A stretch of 64,000 nucleotides of DNA, taken from the NCBI GenBank assembly GCA_022826245.1, contig JAJDVG010000028.1, forward strand, positions 8,489 through 72,488, written 5' to 3'. Both the position numbers and the translations under genes were made by a program. The notes beneath the pieces are model-generated. The model ran no database searches. It saw only the letters and a program-made list of their open reading frames with translations, and had not been told where the DNA came from. The DNA comes from Gammaproteobacteria bacterium (lineage in GTDB: Bacteria > Pseudomonadota > Gammaproteobacteria > Steroidobacterales > Rariloculaceae). This document shows positions 1 to 64,000 of the stretch, one piece after another (positions within the stretch are counted from its first letter, which is position 1; the number at the start of each line of letters is the position of its first letter).

Positions 1-500
1 AGCAAGGCGCCGGATTCCTCGACCCGCGCTGCACGTGGCGTGAAGTTCATGTAGCCGCCCATCTTGGCCGGCCCGAAGATCGGCGATGCCGGACCTCGCA
101 CGATGTCGATGCGGTTGGAGGCGCCGATGGGAGTCGGGTAGTTGCCGCGATTGGCGAGCCGCCGCATGCCGCGAAAATAACTTTCCCCCGGCGTGCCGCG
201 GATGTCGAGCGAGCCCGCCACGCCGAAGAACGACTGCGTGTAGGTGCCGGGCGCCAGCGCCACGAGCTCGTCGATGTCGCGCATGTCGAAACGCCGGATC
301 ATCTCCCCGCTGACGCTGGAGACCGACCGCGGCGTCTCGAGCAGCGACTTTCCGAAGCCGAACACGGAATCGACCGCTTCGCCGGGCTGACTGCGGAGAT
401 CACCGCGCACCACGACTTCCTCCAGGACGTTTTGCTGGGCGAGGGTGGGTGCTGGCGCAAGCAGTATGCCGAGCGCGATAGCGGCGCCGGTGCAGACCAT
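1..500 (-). CDS. TonB-dependent receptor, 5' part (runs off the left edge; not in the ORF track)
   Basis: Manual translation: MVCTGAAIALGILLAPAPTLAQQNVLEEVVVRG (signal peptide and TonB box), then SLLETPRSVSSV...LDIRG...RIDIVRGPASPIFG...GGYMNF (plug domain). Start uncertain. Confidence 0.85.
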   Translation of the reverse strand, partial: MVCTGAAIALGILLAPAPTLAQQNVLEEVVVRGDLRSQPGEAVDSVFGFGKSLLETPRSVSSVSGEMIRRFDMRDIDELVALAPGTYTQSFFGVAGSLDIRGTPGESYFRGMRRLANRGNYPTPIGASNRIDIVRGPASPIFGPAKMGGYMNFTPRAARVEESGAL

Positions 501-573
501 GATCGATTCCGTACTAATCTGAATCGTACGTAGAGAAAGTCTCCGTTGACCTGAATCTCCACGCCCTGATACG

Positions 574-762
574 GTGTTCGACATGCGGAAGGGGGTTCTT
601 GATCGCGCCTTGCTCATGGCGATTCTCGCCGCGCTCGGCGGCTTGTATTGGCAACTCTTCAGCGTTTCCGGCCACATCGCAGATGTGCGCGAGCGGTTGG
701 CGAGCGTCGAAACGCAGCTCGAATACGCGCTATCGCGTACTTCCGATCCAATCTCCGACTGA
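574..762 (+). CDS. Small hypothetical single-pass membrane protein
   Basis: Hydrophobic ALLMAILAALGGLYWQLF followed by coiled-coil-like IADVRERLASVETQLE; start at GTG 574 or ATG 583. Confidence 0.5.
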   Translation: MFDMRKGVLDRALLMAILAALGGLYWQLFSVSGHIADVRERLASVETQLEYALSRTSDPISD

Positions 763-834
763 CACTCCCGTCATCCTGCCCCGGCACCGGCACTTCAGTG
801 CGTCGCGACGCCTTCACATGGTAGGTCGTGGATC

Positions 835-1434
835 GGCTCAAACCACTACTACCTCTCAGTGTTCGGCGAACCGGATGCCGACGGTGACTGAGCATACCTG
901 CTGACCGGCCATCATCTGGCGGTCACGTTCACGGTCTCACAATGTCGGGTTTCGTTCATGCCCCTTTTTCTGGGGTCGCAGCCCCTAATGGTCAGGCGCG
1001 GCATAGAGGCCGGATGGTCGCCCCTCTACCACGAAAGCACACGAGGATTCGACCTGATGCAGTCGCTGACGCCCGAGCAGCAGTTGTTGCTGCGGCTCCT
1101 GGTCATGGAGTTCGTCGGCAATGCCGGCCATGATGGCGCGCGAACCCAGCTTCTGGCGATCGACGACGGCGGTTGGGACGAGTTCTGGTTTGCGTGGCGC
1201 GGACCGACGGACGATCAGGACGACCTCTTCTACTATCGCGTGCACGGCGAACGCGTGCTGCTCGAGCTGGCCTGGGAGGCCCGCAACCACATTCACGCTA
1301 TCATTCGCGACCCGCTCAACGACTACGGCGAAGACTGGCTCGGACTGCATTACGCGGAGAACCATCCGGACATGTCCGCGATCATGGAAGAGGTACGGGA
1401 GCAAATCAGGAATTCCGAAGAGGAATCGCCGTAG
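835..1434 (+). pseudogene. DUF3500-family pseudogene, paralogue of 5830..7041
   Basis: Aligns to the C-terminal half of the intact copy; N-terminus missing, in-frame TGA at 889-891 where the paralogue has Trp, and a 39-aa internal deletion. Confidence 0.85.
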
Positions 1435-1457
1435 CCCGCACGAAGGGGTAAAAGGGA

Positions 1458-3227
1458 ATGACCAGAAAGATGCTCGCCGCCTGCCTGCTCGCACTGAGTA
1501 CGGCAGCGCTGGCACAGCCGCCGATAGCTGCGCTCGTCACGCGGCCCGGAGAGCGTATCGAGAACGTCATCGAGACAGACGACGGCACGCTCTACTTTAC
1601 GGGCGTCTTCAACAGCGAGGTCCTGCGGCGCACACCGGACGGCGAGGTCGAAGTCTTCGTCGATTCACTCTCCTTTCCGCAGGGCATCCTGCCCTATGGG
1701 GACGGCTTCGTGATCGATTCGCAGGATCGCGAACCGGACTTTACGGCGCCCGGGGGATTCAGTTTCGCGGGGCTCGGCGCACGCTTGTCGGTCGTGGATG
1801 CCGACGGAAACGTCGTTGATACATTGACCGGGCCGGACGATGACGCCTTCTACAACGGCATGGCCTTCGTCGGACCTGATGCACTCCTGATCGCGGATCC
1901 AGGCGGCGAGCGCCTGTTGCGCGCGGATCTCTCGAACGGGGCGGTGGAGGTCTGGCTCGACTCCGACGTCATACGGGCTTCGACCGGCGACGACAGCTTC
2001 CCGAACGGCCTCAAGGTCCATGACGGGTGGGCCTACTTCAGCCGCGGGGACATTTACCGGATCGAGATCGGCGCCGACGGCAGGCCGGCCGGAACTCCGA
2101 TTCTCGCGGCGGTAACAGGCGGCACGGACGACTTCGACGTCGCGCCGGACGGCACCATTTTCGCGAGCAGCGGCAACGACATCGTGATGACCACGGTCGA
2201 TGGCGACTCGATGGTGTTCGTCGACGAAGAATGTCCATTTTGCACGGCCGCGCGCGTGTCGCGGGATGGAGCGAGCCTCTACATCACGGGCGGTGGCCTG
2301 CCCTTCCTTCCGAATCCGCCCCCGGGACACGTAAGCCGCGTATCGCTTGAGTCCGTTTGCGGTCGCGCCTGCCTTGAGGAACATCTGGATTCCTATCTGC
2401 AGGCGGTCTTCGAGAACGATCCGGCCGCAGCGATGCTCGCACCTGAGCACCGCGCAACCGAGAACGCCGTCGACTTCGGCCCTGGTGAAGGACCATGGGC
2501 GAACACGACGGGCTACGGTGATGTCCAGCGCCGTTATGCGGATCCCGAGACCGGACAGGCCGCCTACTTCGGCTACCTGCGCGAAGGCGACATGGACAAC
2601 ATCGTTTCCGTGCGCATCCGCGTCGAGGACCGCGTGGTCACCGAGGCGGAGTGGACCATCGCCCGCGACGGACAGTTCGGTCTCATCGATGCCGCCGGGC
2701 TTGCCGCGAACCCGCCTCCCCCGGAAGAGGTGCTGCCGATGGACGAACGGACATCCCGGTTCATGATGGTCGCCATCGCGAACGGCTACTTCCAGGCGCT
2801 GCAGGATCATGACGGCGAGTACATTCCGCACTTCGACACCTGCGAACGCGTCGAGAACGGCGTCAAGGTCACGCATCGTCCGCTGAGCCAGCCGCTCGGC
2901 GGCCCGCCGCCGGAACCCGTGGAGGAAGCCGATGACGAGGCGCCATCGCTTGCCGACGAGGAGATTTCCGGCGACTGCGTGGCGGGCTTCGAGATCTTCC
3001 GCGACGGGATCGCCGAAGCGACGATGCGGCGCTTCCCGCTGGTGGATGAGGTTGCGGGCGTCGTGTTTGGTGCTACGATTTTTCGCCGCCCCGAAGGGAA
3101 TACGAATCGAAGGAACCTGCTGACCGAGTACTTCTACGTTCGCGAAGGCAGACTCGCTGGCATTTGGGCGGCCATGTACTACCTCGATCCGCAAGCGCCC
3201 TGGACGTCCGGATGGGAGAACAGATAG
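1458..3227 (+). CDS. Secreted two-domain protein: SMP-30/gluconolactonase-like beta-propeller plus uncharacterised C-terminal domain
   Basis: Signal peptide; propeller motifs ENV, FPQGI, FYNGM, FPNGL, TDDF; second domain begins CGRACLEEHLDSYL. Confidence 0.7.
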   Translation: MTRKMLAACLLALSTAALAQPPIAALVTRPGERIENVIETDDGTLYFTGVFNSEVLRRTPDGEVEVFVDSLSFPQGILPYGDGFVIDSQDREPDFTAPGGFSFAGLGARLSVVDADGNVVDTLTGPDDDAFYNGMAFVGPDALLIADPGGERLLRADLSNGAVEVWLDSDVIRASTGDDSFPNGLKVHDGWAYFSRGDIYRIEIGADGRPAGTPILAAVTGGTDDFDVAPDGTIFASSGNDIVMTTVDGDSMVFVDEECPFCTAARVSRDGASLYITGGGLPFLPNPPPGHVSRVSLESVCGRACLEEHLDSYLQAVFENDPAAAMLAPEHRATENAVDFGPGEGPWANTTGYGDVQRRYADPETGQAAYFGYLREGDMDNIVSVRIRVEDRVVTEAEWTIARDGQFGLIDAAGLAANPPPPEEVLPMDERTSRFMMVAIANGYFQALQDHDGEYIPHFDTCERVENGVKVTHRPLSQPLGGPPPEPVEEADDEAPSLADEEISGDCVAGFEIFRDGIAEATMRRFPLVDEVAGVVFGATIFRRPEGNTNRRNLLTEYFYVREGRLAGIWAAMYYLDPQAPWTSGWENR

Positions 3228-3271
3228 CGAGTCTGGCATCGCCGGACAGCAGACGTGAGGAGAATAGGAAA

Positions 3272-4213
3272 ATGACCCATTTCCCACTTGGGACCAGGAT
3301 CATGGTTGGCGCATTTGCGTTGGCCCTGCTCGGCGCCTGCGCCGAAAGCGAAATGCCGCAAGCGCAGGAGGCGCAGGACACTGCGGCCGCGCCGGACATG
3401 CCGGCTGCTCCGCCGGATCTGACGGCAGTCTGGGCCGTCGAAACGCGTTACGTCCTCGAAGGCAGCGCCGCCGGCGTTCCCCTTCAGCTCCACAGCACCA
3501 ATTGGGCTCCCCTGAGCGACGGCGTGCCCGAAGAGATTCAAGCACCGACTTTCGAAGAGCAAAGGGCTGGGATTGAACAGGTGATCGCGAGCAATGTGGA
3601 CCTCTTCGCCCAACGTGCCCGAAACCGGTTCCAACCCCCATACAACGAAGCCGGACTAGCCGCGCTTGAGCAGATGCAGGCCGGTCAGACGCCGCCGCAA
3701 AACCCGTACGAGATGTGCCTGCCAAGCAACGCGACCGGGTTCGGCGGAGTGTTCTCGACCGCGCGTATGGTCCACAAGGACGACCTGATCGTGGCCATAT
3801 CCCAGGACGGAACCGTTCGGCACTTCTATCTCGACGGCCGTGACTCCTCCAACGCCCTGCCCGCCTACGAGGGGCACTCGGTTGGTGGGTTCGACCCGGA
3901 CGGTACGCTGGTCGTCGAGACCACAGCCTATCTCGGCACGACATTCAATGGTTGGCCCATGAGCAGCGAAGCCCGCCTGGTCGAAACGCTGAGTCTTTCC
4001 GAAGACGGCAACGAACTCGCGATCAAGTCGGTGTATGAGGACCCCGTCTATCTTGCTGAACCCGTTGCCCGCATGACCTACATGTTCCGCCAGCCGGCCG
4101 ACTTCGAGCTGATTTTCGACCGCTGCGTGGAAAACGTATATGGCTCACTTGTTTACGACGAAGTCGTGCCAGATTACGTCAACGAACGACGTGAACTTCC
4201 GGAAGAGGATTGA
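3272..4213 (+). CDS. Uncharacterised lipoprotein
   Basis: Lipobox LLGAC; motifs PDLTAVW, CLP, GHSVG..DGTLVVET, EDPVYL; AGGAG upstream. Confidence 0.75.
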   Translation: MTHFPLGTRIMVGAFALALLGACAESEMPQAQEAQDTAAAPDMPAAPPDLTAVWAVETRYVLEGSAAGVPLQLHSTNWAPLSDGVPEEIQAPTFEEQRAGIEQVIASNVDLFAQRARNRFQPPYNEAGLAALEQMQAGQTPPQNPYEMCLPSNATGFGGVFSTARMVHKDDLIVAISQDGTVRHFYLDGRDSSNALPAYEGHSVGGFDPDGTLVVETTAYLGTTFNGWPMSSEARLVETLSLSEDGNELAIKSVYEDPVYLAEPVARMTYMFRQPADFELIFDRCVENVYGSLVYDEVVPDYVNERRELPEED

Positions 4214-4602
4214 TCGTGAACAGAACATTTTCGGCTTTATTCCTTGCCATTTTTTGCATTTCTTCTGCGGCAATAGCCCATCATTCGACCAACCTCGGCT
4301 ACGACACTTCGATCGAGGACTTCGAAGTTACCGGCGAATTCATCGAGTTTCGCTGGATCAACCCGCATGTGCTCATGCGCATAAGGCTGACCAACGCGGC
4401 GGGCGAAGAGGAAATCTGGACCGCCGAAACCCATAGCGCCGCAGTTCTCGGTCGCTTCGGCTGGCGCCCGAACATGTTCGAACCGGGCCAGCAACTCACC
4501 GTGATCGGCAATCCGCCGCGCCGCATGGAAGACCACATCGTGCACATCCAGTACGTGGAAACCGCGGGCGGTCAACGATATTCGGTGAACCAGGCGAACT
4601 GA
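4210..4602 (+). CDS. DUF6152-like secreted protein
   Basis: Signal peptide ending AHHS, VTG..EFRWINPH motif, OB-fold-like size; overlaps the upstream stop. Confidence 0.75.
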   Translation: MIVNRTFSALFLAIFCISSAAIAHHSTNLGYDTSIEDFEVTGEFIEFRWINPHVLMRIRLTNAAGEEEIWTAETHSAAVLGRFGWRPNMFEPGQQLTVIGNPPRRMEDHIVHIQYVETAGGQRYSVNQAN

Positions 4603-4688
4603 TCCAGCGCAGGTACCCGATCTCCGCCTGGCGAGACACTTTCGGAGTCGCCGCCCAGGCGCTTGAGTTGTCAACGAGGTTTTTCTCG

Positions 4689-4721
4689 TTGACACATAAG
4701 CTGTGCGCACATATCCTGTGC
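4689..4721 (+). promoter_or_regulatory. Sigma70 promoter with overlapping palindromic operators for the TA pair
   Basis: TTGACA (4689-4694), 17-bp spacer, TATCCT (4712-4717); palindromes CACA-N5-TGTG (4693-4705) and GCACA-N5-TGTGC (4707-4721); ATG 8 nt after the -10. Confidence 0.7.
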
Positions 4722-4725
4722 AGCC

Positions 4726-4959
4726 ATGAACGTAACCTTGTCACTCAATGACCGGGTTGTCGCGGAAGCGCGGCGGATCGCTCAGGCGCGCGGTACGAGC
4801 CTCAACCAGATGATTCGCGACTACCTCCAGCAGTTGACGGGGGCAGACGACGTCGAGGCCGTGATCGCGGAGCTTTCACAGCGGTGGGCCGACGAGAACT
4901 ATCGCTCCAGCAGCACATGGACGCGCGAGGAGTTGCATGAGCGACCGGGCGTTTCTTGA
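4726..4959 (+). CDS. Ribbon-helix-helix antitoxin (DUF6364-like)
   Basis: MNVTLSL..VVAEARRIA..GTSLNQMIRDYL; C-terminal WTREELHER; overlaps the PIN gene. Confidence 0.8.
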   Translation: MNVTLSLNDRVVAEARRIAQARGTSLNQMIRDYLQQLTGADDVEAVIAELSQRWADENYRSSSTWTREELHERPGVS

Positions 4960-5368
4960 TACGAATGTTCTCGTTTACGCGCACGACGCCCGCGACCCCC
5001 TGAAGCGCGAGCAGGCGCAGCAGTTGATCCTGCGGCTGCTGCGCGAGCGACGCGGCGTAGTGTCGGTCCAGGTACTCGAGGAGTTCTTCGCGGCCGCAAC
5101 CCGCAAGCTCGAAATGCCGGGCGACGTGGCGAAGCGGCACGTCGCATCCTACGCCCGGCTTGACGTTGTCTCGCTTGCCGTCCCGGACGTGCTGGCGGCG
5201 ATCGACCTGCATCGACTGCACGGATTTTCGATCTGGGACGCCCTCATCGTGCGCGCAGCGCTGAACGGCTCGTGCGCGACCTTGTACACCGAAGACCTGC
5301 AGCATGGTCGCCAGATAGAAACGCTGCTCGTCGACAACCCGTTCGCGGCGCAAAGCACACCCTCGTAG
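4937..5368 (+). CDS. vapC: PIN-domain toxin (VapC-like)
   Basis: FLDTNVLVYA, SVQVLEEF, SIWDALIV, LYTEDL PIN motifs. Confidence 0.9.
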   Translation: MSDRAFLDTNVLVYAHDARDPLKREQAQQLILRLLRERRGVVSVQVLEEFFAAATRKLEMPGDVAKRHVASYARLDVVSLAVPDVLAAIDLHRLHGFSIWDALIVRAALNGSCATLYTEDLQHGRQIETLLVDNPFAAQSTPS

Positions 5369-5383
5369 ACGGACGTGCGTCAG

Positions 5384-5442
5384 CTACTCCACCGTCATCG
5401 ACTTCGCGAGATTCCTCGGCTGATCGATATCCGTGCCCTTGA
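5384..5442 (-). repeat. Diverged direct repeat of the glmS 3' end (att-like site)
   Basis: 52 of 59 nt identical to 13396..13454; encodes KGTDIDQPRNLAKSMTVE* versus glmS KGTDVDQPRNLAKSVTVE*. Confidence 0.9.
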
Positions 5443-5829
5443 GCTCGGTTGTGAACGTTGAGGCAGCATTGCCGCGGAAATTCCTGTCGAGAGCTCGATA
5501 TCCGTGACGCCAACCGCAAAGCGTGGCGGCGGCCCACCAGACACCTGGGGGCATCCCGGGCAGGTACTTGGCCCAAGTACGGAACTTCAACGGATCGGGT
5601 CGTAGCAGCCCGATCCGCTCTTGGACTGACCCTCCACGGTCACAGAATCAACCCCGCACATTCACGCGTCCCTGCGGCCACCGCGACGAGCGCACCTCGG
5701 ATTGGCTGACGAACACCCGCGCCGTCAGCAAGTGACGCTTGCGGGCGAGCAAATGAGCCGGTTACGCTCTTGCGCCCGCACGCCGTTGTCTGGAGAGCCA
5801 TGACAGCGACGCCAACAAGGGTGAGAACC

Positions 5830-7041
5830 ATGCATAGACATCGCTGTACCCCGGTCACCTCGTTGACGATGTGTGCCGTTGCCTTGTCCGCACTGCTGTT
5901 CGCAGGCCATTCGCGGGCGCAGTTCGCGGGCAACATCGCCCTGCCTGAGGAATTCGGCGAGGCGCAGCGGGTCACCCTGGCCGCACAGGCCTTTCTGGAC
6001 TCGCTCACCGCTGAACAACGCAACACCGCTTCGCTGCCGCTCGACAGCGAAAACCGCGGCAACTGGTCGAATCTCCCAAACGGCATCGTTCAGCGATCGG
6101 GCCTGCGCACGGGAGACCTTGGCGAGGCGCAGCGCATCGCCCTGCACCACTTGCTGCGCTCCGCGATGTCGAGCCAGGGCTATCTGAAGGTGGCGGGCGT
6201 CATTCACATGGATGAAATCCTCGGCAACACCTACGCCGACCCGCCTGAAAACCTCATGAACATCGATGTCGGCGGCTTCGGTCGAGGGCCGGTCGAACTC
6301 AGCGGCGACTCGCCCGTGATCTTCGGCGCCAACCATTACTACGTTTCGCTGTTCGGCGCACCGGCCACCGATGGGGAATGGGCATTCCTGCTGACCGGCC
6401 ATCACCTGGCCGTCAGCTTCACGGTCGCGCAGGGTCGAATTGGCTTCACGCCGCTGTTCATGGGATCTCAGCCCCTGGTGGTCCGGCGCGGCGTCGAGGC
6501 CGGCTGGTCGCCGCTCTATCACGAGAGCATCCGCGGCTTCGATCTCATGGAATCTCTGACGGCCGAGCAACAGCAAACGGCGCTCATCAGCGAAGAACGC
6601 GTCTTCGATGTCCTGACGGGGCCGGGCAGACGCGACGGAGTGTCGTCGTTCGAAGGTCTCAAGGCTTCCGACATGTCGCCCGAGCAGCAGTTGTTGCTGC
6701 GGCTGCTCGTCATGGAGTTTGTCGGCAACGCCGGCTACGAAGGCGCCCGGGCACAGCTTCAGGCGATCGATGACAGCGGTTGGGACGAACTCTGGTTCGC
6801 CTGGCGCGGACCGGTCGGCGACCCGGAAGACCTTTTCTACTACCGCGTGCACGGCGAGCGGCTGATACTGGAGCTGGCTTGGGAGGCGCGCAACCACATT
6901 CACGCCATCGTTCGCGATCCGCTCAACGACTACGGCGAAGACTGGCTCGGCATCCATTACGTCGAAAACCACCCGGACGTGACCGCGTTGATGGAAGCGT
7001 TACAGGAGCAGGTCGAGCAGGGCGAAGCGTCGGCGCCGTAG
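5830..7041 (+). CDS. DUF3500-family secreted protein
   Basis: Signal peptide; motifs WSNLP..RSGL, GHHLAV, FAWRG, YYRVHG, NHIHAIVRDPLNDYG. Start uncertain (5770-5869). Confidence 0.85.
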   Translation: MHRHRCTPVTSLTMCAVALSALLFAGHSRAQFAGNIALPEEFGEAQRVTLAAQAFLDSLTAEQRNTASLPLDSENRGNWSNLPNGIVQRSGLRTGDLGEAQRIALHHLLRSAMSSQGYLKVAGVIHMDEILGNTYADPPENLMNIDVGGFGRGPVELSGDSPVIFGANHYYVSLFGAPATDGEWAFLLTGHHLAVSFTVAQGRIGFTPLFMGSQPLVVRRGVEAGWSPLYHESIRGFDLMESLTAEQQQTALISEERVFDVLTGPGRRDGVSSFEGLKASDMSPEQQLLLRLLVMEFVGNAGYEGARAQLQAIDDSGWDELWFAWRGPVGDPEDLFYYRVHGERLILELAWEARNHIHAIVRDPLNDYGEDWLGIHYVENHPDVTALMEALQEQVEQGEASAP

Positions 7042-7194
7042 CAGGAGCGGGTCACACGGGGAGGCGTCCGCGCCGTAGCACGCGCAGTTCTATCGGGTCG
7101 CGCTGGTAGAGAATCGTCCAGGGAACTCGGCCGCCGCGTGAACTGGCAACGAGAGTTGGCTTGTACTGGGATTCAATACGTGCAGAATAGCGCC

Positions 7195-7491
7195 ATGCCG
7201 CCGATCGCTCGACACAACTGGACACTCAAGCTCGGGTTAGCCCTGTTCCTGGCCGGGCAGCTTTGCTCCGTTGCACATGCGAGCGAATTCGGCCCACTTC
7301 CCCATGAGCACGATGGCGTCGTTTGTCTTGCGATCCTGACCGATGAGCAGGAAGGGCTCGTTCCGACTGCGAATCTCACTGCGCCAACGTTCATCGCCCT
7401 GGTCTCCGCTGTACCCCAAACAGCGAGACAAGCACCGCTCAAGCGGTTGCACTCGATTCGACCTCCGTCTACAGGTCCTCCCTCGATCTAA
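7195..7491 (+). CDS. DUF2946-like leader protein, candidate metal-sensing ribosome-arrest peptide
   Basis: Hydrophobic N-terminus ending VAHA, HEHDGVVC motif, C-terminal RPPSTGPP; immediately upstream of a TonB receptor. Confidence 0.6.
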   Translation: MPPIARHNWTLKLGLALFLAGQLCSVAHASEFGPLPHEHDGVVCLAILTDEQEGLVPTANLTAPTFIALVSAVPQTARQAPLKRLHSIRPPSTGPPSI

Positions 7492-7586
7492 AACTCCTTG
7501 ATTTCCTTGCACCGTTGAGAGCGTCTGTGCGTTCGCGCGCTGCGCTGGTGTCTTTGCGTATTTCAGAAGTTCATGGATCGAGACAA

Positions 7587-9788
7587 ATGACCAGACACAC
7601 ATCCAGGCCGGCGGCGTTCGCCTTCGCTGCCGCACTCACAATTCCTTGCGCACTGCCTGTTGCAGCGCAAACAACACAGACAGCCGACGACGAGAATGTC
7701 GTGGAGGAGGTTTTCGTCGTAGGCACGCGCCGCGCGTATCGCGGAAATTTCGACGATCTCGAAAAACCAACGGCGGACCAGACCATTGACGAAGCCCTGC
7801 TGCGCGAGGTCGGGGCGATAAACCTCAATCAGGCGCTGGATTTATCGGCATCCGTTGCACGCCAGAACAACTTTGGCGGATTGTGGAACAGCTTTTCGAT
7901 TCGCGGCTTCTACGGAGACATCAATCTGCCCAGCGGATTTCTGGTTAACGGATTCAATGCAGGCCGCGGGTTCGCCGGCCCGCGGGATCTGGTCGGCATC
8001 GAGTCGGTGGAAGTGCTCAAGGGGCCGCGCTCAGCGCTGTTCGGGCGCGGTGAACCCGGCGGCACGGTCAATCTTGTGACCAAACGGCCGCAATTCGAGA
8101 CCCTGGGGGACTTCCGCGCCACCTTCGGGAGCTGGAGCCAAATGCGTTTCGAAGGGGATGTCCAAACCACGGCAGGAAGCAATGACCAGGTCGGACTGCG
8201 CATCGTGGGATTCCACGAGGATGCGGAGAGCTTCAGGGATACCGTCGAGACAGCGCGTTTTGGCCTTTATCCGTCGATCACCTGGGAAATTTCCGACGCA
8301 AGCAGTGTGACTTACGAATTGGAGTACACACAGCAGGAGATTCCCTTCGATCGCGGTGTTGCCTATTCGGAAGACTACGGTTTCACGCCGCGTGAAACTT
8401 TCGCCGGCGAGCCCGGCGACGGGCCCATCGAGACCGAGGTGCTCGGTCATCAACTCGAAGTCCAGCACAACTTCTCCGATAACTGGAGTCTGCTTGCCGG
8501 TCTTGGGTATAGAGATACGTCTTTTGAAGGCAACGCATCCGAAACAAACTTCGGCGGACGCCAGACATACTTCCTGGATGGTCGAACCCTGTCGCGATTT
8601 TTCCGTTATCGGAACTTCGAGTCGGACTATTTCGTAGCCCGAGCGGAAGTTGCGGGTGAGTTCAATTCAGGCTCGCTTCGCCACAGACTGCTCGTGGGCG
8701 CCGACTATGACCGCTTCGACCTGAGTTGGTTTATCCAGCGCTACCGGCCAAGGTGGTTTCCGGGGACGACGGATATCAATACTCTCGACCCGGCAGCATA
8801 TCTTTTTCTGGACGTGTTCAATCCGGTCTATGGCCAGTTCCCGCAACCGGTGCCCGGGCCAAACACGAACCGGGATGAGCGCCTGGATGGATTCGGCTTC
8901 TACATACAGGACCAGATCGACATCACGGATCGGTTTCAGGTTCGCCTTGGCTTGCGCTGGGATGACTTCGAGCAGGACTTGACCAACCTTCGCGCGACGC
9001 CCGCAACGACGATTACGACATCGGACGATCGAGTCTCACCGCAGCTTGGCGCGGTTTACTCGGTCAACGACGGTTTCAGCCTGTACGCTTCCTACGGCGA
9101 AGGCTTCCGCCAACAGGCAGGGTCCGACTATCAAGGCCGGCAATTCAATCCCAACCTCACCGAGTCTGCAGAGATCGGACTGAAACTGGACATGGCGCAG
9201 TTCTCCCAAGGGGTCTCCGGCTCGCTCACGTTTGCGCTATTCCAGGTCGACCAAAGCAACATTCTGGTGAACGACGATCGGCCGGAGGCCGTAGCGCTGG
9301 GGTGGTTTTCTCATGATGCAGGCGAAGCACGCAGCCGAGGGTTTGAAATTGACGCGGACCTTGCCTTCGAGAACGGCGCCAATCTGTGGTTATCCTACGC
9401 GTACGCCGACGCGGTATTCACCACGAGCAATCTCGAAGCCGACTGGGGCGTGCTCATTGAAGCCGGCGACCCACTCATCAACTCGCCGGAACACCAGGCG
9501 AATGTGCAATTCAGCCAGAGTTTCGAGCTGGGAGGCATGCCGGCGCAGGTCGGCGCGGGCGTTCAATATACCGGCGATCGGCTCGGGTTTACCGCTTTTG
9601 ACTTCTACTTGCCCAGCTATACCACCGCACGCTTGTTTGGCCAGATTCGGCCCAGCGAGCGCTTCATAATTCGCCTTGACATGGACAACGCATTTGACGA
9701 GGTGTACTACACGAATTCGTATGCGGACGTCTGGGTCGAACCGGGCGCGCCGCGCCGTTACCGCCTCACGGCGTCCTATTCGTTCTAG
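7587..9788 (+). CDS. TonB-dependent siderophore/metal receptor
   Basis: Signal peptide, TonB box EEVFVVG, plug FSIRGF..VEVLKGPRSALFGRGEPGGTVN, C-terminal Phe (ASYSF). Confidence 0.92.
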   Translation: MTRHTSRPAAFAFAAALTIPCALPVAAQTTQTADDENVVEEVFVVGTRRAYRGNFDDLEKPTADQTIDEALLREVGAINLNQALDLSASVARQNNFGGLWNSFSIRGFYGDINLPSGFLVNGFNAGRGFAGPRDLVGIESVEVLKGPRSALFGRGEPGGTVNLVTKRPQFETLGDFRATFGSWSQMRFEGDVQTTAGSNDQVGLRIVGFHEDAESFRDTVETARFGLYPSITWEISDASSVTYELEYTQQEIPFDRGVAYSEDYGFTPRETFAGEPGDGPIETEVLGHQLEVQHNFSDNWSLLAGLGYRDTSFEGNASETNFGGRQTYFLDGRTLSRFFRYRNFESDYFVARAEVAGEFNSGSLRHRLLVGADYDRFDLSWFIQRYRPRWFPGTTDINTLDPAAYLFLDVFNPVYGQFPQPVPGPNTNRDERLDGFGFYIQDQIDITDRFQVRLGLRWDDFEQDLTNLRATPATTITTSDDRVSPQLGAVYSVNDGFSLYASYGEGFRQQAGSDYQGRQFNPNLTESAEIGLKLDMAQFSQGVSGSLTFALFQVDQSNILVNDDRPEAVALGWFSHDAGEARSRGFEIDADLAFENGANLWLSYAYADAVFTTSNLEADWGVLIEAGDPLINSPEHQANVQFSQSFELGGMPAQVGAGVQYTGDRLGFTAFDFYLPSYTTARLFGQIRPSERFIIRLDMDNAFDEVYYTNSYADVWVEPGAPRRYRLTASYSF

Positions 9789-9923
9789 CCGCCCTGAGTT
9801 GAGTCCATTCGCGAACTTTCGCGTCCTGCAAGCATCGTGAGAAGCGCAACAAGCCGTGGCTGAGTTACTTCTGAATGCCGATGCCGGCAGACACGCGAGA
9901 CCACCCTTGACTCGGGAGTTCAA

Positions 9924-10646
9924 ATGATGCCCGTACTATCCGCTCAGGCGCTCAGCGTCGTACGCTCCGGCCAGGAAGTGCTGAAGGACGTCTCCTTCAG
10001 CATCGCGCAAGGCGAAGTTCATGCCTTGCTGGGGGGCAATGGCGCCGGCAAGTCAACGACCTTGCTTACCTTTCTCGGATTCCTCCAGCCGGCTTCGGGA
10101 AGTGTGCATGTGCAGGGCCGCGACGTGAACGAGAATCTGAGCGCGGCCCGGCAGGCCATCGCCTTCCTGCCCGAGGCGGCCACCCTGTATGGGCACTTGT
10201 CGGCCTATGAAAATCTCCGCTATTTCCTTTCGCTGGCGGGGACGGACACCGGCCGGGACGAACTCGATGCCGCCCTGGACCGTGTAGCCTTGCAGCCCGA
10301 AGCCCGGGACATGCGGATGCAAACCTACTCCAAGGGCATGCGTCAAAAGGTGGCGATCGCCCTGGCCATCCTGCGGGATACGCCTATCCTGCTGTTGGAC
10401 GAGCCGACATCGGGTCTCGATCCCGTGGCGATCGACGAGTTCAATCGGCTGGCCCGGGATCTGGCCGAGGCCGGCCGGACCATTCTCCTGGTCACTCACG
10501 ATGTCTACGGCGCCTGCCACGTGGCGGACCGCATCGACCTGTTACAGAAAGGCGTACTCGTCGGCGCCTTCGACCGACCACCCGGTATGGACCGAATCGA
10601 CACCGAGGCAGTGCATGCCGCCTTCGCCAGGCAAGCGGGAGCATGA
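9924..10646 (+). CDS. ABC transporter ATP-binding protein
   Basis: Walker A GGNGAGKST, signature YSKGMRQ, Walker B LLLDEP, H-loop VTHD. Confidence 0.95.
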   Translation: MMPVLSAQALSVVRSGQEVLKDVSFSIAQGEVHALLGGNGAGKSTTLLTFLGFLQPASGSVHVQGRDVNENLSAARQAIAFLPEAATLYGHLSAYENLRYFLSLAGTDTGRDELDAALDRVALQPEARDMRMQTYSKGMRQKVAIALAILRDTPILLLDEPTSGLDPVAIDEFNRLARDLAEAGRTILLVTHDVYGACHVADRIDLLQKGVLVGAFDRPPGMDRIDTEAVHAAFARQAGA

Positions 10647-12085
10647 CCATGAACAGAATATTCGCGATAGCACGAGAAGAGTCGCGGCTGTGGCTGAGAT
10701 CACGGCTGGCGCTTTACACGTTTCTGATCTTTGCCGCGTTGCTGACGGCCACCAGCATCGCCACCTCACTCAGGATGAGCGAGGAATATCGGGAACGCTC
10801 CGAACAGCAGGCACTGGCGGAAGAAACTTTTCTGTCCCAGCCGGATCGCCATCCACACAGAATGGTGCACTACGGGCATTACGTTTTTCGCACGCCCCCG
10901 CCGCTCGCGACGATCGATCCCGGTGTCGACGCGGTCACCGGGCAATCGATATTTCTGGAAGGCCACCGGCAAAACACGGCGATGTTCGCCGATGCCAGGG
11001 CGAGCGCCGACCTCGGCGGCTTCGAGGGGCTGACCGCGGCCCTGGTGTATCAATTGTTCGCGCCCCTGCTGCTGATCGCCCTCGGCCATGGCCTGATCAT
11101 TCGCGAGCGCGAAGAGAACACGCTGGCGCCGTTGCTGGCCCAGGGCGTGACGGGAAGTGAATTGTACGCGGGCAAATGGTTTGCCCTGGCGGGAGTTGCG
11201 CTGGCGCTGCTGTTGCCGCTGGCCGTCGTGTCGGGGGCGGCTGTCGCCGGAGGCGGGTCGCTGCCGGCAAGCGCGGGAATCATCGGCCTCTATGCGCTCT
11301 ATCTGCTTGTCTGGTGCGGTCTGATCCTGCTGGTATCGGCCCTGGTCCGGTCGCGCGCGCTTTCCCTCGGCGTTCTGGCGCTGTTCTGGCTCGGCGCCGC
11401 CCTGATCGTCCCGCGCATCGCCGTCGAATCCGCCAGCACGATCATGCCCATTCCGGGGAAGCTGGAGACCGACCTGCGCATGCAGGAAGAACTGCGCGTA
11501 GTCGGCGATGGCCACTACGCTGGCGCGCCGCAATATCTGCAGCTTCAGGCAAATCTTCTGGCGCAATACGATGTCGAACGTGTGGAAGACCTGCCGGTCA
11601 ATTTCCGCGGCGTCGTCGCGGAGGTTGCCGAAGCCGATCTGGCGGAAGTGATGAACAGATATGCCGAGGAGCGCATGGCGCTCGAAGCGCGTCAGGCCCG
11701 GTTCGCCGAGTACTTCGGCTGGCTTTCGCCGGTCGTTGCGGTTTCGGCGGGCTCCCGCGCGCTGGCGGGAACCGACCTCGCGACTCACCATCGATTTCTG
11801 CGCGAAGCCGAGGAAGTGCGCTTCGATTTCGTGCAGGGCATTAATCGTGTCCATGTCGAGCAACTCGCCTATAGCGTTGACATGAATCGCGGCATCGATG
11901 CCGAATCCGAACGGCGTGCCCGCACGTCGGCCGAAAACTGGAACGTGCTCGATGAATTTTCCTTCCGGCCCGCCGCGGCCGGCGAACGCCTGACTCGCGC
12001 CGGCGCGGCCCTGGCCATGCTTTTCGCCTGGTTCGCGTTGCTGACGGCCGGCGGCGTCCACGCCGCGCGCAAGATGCAGCCATGA
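10643..12085 (+). CDS. ABC-2-type permease, DUF3526 family
   Basis: Multiple TM segments, PDRHPHRMVHYGHY motif, REREENTL motif; ATGA coupling. Confidence 0.85.
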   Translation: MTMNRIFAIAREESRLWLRSRLALYTFLIFAALLTATSIATSLRMSEEYRERSEQQALAEETFLSQPDRHPHRMVHYGHYVFRTPPPLATIDPGVDAVTGQSIFLEGHRQNTAMFADARASADLGGFEGLTAALVYQLFAPLLLIALGHGLIIREREENTLAPLLAQGVTGSELYAGKWFALAGVALALLLPLAVVSGAAVAGGGSLPASAGIIGLYALYLLVWCGLILLVSALVRSRALSLGVLALFWLGAALIVPRIAVESASTIMPIPGKLETDLRMQEELRVVGDGHYAGAPQYLQLQANLLAQYDVERVEDLPVNFRGVVAEVAEADLAEVMNRYAEERMALEARQARFAEYFGWLSPVVAVSAGSRALAGTDLATHHRFLREAEEVRFDFVQGINRVHVEQLAYSVDMNRGIDAESERRARTSAENWNVLDEFSFRPAAAGERLTRAGAALAMLFAWFALLTAGGVHAARKMQP

Positions 12086-13332
12086 CCGGGCTGATCCGGG
12101 AAATCCGCTTTCTTTCGAGTGACCGGGCGGCCTTGCTATGGCTCGGTATCGCGGTGCTCGTCGCTGCCCTGTCGGTGGTTTTGGGGCTGCGCGAAATCGC
12201 CTCGCAGCGCACGGTCCTGAACGAATTGATCGAAATCGATCGCGTCGAACGGGAAGTGGTGACGGGACTGTACCGGGACTGGGGCAATGCGGCCTATTAC
12301 ACTTTCCACCTGACCTACGATTCGCCGTCGGATTTCGCAGTCGCCGCACTCGGCCAACGCGATACCTCTCCCTGGAAGCACAATATCCGCGCACTCGCAG
12401 TGGAAGGGCAGATTTACGAGACTGACGCGGAAAATCCCGACTTTGCCCTGATCGGCCGTTTCGACTTCGCGTTCGCCGCGAATCTGCTCGCCCCGCTATT
12501 GCTGATTCTGTTGTTGCACGATCTGCGCTCCTCCGAGCGCACCGCAGGTCGCTATGAATTGCTCAGCGCGACAGCGGCAGTCCACGGCAGCCCCTGGTTC
12601 GCGCGGGCGGTCTTGCGGGTTGGAGCACTGATGCTCTGCCTGATCGTTCCACTCTGGGCCGGCGGTTTGCTTGCCGGAACGGGCGTTTCGGACATGGCGC
12701 TTGCAAGCCTGATCGTGGCCTTGCACATCGGATTCTGGTGGGGAGTTTGCGCAATTGTCGATCGTGTCGCCTGGAGCAGCCCTGTCAACCTGACCGTGCT
12801 GATCGGCGCCTGGCTGGCCCTCGCCGTAATCGTCCCGGCGGCTGTCAAGCTCTCGGTGGATGCCGCCGTACCGTTGCCGGATGGAGGCGACATCCTCCTT
12901 ACCCAAAGAGAGGCGGTCAACGACGCCTGGGATCTGCCCAAGTCCGCGACGATGGAGCCGTTTATAGAGCGCCATCCCGAATGGGCGGATTACACGGAAG
13001 TCAGTCAGCCTTTCGAATGGAAGTGGTATTACGCTTTCCAGCAGGTCGGCGACCAGACCGTCGAGCCACTGTCACTGGCTTATCGGGAAGGCCGTATCCG
13101 ACGCGACCGCCTTGCGGGAATGTACGCCTGGCTATCTCCGCCCGCGCTCGCCGAACGAGCCCTGCAAGCTATCGCAGGTACGAATCTGGCGGCCTCGCTG
13201 GCCTATGAACAACAGGTGCGCGACTTTCACGCCGCTCTCAGGACCTACTACTATCCCAGGCTGTTTCGCGACGAGGCTTTTTCCGATGCGAGCATCGGGC
13301 AGCGGCCTGAATTCCGCGCGGCGGGTAAATGA
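12082..13332 (+). CDS. ABC-2-type permease, DUF3526 family
   Basis: DWGNAAYYTFHLT, QREAVNDAWDLPK, FEWKWYYAFQQVGD motifs; ATGA coupling. Confidence 0.85.
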   Translation: MTGLIREIRFLSSDRAALLWLGIAVLVAALSVVLGLREIASQRTVLNELIEIDRVEREVVTGLYRDWGNAAYYTFHLTYDSPSDFAVAALGQRDTSPWKHNIRALAVEGQIYETDAENPDFALIGRFDFAFAANLLAPLLLILLLHDLRSSERTAGRYELLSATAAVHGSPWFARAVLRVGALMLCLIVPLWAGGLLAGTGVSDMALASLIVALHIGFWWGVCAIVDRVAWSSPVNLTVLIGAWLALAVIVPAAVKLSVDAAVPLPDGGDILLTQREAVNDAWDLPKSATMEPFIERHPEWADYTEVSQPFEWKWYYAFQQVGDQTVEPLSLAYREGRIRRDRLAGMYAWLSPPALAERALQAIAGTNLAASLAYEQQVRDFHAALRTYYYPRLFRDEAFSDASIGQRPEFRAAGK

Positions 13333-13360
13333 TCCGCCGTCTTCGGCGAGGCGTTTCGCC
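13331..13360 (-). repeat. 30-bp double-hairpin dispersed repeat, copy 1
   Basis: Minus strand GGCGAAACGCCTCGCCGAAGACGGCGGATC; 28/30 identical to copy 2. Confidence 0.85.
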
Positions 13361-13368
13361 TAATCGCC

Positions 13369-13396
13369 CGGCGGGATTCGTGGAATCCAGCCCGCC
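13369..13396. terminator. Imperfect GC-rich hairpin after the glmS stop
   Basis: GGCGGGATTC-GTG-GAATCCAGCCCGCC between convergent genes; no U-tract. Confidence 0.4.
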
Positions 13397-15228
13397 TACT
13401 CCACCGTTACGGACTTCGCGAGGTTCCTCGGCTGATCGACGTCCGTCCCCTTGACCACTCCCACGTGGTAGGCCAGTAGCTGCAAGGGCACCGTGTAGAC
13501 GATCGGCGCGATCAGGCGGTCCGCGTAGGGCATCTCGATGACCGTAACGCCGGGTTCGCGCTCGAGCCCCGAATCGCGGCCGGCGAAGACGTAGAGCTGG
13601 CCGCCTCGGGCGTGCACGACTTTCATGTTGGACTTGAGCTTGTCGAGCAGCTCGTTGTTCGGCGCGACGACGACGACCGGCATTTCCTCGTCGACGAGCG
13701 CGAGCGGGCCGTGCTTGAGTTCTCCTGCCGCGTAGGCCTCAGCGTGAATGTAGGAGATCTCCTTGAGCTTGAGCGCGCCTTCCATGGCGACCGGCCACAT
13801 CGGGCCGCGGCCGAGAAACAGCGCGTGCTGCTTCTCGGCGAAACTCTCGGCGAGATCCTCGAGCTTGCCGTTCATGGCGAGCGCCTTTTCGACCGCTCCC
13901 GCGGCGCGATAGAGATGCGTCACGAGTTCCGCCTCGCGCTCTTCGGGCATGCCGCGCTGGCGCGCGAGCATGAGCGTGACGAGCAATAGCGAGATGAGCT
14001 GGGTCGTGAAGGCCTTCGTGCTCGCAACGCCGATTTCCGGGCCCGCCTGAGTCATCATGACGAGATCGGACTTGCGCACCATCGAGCTTTGCGGGCTGTT
14101 GCAGATCGTGAGCACGCCGATGTAGTCGGCCTGCCGCGCCATGCGCAGAGCCTCGAGGGTGTCGGCCGTCTCGCCCGACTGCGAAATCGCGACGAACAGC
14201 GTGCCCTCGGAGACGACGATATCCCGGTAGCGGTATTCGCTCGCGATCTCGACCTGGCAGGGCAACCCCGCCAGCGATTCGATCCAGTACTTGGCCACGC
14301 GGCCCGCATGATAGGCCGTACCGCAGGCGACGATGTGCAGATTGCGGACCTGTTCGAACAGCTCCACCGCGCGCGGACCGAGCGAGTCTGTCACCACGCG
14401 GTCGTCGGCGACGCGTCCGTACAGCGTGTCGGCGATCGCACGCGGCTGCTCGAAGATCTCCTTGAGCATGTAATGGCGGTAGGGTTCCTTGTCGACGGAA
14501 TCGGAACTCCATTGGGATTCGTGGACGGGCCGCTCGACCGCCTCGCCGGCGGAATCGAAGATGCGCACGGCATCGCGCCCGATTTCCGCAAGATCGCCCT
14601 GCTCCAGGTGGATGAAACGCCGCGTCACGGGCAGCAGCGCCGGCACTCCGCTGGCAATGAAGTTCTCGCCGAGGCCGAGGCCGATCACTAGCGGGCTTGC
14701 GATGCGGGTCGCGACGATGCGGTCGGGGTTCTCGGCGTCGATGACGGCGAGCGCGTAGGCGCCGACGAAACGCTTCGCCGCCAGGCGCACGGCCTCGAGC
14801 AGGTCGTGTCCCTGCTCGAGGTGTTCGCGGATCAGGTGGGCCGCGACCTCGGTGTCGGTCTCGGAACTGAATTCGTAGCCGAGCGAGACGAGCTCCTGCC
14901 GGATTTCCTCGTGGTTCTCGATGATGCCGTTGTGGATGACGGCCACCCGTCCGCCGGACAGGTGGGGGTGCGCATTGGCTTCGGTGACGCCGCCGTGGGT
15001 TGCCCAACGGGTGTGGGCGACACCGAGGCGGCCCCCGAGCGGCGCCCGGTCGAGCTTCTCGTCGAGCGCCGCGATCTTGCCGACCGCGCGCCGCAGATCA
15101 AGATCGTTCTTGCCGGCGGCGACCGCAATGCCGGCCGAGTCGTAGCCGCGGTATTCGAGCCGCCGCAATCCTTCGACGAGTATCGGAACGACGTTACGTT
15201 CCGCTATGGCGCCGACTATCCCGCACAT
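13396..15228 (-). CDS. glmS: Glutamine--fructose-6-phosphate aminotransferase
   Basis: MCGIVG N-terminal nucleophile, AHTRWATHG, C-terminal DQPRNLAKSVTVE. Confidence 0.99.
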   Translation of the reverse strand: MCGIVGAIAERNVVPILVEGLRRLEYRGYDSAGIAVAAGKNDLDLRRAVGKIAALDEKLDRAPLGGRLGVAHTRWATHGGVTEANAHPHLSGGRVAVIHNGIIENHEEIRQELVSLGYEFSSETDTEVAAHLIREHLEQGHDLLEAVRLAAKRFVGAYALAVIDAENPDRIVATRIASPLVIGLGLGENFIASGVPALLPVTRRFIHLEQGDLAEIGRDAVRIFDSAGEAVERPVHESQWSSDSVDKEPYRHYMLKEIFEQPRAIADTLYGRVADDRVVTDSLGPRAVELFEQVRNLHIVACGTAYHAGRVAKYWIESLAGLPCQVEIASEYRYRDIVVSEGTLFVAISQSGETADTLEALRMARQADYIGVLTICNSPQSSMVRKSDLVMMTQAGPEIGVASTKAFTTQLISLLLVTLMLARQRGMPEEREAELVTHLYRAAGAVEKALAMNGKLEDLAESFAEKQHALFLGRGPMWPVAMEGALKLKEISYIHAEAYAAGELKHGPLALVDEEMPVVVVAPNNELLDKLKSNMKVVHARGGQLYVFAGRDSGLEREPGVTVIEMPYADRLIAPIVYTVPLQLLAYHVGVVKGTDVDQPRNLAKSVTVE

Positions 15229-15348
15229 CGCCTGTCAGTCCTCTCGATACGTCCCGCTCAAGGCACGCCGTTCAGGGCTTGAGCGTTCAACCTTGAACGC
15301 CATGGTCTGAACGTTCCGCATCTCTCGCTCGATCTCCCCGCGCCGAGC

Positions 15349-16725
15349 TTACCGCGGCTTCCTCGCGGGCCTCTGCCAGCCGCGGACCTCCGCCTGCCGG
15401 GACCGCGCCACCGTAAGCTTGTCCGGCGGGGCGTCCTTGCTGATCGTCGAGCCCGCGCCGATCGTTGCGCCCGCGCCGACCTCGACCGGGGCGATGAGCA
15501 TGACGCCGGAACCGATGAACGCGCCGTCGCCGATCGTCGTGCGGTGCTTCGCCGCGCCGTCGTAGTTGCAGGTGATCGTGCCCGCGCCGATGTTGACGTC
15601 CCGACCGACCGAGGCGTCGCCGACGTAGCTCAAGTGGCTGATCTTCGTGCCGCTGCCGATCCGGCTGTTCTTCACCTCGACGAAGTTGCCGACCTTGACG
15701 CGCTCGGCGAGCTCCGTGCCGGGTCTCAGACGCGCGAACGGGCCGAGTTCGCAGGCGGCTCCGGCCGTCACGCCGTCCATGACCGTGTTCGGGTGAACGA
15801 CCGTGTCCGGGCCGAGCCGGCTGGCGCGGATCGTGCAGTTCGGGCCGATGCGCACACCGCGCGCGAGGCTGACCTCGCCCTCGAACACCGCGCCGACATC
15901 GATGAAGACGTCGCCCTCGACGGTGAGCTCGCCGCGCACATCGACGCGGGCGGGATCGGCGAGCGTGGCGCCGGCCTCCATGAGTTCGCGAGCGCGCGCC
16001 CGCTGGTAACCGCGCTCCGCTTCGGCGAGCTGTGACTTGTCGTTGATGCCGAGTACCTCGTCCGGATCGTCCACCTCGACCGCCGCGACACGGGCGCCTT
16101 CGGCGACCGCCGGCGCGACGACATCCGGCAGATAGTACTCCCCTTGCGCGTTGTCGTTGCTCAAACCGGCGATCCAGCGGCGCAGGTCGCGGGCGCTCGC
16201 GACCATGACACCGGCATTGGTTTCGCGGATGCGGCGTTCCTCTTCCGTCGCGTCGGCATGCTCGACGATGCCCGAAACGCCGCCGTCGGCAGCCCGCAGG
16301 ATGCGCCCGTAACCGGCCGGATCAGGCAGCGTTGCGGTCAGCAGTACGAGGTCTGCGGATTCCGCCTTTTCCGCCGTGTCACAGAGCCTGCGCAGCGTCT
16401 CGGCGCCGATCAGCGGCACGTCGCCGAAGAGCACGAGCACACGATGCTCGTCGGGTATCCCGGGCAGAGCCTGGGCGACCGCATGCGCCGTGCCGTGCTG
16501 CTCGGCCTGCAGGCGCCAGCCGAGATCCTCGTCCGGGAAGGCTTCGCGCACTTCCTCCGCGCCATGCCCGTGGACGATCCGGACAGCCGCCGGCTCAAGC
16601 TCCCGCGCGCTGTCGAGCACATGCGCAAGGAGCGGGCGGCCGGCGAGCGGATGCAGGACCTTGGGCAGGTCCGAGCCCATGCGCTTGCCCTGGCCCGCGG
16701 CCAGGATGACGACGGTAACCGGCAC
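15349..16725 (-). CDS. glmU: Bifunctional UDP-GlcNAc pyrophosphorylase/acetyltransferase
   Basis: VVILAAGQGKRM..PKVLH, hexapeptide repeats, GTITCNYDG; GTG start inferred. Confidence 0.98.
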   Translation of the reverse strand: MPVTVVILAAGQGKRMGSDLPKVLHPLAGRPLLAHVLDSARELEPAAVRIVHGHGAEEVREAFPDEDLGWRLQAEQHGTAHAVAQALPGIPDEHRVLVLFGDVPLIGAETLRRLCDTAEKAESADLVLLTATLPDPAGYGRILRAADGGVSGIVEHADATEEERRIRETNAGVMVASARDLRRWIAGLSNDNAQGEYYLPDVVAPAVAEGARVAAVEVDDPDEVLGINDKSQLAEAERGYQRARARELMEAGATLADPARVDVRGELTVEGDVFIDVGAVFEGEVSLARGVRIGPNCTIRASRLGPDTVVHPNTVMDGVTAGAACELGPFARLRPGTELAERVKVGNFVEVKNSRIGSGTKISHLSYVGDASVGRDVNIGAGTITCNYDGAAKHRTTIGDGAFIGSGVMLIAPVEVGAGATIGAGSTISKDAPPDKLTVARSRQAEVRGWQRPARKPR

Positions 16726-16896
16726 GTTCGGGGTCCCTCGACTGAAACGGCCAACGATGATACTTGCTGCGCGGCCCGCGGACCCGCCGACGTGAACGCC
16801 CGCGTGAGGGACAGCGCGTGGCGCCGCGGCCGGTGAGGCGCCGGGCGCTGCCCGGGAGCCCGGGCCGCAGGAATTCACGGCTGCAGATTCGCTGTG

Positions 16897-16926
16897 GGCG
16901 AAACGCCTGGCCGAAGACGGCCGATC
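16897..16926 (+). repeat. 30-bp double-hairpin dispersed repeat, copy 2
   Basis: GGCGAAACGCCTGGCCGAAGACGGCCGATC in the atpC-glmU spacer. Confidence 0.85.
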
Positions 16927-16949
16927 GCGACTTCCAGCGGCGCAGGCTT

Positions 16950-17366
16950 CTACCGACGCTTGCCCTTGAGCTTCTGCGCCGCGCGGTAGCGCGCCTCGGC
17001 CTCGACGAGTTCGGCCTGAGCCTGCGCGAGATCGATCTCGTCGCTGCGCCCGGCAAGCACTTCCCGCGCTTGCTCGCGCGCCGCGAGCGCCGCCTCTTCG
17101 TCGAGTTCGTCGCCGCGCAGGGCGCTGTCGGCAAGCACCGTCACGAGATACGGTTGCACCTCGAGCACGCCGCCGGTGATATAGAAGAACTGCTCCTCGC
17201 CGTCGCTCGTCTCGACGCGTACTTCGCCCGGCTTGAGTTCGGTCAGGAGCGGTGCGTGCCGCGGCGCGATGCCGAGCTCGCCGAGCTTGCCGGGAGCGAA
17301 TACCCAGTTGGCTTCGCCCGAAAAGATGTCGCCTTCGGCGCTGACGATGTCGACCTGGATGGGCAT
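16950..17366 (-). CDS. atpC: ATP synthase epsilon subunit
   Basis: VDIVSAEG, GELGIAPRHAPLLT; operon position. Confidence 0.97.
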   Translation of the reverse strand: MPIQVDIVSAEGDIFSGEANWVFAPGKLGELGIAPRHAPLLTELKPGEVRVETSDGEEQFFYITGGVLEVQPYLVTVLADSALRGDELDEEAALAAREQAREVLAGRSDEIDLAQAQAELVEAEARYRAAQKLKGKRR

Positions 17367-17434
17367 CGCGTGGCTATCCCCTGGATTGCTTCGTCGTACT
17401 CGCCTGACCGTACTTCATGAGAGCCCGCGCACCG

Positions 17435-19694
<2,260 letters not shown>

Positions 19695-19734
19695 CGTTCA
19701 GCCCTTTGAGCTCGCTTCCCGTTGCCGGCCGGCG

Positions 19735-21279
<1,545 letters not shown>

Positions 21280-21292
21280 GTCTCGAATCCTC

Positions 21293-21847
21293 TCAATCGA
21301 CCAACGATTCGGCGAGCCGCTGCAGGCGGCTTCTGAGCGAACCGTCGATCACCATGTCCTCGGCGCGAACGATCGCCCCGCCGAGCAGCGCCGGGTCGAC
21401 CTCGTGTTCAAGCTCGACGTCCCGGCCGAGTTTCTCCTGCAAGGCCTGCCGGACCCTTGCGCTGAGCGCGGGATCGACTTCGCTTGCCGACGCAAGCGTG
21501 ACCCTGATCGTGTTCTCCGCCCGGCTCTTGAGCTCGTCGAACCGGGCCGAAATATCCGGCAGCGCCTGGAGTCGGCCGTATTCGGCGAGGAGCCTCAGGA
21601 AGTTCCAGCCCTCGTCCGTAGCGAGCGCCGCCGCGTCGTCGATGTCGCCGCAGACCTCGCGCATGAACCGGGCACGCTGTTCCGCCAGCAGTTCCGGCTG
21701 CGCGAGGAACCGCCCGACTTCCTCGTCCGCGACGATTTCCGCCGCGCGCTGCAAGGCCGTCGACCATGCCGCGAGGGTGCCTGCGGCGCGCGCGACATCG
21801 TAGAGCGCTTTCGCGTAAGGCCGGGCTACGGTGCTCAGGTCGGCCAT
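21293..21847 (-). CDS. atpH: ATP synthase delta subunit
   Basis: [32 protein letters not shown]. Confidence 0.96.
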
Positions 21848-21875
21848 CGGCTGCGTGTTCCGTCGTTCCTTGCCG

Positions 21876-22346
21876 TTAGAGTTCCGCGGCGAGCCGGTCG
21901 AGCATCTCGCCGTGGTCGGACGCGTCGATCTCGCGTGCGAGCAGCTTCTCGGCGCCGGCGACCGCGATCGCGACAACCTCCGCGCGCAGGTCGTCGCGGG
22001 CCCGGTTGATTTCCACTTCGATCTCCGAGCGCGCGCCTTCGAGCTGCCGCACCTTCTCCTGCTCGCCTTCGGCCCTGGCCTGCTCGACGATCTCGCTCGC
22101 CCGCGTGTTGGCCTGGTCGACGATGAGCCGCGCCCGCTCGCGGGCCTCGGCGATGAGTTGCTCGCTCTCGCCCTTGGCCTTCGCCAGATCGCTGCGGCCG
22201 CGTTCGGCCGCCGCGAGACCGTCAGCGATCTCGTTCTGGCGGGCCTCGATCGCCCCCATGATGAACGGCCAGATGTATTTCATGCAGAACCAGACGAAAA
22301 CGATCATCGCGATCGTTTGCCCAATGAATGTGAGATTGAAATTCAC
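21876..22346 (-). CDS. atpF: ATP synthase b subunit
   Basis: VNFNLTFIGQ..FVWFCMKYIWP followed by coiled coil; GGAGG upstream. Confidence 0.96.
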   Translation of the reverse strand: MNFNLTFIGQTIAMIVFVWFCMKYIWPFIMGAIEARQNEIADGLAAAERGRSDLAKAKGESEQLIAEARERARLIVDQANTRASEIVEQARAEGEQEKVRQLEGARSEIEVEINRARDDLRAEVVAIAVAGAEKLLAREIDASDHGEMLDRLAAEL

Positions 22347-22377
22347 CTGCGACCTCCCGTCAGCGATACGTCGCTGC

Positions 22378-23559
<1,182 letters not shown>

Positions 23560-23949
23560 TCAGGTTTCGGTCGGCGCCGGTCGAACCTCGTTGCCTGTGA
23601 GCAGGGAGCCCAGAACCACGAACTGTACGGCGATGAACCCGCCGAGGACCGCCAGGCCCGAGAGCGGTCTCACGAACGCGAACAGCAACGCGAAGAGCAG
23701 CACCGTCAGCGCATACTTGCCGATCACGCCGATCCATGCCGAGCGCAGCAATGCGCGCGCGTCGTTGCGTGCGCTCAACAGCCTCGCAGCCAGGAATGCG
23801 TTCGGGATGACCGCGACCAGCGCGCCCGCGACGACTGAAGCGGCGGCGACCCCACCCTGCCAGAGCCACACCAGCGCGGCCAGACACAAACCGACGCCCA
23901 CCTGGGCAAGCAGGGTCAGCGGCACGAATCGCCTGTCGTCAGCCAGCAC
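23560..23949 (-). CDS. atpI: ATP synthase protein I
   Basis: Four TM helices, first gene of the atp operon; start inferred. Confidence 0.8.
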   Translation of the reverse strand: MLADDRRFVPLTLLAQVGVGLCLAALVWLWQGGVAAASVVAGALVAVIPNAFLAARLLSARNDARALLRSAWIGVIGKYALTVLLFALLFAFVRPLSGLAVLGGFIAVQFVVLGSLLTGNEVRPAPTET

Positions 23950-24225
23950 GGCGGCCCCTCGGGTCTGCCCCGAAAACCGGAAAAGGCGGTCAAAAAAATG
24001 GCCACGACGGCGTCGTGACCCTTTCAGGCGGCGGATTTTAAGCGGTCGCCTTTCGGTACGCAATATGAACGGCAAGCGTATCCGCCCGATGCCATGGCAT
24101 CCACTTTCGCCGGTCCTGAAGCGACGCCTTTTGCGGACGGGGATTGAAGCGCTTGTCGAGGCAAACGGATCGCGATGCGTCAGCGGGAGGTAGATCGGTC
24201 GGCGGCGATTCGGGCGACCGGGCGG

Positions 24226-25104
24226 CTACTTGATGTGCGAAAGAATCCCTTCCAGTTCGTCGAGACTGTGGTAGCGGATGACGATCCGGCCGCCTTTGCT
24301 GCCGTGCTCGATCGCTACCGGCGCGCCGAGCGTCTCCCCGAGTTCGTTCTCGAGGCGGACGACGTTCGGGTCCTTGCGCCGCCGGGCGGTTTCACCGGTG
24401 TCGCGCTCACGCGCCGCGGCGAGCCGCTGCGCCGCGCGCTCCGTCTGGCGCACGCTCCAGCCTTCCTTCGCGGCGCGCATGGCGGTGTCGACCATGAGTT
24501 CCACGGGCTTGACCGCGAGCAGCGCGCGTGCGTGCCCCATGTCGAGTGCGCGCCGTTCGAGCAGCCGCGTGACGACGAGCGGCAGTTCGAGCAGCCTGAG
24601 CAGGTTCGTGACTGCCGCCCGGGAGCGGCCGACCGCCTCCGCGGCGCGTTCATGGGTCATCCCGAAGTCGGCGACGAGCTGCCTGAGCGCGCGGGCTTCC
24701 TCGATCGGGTTCAGGTTCTCGCGCTGGATGTTCTCGATCAGCGCGACGGCGACGGCCGATTCGTCCGGGATGTCCCTGACGAGCGCGGGCACGGTGTCGA
24801 GTTCCGCCATCTGGGCGGCCCGCCAGCGCCGCTCGCCGGCGACGATCTCGTAGCGCGCCTGGCCCTCGCCGCGGTCTTCCAGGGGCCGCACGACGATCGG
24901 CTGGACGATGCCCTGGGCGCGGATCGACTCGGCGAGTTCGGTCAGTGTTTCCTCGCGCATGTCGACGCGCGGCTGGTAGCGGCCGCGCTCGATGAGGTCG
25001 ACCGGAAGATCGCGCAGTTCGGACTCGCTCACCGGCGGCAGCGAGCGTCCGCTCGAACTCAGAAGGGCGTCGAACCCCCGGCCCAGACTCTGTCGTTTCG
25101 CCAT
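24226..25104 (-). CDS. parB: Chromosome partitioning protein ParB
   Basis: LGRGFDALL, YQPR, GERRWRA, IENIQRENL. Confidence 0.97.
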   Translation of the reverse strand: MAKRQSLGRGFDALLSSSGRSLPPVSESELRDLPVDLIERGRYQPRVDMREETLTELAESIRAQGIVQPIVVRPLEDRGEGQARYEIVAGERRWRAAQMAELDTVPALVRDIPDESAVAVALIENIQRENLNPIEEARALRQLVADFGMTHERAAEAVGRSRAAVTNLLRLLELPLVVTRLLERRALDMGHARALLAVKPVELMVDTAMRAAKEGWSVRQTERAAQRLAAARERDTGETARRRKDPNVVRLENELGETLGAPVAIEHGSKGGRIVIRYHSLDELEGILSHIK

Positions 25105-25125
25105 CCGTCGGTGTTCCTTCTCTCC

Positions 25126-25923
25126 TCAGGCGTCGCCGTCGCCCCGCCGTGCGGGCGCGCTGCCGTCGCGCCGATTGATTTCGCCGGCGAGCGCGAGATA
25201 AGCCACCGCGCCGCGCGAGTGCCGGTCGTGAAACAGCGCGGGCCGCCCGAAGCTCGGCGCTTCGGCCAGGCGGACGTTGCGCGGGATCACGGTACGGTAG
25301 ACCCGGTCGCCGAAATAGTCCACCAGTTGCGCGGTGACCTCCCGATCCAGGTTGTTCCTCAGGTCGAACATCGTGCGCAATATGCCATGTATGGCCAGTT
25401 CCGGGTTGGCCGTTTCGCGAATCTGGCGAATCGTGTCGAGCACGCCGCTCAGCCCCTCCATCGCGAGATATTCGCACTGCACCGGGATCAGCACGTGATC
25501 GGCCGCCGTGAGCGCGTTGACCGTGAGCATGTTGATCGCCGGGGGGCAATCGATCAGCACGTAATCGTAGTTACCGACGATCCGGCCGAGCGCTTCGCGC
25601 AAGTAGAACTCGCGCCGGGGCTTCGCGAGCAGGTGGACCTCCGCCGCGGTCAGATCCCGATCGGCCGGCAGCACGTCGTAGCCGCCCGCGGCCGCCGGAT
25701 GCATGACCTCGGCCGCCGGGGCGCCCTCGAGCAACACATCGTAGACGCTGCGTTCGAGATCGTTCCGGTCGATGCCCGAGGCGACCGTCGCGTTGCCCTG
25801 CGGGTCCATGTCCACGAGCAGCAGGCGGCGCCGGGTCGCGGCCAGGGACGCCGCGAGATTCACGCAGGTCGTCGTCTTGCCGACCCCGCCCTTCTGGTTG
25901 GCGACCGCGATTACACTCGCCAT
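25126..25923 (-). CDS. parA: Chromosome partitioning ATPase ParA/Soj
   Basis: NQKGGVGKTT, DPQGNAT, IDCPP, LAEAPSFG. Confidence 0.97.
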   Translation of the reverse strand: MASVIAVANQKGGVGKTTTCVNLAASLAATRRRLLLVDMDPQGNATVASGIDRNDLERSVYDVLLEGAPAAEVMHPAAAGGYDVLPADRDLTAAEVHLLAKPRREFYLREALGRIVGNYDYVLIDCPPAINMLTVNALTAADHVLIPVQCEYLAMEGLSGVLDTIRQIRETANPELAIHGILRTMFDLRNNLDREVTAQLVDYFGDRVYRTVIPRNVRLAEAPSFGRPALFHDRHSRGAVAYLALAGEINRRDGSAPARRGDGDA

Positions 25924-26582
25924 CCGGCTTCCCCGTGTGCGGGCCGTTCGAGGGCGACGATGACGCTGCGGATGCGCCGCCCGGTTTCGCTCCCTACCGG
26001 CCGCAGACCGAGTGTCGGCGCGAGCGAGCGCAGCTCTTCGCCCAGGTGTGCCGCAGTCAGTACCAACAGGACGCCTCCGCGAACCAGTAGCGGCCGCGCG
26101 ATTCGGATGAGTTTTTCCGGCGGAGCCACGGCTCGGGCGAGCACCGTATCAAAGGGGCGAGGACTTGGTAAATCCTCGACCCGGCAGTGCTCGACGAGCG
26201 CGTTGTCGAGGCCGAGCATGGCGACGGCGTGGCGCAGGAACCGCACGCGCTTCGCGCGGCTTTCGATCAGCGTGAACTCCCGGTCTGGCGCCGCGACCGC
26301 GAGCGGGATGCCGGGCAGTCCCGCGCCGGTACCGATGTCGGCGACCCGGCCGCCGCGCAGCAGCGGCGCGAGCGTCAGGCTCTCGACGAGATGGCGCTCG
26401 ACGAGTTCCTCCCGCGAACGGATGCCGGTCAGATTGAAAACGCGGTTCCACTGCGCGAGCAGTTCGAGATAGGCCGTCAAGGCGGCAGTTTGCGCCGGCG
26501 GGAGCTTGAGACCGGCGGCGTGCAGGCGGGCGGCAACCTTGTCTTTGCCGATCGCGGCGCGGCTCGTCGAGGCCTTCGTCAT
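25911..26582 (-). CDS. rsmG: 16S rRNA m7G527 methyltransferase
   Basis: WNRVFNLT, DIGTGAGLPG, ARAVA; upstream of parA. Confidence 0.93.
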   Translation of the reverse strand: MTKASTSRAAIGKDKVAARLHAAGLKLPPAQTAALTAYLELLAQWNRVFNLTGIRSREELVERHLVESLTLAPLLRGGRVADIGTGAGLPGIPLAVAAPDREFTLIESRAKRVRFLRHAVAMLGLDNALVEHCRVEDLPSPRPFDTVLARAVAPPEKLIRIARPLLVRGGVLLVLTAAHLGEELRSLAPTLGLRPVGSETGRRIRSVIVALERPAHGEAGWRV

Positions 26583-26676
26583 CGGTTGCAGTATACGAGT
26601 TGCGAACGTCCTGTGGCGCGATGGCACAGCGCTGAATCGACGTTTCCCGCGCGACAGGACACTATAATTCGCGCCC

Positions 26677-28581
<1,905 letters not shown>

Positions 28582-28619
28582 ATCGGTCTGCGGGCGGGCG
28601 CCCGGGCGCCGTCGACGAC

Positions 28620-29969
28620 CTACTTGCCGATACAGAAGCTCGAGAAGATCTCCCCGAGCAGATCGTCGCTCGTAATCTCGCCCGTGAGCTCGCTGAGGGC
28701 CGTTTGCGCCGCGCGCAGTTCCTCCGCGGCGAGTTCGAGCGACCCGGGCAGATGCTCGCCGCTGCGTTCGAGCGCTTCGCGAACGCGGTCGAGGGCGTCG
28801 AGATGGCGGCGCCGCGCGCTGAACGCGCCTGCAGCTTCGCCCGACCAGCCCGCCAGCGCCTTGAGGTGCCCGACCAGCGACCCGATGCCCGCGCCGGTCA
28901 GCGCCGAGAGGCGGATCGCCCGGTGCGGCCCGTGTTCGAAGCCGCCCGGCGCCTCGTCGGTCAGATCGACCTTGTTGAGGATCGGCGTGAAGGCCTGGTC
29001 CGGTTCGAGCCCGTCGGCCGCGGCGGCAAGCGCGGCCTCGAGCCCGTCGCGAATGTCCGCGATCCACAGCGTATGGTCGGCCCGGCCGAGCTCGCGCTTC
29101 GCGCGCCGGACGCCTTCCTGCTCGACGGGATCCGCCGCGGCGCGCAAACCCGCCGTGTCGACGATGTCGATCGGTACGCCATCGAGGGACAGGCGCTCGC
29201 GAAGCGCGTCGCGCGTCGTGCCCGGAATGTCGGTCACGATGGCGGCATCGTAGCCCGCGAGCCGGTTGAGCAGGCTCGACTTGCCGGCGTTCGGCGGACC
29301 GCCGATCGCGACGCTCAGGCCGTCGCGCAGCGCGGCGCCGCGCGTCGCTTCGGCGACCAGCGCTTCGAGATCCGCCCGGATGGCCGCCCGCCGCGCCGCC
29401 AGTTCGTTCTGGGTTGCAGGATCGAGTTCCTCGTCGGGAAAATCGAGCCAGGCTTCGATGAGTACCCGCAATTGCGTGAGCCCGGACTGCAGGGCGGCCA
29501 CCTCGTCGGAGAAGCGTCCGCGCAGTGAACGCAGCGCCGCGCGCGCCGCGCGCCGGGAGCGGCTGTCGACGAGGTCGGCGACCGCTTCGGCCTGCATCAG
29601 GTCGAGCTTGTCGTTGAGAAAGGCCCTGAGCGTGAACTCGCCGGGTTCGGCGGCGCGCGCGCCGAAACCCGTGAGCGCATCGAGCAGCCAGTCGCTGACC
29701 ACGGGGCCGCCGTGCGCGTGAAGTTCGACGACATCCTCGCCCGTGTACGAGTTGGGACCCGGGAAGTAGAGCAGGAGGCCCCTGTCGATCTGCCGCCCGT
29801 CCGCTGTCCGGAACTCGCACAGCTCGGCCCGGCGCGGCGCAGGCTCGATACCGGTGAGCCGCTTCGCGATCGCGAGCGACTCGCCGCCCGAGAGGCGCAC
29901 GATGGCCACTGCCCCGACGCCGGGCGCCGTCGCAACTGCGGCTATGGTCTGGCGGTTCGGCGCTTTCAC
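28620..29969 (-). CDS. mnmE: tRNA modification GTPase MnmE (TrmE)
   Basis: SYTGEDVVE, GPPNAGKSSL, GTTRD, C-terminal FCIGK. Confidence 0.98.
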   Translation of the reverse strand: MKAPNRQTIAAVATAPGVGAVAIVRLSGGESLAIAKRLTGIEPAPRRAELCEFRTADGRQIDRGLLLYFPGPNSYTGEDVVELHAHGGPVVSDWLLDALTGFGARAAEPGEFTLRAFLNDKLDLMQAEAVADLVDSRSRRAARAALRSLRGRFSDEVAALQSGLTQLRVLIEAWLDFPDEELDPATQNELAARRAAIRADLEALVAEATRGAALRDGLSVAIGGPPNAGKSSLLNRLAGYDAAIVTDIPGTTRDALRERLSLDGVPIDIVDTAGLRAAADPVEQEGVRRAKRELGRADHTLWIADIRDGLEAALAAAADGLEPDQAFTPILNKVDLTDEAPGGFEHGPHRAIRLSALTGAGIGSLVGHLKALAGWSGEAAGAFSARRRHLDALDRVREALERSGEHLPGSLELAAEELRAAQTALSELTGEITSDDLLGEIFSSFCIGK

Positions 29970-30032
29970 CCCGGCGTCCTGTCTCGCGTGCAACGTCGCT
30001 TCAGCGCAGCCCGCAGGGAATGTCCTTCCCGC

Positions 30033-31715
30033 TCAGGCCTGCTTCGGCGTGTTCTCGCGCTCGACGATGGTGTTGATGCGCCACTGCTGAAGCATGGTCA
30101 GTATCGTATTCGACAGCCAGTACAGCACCAGCCCCGACGGAAAGAACGCCATGAACGCCGTGAACACGAGCGGCATGATCTGCAGGACCCGCGCCTGTAC
30201 CGGGTCCGGAGGCGCCGGGTTGAGCTTCGTTTGCCAGAACATCGCCGCACCCATGAGTATGGGCAGCACGAAGTAGGGATCGCGTACCGAAAGATCGTCG
30301 AGCCACAGCGCGAACGGCGCTTGGCGGATTTCGACGCTCTCGATCAGGACCCAGTAAAAGGCCAGGAAGAACGGCACCTGGACCAGGATCGGCAGGCAGC
30401 CCGCGGCCGGGTTGACCTTCTCGCGCTTGTACAGATCCATCGTCGCCTGACCGAGCGCCTGGCGGTCGTCCTTGTAGCGCTCCTGCAGCGCCTTCATGCG
30501 CGGCTGAAGCTTGCGCATCTTTGCCATCGAACGGCCGCTCGTGGCCTGGAGTTTGTAGAAGACGAGCTTGATCAGGATCGTAACGACGATGATCGCGAGC
30601 CCCCAGTTCCCGACCCAGCCGTGGACCCACGACAGCACCCAGAACATCGGTTGCGCGAGCACCGTGAAAATGCCGTAGTCGACGGTGAGTTCCAGTTCCT
30701 GCGCCGTCTCGCTGAGCTGGTCCTGGAGCTTCGGGCCGACGAAAAGCTGCGCCGAGTACTCGAGCCGTCCGCCCGCCGGTACGTCCTTGCGCGGGCTGAT
30801 CGCGGTGAGCACCCACTCGCCGCCATTCGCTTCGGCGTTGAATTGCGTTGAGTCCTCGGGCGGGGGTACGGCCGCGGCGACGAAATGGTGCTGGATGCCG
30901 GCGAGCCAGCCGCTCGTCACCGTCTGCGCCACGGGCTCGTCGGCGATATCGTCGAAATCGAGCTTGTCGTACGCGTCCCCGTCATACAGCACCGGGCCGG
31001 TGAAGGAGTACGAGTCCACCGACGTGAACGAACGGTCGCGCGGCTGGTGCAAGCGGCGCATGCGCGTGTAGGCGACGCCCTGCCAGGCCGTATCGGCGCC
31101 GTTTTCGAGCACGAAGTCGAGGCCGACGCGGTACGAGCCGCGCCGGAATGTGTAGATCTTGCTTGCCCGGATGTCCGCGTCCGCCGTCCAGTCGAGCCGG
31201 ACGACGAGTTCGTCGCCGGAAAGCACGTATTCGGGCGCCGCCGCCTCGAAGGTTTCAAGGTGGTTCGGTTCAGCGCCGCCCTCCACGTCGCGCATGCCGG
31301 TCTGGAACACCCATCGGCTGCCGGCGCTGAAATCGAGCAGGCGCACCGGGATGTCGGGCCGGTCCTTGTCGACGGGGTATTCGGTCAGGTCCGCCCGCAC
31401 GAGGTCGCCGCCGGTCGTGTCGATGAGCACGTCGAGCACGTCGGTACGCACGCGCACGGTCGACGACGGCGTTTCCTGCGCGTCGGGCAAGGCTCCGGCC
31501 GGCGGCGCGGCGGGAGTCGCGGCCTGCGGGTCGGCCGGCGTCAGCGCCGGCAGATCGTCCTGCCCGGCGGAACCGACTTCCGGGAGCGACTCGGTGGGTC
31601 CCGCGGCCGGAGCGGGCGCGTCGGGCGCGGAAGAATAATCCTGGACCCATTGGCTGTAGCTCAGCCACAGCGTCCCGAGCAGCGCGAACCAGAGAATCAG
31701 GCGAATGTTATCCAT
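30033..31715 (-). CDS. yidC: Membrane protein insertase YidC
   Basis: DYG, GNWGLAII, NPAAGCLPIL, PSGLVLYW. Confidence 0.97.
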   Translation of the reverse strand: MDNIRLILWFALLGTLWLSYSQWVQDYSSAPDAPAPAAGPTESLPEVGSAGQDDLPALTPADPQAATPAAPPAGALPDAQETPSSTVRVRTDVLDVLIDTTGGDLVRADLTEYPVDKDRPDIPVRLLDFSAGSRWVFQTGMRDVEGGAEPNHLETFEAAAPEYVLSGDELVVRLDWTADADIRASKIYTFRRGSYRVGLDFVLENGADTAWQGVAYTRMRRLHQPRDRSFTSVDSYSFTGPVLYDGDAYDKLDFDDIADEPVAQTVTSGWLAGIQHHFVAAAVPPPEDSTQFNAEANGGEWVLTAISPRKDVPAGGRLEYSAQLFVGPKLQDQLSETAQELELTVDYGIFTVLAQPMFWVLSWVHGWVGNWGLAIIVVTILIKLVFYKLQATSGRSMAKMRKLQPRMKALQERYKDDRQALGQATMDLYKREKVNPAAGCLPILVQVPFFLAFYWVLIESVEIRQAPFALWLDDLSVRDPYFVLPILMGAAMFWQTKLNPAPPDPVQARVLQIMPLVFTAFMAFFPSGLVLYWLSNTILTMLQQWRINTIVERENTPKQA

Positions 31716-32073
31716 CGTCTTTCGGGTCCGCGCGCTTCCTCAGGCGCGCGAAGTGGCCATCGAGGCTCGCTCGAAGCGCGGCGCGGCTCGCGCCCGCCGC
31801 TCCGCTTTTCGCGACGACCACGAAATCCCAGCGCGGCAAACTGCTCTGCATGCGAAACGACTCCCTGGCCAGGCGTTTCAGTTTGTTCCGATCGACAGCC
31901 CGTTTGGCGGCCCGCCGCGAGACGGTCAGGCCGAGACGCGGTTCCGGCGCATCTGCGGCGCGCGCGAGCACCGTGAAGTAACGGTCAGTGGATCGTACCG
32001 GATTGGCGAATACCCTGCCGAACTGTCGAGACTTGCTTAGGCGCCTGCTTGCCGGTAAAGCTGCGGCGGTCAC
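31708..32073 (-). CDS. rnpA: Ribonuclease P protein component
   Basis: RLGLTVSRR..KRAVDRNKLKRLARESFR; start inferred. Confidence 0.93.
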   Translation of the reverse strand: MTAAALPASRRLSKSRQFGRVFANPVRSTDRYFTVLARAADAPEPRLGLTVSRRAAKRAVDRNKLKRLARESFRMQSSLPRWDFVVVAKSGAAGASRAALRASLDGHFARLRKRADPKDDG

Positions 32074-32102
32074 CGGCGGCTGATCCGCGACGCCACGGGC
32101 TG

Positions 32103-32237
32103 CTAGGGCGTGAGACGGGCGCGCCCCTTTGCGCGGCGCTTGCTCAACACCTTGCGCCCGGCCCGCGTCGCCATGCGCGCCCGGAAACCGTGCCTGCGCT
32201 TGCGGCGAAGGTTGCTGGGTTGAAACGTTCTTTTCAT
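32103..32237 (-). CDS. rpmH: 50S ribosomal protein L34 (not in the ORF track)
   Basis: Manual translation [44 protein letters not shown]. Confidence 0.98.
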
Positions 32238-32447
32238 CGAGGATTCGGCCCAACGAGGCTAAAGGTGCAATAAAAACAAATACATGCGCCCACTTCAGGG
32301 CCGCGTAACTTTACGCGCGGCGGTGGCGGCTGTCAATAGCCGCCGCCGCTCGGCGTGCTGTTGATTTTACGCTGCGTATGGCCGATTGTATGCAGTACAC
32401 TCTCCCCCAAGAAAACAACACAAGCTCGCGACGCGGAGCACGCAACC

Positions 32448-33770
32448 TTGGCACAGGATCCCCTACCCGAAACAACCCTATGGACCAACTGCCTCCGGGC
32501 GCTCGCTGGTGAACTGTCGGAGGCCGATTTCAACACCTACATTCGACCGCTTGAGCCCATCATCGACAACGATGGGCTTAGGCTGCTTGCGCCGAATCAC
32601 TTCGTCGTGAACTGGGTCGATCGCAACTGCCTCGACCGGATCGAGCGGGGGTGCAACGGAGTGAGCGTTACGCTCGGCGTCGGCAGCCGGGAAATCCTCG
32701 CGCCGCAACCCACCGATGCCGCCGAGTCAGCCTCCGCGCGATCGACGCTGAACAGCCGGCTGAACCCCGAGTTCACCTTCGAGGCCTTCGTCGAAGGCAA
32801 GAGCAATCAATTGGCGCGCGCGGCGGCTCAGCGCGTCGGGCTCAACCCTGGCCGCGCCTACAACCCGCTCGCGCTGTACGGGGGCGTCGGCCTCGGCAAG
32901 ACGCACCTCATGCATGCGATCGGCAACCTGATCCTGCAACGAAAGCCCGGCGCACGGGTCGCTTACGTGCACTCGGAACGCTTCGTCAGTGAAATGGTGC
33001 GCGGTTTGCAGTACAACGCGATCGCCCACTTCAAGCGGACCTATCGCAGCCTCGACGCGCTGCTCATCGACGACATCCAGTTCTTCGCCGGCAAGGACCA
33101 TTCCCAGGAAGAGTTCTTCCACACCTACAATGCGCTGCTCGAGGATCAACGTCAGGTCGTGCTGACCTGCGACCGTTATCCGAAGGATGTCGACCGGCTC
33201 GACGAGCGGCTCAAGTCGCGCTTCGGCGCCGGCCTCACCGTTGCGATCGAACCGCCCGAGCTTGAAACGAGCGTGGCGATCCTCATGAGCAAGGCGGTCG
33301 CCGCGGGCGTCACTCTGCCCGAGGAGGTCGCGTTCTTCATGGCGCAGCGCATCCGATCCAATGTGCGCGAACTCGAAGGCGCCCTGCAGAGCGTGATCGC
33401 CACCGCCGAACTCTGGGACAGGGAAATTACCGTCGAGCTCACGAAAGAGGCCCTGCGCGATCTGCTCGCTGTCCATGACCGGCGCATCACGATCGATACC
33501 ATTCAGAAGGCCGTTGCGGCCTACTACAAGATCCGCGTGGCGGACCTGCTTTCAAAGCGCAAGACCCGCTCCGTCGCCCGTCCACGACAGGTCGCCATGG
33601 CGCTGGCCAAGGAATTGACCCGCTACAGCCTGCCGGAGATCGGCGACCGCTTCGGCGGACGCGATCACACGACAGTGCTGCATGCCTGTCGCCGCGTGAA
33701 GGGTCTGCGCGAGACGGAATCGCGCGTCCAGGAGGACTACAACAACCTGTTCAGAACCCTGACGAATTGA
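32448..33770 (+). CDS. dnaA: Chromosomal replication initiator DnaA
   Basis: [33 protein letters not shown]; TTG start after GGAG. Confidence 0.99.
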
Positions 33771-33961
33771 TGGGAACAGGTTCTTGACAACTTTCGCGCC
33801 GTGATCGATGCACAGGGACCACACAGGCTGGCAGCGTGTCGCACACGAGTTAGTATTCTTTCAGGTTGTTGTTTATAAACGGTTTTTTCTATCTTTCCAG
33901 CGATTTCCCCGTAACTAGTTATCACCATAAGCAGTACAGAATCATATAGGTAATTCAGACA
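33771..33961. other. Probable oriC in the dnaA-dnaN spacer
   Basis: AT-rich spacer in a GC-rich window; degenerate CACA-ending boxes; run of six NAN trinucleotides at 33920-33937; parS sites nearby. Confidence 0.55.
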
Positions 33962-35065
33962 ATGAAGTTCAGCGCACCACGGGAGGACCTCCTGAAGCTC
34001 CTGCAAGCTGTCGTCGGCGTGGTCGAGCGCCGCTCGACGATGCCGATCCTGAGCAATGTGCTGCTCAAGGTAGCCGGCGGCAAGCTCTCTGTAACCGCGA
34101 CCGATCTCGAGGTTGAACTGGTGGCCGATGCGCCGGTCGATGTGGAAGCGAGCGGCGAAACAACGGTGCCTGGCCGAAAGTTGCATGACATCTGCCGACT
34201 ATTGCCGGACGGTACGCGGGTGACCGCCACGCTCAGCGGCAATCGCATGGTGATCAAGGGCGGGCGGGGCCGGTACACGCTGGCGACGCTGTCGGCCGGA
34301 GACTTCCCGGTCGTCGATGAGATGGCAACCCGGCAGACGTTGCAGATGCCCCAACAGGCCCTGCAGGGGCTTCTGCAGCGAACCCAGTTTTCGATGGCCC
34401 AGCAGGATGTGCGCTACTACCTGAACGGGCTGCTTCTGGAAGCCGGGACCGACGGCTTGCAGGGCCTGCGTGCCGTAGCCACCGATGGTCACCGCCTGGC
34501 GCTGTCGGAAGTGGGGCTCAGTGAAACACCCGAAGCCCACCGGGTGATCGTGCCGCGGAAAGGCATTCTGGAACTCAATCGCCTGCTGCACCCCGAGGGC
34601 GATGTGCTCATGATGATTGGAGAAAGCCACCTGCGCGTGGAGTTCGATGGGCTCAGGATGACCTCGACACTCATCGATGGGCAGTTTCCCGACTACACGC
34701 GCGTGATCCCTCTCGACCCGCCGAACTCGGTCATAGCCGACCGCGAGCAACTGCACCACGCGCTACAGCGCGCGGCGGTGCTCGCGAACGACAAGCTGCG
34801 CGGCGTGCGCCTCGAACTCGGCGAAAACAGCGCGGTCATTCACGCGAACAATCCGGAGCAGGAAGAGGCCGTCGAGACCGTCGAGGTCGAGTACGGCGGC
34901 GCGGAGCTGGAAATCGGCTTCAACGTGAACTACCTGCTCGATGCACTCCAGCACATCGAGGGAGACAACGTCCAGGTCGGTTTGCGCGACGGCGATTCGA
35001 GCTGTCTGATCACCGGCCAGGGCGACAGTTCCACACAGTACGTGGTCATGCCGATGCGGCTGTGA
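33962..35065 (+). CDS. dnaN: DNA polymerase III beta clamp
   Basis: TATDLEVE, QDVRYYLNG, VATDGHRL, VVMPMRL. Confidence 0.98.
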   Translation: MKFSAPREDLLKLLQAVVGVVERRSTMPILSNVLLKVAGGKLSVTATDLEVELVADAPVDVEASGETTVPGRKLHDICRLLPDGTRVTATLSGNRMVIKGGRGRYTLATLSAGDFPVVDEMATRQTLQMPQQALQGLLQRTQFSMAQQDVRYYLNGLLLEAGTDGLQGLRAVATDGHRLALSEVGLSETPEAHRVIVPRKGILELNRLLHPEGDVLMMIGESHLRVEFDGLRMTSTLIDGQFPDYTRVIPLDPPNSVIADREQLHHALQRAAVLANDKLRGVRLELGENSAVIHANNPEQEEAVETVEVEYGGAELEIGFNVNYLLDALQHIEGDNVQVGLRDGDSSCLITGQGDSSTQYVVMPMRL

Positions 35066-35099
35066 GTACCGCCCGGGTTGCCGCCGGGGCGCGCTGACC

Positions 35100-38611
<3,512 letters not shown>

Positions 38612-38620
38612 GTAACGACC

Positions 38621-39421
38621 TCAGTAGTCCGAACAGGATGTCGGGTTCCAGCCCGAATCGTCGGCCTGTTTCTTGAAATTCGTGCTCGTTACGTAGGGGA
38701 TACTGAGATACTGCGGATCCTCGACTATGGTCGTGATGAGCAGCCAGGTATCTCCGTTGGGCATGTCGGCGACATCGTAGTATTCGGTGACCACGGCATC
38801 GGCGCTGTAGGGAACGCCGTTCCAACGCAGGTATCCGGGCCGCAGATTGCTCGTGACCACTTCAAGCGAGCGCCAACGCGGTGAACCGGTTCCAACGATT
38901 CCAACCCCGTTGCCGAGGCCCGGAGGCGGGCCAAACCCGAGTTGCGAGAGCCCGCCCGGCGCCGGTTCCCAGCGCGCCGACGAGTAGCCCTGCCAGGAGG
39001 GTTCCATTTCGGGCGGAGGCTCGCCGCCGTCAAAGCGAAACAGCCGCGTCTGCGTGCCCGCATCGGTGTCGATCCTGAGCGTCAGATCGTCTTCCCAGGA
39101 GATGTGCAGGCGGCCGGGGACGCGCATGATCCCCGCCGCGCCGAAGGGGCGGCATTCCTCGCCCGGCACGACCACGCCGGGCTCCCATTGGTCGGCCACG
39201 CGGATACCTTCGGCGTTGACCGGGATACTGGCGTAGTCGCCCTTGCCCGGCACGATCATGCGCCAGCGCCAATCCTCGGTAACCACCGATACCCAATAAC
39301 CCGTCAGATCGACGGGCGCGGATTCCCGCGGAGACATCTGGGACTGCGCCAATGCGGCGGGTCCGACCGTCAACGTCAGCACGGCCGCCAGCGAAACGCC
39401 TGTTCTGGTAAAGCTGCTCAT
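38621..39421 (-). CDS. Uncharacterised secreted protein
   Basis: Signal peptide, DLTGYWVSVVTEDWRWRM, CRPFG, WQGYS, EDPQYL; ATGA overlap with the upstream gene. Confidence 0.75.
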   Translation of the reverse strand: MSSFTRTGVSLAAVLTLTVGPAALAQSQMSPRESAPVDLTGYWVSVVTEDWRWRMIVPGKGDYASIPVNAEGIRVADQWEPGVVVPGEECRPFGAAGIMRVPGRLHISWEDDLTLRIDTDAGTQTRLFRFDGGEPPPEMEPSWQGYSSARWEPAPGGLSQLGFGPPPGLGNGVGIVGTGSPRWRSLEVVTSNLRPGYLRWNGVPYSADAVVTEYYDVADMPNGDTWLLITTIVEDPQYLSIPYVTSTNFKKQADDSGWNPTSCSDY

Positions 39422-40371
39422 TCGCTGAGACTCCGGTATACGGCTTCCACAAACATTTCCGTTGTCCAAACTCCCGTATCCGCGCCGTATTCGGTGTCGT
39501 AGTCGAACGATGGGCGGGCCGCCTGGACCTCTTCGAGGGACAGGCCATCGTCGATCAGCGCCTGCACGCGGTCGCGAATAATCGTAACCATGTCCCGGTA
39601 TTCGACCACATCGGCTTCTTCGGACAGCCGGCCACGCCCGGGGATCACCTTTGTGCCGCCCTCTTGCTTGTCCTCGGGCACCGCGATCCGGATGATTCTG
39701 TTCAACGCGTCGATGACGCCCTGGACGCTGCCGCCGCGATCCAGATCGATGACCGGGTACAGCTCCGGCGTGTATACATCCCCGGTGCTCACGACATCCG
39801 AACGGCGAAACAGGACCAGGCTGTCGCCATCGGTATGGGCCGCCGGCTGGTGCAGTATTTCTATGGGCTCGCCGTTGAAGTGAATATCCCGGTAGGGCAG
39901 GAAATAGGCCATGGTTGGCCATCCCTCGGGAGATAGTTGAGTCTCCGGCACGCTTTCGTCGGGCGCCGCGGTCATGCGTACGAGCACGTTCTCGTGGGCG
40001 ACGATCTCCGTCTGGACGCCGGTCTCCTGCCGGCCCATGTTCGACAGCGCCTGATTGCCGCCGGTGTTATCCGAATGCACGTGCGTATTGATGATGATGT
40101 ACCGCACGGGGTCTTCCGCAAGTTCATGAATCCGCTCGGCGACTTTCGGCGCCAACTCGGCGGCTTGCGTATCCACCAGCAGGACGCCGTCGTCACCGAC
40201 CTGCAGCGTGGTGTTGCCGCGCGGCCCAACGAGCATGTAGACGTTGCCTTGAACGGGCAGTACGTGAATCTCGGCGTCAGCCGGATTCTCGCTCTGCTGG
40301 GAAAGGGCCGGAGCGGCCAGCAGCGCCGTCAGGATCGCCGCCGAAAGCCGTTGCGGGAAATGTGGGTGCAT
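39418..40371 (-). CDS. Secreted MBL-fold (cyclase-like) protein with a degenerate second metal site
   Basis: LLVDTQ, THVHSDNTGGN, AHTDGD, TGD, IPGRG. Confidence 0.85.
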   Translation of the reverse strand: MHPHFPQRLSAAILTALLAAPALSQQSENPADAEIHVLPVQGNVYMLVGPRGNTTLQVGDDGVLLVDTQAAELAPKVAERIHELAEDPVRYIIINTHVHSDNTGGNQALSNMGRQETGVQTEIVAHENVLVRMTAAPDESVPETQLSPEGWPTMAYFLPYRDIHFNGEPIEILHQPAAHTDGDSLVLFRRSDVVSTGDVYTPELYPVIDLDRGGSVQGVIDALNRIIRIAVPEDKQEGGTKVIPGRGRLSEEADVVEYRDMVTIIRDRVQALIDDGLSLEEVQAARPSFDYDTEYGADTGVWTTEMFVEAVYRSLSE

Positions 40372-40379
40372 GTCCGGTT

Positions 40380-41294
40380 TCACTCGGGGCAACTGCCCAG
40401 CCCGGTGCAAATGCAGTACCGGCTGCACTGGGGCGCCGGCGGAACTTCACCCATGGTCATCCGGTACTCCGGATACAGGGTCTGCGCCCCGCCGCGGGCC
40501 GCTTCCAATGGAACGCCGAACAACTCGGAAAACTCGAGGATAAAGGGGTTTTCGCCCGGCATGACGTGCGGCACCGTGCCTTCGGGCGCGGGTACTTCGG
40601 GCGCCGGAGTGCACGAATTCGGCCGCATCTGCGCGTTGGGCTCAAGGGCCCAGTTGGAGGTTCTGACCAGCGGTTCGGTCAGGAAGGCCGGATCGTCGAT
40701 GTAGGTCAGCACGGTCAGGTAATTGCCGTGCCGGACCCAGACTTCGGTCAAGGTGGCCTGGGAGCTTCTCGGCATGCCGTTGCGCCGCAGATAGGACGGC
40801 TTGAAGTGCGTGGTGGTCGTCTTGAGCGTATTGCCCTCCCAGACCCCCGTGGAGAATCCCTGCCAGGTATGGCGGGCGTATTCGGGTGGATGGGGGCGGC
40901 CGTCCATGTATATCGTTCGCTCCATCTCCATCCACGCCATGCGGGTGCGAATGGCGACAAGTTGCTGCGTGTCCGGGTCGAATTCTTCCCAGACCCGCAT
41001 GGGTACGGACAGGCCGCGCATGGAATAGTCGCCCCCGTGGGGCCGGCACTGGTACTCCTGGACCGCGGAAATCCTGTTGGGATGGTAGCTGTCGGCCCGC
41101 ATCCTGGCGGCGTCGTTGATCGGCAACTCGAGGTAGTCTCCAAGTGCCGGTCCGGGCAGTCGTTCGGGCGCGTCCTCGTGGTACAGGGCGACCCAATCGC
41201 CTGTGAGATCGATCTGTGCGACGGCTGTCATGCACGGCAACAACAAGCCCGCCATCAAGCCGACTACAGCATGGGCGCCATTCAAGCCTCGCAT
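40380..41294 (-). CDS. Uncharacterised secreted protein with a Cys-rich tail
   Basis: Signal peptide, DLTGDW, CRPHG, RTIYMDGRPHP, WQGFSTGVWEGNTL, DDPAFL; C-terminal CSRYCICTGLGSC. Confidence 0.75.
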   Translation of the reverse strand: MRGLNGAHAVVGLMAGLLLPCMTAVAQIDLTGDWVALYHEDAPERLPGPALGDYLELPINDAARMRADSYHPNRISAVQEYQCRPHGGDYSMRGLSVPMRVWEEFDPDTQQLVAIRTRMAWMEMERTIYMDGRPHPPEYARHTWQGFSTGVWEGNTLKTTTTHFKPSYLRRNGMPRSSQATLTEVWVRHGNYLTVLTYIDDPAFLTEPLVRTSNWALEPNAQMRPNSCTPAPEVPAPEGTVPHVMPGENPFILEFSELFGVPLEAARGGAQTLYPEYRMTMGEVPPAPQCSRYCICTGLGSCPE

Positions 41295-41417
41295 TTGCAA
41301 ACCCCCGTGTTGGTGTCGATGCGCTCCGGACACGAATACTACATGCGTCGCGATACGACTTCAGCTATACGCGCCGCCCGTGACCCCGCCTGCCCGCACA
41401 TGCTCCCGCGAGCAGTG

Positions 41418-42146
41418 TCATGCCTGTGCCGCGGGCGGGGAATCCATTTCCGCGATCCTGGCCTCGATCCACGCGCGAACCTCGGCGATGACCTCGCGCG
41501 GTTCGCGGCCGACGGTCTCGATGGCGGGTCCGACCGCGAACTGAATCGTTCCCGGACGCTTGAGCCAGCCGCGCCTGGGCCAGAAGGCGCCCGCGTTGTG
41601 CGCGACGGGCACGACGGGCCGTCCCGCGGCGCTCGCGAGCAGGGCGCCGCTCAGCCCGTAGCGTCGCGATTCGCCGTGCGGGACGCGCGTGCCCTCGGGA
41701 AAGATGACGATCCAGAAGCCTTCCGCGAGGCGTTTCTGACCCTCGTCGATGACCTTCTGCACGGCGATGCGCCCGGAGCCGCGGTCGATCGCGATGGGCT
41801 TGAGCAGCATGAGCACCCAGCCGAGGAGCGGCGCGAACAGCAATTCCCGTTTTACGACCCAGGTCTGCGTCGGAAAATGCTTCAGTACCGCGAGTGCGTC
41901 CCAGGCGGACGAATGCTTGACGAGCAGGACGGTGTTCTGCTCGGGCAGGTTCTCAAGTCCCTGAACCACGTGGTCGAGGCGGCAGAGCTTGCGCAGAAGA
42001 AACCGCGCGGAGTCTGCCCAGTAGACGCACAAACGGTACGTCACGCGGTGCGGGAACGGCGCGGTGGCAAGCACGACGAAGCTGAAAAGCGCAACGGAGA
42101 CGAACAGATACAGAGTGAAGGCGATCGAACCGAGCCACTGGCGCAT
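41418..42146 (-). CDS. plsC: 1-acyl-sn-glycerol-3-phosphate acyltransferase
   Basis: KHSSAWD (HX4D), IFPEGTR, VVPVAHNAG. Confidence 0.9.
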   Translation of the reverse strand: MRQWLGSIAFTLYLFVSVALFSFVVLATAPFPHRVTYRLCVYWADSARFLLRKLCRLDHVVQGLENLPEQNTVLLVKHSSAWDALAVLKHFPTQTWVVKRELLFAPLLGWVLMLLKPIAIDRGSGRIAVQKVIDEGQKRLAEGFWIVIFPEGTRVPHGESRRYGLSGALLASAAGRPVVPVAHNAGAFWPRRGWLKRPGTIQFAVGPAIETVGREPREVIAEVRAWIEARIAEMDSPPAAQA

Positions 42147-42147
42147 G

Positions 42148-42708
42148 TCAGCCACCGTGCCGCTCCTCCAGCAGCGCCGCAACGGCGCTTGCGAGGTCGG
42201 CGTGGACTTCCGGCTCGCGGTCTCCCAGGGCTTCGGAGGTTCGCAGCCCATAGCCGGTTCTGACGAGTATCGGCCGCGCGCCAACGGCCAGTGCGGCATC
42301 AATGTCTGTCAGGCTGTCGCCCACGAAAGGCGCATCGCGCAGGGATTCCCCGAAATCGCGTTCGATCCGGCGCAGCAGGCCCGGCGCGGGCTTGCGGCAG
42401 TCGCAGCCTTCGTCGGGCCGGTGCGGGCAGCAATAGACGCCCGCGAGCGCGCCGCCGGCGGCCTCGACCTCGCGCTGCATACGGGCGTTGATCTCCTCGA
42501 GCGTGCGCGCCGAGAAGAGGTCCCGGCCCACGCCTGACTGGTTGCTGACGACGACGACGCGAAAGCCCGCCCGATGCAGTCGCGCGATCGCCTCGAGGCT
42601 GCCCGGGATTGCATGCCATTCGTCGGGCGACTTGATGTAGGCGGCGGAGTCCCGGTTGATGACGCCGTCGCGATCGAGCAGGACGAGCTGGCCGGCCGCC
42701 TCGCCCAC
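42148..42708 (-). CDS. gmhB: D-glycero-D-manno-heptose 1,7-bisphosphate phosphatase
   Basis: LDRDGVIN, SNQSG, CPH..CDCRKP, VGDS. Confidence 0.93.
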   Translation of the reverse strand: MGEAAGQLVLLDRDGVINRDSAAYIKSPDEWHAIPGSLEAIARLHRAGFRVVVVSNQSGVGRDLFSARTLEEINARMQREVEAAGGALAGVYCCPHRPDEGCDCRKPAPGLLRRIERDFGESLRDAPFVGDSLTDIDAALAVGARPILVRTGYGLRTSEALGDREPEVHADLASAVAALLEERHGG

Positions 42709-42711
42709 GCG

Positions 42712-44277
42712 TCAGCTCCCGATGCACTGAGCCAGGTAATCGGCCAGTTGGCCGCTACCGACCCGCTTCTGCTCGCAACTGTCGCGCTCGCGCACGGTAA
42801 CCGTGTCGTCGCTCAGCGTCTGGCCGTCGATCGTGACGCAGTAAGGTGTGCCGGCTTCGTCCTGGCGCCTGTAGCGCCGGCCGATGGCGCCCTTCTCGTC
42901 GTAGACCGCGTCGAGCTTGCCGCGCAGCTCGCGATAGATCGCAAGTGCGCGCTCGGGCATCCCTTCCTTGCGCACGAGCGGGAACACCGCGGCCTTGACC
43001 GGCGCGAGCCTCGGGTGCAGCTTCATGACCGTGCGGCGCTCGCCGCCGACTTCGTCCTCGGTACAGGCGTCGCAGAGGAAGGCGAGCGCGGCGCGGTCGG
43101 CGCCCGCTGCAGGCTCGATGACGTGCGGCAGGTAGCGGCGCTCTTCGTCCGGTGCGGCCTGGTCGTCGAAATAGCGTAGGTCCTTGCCGCTCGCCTGCAT
43201 GTGCTGGCGCAGATCGAAGTCGGTTCGGTTGGCGATGCCCTCGAGCTCGCTCTGACCGAAGGGGAAGCGGTATTCGACGTCGGCGCAGGCGACCGCGTAA
43301 TGGGCGAGCTCCGAATCCTCGTGGTCGCGCAAAGCGAGGTTTTCCGGGCGGATCCCGAGGTCCGCGTACCAGCGGTAGCGCCGGTCGCGCCAGTACACGT
43401 ACCAGGCGCCGGCGTCGGCCGCCCGGCAGAAGAACTCCATTTCCATCTGCTCGAACTCGCGGCTGCGGAACGTGAAGTTGCGCGGATTGATCTCGTTGCG
43501 GAAGGCCTTGCCGATCTGGCCGATGCCGAACGGCAGCTTGACGCGTGCGGTGTCCAGTACGTTCTTGAAATTCAGGAAGATTCCCTGGGCCGTTTCCGGG
43601 CGCAGATACGCGGCGCTCGAGCTGTCCTCGAGCGCGCCGATGTAAGTCCTGAACATGAGATTGAACGCCCTGGGCGCCGTCAGCGTGCCGGGCTCGCTCG
43701 CGCCGGGTGCGATCGTGCGCGCCCGCAGCGACTCGTCTTCAAGGGCGCCGGCGATCACTTCGATCGACAGGGCAGCGTCGCCCGGGCGGGACTTGCGAAT
43801 GCGCCTTAATCGCTTGCGGTGCGGTTCCAGCAGCTCCTCTTCCGGAGTCTGGCCGGCCTCTCCGGGTGACGCGAACAGCATGTCGGTCACGGTTGCCCGC
43901 TCGCCGTCCGGAGTTTCGGCAACGAGGGCGAACACGACGAGCTGATCCGCCCTGTAGCGGCTCCTGGTCTCCCGGCAGTCGACCATCGGATCGCTGAAGC
44001 CGCTCAGGTGACCGCTCGCGTCCCAGACCTTCGGGTTCAGGAGCAGCGCGCTGTCGATGCCGACCATGGCGAACGGCGCCGGGGCGCCGGTATCCGTGGC
44101 GGTTTCGTCGTGGTGGGCGATCATGTCGTCCCACCAGGCCTGCTTGACGTTGCGCTTCAGGGCGACGCCGAGCGGGCCGTAGTCCCAGAAGCCGTTGAGC
44201 CCGCCGTAAATCTCGCTCGACGGAAAAATGAAGCCCCGTCGCTTGCACAGCGATACGATCTTGTCCATCGAGTCCAT
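42712..44277 (-). CDS. glyQS: Glycine--tRNA ligase, homodimeric alpha2 type
   Basis: LCKRRGFIFPSSEIYGG..DYGPLG, YLRPETAQG, FRNEINPRNFTFRSREFEQ, anticodon domain IGRRYRRQDEAGTP. Confidence 0.95.
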   Translation of the reverse strand: MDSMDKIVSLCKRRGFIFPSSEIYGGLNGFWDYGPLGVALKRNVKQAWWDDMIAHHDETATDTGAPAPFAMVGIDSALLLNPKVWDASGHLSGFSDPMVDCRETRSRYRADQLVVFALVAETPDGERATVTDMLFASPGEAGQTPEEELLEPHRKRLRRIRKSRPGDAALSIEVIAGALEDESLRARTIAPGASEPGTLTAPRAFNLMFRTYIGALEDSSSAAYLRPETAQGIFLNFKNVLDTARVKLPFGIGQIGKAFRNEINPRNFTFRSREFEQMEMEFFCRAADAGAWYVYWRDRRYRWYADLGIRPENLALRDHEDSELAHYAVACADVEYRFPFGQSELEGIANRTDFDLRQHMQASGKDLRYFDDQAAPDEERRYLPHVIEPAAGADRAALAFLCDACTEDEVGGERRTVMKLHPRLAPVKAAVFPLVRKEGMPERALAIYRELRGKLDAVYDEKGAIGRRYRRQDEAGTPYCVTIDGQTLSDDTVTVRERDSCEQKRVGSGQLADYLAQCIGS

Positions 44278-44438
44278 GGCGGTTTGCTTGCGGTTGAGCG
44301 GGGGCGAAGCGCGAGAGTATAGCGAACGCAGTGCCTGGGGTCGTTGCAGCCGTGCGGGATGGTAGGATTTGCGGCGCCGTCGCGAGCTACCGTCGAATCG
44401 GGGTGGCGGAAACGCCGCGACAGGAGGATCGAAGAGCA

Positions 44439-45926
44439 GTGAATCCGGACATCATCGTCGTCGGTAGCGGGTTTGGCGGAGCCGTGCTGGCCTCGCGACT
44501 GGTAGACGCGGGACTGACTGTGCTTGTGCTCGAGCGCGGCCCGTGGCGGGATACCGTCGCGGTGCGAGCCGCCGGCATCGAAAGGCGCAAACCCCTGCCG
44601 CGCACCGGCGGAATGTTGTCGGTCCTGCGTTCGCTCCGGCCGCCGAAGGGGCCGAGGAAAGGCATACGCCTCAACAGGTACGGCTATCTCGAGATGTGGG
44701 TCGGCGACGGCATCAAGGCGCCTTGCACATCCAATGTCGGCGGCGGAAGCCACATCTGGGCCGCGCTGCTGGAGCGCGCACCGCAAGGCTTCTGGGACGA
44801 TCGCGCCGCCGGGCTCAGCGACGCAACGCTCGCCTCGCACTACGCTCGCGTCGCGACGGAACTGAAGGGCGTCAGGCCAGCGGATCCATCCTCCATTCCC
44901 AATCACGCCGACGCGGCGTGGTCGAATGAGGCGTGTTTCGCGCCGCTCGAGGACGGCGAGCAACCGCCGCTGGGCATTCTCTTTCCCGGGCCGGACGGCG
45001 ATCTCTCGGCGGTCACCGACGAAAACGGCATCGTGCGCGAGCCGCTCGACGTCAACCGGGACAACGGTATGTTCGGCAGTCCGGGCGCTTCGAAATCCAC
45101 CGTTGATGCGCTGTTCCTGCTGCCGGCCCTGAGCAGGGGGCTGACGGTGCGCGACATGCACGAGGTCCGCAGGATTTCCGCCGACAAGGCCGGCGGCTGG
45201 ACCGTCGAAGCCCGCGATCTGCGCGGCGGCCGCAACGTGACGCTGGCGGCGCCGAAGCTTGCGGTCTGCGCGGGCACCATGAACACGAACGCCCTGCTGT
45301 TGAGCAGTCGCGATACGGGCGGGCTGAGCGGACTTCCCGCGCTCGGCAAGGGGCTCGGCGCAAACGGCGATCTGATCGGCAGATGGCCGGTGGAAGACCG
45401 CGACAGCACGATCGGTCCTCCTTCGTTCGGCCGCGTGAAGATTCGGGGCCACGAGGACAGCGCCTACGTCATTCTGGCCCGTGGAGAAACGCCGCCGGTG
45501 CCGGGATTCCTCTACAACGGCGCGCGCAGAAAAGCCGGCCGGTTCGTGGATCTCGTGGCCATGAGCCAGGATGCGGCGGACGGCCGGATCTGGTGCGACA
45601 AGGGCCGCATCCGGTTTGCGTTCGATCTCAAGGGGTCGACGAGCTATGCCGCGTCCATGCGGGCCATGGACGCCGTATCGGAGGCCTCCGGCCGGCCGGT
45701 CGCCTACCCGGACACGGAAGTGTTTACCGCGCACCCCGCCGGCGGGTGCCGGATTTCCGACGACCCGAACGAAGGGGTGGTCGACGGCGGCGGCCAGGTT
45801 CACGACCATCCCGGGCTGTGTATCGCCGACGCCTCGGTGTTCCCGCAGCCCGTGGGCGTGCCGCCGTCGCTCAGCATCGCAGCCTGGGCCTCGCACGTCG
45901 CCGACCGTATCGTTCGCAGCAATTGA
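44439..45926 (+). CDS. GMC oxidoreductase (cholesterol-oxidase-like)
   Basis: IVVGSGFGG FAD motif, LERG, VGGGSH, TAHPAGGC, ADASVFP..GVPPSLSIAA. Confidence 0.85.
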   Translation: MNPDIIVVGSGFGGAVLASRLVDAGLTVLVLERGPWRDTVAVRAAGIERRKPLPRTGGMLSVLRSLRPPKGPRKGIRLNRYGYLEMWVGDGIKAPCTSNVGGGSHIWAALLERAPQGFWDDRAAGLSDATLASHYARVATELKGVRPADPSSIPNHADAAWSNEACFAPLEDGEQPPLGILFPGPDGDLSAVTDENGIVREPLDVNRDNGMFGSPGASKSTVDALFLLPALSRGLTVRDMHEVRRISADKAGGWTVEARDLRGGRNVTLAAPKLAVCAGTMNTNALLLSSRDTGGLSGLPALGKGLGANGDLIGRWPVEDRDSTIGPPSFGRVKIRGHEDSAYVILARGETPPVPGFLYNGARRKAGRFVDLVAMSQDAADGRIWCDKGRIRFAFDLKGSTSYAASMRAMDAVSEASGRPVAYPDTEVFTAHPAGGCRISDDPNEGVVDGGGQVHDHPGLCIADASVFPQPVGVPPSLSIAAWASHVADRIVRSN

Positions 45927-45950
45927 TTACCGCCTGAAAGGAGCAACGCC

Positions 45951-46262
45951 ATGCACACCGTTCTCGTCAAGTACGTCCTGCCCGGGCCGGTCCCGCGCGA
46001 CAAGATGATGGAAGGCTTCAAGGATGTCGAAGGGCGCTTCCGGGCGACGCCGAAGCTCATACGCAAGTATTTCAGCTACGACGAGAACGAACACACCGGC
46101 CATTCCGTTTACCTTTGGGAAAGCGAAGCCGATGCGCGGCACTTTTTCAACGACCAGTTCCTGGCCGGCTTCAAGGCGAAGTTCGGCGCCGTTCCCGAAC
46201 TCTTCTACGTCGACACACTCATGGTGGTCGACAACGAGGCCGAGAAGACCACAACGAGTTGA
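45951..46262 (+). CDS. YdhR-like putative monooxygenase
   Basis: PKLIRKYF..GHSVYLWES pattern of dimeric alpha/beta-barrel proteins; AGGAG RBS. Confidence 0.7.
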   Translation: MHTVLVKYVLPGPVPRDKMMEGFKDVEGRFRATPKLIRKYFSYDENEHTGHSVYLWESEADARHFFNDQFLAGFKAKFGAVPELFYVDTLMVVDNEAEKTTTS

Positions 46263-46304
46263 GATCTGACCGCCGGCCGAAATTCCTCGGTCGGCTTCCA
46301 TTTT

Positions 46305-46353
46305 TGCACCGATTTGGTGCATCATGTCGCGCGTTTCGCTCCAGCGTGGGGCG
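46305..46353. promoter_or_regulatory. NtrC enhancer sites
   Basis: Consensus TGCACCGATTTGGTGCA at 46305-46321 plus a degenerate second site CGCTCCAGCGTGGGGCG. Confidence 0.85.
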
Positions 46354-46417
46354 ACAGGGGCGCTCGAGCAGGGTCCCGGAGTTCGCGAAAGCAAGGCGAA
46401 ACGCGTTTCGTGCCGAT

Positions 46418-46433
46418 TGGTACGTTTCGTGCA
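46418..46433 (+). promoter_or_regulatory. Sigma54 promoter of glnA
   Basis: TGGTACGTTTCGTGCA with GG-N10-GC spacing, about 100 bp downstream of the NtrC site. Confidence 0.85.
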
Positions 46434-46540
46434 TCAATGCAGGCTCCGTACCGGCGTTGGGGCCGGGGGAGCACGCCTGTGGGCGCTTGCCAACGGTCGT
46501 GTGGGATGCACGGCCAAACCAGTAGTAATGGAGGAGAATC

Positions 46541-47950
46541 ATGTCGTCAGCCGACGTTTTGAAGATGATTGAAGAAAACGGCGTGAAGTTCGTCGATCTG
46601 CGTCTTACGGACACGCGCGGGAAGGAACAGCATGTCAGCGTGCCGGCGCACATCGTCGATGAAGCCTTTTTCGAAGACGGCAAGATGTTCGACGGCTCGT
46701 CGATCGCCGGGTGGAGGGGCATCCACGAGTCGGACATGATTCTCATGCCCGATACATCGACCGCGGTCATGGACCCGTTCACCGAGGAAGCCACGCTGAA
46801 CATGTTCTGCAACGTGATCGAGCCGATGACGCTGCAGGGCTACAGCCGCGACCCGCGTTCCACCGCGGTACGCGCCGAGGCGTATCTGCGGTCCACAGGC
46901 ATCGCCGACTCCGCCTATTTCGGCCCGGAGAACGAGTTCTTCGTGTTCGACGATGCTCACTGGCAAACCCAGATGCATAGCACCTTCTACGCGATCAAAT
47001 CGAACGAAGGGGCCTGGCAGTCCGGCGACGAATTCGAGGAAGGCAACATCGGCCACCGGCCCCGGGTCAAGGGCGGATACTTCCCGGTGCCGCCGGTCGA
47101 CTCCCTGGCGGACGTCCGCTCGGCGATGTGTCTGGCGCTGGAGGACATGGGCCTGACTACCGAGGTGCACCATCACGAGGTGTCCACCGGCGGGCAGGGC
47201 GAAATCGGCGTCAAGTTCGACACCCTCGTCAAGAAGGCCGACGCCGTGCAGATCCTCAAGTACGTCGTCATGAACGTCGCGCACAGCTACGGCAAGACCG
47301 CGACCTTCATGCCGAAGCCGCTCGTCGACGACAACGGCAACGGCGCGCACGTGCACCAGTCGCTGGCGAAGGACGGCCAGAACATCTTCATGGGCGACGG
47401 TTACGCGGGGCTTTCCGATGCGGCGCTGTACTACATCGGCGGCATCAAGAAGCATGCGCGAGCACTGAACGCGTTCACGAACGCCGCGACGAACAGCTAC
47501 AAGCGGCTCGTCAAGGGCTTCGAGGCGCCGACGCTGATCGCCCACTCGGCGCGCAACCGCTCCGCGGCCGTGCGCGTGCCGTTCGTCGCGAACCCGAAGG
47601 CCCGCCGGGTCGAGGTCAGGTTCCCGGACAGCACCGGCAACCCGTACTTCGCGTTCAGCGCGATGTTGATGGCCGGACTCGACGGTATCGTGAACAGGAT
47701 CGACCCGGGCGAGCCCGTCGACAAAGACCTCTACGATCTGCCGCCCGAGGAAGAGAAGAACATCCGCACGGTCTGCTTCTCGCTGGGCGAAGCGCTCGAG
47801 GAGCTCGACCGCGACCGCGATTTCCTCAAGGCAGGCGAAGTCTTCAGCGACGATCTCATCGACGCGTACATCGACCTCAAGCAGGACGAGCTCACGCTGC
47901 TGCAGAAGTCGACGCATCCCGTCGAATTCGAGATGTACTACAGCTTGTAG
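46541..47950 (+). CDS. glnA: Glutamine synthetase type I-beta
   Basis: [28 protein letters not shown], adenylylation motif DKDLYDLP. Confidence 0.99.
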
Positions 47951-47985
47951 GCGGACGACCGAAGCCGCCGTCAGCGACCGAATCT

Positions 47986-48008
47986 GGCGGGATCGTCAAG
48001 ATCCCGCC
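47986..48008 (+). terminator. Hairpin downstream of glnA
   Basis: GGCGGGATC-GTCAA-GATCCCGCC perfect 9-bp stem; weak U-tract. Confidence 0.55.
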
Positions 48009-48051
48009 CGTTCGGTTGGTCCGCGCCGAGCGCGGGCGGTAAGCTTGGAGT

Positions 48052-48603
48052 GTGCGTACTTGGCTGATCCTTTCCTGCATGCTCTTCTCGACCGCGAGCC
48101 TGGCCGTGCCGGTCTGGACGTGGGTGGACGAACACGGCCTGCGGCACTTCTCCGACCGGCCGGGACCGGGCGCGCGCCTGATCGAACTCGCGAGCGCGCC
48201 GGCCGTCTCGCTGCCTGCGGCGCCGGCGCCCGCAGCGGTCGGGTCGGCGCCGAACGATGCCGGCGCCGCGGTACCCACAAGGCCGTACACGACCTTCGCG
48301 GTCGCGAGTCCGGCGGACGGGCAGACCCTGTGGAACATCGGAGGCCGGCTCGAGGTGCGCGTGGAACTGGCGCCGGCGCTGCAGCCGGGCCATCGGCTCG
48401 ACGTGGAGTTCGACGGCCGGCGGCTGGAGCTCGCGGCGGCCGCGCCGCAATTCACGGTCCCGGACGTCTACCGGGGGACGCATACGCTCAATGCCGTGAT
48501 CGTCGACGACCGGGGCGAGGAGCTGCTTCGCTCGTCCGGCGTGACGTTCGCGGTGCAGCAAACGAGCATTCTCAACCCAAACAATCCGCAAAATCCCCGC
48601 TGA
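48052..48603 (+). CDS. DUF4124-domain secreted protein
   Basis: Signal peptide, WTWVDEHGLRHFSDRP, Ig-like C-terminus YRGTHTL; typical glnA-ntrB position. Confidence 0.8.
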   Translation: MRTWLILSCMLFSTASLAVPVWTWVDEHGLRHFSDRPGPGARLIELASAPAVSLPAAPAPAAVGSAPNDAGAAVPTRPYTTFAVASPADGQTLWNIGGRLEVRVELAPALQPGHRLDVEFDGRRLELAAAAPQFTVPDVYRGTHTLNAVIVDDRGEELLRSSGVTFAVQQTSILNPNNPQNPR

Positions 48604-49659
48604 GGCACCGGCCGCGCGCGCCCGGCGCCGACAGTCTGCTGCGCAGCCAGACGACTGCGCTCGTCGCCGTCGACGACACGCTGACCGTGACTTTCCTCAA
48701 TGCCGCTGCGGAGAACCTGCTCGGGCTCAGCGAGCGGCAGGTCATCGGGCGAACGATCGAATCGCTTGCGCAACCGTCGGCGGAACTCGTCAAGCTCTGC
48801 CGCAGAGCGCTCAACACGGGGTTGACCATCGGCTTGCGCGAGTTCGCCGCGCGCATCGGCGAGCGCGAACTCAACCTGCACTGCCAGGCCGCGCCGATCG
48901 ACGACGAGCGCGGCCTGCTGCTCGAGCTATTCGATACCGACCGGGACAGCACGATCCGCCGCGAGGCGGAAATCGAGGCCCAGCGCAAGCTGTCGCGGCA
49001 GGTGATCCGCCAACTGGCCCATGAGGTCAAGAACCCGCTGGTGGGCCTGCGGGGCGCCGCGCAGCTCCTCGAACGCCAGCTTCCGCGCCCCGAACTCAAG
49101 GACTACACGCGCGTCATCATCGACGAGGCCGACCGGCTTGCGGCCCTGGTCGACAGCGTCCTGTCGACCGGCGGCGCGCCGGTGCCGGACGAGTTCAACC
49201 TGCACGAGATCACCGAACGCGTAGCGAATCTGCTTGCGGCGGAACTGCCGCCCGGCGTCGAACTCGACCGCGACTACGACCCGAGCCTGCCGCCGCTGCG
49301 GGCCGACCGCAGCCAGATGATCCAGGCCTTCCTGAACCTGGCGCGCAACGCCATGCAGGCGGTCGGGGCGGACGGGCGCATCGTGCTCAGGACGCGGGCG
49401 CTGCACAATCACCGGATCGACGGCGGCCAGCACCGGCTCGTGCTCTCGGCCGAAGTACAGGACGACGGACCGGGAGTCTCGGCGGATCTTGCCGGGACGA
49501 TCTTCTATCCGCTGGTCACGGGCAGGAAGTCGGGCACGGGGCTCGGGCTCACGATCGCCCAGGACCTCGTAAGCCGCAACGGCGGCTACATCGAATACCG
49601 GAGCCGGCCGGGCAAGACGGTCTTTCGAATGCGCCTGCCCGTCGACGGAGCCGCCAACA

Positions 49660-49667
<8 letters not shown>
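48600..49667 (+). CDS. glnL: Nitrogen regulation sensor kinase NtrB
   Basis: PAS domain, LAHEVKNPL.GLRGAAQLL, DYDPSLP, GTGLGL; start uncertain. Confidence 0.92.
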
Positions 49668-51060
<1,393 letters not shown>

Positions 51061-51077
51061 CGCGACTCCGCGCAATA

Positions 51078-52010
51078 TCACGAACGGCCGGACGTCCTCT
51101 CGATATCGGCGATGACCGCCTCGGCGAGTTCGAGTGCGGCGATGCCGTCGCGCCCGGTCACGCGGCAGGGCGTGTCGCGGAGCACGGAATCGACGAAAGC
51201 CTCGGTTTCGGCAAGCAGGGCGTCGCCCTTGTCCAGGCGCCAACTCCGCTCCTCCAACGGCTGTGCGCCGCCGCTCGTCACGCGCCGCACCTCGCCTCCG
51301 CCGAAGTCGAGCGACACGTACTGATTCTCCTGGAACACGCGGAACTTGCGTTGGGCGCTCATCGAGACGCGCGATGCCGTGACGTTCGCGATGGCGCCGT
51401 TCGCGAACTCGATGCGGGCGTTGGCGATGTCGGTGCTGTCCGTGAGCACGGCGATCCCGACGGCCGACACCTTGCGCGGTCGGGCGTCCACGAGCGAGAG
51501 GATCACGTCGAGATCGTGAATCATCAGGTCGAGCACGACGTTGACGTCGGCGCCCCGCGCATTGAAGGCCGCGAGCCGGTGGCACTCGATGAAGCGCACA
51601 TCGTCGAGCGTCTCGCGCGCGGACAGCAGCGCCGGGTTGAACCGCTCCACGTGCCCGACCTGCAGCTTCAAATCGCGCTGCTCGGCGAGTTCGGTCAGGG
51701 CAACCGCCTCGCGGCTGGTCGGCGTCATGGGCTTTTCGACGAGCACGTGCACATCGTGCTCGAGAAAGAGCCGCGTCAGCTCGAAGTGCGCCGCCGTGCT
51801 CGCCGCGACCGTGACGGCATCGACCTTGCCGAGCAGCTCCCGGCAATCGCGAAAGAACGTCGTGCCGAGTTCCCGGGCGACCGCCTGGCCCACGTCGTCG
51901 CGAATGTCACAGACCGCGACGAGTTCCGCGCTCGGCAGCGCCGCGTACTTCTGCGCGTGAAACCGGCCGAGGTAGCCCACGCCGACGACGGCGACGCGCA
52001 GCCGCTTCAC
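51078..52010 (-). CDS. Gfo/Idh/MocA oxidoreductase, GnnA-like (putative UDP-GlcNAc 3-dehydrogenase)
   Basis: VAVVGVGYLGRFHAQKY, VEKP, GHVERFNPA, DLMIHDLD; GTGA-coupled to lpxA. Confidence 0.8.
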   Translation of the reverse strand: MKRLRVAVVGVGYLGRFHAQKYAALPSAELVAVCDIRDDVGQAVARELGTTFFRDCRELLGKVDAVTVAASTAAHFELTRLFLEHDVHVLVEKPMTPTSREAVALTELAEQRDLKLQVGHVERFNPALLSARETLDDVRFIECHRLAAFNARGADVNVVLDLMIHDLDVILSLVDARPRKVSAVGIAVLTDSTDIANARIEFANGAIANVTASRVSMSAQRKFRVFQENQYVSLDFGGGEVRRVTSGGAQPLEERSWRLDKGDALLAETEAFVDSVLRDTPCRVTGRDGIAALELAEAVIADIERTSGRS

Positions 52011-52792
52011 GGCCTTGCCACCCCTCGCTCGGAGGTCGCGAGAAAGTCGACGAAGTGCTCCATCCGCGGGCTCGGCGCGCACTCTTCGCCGATTCGCGCC
52101 AGGACCTCATCCATCGTCAGCGACCGGTCGAGCAGGATCCTGAGCGCCCGATCGAGGTTCCTGCGTTCCGCCGCATCGACGCCGGCGCGCCGGAGCCCGA
52201 CCCGGTTCAGCGCTCGCGGCACGGCCCAGTGACCTTCGGCGATCGTGTACGGCGGGATGTCCTTGTTGGCGAAGGCCCCGGCCGTCAGGAAGCAGAACGA
52301 CCCGAGCCGGACGAACTGCGTGACGCCCGCAAGCCCGCTCAGCAGCGCGTCGTCCTCGACCGCGACGTGGCCTGCGAGCTGGGTGGCATTGGTGATGACG
52401 ACCCGGTCGCCGACCCGGCAGTCGTGGCCCAGATGCACGAACGCCATGATCAGGGTGTCGTTGCCGATGCGCGTGACGCCGCCGCCCTTCGGCGTGCCGA
52501 CGTTGATGCTCACGTATTCGCCGATCCGGTTGCCGTCGCCGATCACGAGTTCCGTGTCGGCGTCGACGTAGCTCGTATCCTGGGGAGGGCCGCCAAGCAC
52601 GGCTCCGGTCTGAATGAGGTTGTCCGCGCCGATGCGCACCCGCCCGTGACGCCCGCCGAGGCGCGCATGCGACTCGACGATCGTGCCCGCGCCGATCTCG
52701 ACCCGGCCCTCGATGACGCAGTACGGGCCGACTTCGACATCGGCAGCCAGCCTGGCTCGATCGGAGACGATTGCTGTGGGGTGGATGCTCAA
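52007..52792 (-). CDS. lpxA: Acyl-ACP--UDP-GlcNAc(3N) acyltransferase
   Basis: IHPTAIV, hexapeptide repeats, GGPPQD, HLGHDC, LAGHV, LNRVGLRR. Confidence 0.88.
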   Translation of the reverse strand: MSIHPTAIVSDRARLAADVEVGPYCVIEGRVEIGAGTIVESHARLGGRHGRVRIGADNLIQTGAVLGGPPQDTSYVDADTELVIGDGNRIGEYVSINVGTPKGGGVTRIGNDTLIMAFVHLGHDCRVGDRVVITNATQLAGHVAVEDDALLSGLAGVTQFVRLGSFCFLTAGAFANKDIPPYTIAEGHWAVPRALNRVGLRRAGVDAAERRNLDRALRILLDRSLTMDEVLARIGEECAPSPRMEHFVDFLATSERGVARP

Positions 52793-52876
52793 GGCTGCTC
52801 GCTCACGGTCGGTTCAGGGCTCCATTACACCAGAGCGCTTGCGAGAGCAAGCGAGACCCGAGCAGAATTGCCGCCC

Positions 52877-53914
52877 ATGCCCGCGAATCTGAGTCCCGAG
52901 TACAAGAAGGCCGAACAGGCGTTTCGCGCGGCCCGCGACGAAGCCGAGCGGCTGGCCTGCCTCAAGGACATGCTGAGGACGATTCCGAAGCACAAGGGCA
53001 CGGAACACCTGCAGGCGGACATCAAGAGCCGCATCAAGCAGCTTACCGAGGAGCTCGCCGGGCCGCGCAAGGGCGCCACGCGCACCGGTCCCGTGCATTC
53101 CGTGCGGCGCGAAGGCGCCGCACAGATCGCCCTGCTCGGACCGCCCAACGCCGGCAAGTCGAGCCTCCACGTCAGGCTCACGGGCTCGCGCGCCGACATC
53201 GGGCCGTATCCGCACACGACCCACGCGCCGATGCCGGGCATGCTCGCCTACGAAGACATCCACTTTCAGCTCATCGACCTGCCGCCGATCTCGGCGGACT
53301 TCTTCGAGCCGTGGTTCGTCAACGCCCTGCAGCCCGCCGACGCGGCCATGCTCGTCGTCGACATCTCCGATCCGGATTGCACCGATCATGTCGTGACGAT
53401 CCTCGAACGGCTCGAGGAGAGGAAAATCACGCTGAGCGAGCGCTGGCCGGCCGCCGGGCAGCCCGCGCCGGACGCGGACGATGCCGGGGACGAACTGGCG
53501 CTCGACCCGTTCCGGATCAATCTGCCCACGCTTCTGGTGGCGAACAAGATCGACCGCAACCCGGACCCCGAGGACATCCGGGTGCTCAAGGAACTGACGG
53601 GCGTGAGCTTTCCCGCGCAGGCGGTTTCGACCGAATCGAGTCAGGGGCTCGACGCGCTCGGCCGGTTTCTTTTCACGCAACTTAAGGTCGTGCGTGTCTA
53701 TACCAAGGCTCCGGGCAAGCCGGCCGAGATGGACCGGCCGTTCACGCTGCGCACGGGAGCGAGCGTGCTCGACGTGGCGCGCCTCGTGCACAAGGACTTC
53801 GCTGGGTCGCTGCGCTATGCGCGCGCCTGGGGGGGAAAGGTGTTCGACGGTCAGCAGGTCGGACCGGAGCACGAGGTCGTCGACGGCGACATCGTCGAAC
53901 TGCACATGCGCTGA
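52877..53914 (+). CDS. DRG/OBG-family GTPase with TGS domain
   Basis: MPANLSPEY..IPKHKGTE N-terminus, GPPNAGKSS, YPHTT, DLPP, NKID, C-terminal DGDIVELH. Confidence 0.88.
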   Translation: MPANLSPEYKKAEQAFRAARDEAERLACLKDMLRTIPKHKGTEHLQADIKSRIKQLTEELAGPRKGATRTGPVHSVRREGAAQIALLGPPNAGKSSLHVRLTGSRADIGPYPHTTHAPMPGMLAYEDIHFQLIDLPPISADFFEPWFVNALQPADAAMLVVDISDPDCTDHVVTILERLEERKITLSERWPAAGQPAPDADDAGDELALDPFRINLPTLLVANKIDRNPDPEDIRVLKELTGVSFPAQAVSTESSQGLDALGRFLFTQLKVVRVYTKAPGKPAEMDRPFTLRTGASVLDVARLVHKDFAGSLRYARAWGGKVFDGQQVGPEHEVVDGDIVELHMR

Positions 53915-53920
53915 CAGGCG

Positions 53921-54874
53921 TCAGCCGCTGGCCGGAACGTCGAGCGCATCGCCGGAGTCGAGCGCGCCAACGAGTTCGGCGACGGACCCAAGACCGTGTG
54001 AGTCAAGGTAACTCGCGAGCCCGGCGTTGATCTTCTTCGCGGCCAGCGGATCGTAGAAGAGCGCCGTGCCGACTCCGACGGTGGCGGACCCGGCCAGCAG
54101 GAAGGTCAGCGCATCGTCCGCGGTCTCGATTCCACCCTGGCCGATGATGGGCGTGCCGTCGCGCCTGACTTCCTCGTAGACCTGGTGCACCTTGAGCAAA
54201 GCGATCGGCCGGATCGCCGGACCCGACAGCCCGCCCTGGATGTTGCCGATGATCGGCTGACGCGTTTCCGGGTCGATGGCCATGCCCATGAGCGTGTTGA
54301 TGACGGCGAACGCGTCGGCGCCGGCGTCGACGCAGGCGCGCGCGTTCGCGGCGATGTCGGTCTGGTTCGGCGAGAGCTTGACGATGAGCGGTTTGCGCGT
54401 CACCGCGCGGCAGGCCGCGACGACCTGCGCCGACATCCCCGGGTAGTTGCCGAATGCCACGCCGCCCTCCCTGACGTTCGGGCAGGAGATGTTGATCTCC
54501 ATCGCGTCGATGGGCGAATCGTCGAACCGCCGCGTGACCTCGGCGTACTCCTCGACGGTCGAGCCGCAGACGTTGGCGATGAAGCGCGTTTCGTCGAAGT
54601 CGAGCTTCGGCAGGATCTCGCGGATCACGTGATCGACGCCGGGATTCTGCAGGCCGATCGCGTTCAGCATGCCGGCGGGCGTCTCCCAGACGCGGTGCGG
54701 GGCATTACCGAGCCGCGGCGCAAGCGTCGTGCCCTTGAGGACGATCGCGCCCGCGTCAGTGTTCGAGAAGCCCGCGACGCGCGTGTACTCCTCGCCGAAG
54801 CCGACACAGCCCGACAGCAGCACGATGGGCGAGTCGAGCTTAAGGCCGCAGAAGTCGATGGCCAGGGGGTTCAT
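53921..54874 (-). CDS. pyrD: Dihydroorotate dehydrogenase, family 1
   Basis: MLNAIGLQNPG, NISCPN (Cys base), VKLSPN, GGLSGPAI; no membrane anchor. Confidence 0.9.
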   Translation of the reverse strand: MNPLAIDFCGLKLDSPIVLLSGCVGFGEEYTRVAGFSNTDAGAIVLKGTTLAPRLGNAPHRVWETPAGMLNAIGLQNPGVDHVIREILPKLDFDETRFIANVCGSTVEEYAEVTRRFDDSPIDAMEINISCPNVREGGVAFGNYPGMSAQVVAACRAVTRKPLIVKLSPNQTDIAANARACVDAGADAFAVINTLMGMAIDPETRQPIIGNIQGGLSGPAIRPIALLKVHQVYEEVRRDGTPIIGQGGIETADDALTFLLAGSATVGVGTALFYDPLAAKKINAGLASYLDSHGLGSVAELVGALDSGDALDVPASG

Positions 54875-54972
54875 GGATCGGCAGCGTCCGGCGTCGTGCT
54901 CGCGGCAGCGTCGCAAGCATTATTGTGCGCCGCTCGATGCCGCATCAAGCCGGGCAAGCGCGGCGCCATCCG

Positions 54973-55983
54973 CTAACCAAGTTCGGCCATCACCGGCCGG
55001 CGCATGAGCGCGGCAACGGCGTCGTGGGGGCTGACGCCCTCGTAGAGCACCCGGTGGATCTGCTCGACGATCGGCATGCCGACATCGAGCCGCTTCGCTA
55101 CCAGACGCACGGATCGGGCGCCGAAGTAACCCTCGACGACCTGACCGATGTCGCGCCGGGCCTGCCGGGCGGTCTGACCGCGGGCGAGCGCAAGGCCGAA
55201 GCGGCGGTTGCGCGACTGGTCGTCGGTACAGGTCAGCACGAGATCGCCCATCCCGGCCAGGCCCATGAACGTGTCCCGGCGCGCGCCGACCGCAAGCCCG
55301 AGCCGGGTCATCTCGGCCAGGCTCCGGGTCAGCAGCGCGATGCGCGTGTTGGCGCCGAAGCCCAGACCGTCGGAGATTCCCGCGCCGATCGCAAAGACGT
55401 TCTTCGTGGCGCCGCCGACCTCCACGCCGATGATGTCGCTCGAGGTATAGGCGCGAAAGGTCTCCGTCGTGATCGACTCGGCCAGCCCTCGCGCGTAGTC
55501 GGCGCTCGCCGAGGCAATCGTCATCGCGCTCGGCAATCCGGCCCCGACCTCGGCCGCGAAGGTGGGCCCGGAAAGGACGCCCGTCGGCAGGTCGAGAGGC
55601 AACACCTCGGCGACGACCTGGTGGGGCAGGAGGCCCGTTTCGAGCTCGAAGCCCTTGGTCGCCCAGGCGAGACCCCGCAACGGGACGCCGCTGGCCGCGA
55701 TGGCCGCGAGCGTCTCGCGGAAGGCGTGGCTCGGCACCGCGACGAGCACGTCCTCGACACCGTCGAGCGCATGGGTCAATTCCGCGGTGACGGACAGGCC
55801 CGCGGGGAAGTCCGCGCCCGGCAGATAGCGCCGGTTGGCGCGGTCGCAGGCCAGGGATTCGACCTGCGCGCGGTCGCGGCTCCAGAGCACCGTCCCGCGG
55901 CCGGCGCGGGCCAACTGGATCGCGAGCGCCGTACCCCAGGAACCGGCGCCGAGCACCGCGACCGGATTGGGGCCCGTGACCAC
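54973..55983 (-). CDS. gpsA: NAD(P)H-dependent glycerol-3-phosphate dehydrogenase
   Basis: GAGSWGTALA, SGPTFA, GDLVLTCTDDQSRNRRFG. Confidence 0.97.
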   Translation of the reverse strand: MVTGPNPVAVLGAGSWGTALAIQLARAGRGTVLWSRDRAQVESLACDRANRRYLPGADFPAGLSVTAELTHALDGVEDVLVAVPSHAFRETLAAIAASGVPLRGLAWATKGFELETGLLPHQVVAEVLPLDLPTGVLSGPTFAAEVGAGLPSAMTIASASADYARGLAESITTETFRAYTSSDIIGVEVGGATKNVFAIGAGISDGLGFGANTRIALLTRSLAEMTRLGLAVGARRDTFMGLAGMGDLVLTCTDDQSRNRRFGLALARGQTARQARRDIGQVVEGYFGARSVRLVAKRLDVGMPIVEQIHRVLYEGVSPHDAVAALMRRPVMAELG

Positions 55984-56034
55984 TGTTCGGCTTACGCTTT
56001 CGTGCCCATGGCAGCGCTGCAGGCCGCGATCCGC

Positions 56035-56544
56035 CTAATGGGTTTCTCCGGGATCGATCAGCGGCTGCGGGGCGGCGGGCGCGCCTTCCTGTTGCTGCTG
56101 CTCGCGTTCGCGCAGGGCCTGCGCGTAGAGGGCGTCGAAATTGATCGGCTGCATCAACAGCGGCGGGAAGCCTCCCCTCGTGGACAGGTCCGAGATCGCT
56201 TCGCGCGCGTAGGGATAAAGCGTCGCGGGACAGTAGCTGCCGATCAGCGTCTGGCGTTCCTCGGCCGTATAGCCCTGCAACAGAAACACGCCGGCCTGGG
56301 TGATCTCGACGAGAAACAGCGTATCTTCGTTGAGCTTGGCTTCCGCCGTCATCGTCAACGTGACCTCGACGTTGTCCCCGCCGATGTCCTTGTGACCGGA
56401 GCGCATGTTGAGCTGCGTCTGGGTCTGTTCGTCGGTTTCCATCCTGAACACGTCGGGCGCCTTCGGGGATTCGAAGGACAGGTCCTTGACGTAGATCTTC
56501 TGCAGGATGAGCTGTTTCGTCGGAGTCGTCTGTTCGTCGGCCAT
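56035..56544 (-). CDS. secB: Protein export chaperone SecB
   Basis: QKIYVKDLSFESP, CPATLYPYARE, GGFPPLLMQPINFDALY. Confidence 0.96.
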   Translation of the reverse strand: MADEQTTPTKQLILQKIYVKDLSFESPKAPDVFRMETDEQTQTQLNMRSGHKDIGGDNVEVTLTMTAEAKLNEDTLFLVEITQAGVFLLQGYTAEERQTLIGSYCPATLYPYAREAISDLSTRGGFPPLLMQPINFDALYAQALREREQQQQEGAPAAPQPLIDPGETH

Positions 56545-56588
56545 GGTGGTGGTTCTCTTCTGGTCAGGTTGGTTCGGCGCCGTTGCGT

Positions 56589-57008
56589 CTACTTGACCAA
56601 CGGCAGGTTTTCGGAGCGCCAGCCGGCGAGTCCCGTGCGCATGCTGACGACATTCTCGAAGCCCGCCTTGCGCAGTGCCGAAGCGGCCTTGGCGGAGTCC
56701 GCGCCGTTCTCGCATACGGTCAGCAGCGCCTTGCCCTTCGGTTTCTTGACGGCCTTGTCGCTCGTCTCGATCTCGCGGAGCTTGATGTTGCGGGCGTTGA
56801 CGATGTGGCCTTGCGAGAAGGCTTCGGTCTGGCGCACGTCGATGACGACGGCGCCGCGGTTGATCAATTGCACGGCCTCGCCGGGCAAGACGGAAGTACC
56901 GCTCTGCGCCCTGAGCTTGAGCTCATAGAAGATCACGGCCGTGAGCGACGCCATCACGGCTATGGCGAGGTAGGGGTGGTTCGCGGCAAATTCGGCCAAC
57001 TGGCCCAT
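56589..57008 (-). CDS. Membrane-anchored rhodanese-like protein (YibN-like)
   Basis: N-terminal TM, IDVR..FSQGHI, CENG, GLAGWRSENLP. Confidence 0.9.
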   Translation of the reverse strand: MGQLAEFAANHPYLAIAVMASLTAVIFYELKLRAQSGTSVLPGEAVQLINRGAVVIDVRQTEAFSQGHIVNARNIKLREIETSDKAVKKPKGKALLTVCENGADSAKAASALRKAGFENVVSMRTGLAGWRSENLPLVK

Positions 57009-57073
57009 GGAGCGCCCCGCACGAGCGAAAAGACGCGCAATTATAGCAGCGGCAAATTGCTGCATCGCCGGTC

Positions 57074-57103
57074 GATCGGCCGTCTTCGGCCAGGCGTTTC
57101 GCG
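57074..57103 (-). repeat. 30-bp double-hairpin dispersed repeat, copy 3
   Basis: Minus strand CGCGAAACGCCTGGCCGAAGACGGCCGATC; 29/30 identical to copy 2. Confidence 0.85.
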
Positions 57104-57148
57104 CAATGCAGCGGGGCTTTTGCCATGGGCTGCTAAACTGGACACCCG

Positions 57149-58321
57149 ATGCAACGGCCGGCCCACATCGGAGTCCATGCGGCGCTTGCTGCCGCGGTTA
57201 TCGCGGCGGCCTTCATCGCCCCTGCCATCGTCCTCGGTCAGACGGACGACGAAGTCGCGCTCAGCGCGGTCCGCGCCGAGATCGAGGCGGTCGAGCGGCG
57301 CATGGCGCGGCAGACGGCAGAGCGCGACGCCGGCGCCGAAGCGCTCAGGCGTACCGAGCTTGGCATCGCCGAGGTCAACGGGGAACTCGCGCGGCTGCGT
57401 GCCGCGGCTCGCGAACAGCAGCAACGCCGGGAGGCGCTCGCGGGCCAGTCCCGGGAGGCCGAGGACCGCCTTGCCACGGAACGCGACGCGCTCGCCGGGC
57501 AGTTGCGCGTGAGTTACATGACGGGTCGGCAGGAGCTGTTCCGGCTGCTGCTGAGCCAGGAAGATTCGGCCGGGCTCGGCCGGATGATGATCTACTATGA
57601 CTACTTCAATCGCACCCGGGCGGGCCGGATCGCGGCCGCAAGCGGCGAGCTGCGCACGCTCGCGCGGCTCGACGCGGAAGCCGCGCAAGCCGCGCGGGAG
57701 CTCGATTCGCTGCGCGCCTCGGAGCAGGCCGAGCTGGAGATGCTCGACGCCGCTCGCGCCGAGCGCAGCGCCGTACTAGCGCGGCTCGAGTCGTCGATCG
57801 ACGCGGCAGATGACGAGATGGCGCAGCTGCGGGATGAGGAACGACGGCTGGTGGAACTGCTGGCGTCGCTCGGCGATCTGCTGGCCGCGCTTCCCGTGAC
57901 GGCCGATTTGCCGTTCGTCGATCTGCGGGGGCGGCTGAGTTGGCCCGTTGCCGGCCGGCTGGCCGCCGACTACGGCCAGCCGCGCGGCTCCGGGGCGCTG
58001 AACTGGCAGGGTGTGCTGCTCGACTCGGTGCAGGGTGCGCCCGTCAGGGCCCTGTACCATGGCCGGGTCGCCTATTCGGACTGGCTGCCGGGGCTCGGCC
58101 TGCTCGTCATCGTCGACCACGGCGACGGTTACATGAGCCTCTACGGTCACAACGATGCGCTGCTCAAGGCGCCCGGAGATCCGGTCATGACCGGCGAAGA
58201 GATTGCCCGGGTCGGCGACACGGGCGGCCGGGCACGGCCGTCGCTCTACTTCGAGATCCGGCGCGACGGCGAGCCCGTGAACCCGCACTCCTGGATCGCC
58301 GGCAGGCCGTCGGCAAACTAG
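57149..58321 (+). CDS. envC: Murein hydrolase activator EnvC
   Basis: Signal peptide, long coiled coil, degenerate M23 domain (WPVAG, YMSLYGHN, LYFEIRRDG). Confidence 0.9.
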   Translation: MQRPAHIGVHAALAAAVIAAAFIAPAIVLGQTDDEVALSAVRAEIEAVERRMARQTAERDAGAEALRRTELGIAEVNGELARLRAAAREQQQRREALAGQSREAEDRLATERDALAGQLRVSYMTGRQELFRLLLSQEDSAGLGRMMIYYDYFNRTRAGRIAAASGELRTLARLDAEAAQAARELDSLRASEQAELEMLDAARAERSAVLARLESSIDAADDEMAQLRDEERRLVELLASLGDLLAALPVTADLPFVDLRGRLSWPVAGRLAADYGQPRGSGALNWQGVLLDSVQGAPVRALYHGRVAYSDWLPGLGLLVIVDHGDGYMSLYGHNDALLKAPGDPVMTGEEIARVGDTGGRARPSLYFEIRRDGEPVNPHSWIAGRPSAN

Positions 58322-58372
58322 CCGGCGCTGTGCTAAGGTGAACCGCTCCCGGGGAGGGGAGTAAAACCGCAC

Positions 58373-59614
58373 ATGTCGCTGAAGCTTCGCTGCGTGCTCG
58401 TTCTCGTGATCGGCACCGTGCTTGGTCTCACCGTGTCGCTCGGCAGCAGCGTGCTCGCCGATCGCGAGGCCCGGCTGGCCGCGCGCAGCAGGCCCTCGAC
58501 CCTGCCCGCCGAATACGTGCAACGCCTCGCCGAGGTCATCGAACGCGTCCGCCGCGAGTATGTCGATCAGATCGACGACGAGCGGCTCATCGAGAGCGCG
58601 ATCCGCGGCGTCATCGAGGAACTCGATTCGCACTCGCGCTATCTCGACGCGCGAGCTTACGAGGACATCCGTATCGCGACGACGGGCAACTACTCCGGCG
58701 TCGGTCTCGACGTGCGCGTCGAGAACGGGCAGGTGACCGTGGTCACGCCGCTCGACGGTGGGCCGGCCCAGCAGATCGGGATCCTGCCCGGCGACGTTGT
58801 GATTTCGGTTGACGATATGCCCGTGAACGGGGACAACGTCGACGAAACCGTGAACCGCATGCGCGGAACGCCGGGCACGCGCGTCACGCTTGGCATCATG
58901 CGCGACGGCGCTGAAGAGCCGCTCGAATTCGCCCTGACGCGCGCCGAAATCAACGTGAAGACCGTCACCAGCGCATACCTTGGCGACGGCTACGGCTACA
59001 TCCGGCTCACGGGCTTCTCCGACAGCACGGCGCGCGACGTCGACGCGGCGGCGCAGTTTCTGGACGCGGAATCGGACACCGGCCTCGATGGGCTCGTGCT
59101 CGACCTGCGCAACAACCCCGGCGGCGTTCTCGAGGCGGCCGTCGAAGTGGCGGATCTCTTCATTGACGACGGTCTCATCGTGCGCGGCTCAGGCCGAATT
59201 CGTCAGGCGCGGTTCGAGAAGCGCGCGACAGCCGGCGACGAACTCGAGCAGATCCCCCTGGTCGTTCTGGTCAACCGGGGATCGGCGTCGGCGTCCGAGA
59301 TCGTTGCCGGCGCGCTGCAGGACCATGACAGGGGCGAAGTCGTCGGCGAGCGGACCTACGGCAAGGGCTCGGTGCAGACGGTGCTGCCGATTTCCGAAGG
59401 CAACGCGATCAAGCTGACCACGTCACGCTACATCATGCCATCCGGACGCTCCATCACCGGGGTCGGCATCTATCCGGACATCGTCGTGCGCAACGCCGAT
59501 CCGCGGCGCCAGTACCGGGGCCCGGACAGCGCGGTGGCCCCCGGCGACGACCTGCAGTTGCAACGGGCGCTTCGGCTGATCGGCTACAGCACTGTCGCCC
59601 TCGGCGAGCTGTAG
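58373..59614 (+). CDS. ctpA: S41 carboxy-terminal processing protease
   Basis: LDSHSRY, PDZ domain, DLRNNPGG, SASASEIV, GKGSVQ. Confidence 0.93.
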   Translation: MSLKLRCVLVLVIGTVLGLTVSLGSSVLADREARLAARSRPSTLPAEYVQRLAEVIERVRREYVDQIDDERLIESAIRGVIEELDSHSRYLDARAYEDIRIATTGNYSGVGLDVRVENGQVTVVTPLDGGPAQQIGILPGDVVISVDDMPVNGDNVDETVNRMRGTPGTRVTLGIMRDGAEEPLEFALTRAEINVKTVTSAYLGDGYGYIRLTGFSDSTARDVDAAAQFLDAESDTGLDGLVLDLRNNPGGVLEAAVEVADLFIDDGLIVRGSGRIRQARFEKRATAGDELEQIPLVVLVNRGSASASEIVAGALQDHDRGEVVGERTYGKGSVQTVLPISEGNAIKLTTSRYIMPSGRSITGVGIYPDIVVRNADPRRQYRGPDSAVAPGDDLQLQRALRLIGYSTVALGEL

Positions 59615-59629
59615 CGTTCGCCGACAGAC

Positions 59630-59911
59630 TTGGGCACTCGAAGCGCACGACGCCCGGCACGGCGGCGCGAGAGCAAGTTTCCGATCTGGGGTGTACTGGC
59701 CTTGCCGGGCGGGCTCCTCTGGGGCGCCCTGCTCGGCGTCCTCGCCGGCGGCTTTCTCGGCAATGCCGCGATGGGCGTAGCCGTGGGGGCGGGCCTGGGG
59801 ATCGGTGTGGGCATATGGCTGTTCGCGGCGGCGATCGTCATCGCATCGGCGAAGGAAGTCCCCAGCCCCGGAACCGGCCGGCCGGACGAACCGGAACGTC
59901 GCGACGGATGA
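59630..59911 (+). CDS. Small glycine-rich membrane protein
   Basis: Gly-zipper-like hydrophobic segments; ATGA overlap with the next gene. Confidence 0.5.
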   Translation: MGTRSARRPARRRESKFPIWGVLALPGGLLWGALLGVLAGGFLGNAAMGVAVGAGLGIGVGIWLFAAAIVIASAKEVPSPGTGRPDEPERRDG

Positions 59912-60258
59912 AACGCCTGAGCTTCCATGCCGGACGCGGGCTCGGCGCGCTTGCGGGCGCCTTGCTCGCGGTTCTCTGGGTCTACACGATGTGGACACCC
60001 GGCGCCGCGCTCGGCCTGAGCGGCATCGGGCTCGCGATCGGGTTCATGATGGTGGTCATCGCGGTCATCGCCGTGATCGCCGCGGTCCATGGCCACGCGG
60101 CGGCGCTCATGATCGCATTCCTCGCATCGTTCCTGCCGGTCGGCGCGGTCCTGATTCAGGCCGCCGACCTCCAGGACCGGTGGATCGGCATGCTCGATCT
60201 GGCGCTGCTGGCCGCGGCCGCGCTCGTGCACTTCGGCAAGGAGGCGAGAGAACGATGA
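59908..60258 (+). CDS. Hypothetical four-TM membrane protein
   Basis: Four hydrophobic helices; ATGA coupling on both sides. Confidence 0.65.
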   Translation: MKRLSFHAGRGLGALAGALLAVLWVYTMWTPGAALGLSGIGLAIGFMMVVIAVIAVIAAVHGHAAALMIAFLASFLPVGAVLIQAADLQDRWIGMLDLALLAAAALVHFGKEARER

Positions 60259-60641
60259 CGACACATGCCGGCGGCTGTCATTGCGGACGAGTCCGGTTCG
60301 AGGTCGACGGCGCCGCCGAGATCGAGGTCACGGAATGCAACTGCTCGGTCTGCAGCAAGTCGGGCTACCTGCACTTCATCGTGCCGAAGACACAGTTCAG
60401 ACTGCTCGGCGGTACGGACGACCTCGTAACGTACCGATTCAATACCCGCGTAGCCAAGCACACGTTCTGCCGCGTCTGCGGCATCAAGCCGTTCTATGTG
60501 CCGCGCTCGCATCCGGACGGGATCAGCGTCAACGCGCGCTGCATCGATCCGGCCACAGTGGCGTCGATCTCGGTCGTGCGCCGCTTCGATGGCGCGAACT
60601 GGGAGCAACACATCGCGGAGTTGCCGCCGCTTGCCGAGTGA
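60255..60641 (+). CDS. GFA family Zn-binding protein
   Basis: GGCHCGRVRF, CNCSVC, HTFCRVCGI. Confidence 0.9.
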   Translation: MTTHAGGCHCGRVRFEVDGAAEIEVTECNCSVCSKSGYLHFIVPKTQFRLLGGTDDLVTYRFNTRVAKHTFCRVCGIKPFYVPRSHPDGISVNARCIDPATVASISVVRRFDGANWEQHIAELPPLAE

Positions 60642-60708
60642 GCGCGGTGTGTCGACAACGAAGCGCCGAAGCCGTCATGTTCCATCGGCATTTGGAGGCC
60701 GTTGAACC

Positions 60709-61134
60709 GTGACCGCCGCACCGAACCGGAACCGGGTCCCGTGGTTGGCATGCGTCGTGCTCGCTGCGCTCTGGGCCGCATCGCTCGGCCTGCCGGCGGT
60801 CCGGGTCGCCGGCGGTCCGGAGCTTGACGGGCTCGACGTGTTACTGCAGGGCTGGCGCGGCGCTGGCGTCGGCGTCTACGCCTGGTACTCGAACCCCCTG
60901 TTTCTCGCCGCCGTGCTTGCGGCCCTGTTGCGCTTCCCGGCCGCGGCCGGGATCGCCTCGGGAGCCGGTCTCGTGCTCGCTCTGACGAGCTTCGCGGCAT
61001 CGGGTCTTGCGCAAAGCACCGGCGGCGTGGCTCCGGAACTCGCTTTCGGCGTCGGGTTCTATGTCTGGCTGCTGCCTCAGGCCGCGCTTTGCGGGTGGTG
61101 CTGGGCCACCGTTTCGCGCCGGCTGCTCGCCTGA
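60709..61134 (+). CDS. Hypothetical membrane protein
   Basis: Hydrophobic helices, AWYSNPL and GVGFYVWL motifs. Confidence 0.65.
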   Translation: MTAAPNRNRVPWLACVVLAALWAASLGLPAVRVAGGPELDGLDVLLQGWRGAGVGVYAWYSNPLFLAAVLAALLRFPAAAGIASGAGLVLALTSFAASGLAQSTGGVAPELAFGVGFYVWLLPQAALCGWCWATVSRRLLA

Positions 61135-61171
61135 TACGCTCGAAACTCCGGGCACTCGGGCAAAATTGGAT

Positions 61172-61200
61172 TTGACCGGCAACTTGGGCCGCCGTAGAGT
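61172..61200 (+). promoter_or_regulatory. Sigma70 promoter for the RRM gene
   Basis: TTGACC-N17-TAGAGT. Confidence 0.55.
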
Positions 61201-61349
61201 GTTCCCGTTGCCGGGGGACGCGCTGTCGGACAGGCACAGCCTGAAAGCTGCGCTTGCTGATAACGATTACTACCGAGCCCCCGGTCTGGCACTTGATTTG
61301 GCGCCGTTGGTCAAGTTGCCAGCTTTGTGCAATGGCGTGAGAGCCTTGA

Positions 61350-61597
61350 ATGAATATTTACGTGGGAAACCTGTCATACGGCCTGAGCGAGCAGGAGCTT
61401 CGTGACGCCTTTGCAGCTTTCGGTGAGGTGACTTCGGTAAAGATCCTGATGGATCGCGAAACGGGCCGCTCCAGAGGGTTCGGGTTCGTCGAAATGCCCA
61501 ACCAGAGCGAAGGGGAGGCGGCCATCTCGAACCTGAACGGCAAGCCGCTCGACGGTCGCCCCGTCCGCGTCAACGAAGCGCGCCCCAGGGAAAGACG

Positions 61598-61601
<4 letters not shown>
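61350..61601 (+). CDS. RRM (RNP-1) RNA-binding protein
   Basis: RNP2 IYVGNL, RNP1 RGFGFVEM, VNEARPR. Confidence 0.95.
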
Positions 61602-63409
<1,808 letters not shown>

Positions 63410-63420
63410 GCGCGTTTCTC

Positions 63421-63534
63421 ACGATATTCCGTTACATATTTTTACGGAAATCCGTGGTTTCACGGAAATCCGTAACATTTCGTTCTTTTAAGCCCTTGAT
63501 TTTAATAGCCCTTGAAATTGGCACGAACCGTGCA
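63421..63534 (+). promoter_or_regulatory. Sigma54 enhancer: three UAS palindromes, IHF site, -24/-12 promoter
   Basis: ACGGAAATCCGT at 63444 and 63462, ACGATATTCCGT at 63421; minus-strand AATCAAGGGCTTA (IHF consensus) at 63489-63501; TGGCACGAACCGTGCA at 63519-63534. Confidence 0.8.
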
Positions 63535-63604
63535 TATATCAGGTCGGGAGAGTTGCAGGAGTTCAAGCTTATCGGAGTTTCGTAACAAAGGGAAGGGAAC
63601 GGAT

Positions 63605-63877
63605 ATGGCAACAAGACAATTGAAAGGATTCGCGGCGGCAGCGCTGCTCGTCTTCGTGCTCTACGGACAGAGCGCGTCCGCCATGGACGAAGTCGTGGCG
63701 TACGGCGCCGAGGATGCGGCCCTGGCACGGCAAAGTCGGGAGCTGTTTCGCAGCGAACGGCAGGATTACATCCGTTCCGTCGAGCACGAGTTGAGGGCGA
63801 CACTTGTCGAGCGCCCGAAAGGAATCGGCGCGCCGCGTCTGAGACTTGCGAATCTCGACGTCCCGAACAGGGGCTGA
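63605..63877 (+). CDS. Small secreted hypothetical protein
   Basis: Purine-rich RBS, signal peptide MATRQLKGFAAAALLVFVLYGQSASA, mature N-terminus MDEVVAYG. Confidence 0.7.
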   Translation: MATRQLKGFAAAALLVFVLYGQSASAMDEVVAYGAEDAALARQSRELFRSERQDYIRSVEHELRATLVERPKGIGAPRLRLANLDVPNRG

Positions 63878-64000
63878 GCCCCTTAACGCCGCGGTCGGCG
63901 TCTCCCCCCGTCGAACCGCCGCGGGCCTTGCCGGAAGGCTTTAAGACTTGGGGGCCGGGTTATGTTCCCGGCAGCGAACATGGACAGAGTCGTGACTCAC

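Follow-up and report, generated by a model that had tools for sequence, protein, structure and literature searches.

An orphan glmS 3' end that may mark the seam between two diverged versions of a variable chromosomal region

How does the end of an intact gene come to be present a second time on the far side of some 8 kb of other DNA? In the 64,000-nt stretch of gammaproteobacterial DNA analysed here (the window; its genome is referred to as G000), glmS (13396-15228, minus strand) encodes a 610-aa product with a GATase and two SIS domains (Pfam), whose residues 1-610 align to relatives and which matches three congeners over its full length with 89-93% aa identity. As the original prediction had stated, the last 59 nt of the gene (13396-13454) recur at 5384-5442 as an ungapped direct repeat, also on the minus strand, comprising the last 19 codons and the stop with 52 of 59 positions identical. 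A 121-nt probe found only two places in the whole 3.6-Mb assembly, the gene end (E = 5.2e-58) and the orphan (E = 5.4e-15), the next match having an E value of 0.1. The orphan is identical to the G001 glmS end at 50 of 59 positions, and in comparisons with relatives its homology to glmS extends about 1-5 bases further upstream; the functional copy carries, exactly at the repeat boundary, a Leu>Val codon change found in none of those relatives.

The seven differences between the two copies are distributed 2/0/5 over codon positions 1, 2 and 3, the two amino-acid changes are V>I and V>M, and the orphan has acquired neither a stop nor an indel. The orphan had been described as resembling another glmS allele, and the five third-position changes and the two substitutions stand, but the probability of at least five of seven differences at third positions (one third expected) is 0.045, so that a coding-like pattern is only suggestive for G000 alone.

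Could the orphan be the relic of a second, full glmS, or an artefact of assembly? Among relatives, a second glmS does exist in G044 and G386, with remnants of one in G046 and G052. The orphan is nevertheless of the main glmS type, and not a remnant of this divergent paralogue: it matches the paralogue type at 44 of 59 positions, against 45 of 59 for the functional end, and it is followed by a native-type downstream flank. As to chimeric assembly of two strains, G000 is a metagenome-type assembly of 62 contigs, and the summed depth is 2-4 times higher over a gene cassette in the bracketed interval, because other organisms carry that cassette. Against this, one 8,049-nt contig from an independent run of another study (X2) spans window positions 1-7769 with the same joints (119 differences, 6 gaps), which confirms the orphan and both its flanks, and the 166 nt next to the orphan (5443-5608) share no sequence with either allele that might mislead an assembler. 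Artefact or relic is therefore highly improbable.

The repeats bracket 7,953 nt (5443-13395), and the lack of Tn7 or integrase genes that had been noted for this interval is upheld by a Pfam scan and by genome searches that agree with it. No integrase, transposase or Tn7 family occurs among the interval ORFs, and neither the interval nor its vicinity contains a gene for an integrase, a serine recombinase or TniQ; the five tyrosine-recombinase genes of G000 are all on other contigs, and neither PF07508 nor TniQ has a match in the genome. Recombinase families were likewise absent from the scanned ORFs up to 9 kb downstream of glmS in eight family relatives and from those of G001 and G002, and no intact integrase adjoining glmS was found in any relative inspected. 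The suggestion that the orphan offers a second TnsD site thus finds no actor in G000, where TniQ is without a match. Tn7 integrates on the downstream side of glmS, past the stop codon, with a duplication of 5 bp; here, in contrast, the coding sequence is broken about 59 nt before its end, the duplication is of 59 nt and the genome holds no Tns or TniQ genes. What the locus shares with Tn7 and Tn7-like transposons at attTn7, in the features drawn from PMC11014353, is the use of a conserved glmS end as landmark and the accessory DNA downstream.

From the gene outwards, positions 13454 down to 5609 form what we call unit D: the glmS tail, a REP-like repeat, a siderophore-receptor/ABC cassette, an intact DUF3500 gene and a spacer piece. 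The cassette (7138-13332, plus strand; Pfam and NCBIfam) has five genes, encoding p117 (7138-7491), a TonB-dependent siderophore receptor (7515-9788; TIGR01783, 270.7 bits against a cut-off of 223.5), an ABC ATPase (9924-10646) and two DUF3526 ABC-2 permeases (10643-12085 and 12082-13332). Positions 7168-13318 are 90.3% identical at the nucleotide level to G089, a member of another genus whose glmS is only 58% identical in amino acids, and the gene order recurs in most of 56 loci elsewhere, none of which has glmS or DUF3500 within 10 kb. On these comparisons the cassette is of foreign origin. It sits in DNA of this genus, since a genus-specific dispersed repeat (13336-13360, minus strand) lies between it and glmS; this REP-like sequence has an inverted partner upstream of glmU (16897-16926; inverted repeat I1) and is present in 17 copies in G000, 8 in G001, 16 in G003, 4 weak ones in G002 and none in G089.

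The distal part of the interval is of another kind. The intact DUF3500 gene (5770-7041, plus strand; Pfam E = 8.7e-79) is 83.4% identical in nucleotides and 82.7% in amino acids to the glmS-linked DUF3500 of G001, and its third-position divergence is 28.0% from G001 and 34.8% from G002, compared with 28.1% and 30.8% for glmS. Among 84 family genomes, DUF3500 genes above 75% aa identity occur only in G000, G001 and G002, always downstream of glmS. Upstream of it, the spacer piece (5609-5731) is 77.6% identical to positions 5370-5248 of the G001 locus, L038. With divergence at orthologue level, the distal 1.6 kb of the interval (5609-7041) is, as judged from sequence, a second allele of the genus backbone. 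The interval is accordingly not a discrete foreign element, and the view of an element integrated into glmS is not supported in that form.

On the other side of the orphan, the arrangement of two congeners, G001 and G003, provides the comparison with empty sites: in both, glmS is followed directly by the homologue of window positions 5336-5383 (minus strand; alignments to L038 and L039) and then by DUF6152. In the window this flank follows the orphan, and the DNA from 5442 down to 742 makes up unit R: glmS tail, native-type flank, VapBC, DUF6152, p349, p589, a decayed DUF3500 and a spacer piece. The VapBC block (4638-5335, plus strand; VapB 4726-4959 with RHH/DUF6364, VapC 4937-5368 with a PIN domain), the toxin-antitoxin pair already noted beyond the orphan, is missing between both homologous flanks in G001 and G003 and has a repeat of about 7 nt at each edge; relative to these genomes it is a further insertion. 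The next three genes (1458-4602, plus strand; p589 1458-3227, p349 3164-4213, DUF6152 4210-4602), in which Pfam finds the DUF6152 domain only, show protein identities of 70-82%, and positions 2949-4637 are 85.4% identical to the G001 DNA directly 3' of glmS.

Further on lies a DUF3500 pseudogene (833-1434, plus strand; repeat families D1 and D2, alignment, matches containing a stop), 80% identical to the intact copy over 597 nt. It has lost roughly its first 185 codons and is interrupted by a TGA in frame and by a deletion of 117 nt. Its third positions diverge by 34.7% from the intact copy, 38.2% from G001 and 37.2% from G002; towards all three intact genes the divergence is 35-38% at third and only 9-11% at second positions. 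A two-phase estimate has selection acting over about 87% of its separate history and dates its origin to the G002 split or earlier. It is followed by a second spacer piece (742-770), homologous to L038 5342-5370, which forms a second repeat pair with 5609-5637 (20/26 identity to 5609-5634). The unit ends before the conserved backbone at the far side of the variable region, the 5' part of a TonB-dependent receptor gene, TBDRa (3-677, minus strand; Plug domain), which continues on the upstream side of the window; its nucleotide identity to G001 is 89.2% across 2,143 nt. The genes between glmS and DUF3500 differ in each of G001, G002 and G000, and from these comparisons the glmS-TBDRa stretch appears to be a variable region in this genus, varying by replacement.

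The picture is thus of two diverged versions of one region placed head to tail, with a sole novel joint at 5443-5608; what had been called an 8-kb island is, given a second pair of repeats and a decayed DUF3500, better described as tandem allelic versions than as a self-contained element. We give an even chance to the reading that the orphan glmS tail is the seam between them, made by illegitimate recombination. Most parsimoniously, chromosomal DNA with the other version would have been taken up from a congeneric relative, a homologous crossover would have occurred in a conserved flank, either that with glmS/glmU or that with TBDRa, and the opposite end would have been joined illegitimately, possibly in a single event. 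With one homologous and one illegitimate joint the resident version would be kept, not replaced; the redundant DUF3500 copy would then have decayed, and the cassette would have reached one version earlier by horizontal transfer. Either unit may have come second: the same final sequence would result if the 4.8-kb orphan-bearing block (771-5608) were the incoming piece, and nothing would then have integrated into glmS. In support, the two repeat pairs stand in the same order (tail 52/59, spacer 20/26), both spacer copies have their homologue in a single segment of G001, DUF3500 is present once in each unit, and the 166-nt joint is the only sequence without a homologue. The two versions appear to be xenologous and not a recent duplication in place, judging by the depth and the selected past of the decayed DUF3500 and by an orphan tail free of stops and indels, with its 2/0/5 codon-position pattern.

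Homology-facilitated illegitimate recombination is known from Acinetobacter, Streptococcus pneumoniae and Pseudomonas stutzeri undergoing natural transformation. The likeness lies in one homologous anchor combined with one non-homologous joint, by which foreign DNA is added beside a conserved gene without a dedicated recombinase. In such experiments, joints typically use microhomologies of a few bases and recipient DNA is usually deleted; here recipient DNA is retained, with duplications of 59 and about 28 nt, and the 166-nt filler, which is unlike those joints, weighs against the tandem reading. The same process, which we propose for glmS, is that to which C-terminal or 3'-end displacement, with its orphaned 3' regions, has been attributed at rhs, CDI and T6SS effector-immunity loci (Kirchberger et al. 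2017, PMC5361080). There, an incoming allele joins through the conserved part of a gene without an integrase, the former 3' end is displaced together with the genes behind it and survives as an orphan, and arrays grow by repetition. The present case differs in its filler, in the duplication of a second neighbour gene, DUF3500, and in that glmS is a housekeeping enzyme with a conserved tail, not a polymorphic toxin with a variable one, so there is no obvious selective reason to retain the old tail.

Integrase-mediated islands and prophages insert in a gene 3' end and restore the gene, their targets being tRNA, tmRNA and protein genes. By this route 5443-13395 with its own glmS tail could be a degenerate or satellite integrative island, which entered at an attachment site in the 3' end of glmS through a tyrosine or serine recombinase, either lost afterwards or provided in trans; attL and attR would be the two 59-nt copies, and the filler the remaining arm of an attachment site. 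Direct 3'-end repeats do bracket the accessory DNA, one copy completes the gene, and the site is empty in two congeners. The filler contains three short palindromes or hairpins and is structured (fold z-score -3.1), and its 17-nt palindrome is unique in four genomes; it has no homologue in the window, elsewhere in G000, in G001-G003 or in G089, and resembles neither the native spacer nor the TBDRa N-terminus. Tyrosine recombinases are encoded elsewhere in G000, as given above, and for additive flexible islands at tRNA genes, which carry repeated tRNA ends, cassettes without an integrase have been described between the repeats (PMC10872708).

The scan for orphan glmS 3' ends that had been called for yielded two further cases in the order, both synonymously diverged. 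In G341 the tail matches at 116/123 nt and 41/41 aa; in G190 (77/95 nt, 31/31 aa) a 6.1-kb low-GC island separates glmS from the tail, and a serine-recombinase fragment with a Recombinase domain (PF07508, E = 4.8e-5) abuts the glmS stop. On this parallel, recombinase-driven insertion at the glmS tail does occur in the order, which weighs against the tandem reading. No counterpart of the fragment was found among 70 further genomes of the G190 family. The three tails measure 59, about 96 and 123 nt, and therefore give no common crossover point. The lack of a recombinase gene or remnant in the interval and of an intact integrase beside glmS in relatives, the backbone nature of part of the supposed island, and the second repeat pair, which lies outside it and, with the decayed DUF3500, would be an unexplained coincidence, make site-specific integration, the main rival, a tentative and rather unlikely explanation.

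In its anatomy, with a single novel joint, the locus is just what a tandem duplication would leave. An ancestral duplication in place, from glmS tail to spacer, followed by long divergence, different gene losses and gain of the cassette, would fit an inter-copy identity of between-species order (tail 88%, DUF3500 80%, spacer 77%), and G001 and G003 would since have reverted to a single copy. This is distinctly unlikely: the DUF3500 pair split at least as early as the G002 split and the dead copy was mostly under selection, so two functional tandem copies would be needed through two speciations, with loss in every other lineage. Moreover, at 33 informative sites the intact DUF3500 sides with G001 at 20 and with its decayed neighbour at 9. 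When the orphan tails of G000, G190 and G341 are pooled, their differences fall 6/1/25 on the three codon positions, which rejects neutral decay of a single copy (chi-square 16.3, p = 3e-4); the G000 tail by itself gives no significant result (p = 0.21).

Several unrelated replacements, insertions and deletions at a hotspot, with no single tandem-forming event, would agree with a region that is different in every congener, with VapBC as a separate small insertion and with mosaic ancestry signals. A further sign is a 24-nt orphan DUF3500 3' end including the stop (7055-7080, plus strand; tandem 37-nt family D3, compared with the G001 gene end), which starts 13 nt past the true stop and may be simple slippage. 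Such a history is very doubtful, for it takes more events than the tandem model and leaves the shared order and orientation of the repeat pairs unexplained.

Some observations sit uneasily with the tandem reading. The event is reconstructed from one genome, with no donor-type or single-unit haplotype of the species found. The deletion breakpoint of unit R, at the equivalent of L038 5342, and the end of unit D, at the equivalent of 5370, are no more than 28 nt apart; two independent events would rarely fall so close, which hints at a hotspot, at one event of greater complexity or at some site-specific step left unaccounted for by the model. The ancestry of unit R is discordant, DUF6152 and p349 being nearer to G001 (19-22% third-position divergence) than glmS (28%) and DUF3500 farther, and the glmS divergence profile against G001 and G003 has no mosaic step. 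No listed piece bridges the cassette-glmS junction (13333-13395) independently, the X2 and X12 contigs starting at 13339. As to uptake of DNA, ComEC and DprA homologues are present in G000, as they are in 10 and 11, respectively, of 14 control genomes.

The source assembly (G000) comprises 3.6 Mb in 62 contigs and is 96.5% complete; the window occupies positions 8489-72488 of its contig C44; the runs containing the stretch are mostly sponge metagenomes, from eight studies, and the G+C content of the window is 65.5%. On the minus strand, the atp operon is followed by glmU (15349-16878) and then by glmS (13396-15228), which is intact and encodes a protein of 610 aa. As the original prediction stated, the 3' end of glmS is repeated in diverged form: 13396-13454 and 5384-5442 are direct repeats identical at 52/59 positions, and searching the whole genome with the glmS end returned these two places only (E 5.4e-15 for the orphan copy, E 0.1 for the next match). 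Between the two copies (5443-13395) are found, on the plus strand, an intact DUF3500 gene (5770-7041) and a five-gene cassette (7138-13332) coding for p117, a TonB-dependent siderophore receptor (TIGR01783, score above cut-off), an ABC ATPase and two DUF3526 ABC-2 permeases. Beyond the orphan copy come VapBC (4726-5368), DUF6152, p349 and p589, then a DUF3500 pseudogene (833-1434) with about 185 codons missing, one TGA and a 117-nt deletion, and finally a TonB-receptor gene in divergent orientation, hereafter TBDRa. Rfam gave no match at E up to 0.1 in window positions 1-20000.

A duplicated gene end around accessory DNA is usually read as the signature of an integrase attachment site. The locus resembles an integrase island in its direct repeats of the target 3' end at both borders, its intact glmS and the empty arrangement seen in relatives. 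It differs in that no integrase lies inside or at the edge of the bracketed interval, and in that the bracketed DNA is not one foreign unit. Pfam searches of all long ORFs in the interval, and of short ORFs in its non-coding stretches, revealed no integrase, transposase, serine recombinase or TniQ, which bears out the predicted absence of Tn7 and integrase genes. In the genome as a whole there are no matches to PF07508 or to TniQ (PF06527), and the five tyrosine-recombinase genes (PF00589) are all on other contigs. Two of these stand side by side (contig C51, 16338-18015) and could belong to an element with several recombinases. Tn7-like transposons are recognised by TnsABC with TnsD/TniQ and by an insertion site past the glmS stop, where 5 bp are duplicated, whereas here the break falls about 59-65 nt inside the glmS coding sequence, 59 nt are duplicated, TniQ is missing from the genome and no transposase family is found in the interval. 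In the literature searched on insertion at glmS, only Tn7-type events are described, and none inside the 3' coding end. Integrase-bearing versions of the locus, which the prediction had proposed to look for in relatives, did not turn up among 45 ORFs from the 9 kb that follow glmS in eight genomes of other genera of the family (no mobile-element family was found there), among the ORFs scanned in the congeneric species G001 and G002, or around the orphan tails and glmS of three genomes from the scan described below (G046, G052 and G341).

The orphan tail differs from the functional one at 2/0/5 sites of codon positions 1/2/3, with two replacements (V>I and V>M) and neither stops nor indels. Taken by itself, this orphan shows a marginal excess of differences at third positions (P 0.045 against a uniform distribution, p 0.21 against a neutral-decay model). 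When the tails of G190 and G341, two other genomes of the order, are pooled with it, the differences amount to 6/1/25 and neutral decay of one copy is rejected (p 3e-4). The coding-type pattern of substitution, which the prediction took for a sign of another glmS allele, is clear only in the pooled tails. A Leu>Val change unique to the functional copy lies exactly at the repeat boundary, the orphan retaining the consensus base; in glmS itself no mosaic step was found, sliding-window identity to the congeneric G001 and G003 being flat at 81-93%. An AGG codon shared by the two tails was considered as a mark of sisterhood and dropped, as it also occurs in G003 and G004. The deletion remnant of a second glmS, which would have refuted the prediction, is rejected: the orphan has only 44/59 identities to the divergent paralogue type and its flank is of native type.

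In G001 and G003, glmS is directly followed by a homologue of window 5336-5383 and then by DUF6152, without VapBC, cassette or second glmS tail (the G003 contig stops 185 nt past glmS). This provides the empty site anticipated for relatives, an arrangement also expected if the orphan-bearing block came from a G001/G003-like relative. The order in G001 continues with p349, part of p589, DUF3500, Fic, a spacer and TBDRa, the last being 89.2% identical in nucleotides to its counterpart in the window, and in G002 glmS is followed by HepT, an AddAB-like pair, DUF3500 and Fic. From these gene orders, DUF3500 and TBDRa are genus backbone, and the DNA between glmS and DUF3500 has been replaced between species; other genera of the family have a different conserved gene set after glmS. 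Several smaller differences were noted in the same region. The VapB/VapC block (RHH and PIN; 4638-5335) is inserted, by comparison with G001 and G003, about 52 nt past the orphan stop, with a similar motif of about 7 nt at both edges, and the 3' end of VapC extends into the former glmS-downstream flank. The p589 gene (589 aa, 1458-3227) is complete in G000 only; G001 has its last 127 codons, adjoining the DUF3500 stop (locus L038, 1512-1973), which makes another indel of the variable region.

The content of the bracketed interval is of two origins. Window 7168-13318 is 90.3% identical to G089, a genome of another genus of the family, and DUF3526b exceeds 84% amino-acid identity in only 5 of 83 other family genomes, all of that genus, whose glmS (from G015) is only 58% identical to that of G000 at the protein level. 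In contrast, DUF3500 at more than 75% amino-acid identity is limited to G000, G001 and G002, and third-position divergence from G001/G002 is of the same order for the intact DUF3500 gene (28.0/34.8%) and for glmS (28.1/30.8%). Only the cassette (7168-13318) is thus foreign; 5609-7041 is a genus backbone allele at orthologue-level divergence, and the 8-kb island of the original prediction is not a single foreign element. No donor-type locus was found: in genome_contigs, none of the 56 loci where cassette genes occur elsewhere (44-93% amino-acid identity) has within 10 kb a match to glmS or DUF3500 that spans 40% or more of the query, and a DUF3500 search of metagenome_contigs gave 6 loci only, at 61% identity or less. 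Between cassette and glmS lies a genus-specific REP-like repeat: G000 has 17 copies, G003 16 and G001 8, G002 has 4 weak ones, and G089 lacks it. It measures 25-30 nt, and inverted copies at 13331-13360 and 16897-16926 flank the glmU-glmS pair; the glmS-side copy carries the G001/G003 base where six of seven exact G000 copies have the other, a difference of a single base that is too weak to be used. At the other border of the cassette, a 37-nt tandem repeat (7018-7091) contains, 13 nt past the true stop of DUF3500, a diverged 24-nt copy of its 3' end, stop included, which could be either a second small orphan-tail signature or simple slippage.

A second pair of repeats defines the structure of the locus. 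Positions 742-770 and 5609-5637 are both homologous to L038 5342-5370, in the G001 spacer, and are identical to each other at 20/26 sites. With this pair, the locus consists of two head-to-tail versions running from glmS tail to spacer: unit D, from 13454 down to 5609, and unit R, from 5442 down to 742. A tandem arrangement predicts a single novel joint, and this is what is observed. The joint is occupied by a 166-nt filler (5443-5608) that has no match in the window, G000, G001-G003 or G089. Compared as DNA and as protein, it resembles neither the native spacer nor the TBDRa N-terminus, and it is also unlike the 62 nt at 771-832. Its predicted fold has three small hairpins, and its 17-nt palindrome is unique.

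The two DUF3500 copies give an indication of the age of the units. In 597 shared alignment columns, third positions of the pseudogene differ by 34.7, 38.2 and 37.2% from those of the intact copy, G001 and G002, respectively, and second positions by 9.0-11.1%. Of the informative sites, 20 place the intact copy with G001, 9 unite the two G000 copies and 4 favour the third topology. In a two-phase estimate, which is a simple model, the copies split about 1.3 times as long ago as G000 and G001, and selection acted on the now dead copy during about 87% of this period. The pair fits working alleles of different lineages that were joined late, and fits in-place duplication poorly. As to which unit arrived second, the orthologue-like DUF3500 of unit D would make unit R the newcomer. 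Unit R begins and ends in truncated genes, with 59 nt of glmS at one end and the 3' two-thirds of DUF3500 at the other. Its synteny with G001 and G003 points the other way. Third-position divergence from G001 within unit R is 19-22% for DUF6152 and p349 and 38% for DUF3500, and unit R is itself a mosaic.

The "island" is a composite within a replacement-prone region. The likeliest reading of the orphan tail, to which we give about an even chance, is the seam of a tandem allele pair produced by homologous-plus-illegitimate recombination. By the simplest route, a linear piece of a relative's chromosome would integrate, at one end by a homologous crossover within conserved flanking DNA and at the other by an illegitimate join; because only one end is homologous, the resident version would be retained. 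The same scheme has been put forward to explain orphaned 3' regions of rhs and T6SS loci (PMC5361080). The locus resembles such 3'-end displacement in having one seamless junction, at the unbroken glmS, and one without homology, at the only unmatched DNA (5443-5608), and in that both units have the DUF3500 and spacer piece of the genus locus, with a divergence indicating separate functional histories. It differs in that the illegitimate joint shows no microhomology, only 166 nt of filler with no detectable source. The tandem-pair model also fits poorly in one point, as the deletion breakpoint of unit R lies within 28 nt of the unit D end, a closeness rarely expected of two independent events. 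Entry of a circular intermediate through homologous recombination is unlikely, since its homology to glmS would be limited to 59 nt at 88% identity. G000 has homologues of ComEC and DprA; as 10 and 11 of 14 control genomes have them too, they do not discriminate. No single-unit haplotype of the locus was found, and none of the 15 contig joints listed, of 115 in four runs, skips 5443-13395, contigs being prone to drop rare forms. The tandem structure could also be a chimera of assembly, and the cassette-glmS junction is indeed unbridged in the contig pieces listed; an independent contig spans window 1-7769, which makes this explanation unlikely.

Orphan glmS tails, which the prediction had suggested scanning for, recur in the order. 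A 68-nt glmS probe matched 189 of 400 genomes, 11 of them twice, and inspection of the 11 left three orphan tails: that of G000 and two close parallels. The orphan of G190, a member of another family, is found 6.1 kb past glmS on the same strand, with identities of 77/95 nt and 31/31 aa and only synonymous differences. That of G341 measures 123 nt (116/123 nt and 41/41 aa identical) and sits on a 2.9-kb contig beside GNAT and hydrolase genes (L195/L196); the intact gene is on a different contig and ends 535 nt from its start, which leaves the island between them unassembled. G044 (L187/L188) and G386 (L197/L198) have a second, divergent full-length glmS (45-57% amino-acid identity to the query). 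Not counted among the parallels were G046 (L190) and G052 (L192), whose orphans are 3' fragments of the divergent paralogue type, G308 (a contig-end overlap), G316 and G406 (second matches beginning at contig ends, where orphan and overlap are not separable) and G332 (35 nt, no protein-level match). The G190 island (L186, contig C93, 4896-12889) is of lower G+C and carries an ECF sigma factor, DUF3619, DUF3106 and other genes, and a 142-codon open frame with a Recombinase-domain fragment begins inside its glmS end.

For the locus of G000, an integrase acting in trans is the main rival explanation, which we hold to be improbable. The fragment of G190 adjoins the glmS stop there; none of 70 further genomes of its family has a homologue of it. 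The tail lengths of 59, about 96 and 123 nt reveal no common crossover point. Still less likely, and offered as speculation, is that the glmS end serves specifically as the landing site of cargo blocks that lack an integrase and bring their own tail, moved by a not yet recognised trans-acting recombinase that reads the sequence read by TnsD, with G000, G190 and G341 as its footprints; if true, such a system would spread nutrient-uptake cassettes, here the siderophore receptor/ABC genes, among co-resident sponge symbionts. As a control, a like-sized probe from the 3' end of atpD was run on 400 genomes drawn in the same way from the order: 160 matched, 8 of them twice, with five located second matches of 20-33 nt that are internal and short of the stop, and second matches of 53, 33 and 33 nt (lengths only) in G004, G040 and G167. 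Zero orphans against three is statistically indistinguishable, and atpD is not operon-terminal, so specificity for glmS is not claimed; the recurrence of the tails prompts the question of a preference for the glmS end over and above its function as a Tn7 site. An unpublished genome, G038, enters only the tallies of glmS relatives and of the two probe scans.

On the favoured reading, the locus is a new example, at a housekeeping gene, of a known kind of scar. It retains two alternative glmS-downstream versions side by side. Since such repeats can arise by recombination between diverged alleles, calling islands from repeats only would misclassify loci of this kind. Furthermore, it shows a route by which an uncultured sponge symbiont holds a siderophore-receptor/ABC cassette 90% identical to that of another genus. 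The summed depth of the cassette is 2-4 times that of its flanks in four metagenome runs, and therefore co-resident organisms carry it as well. Window 7168-13318 shares 85-94% nucleotide identity with several genomes of another genus (L057, L061-L063), and many MAGs of gammaproteobacteria also have the cassette, as do two records under the label Vicinamibacterales, the latter at 78-80% amino-acid identity (L064-L119).
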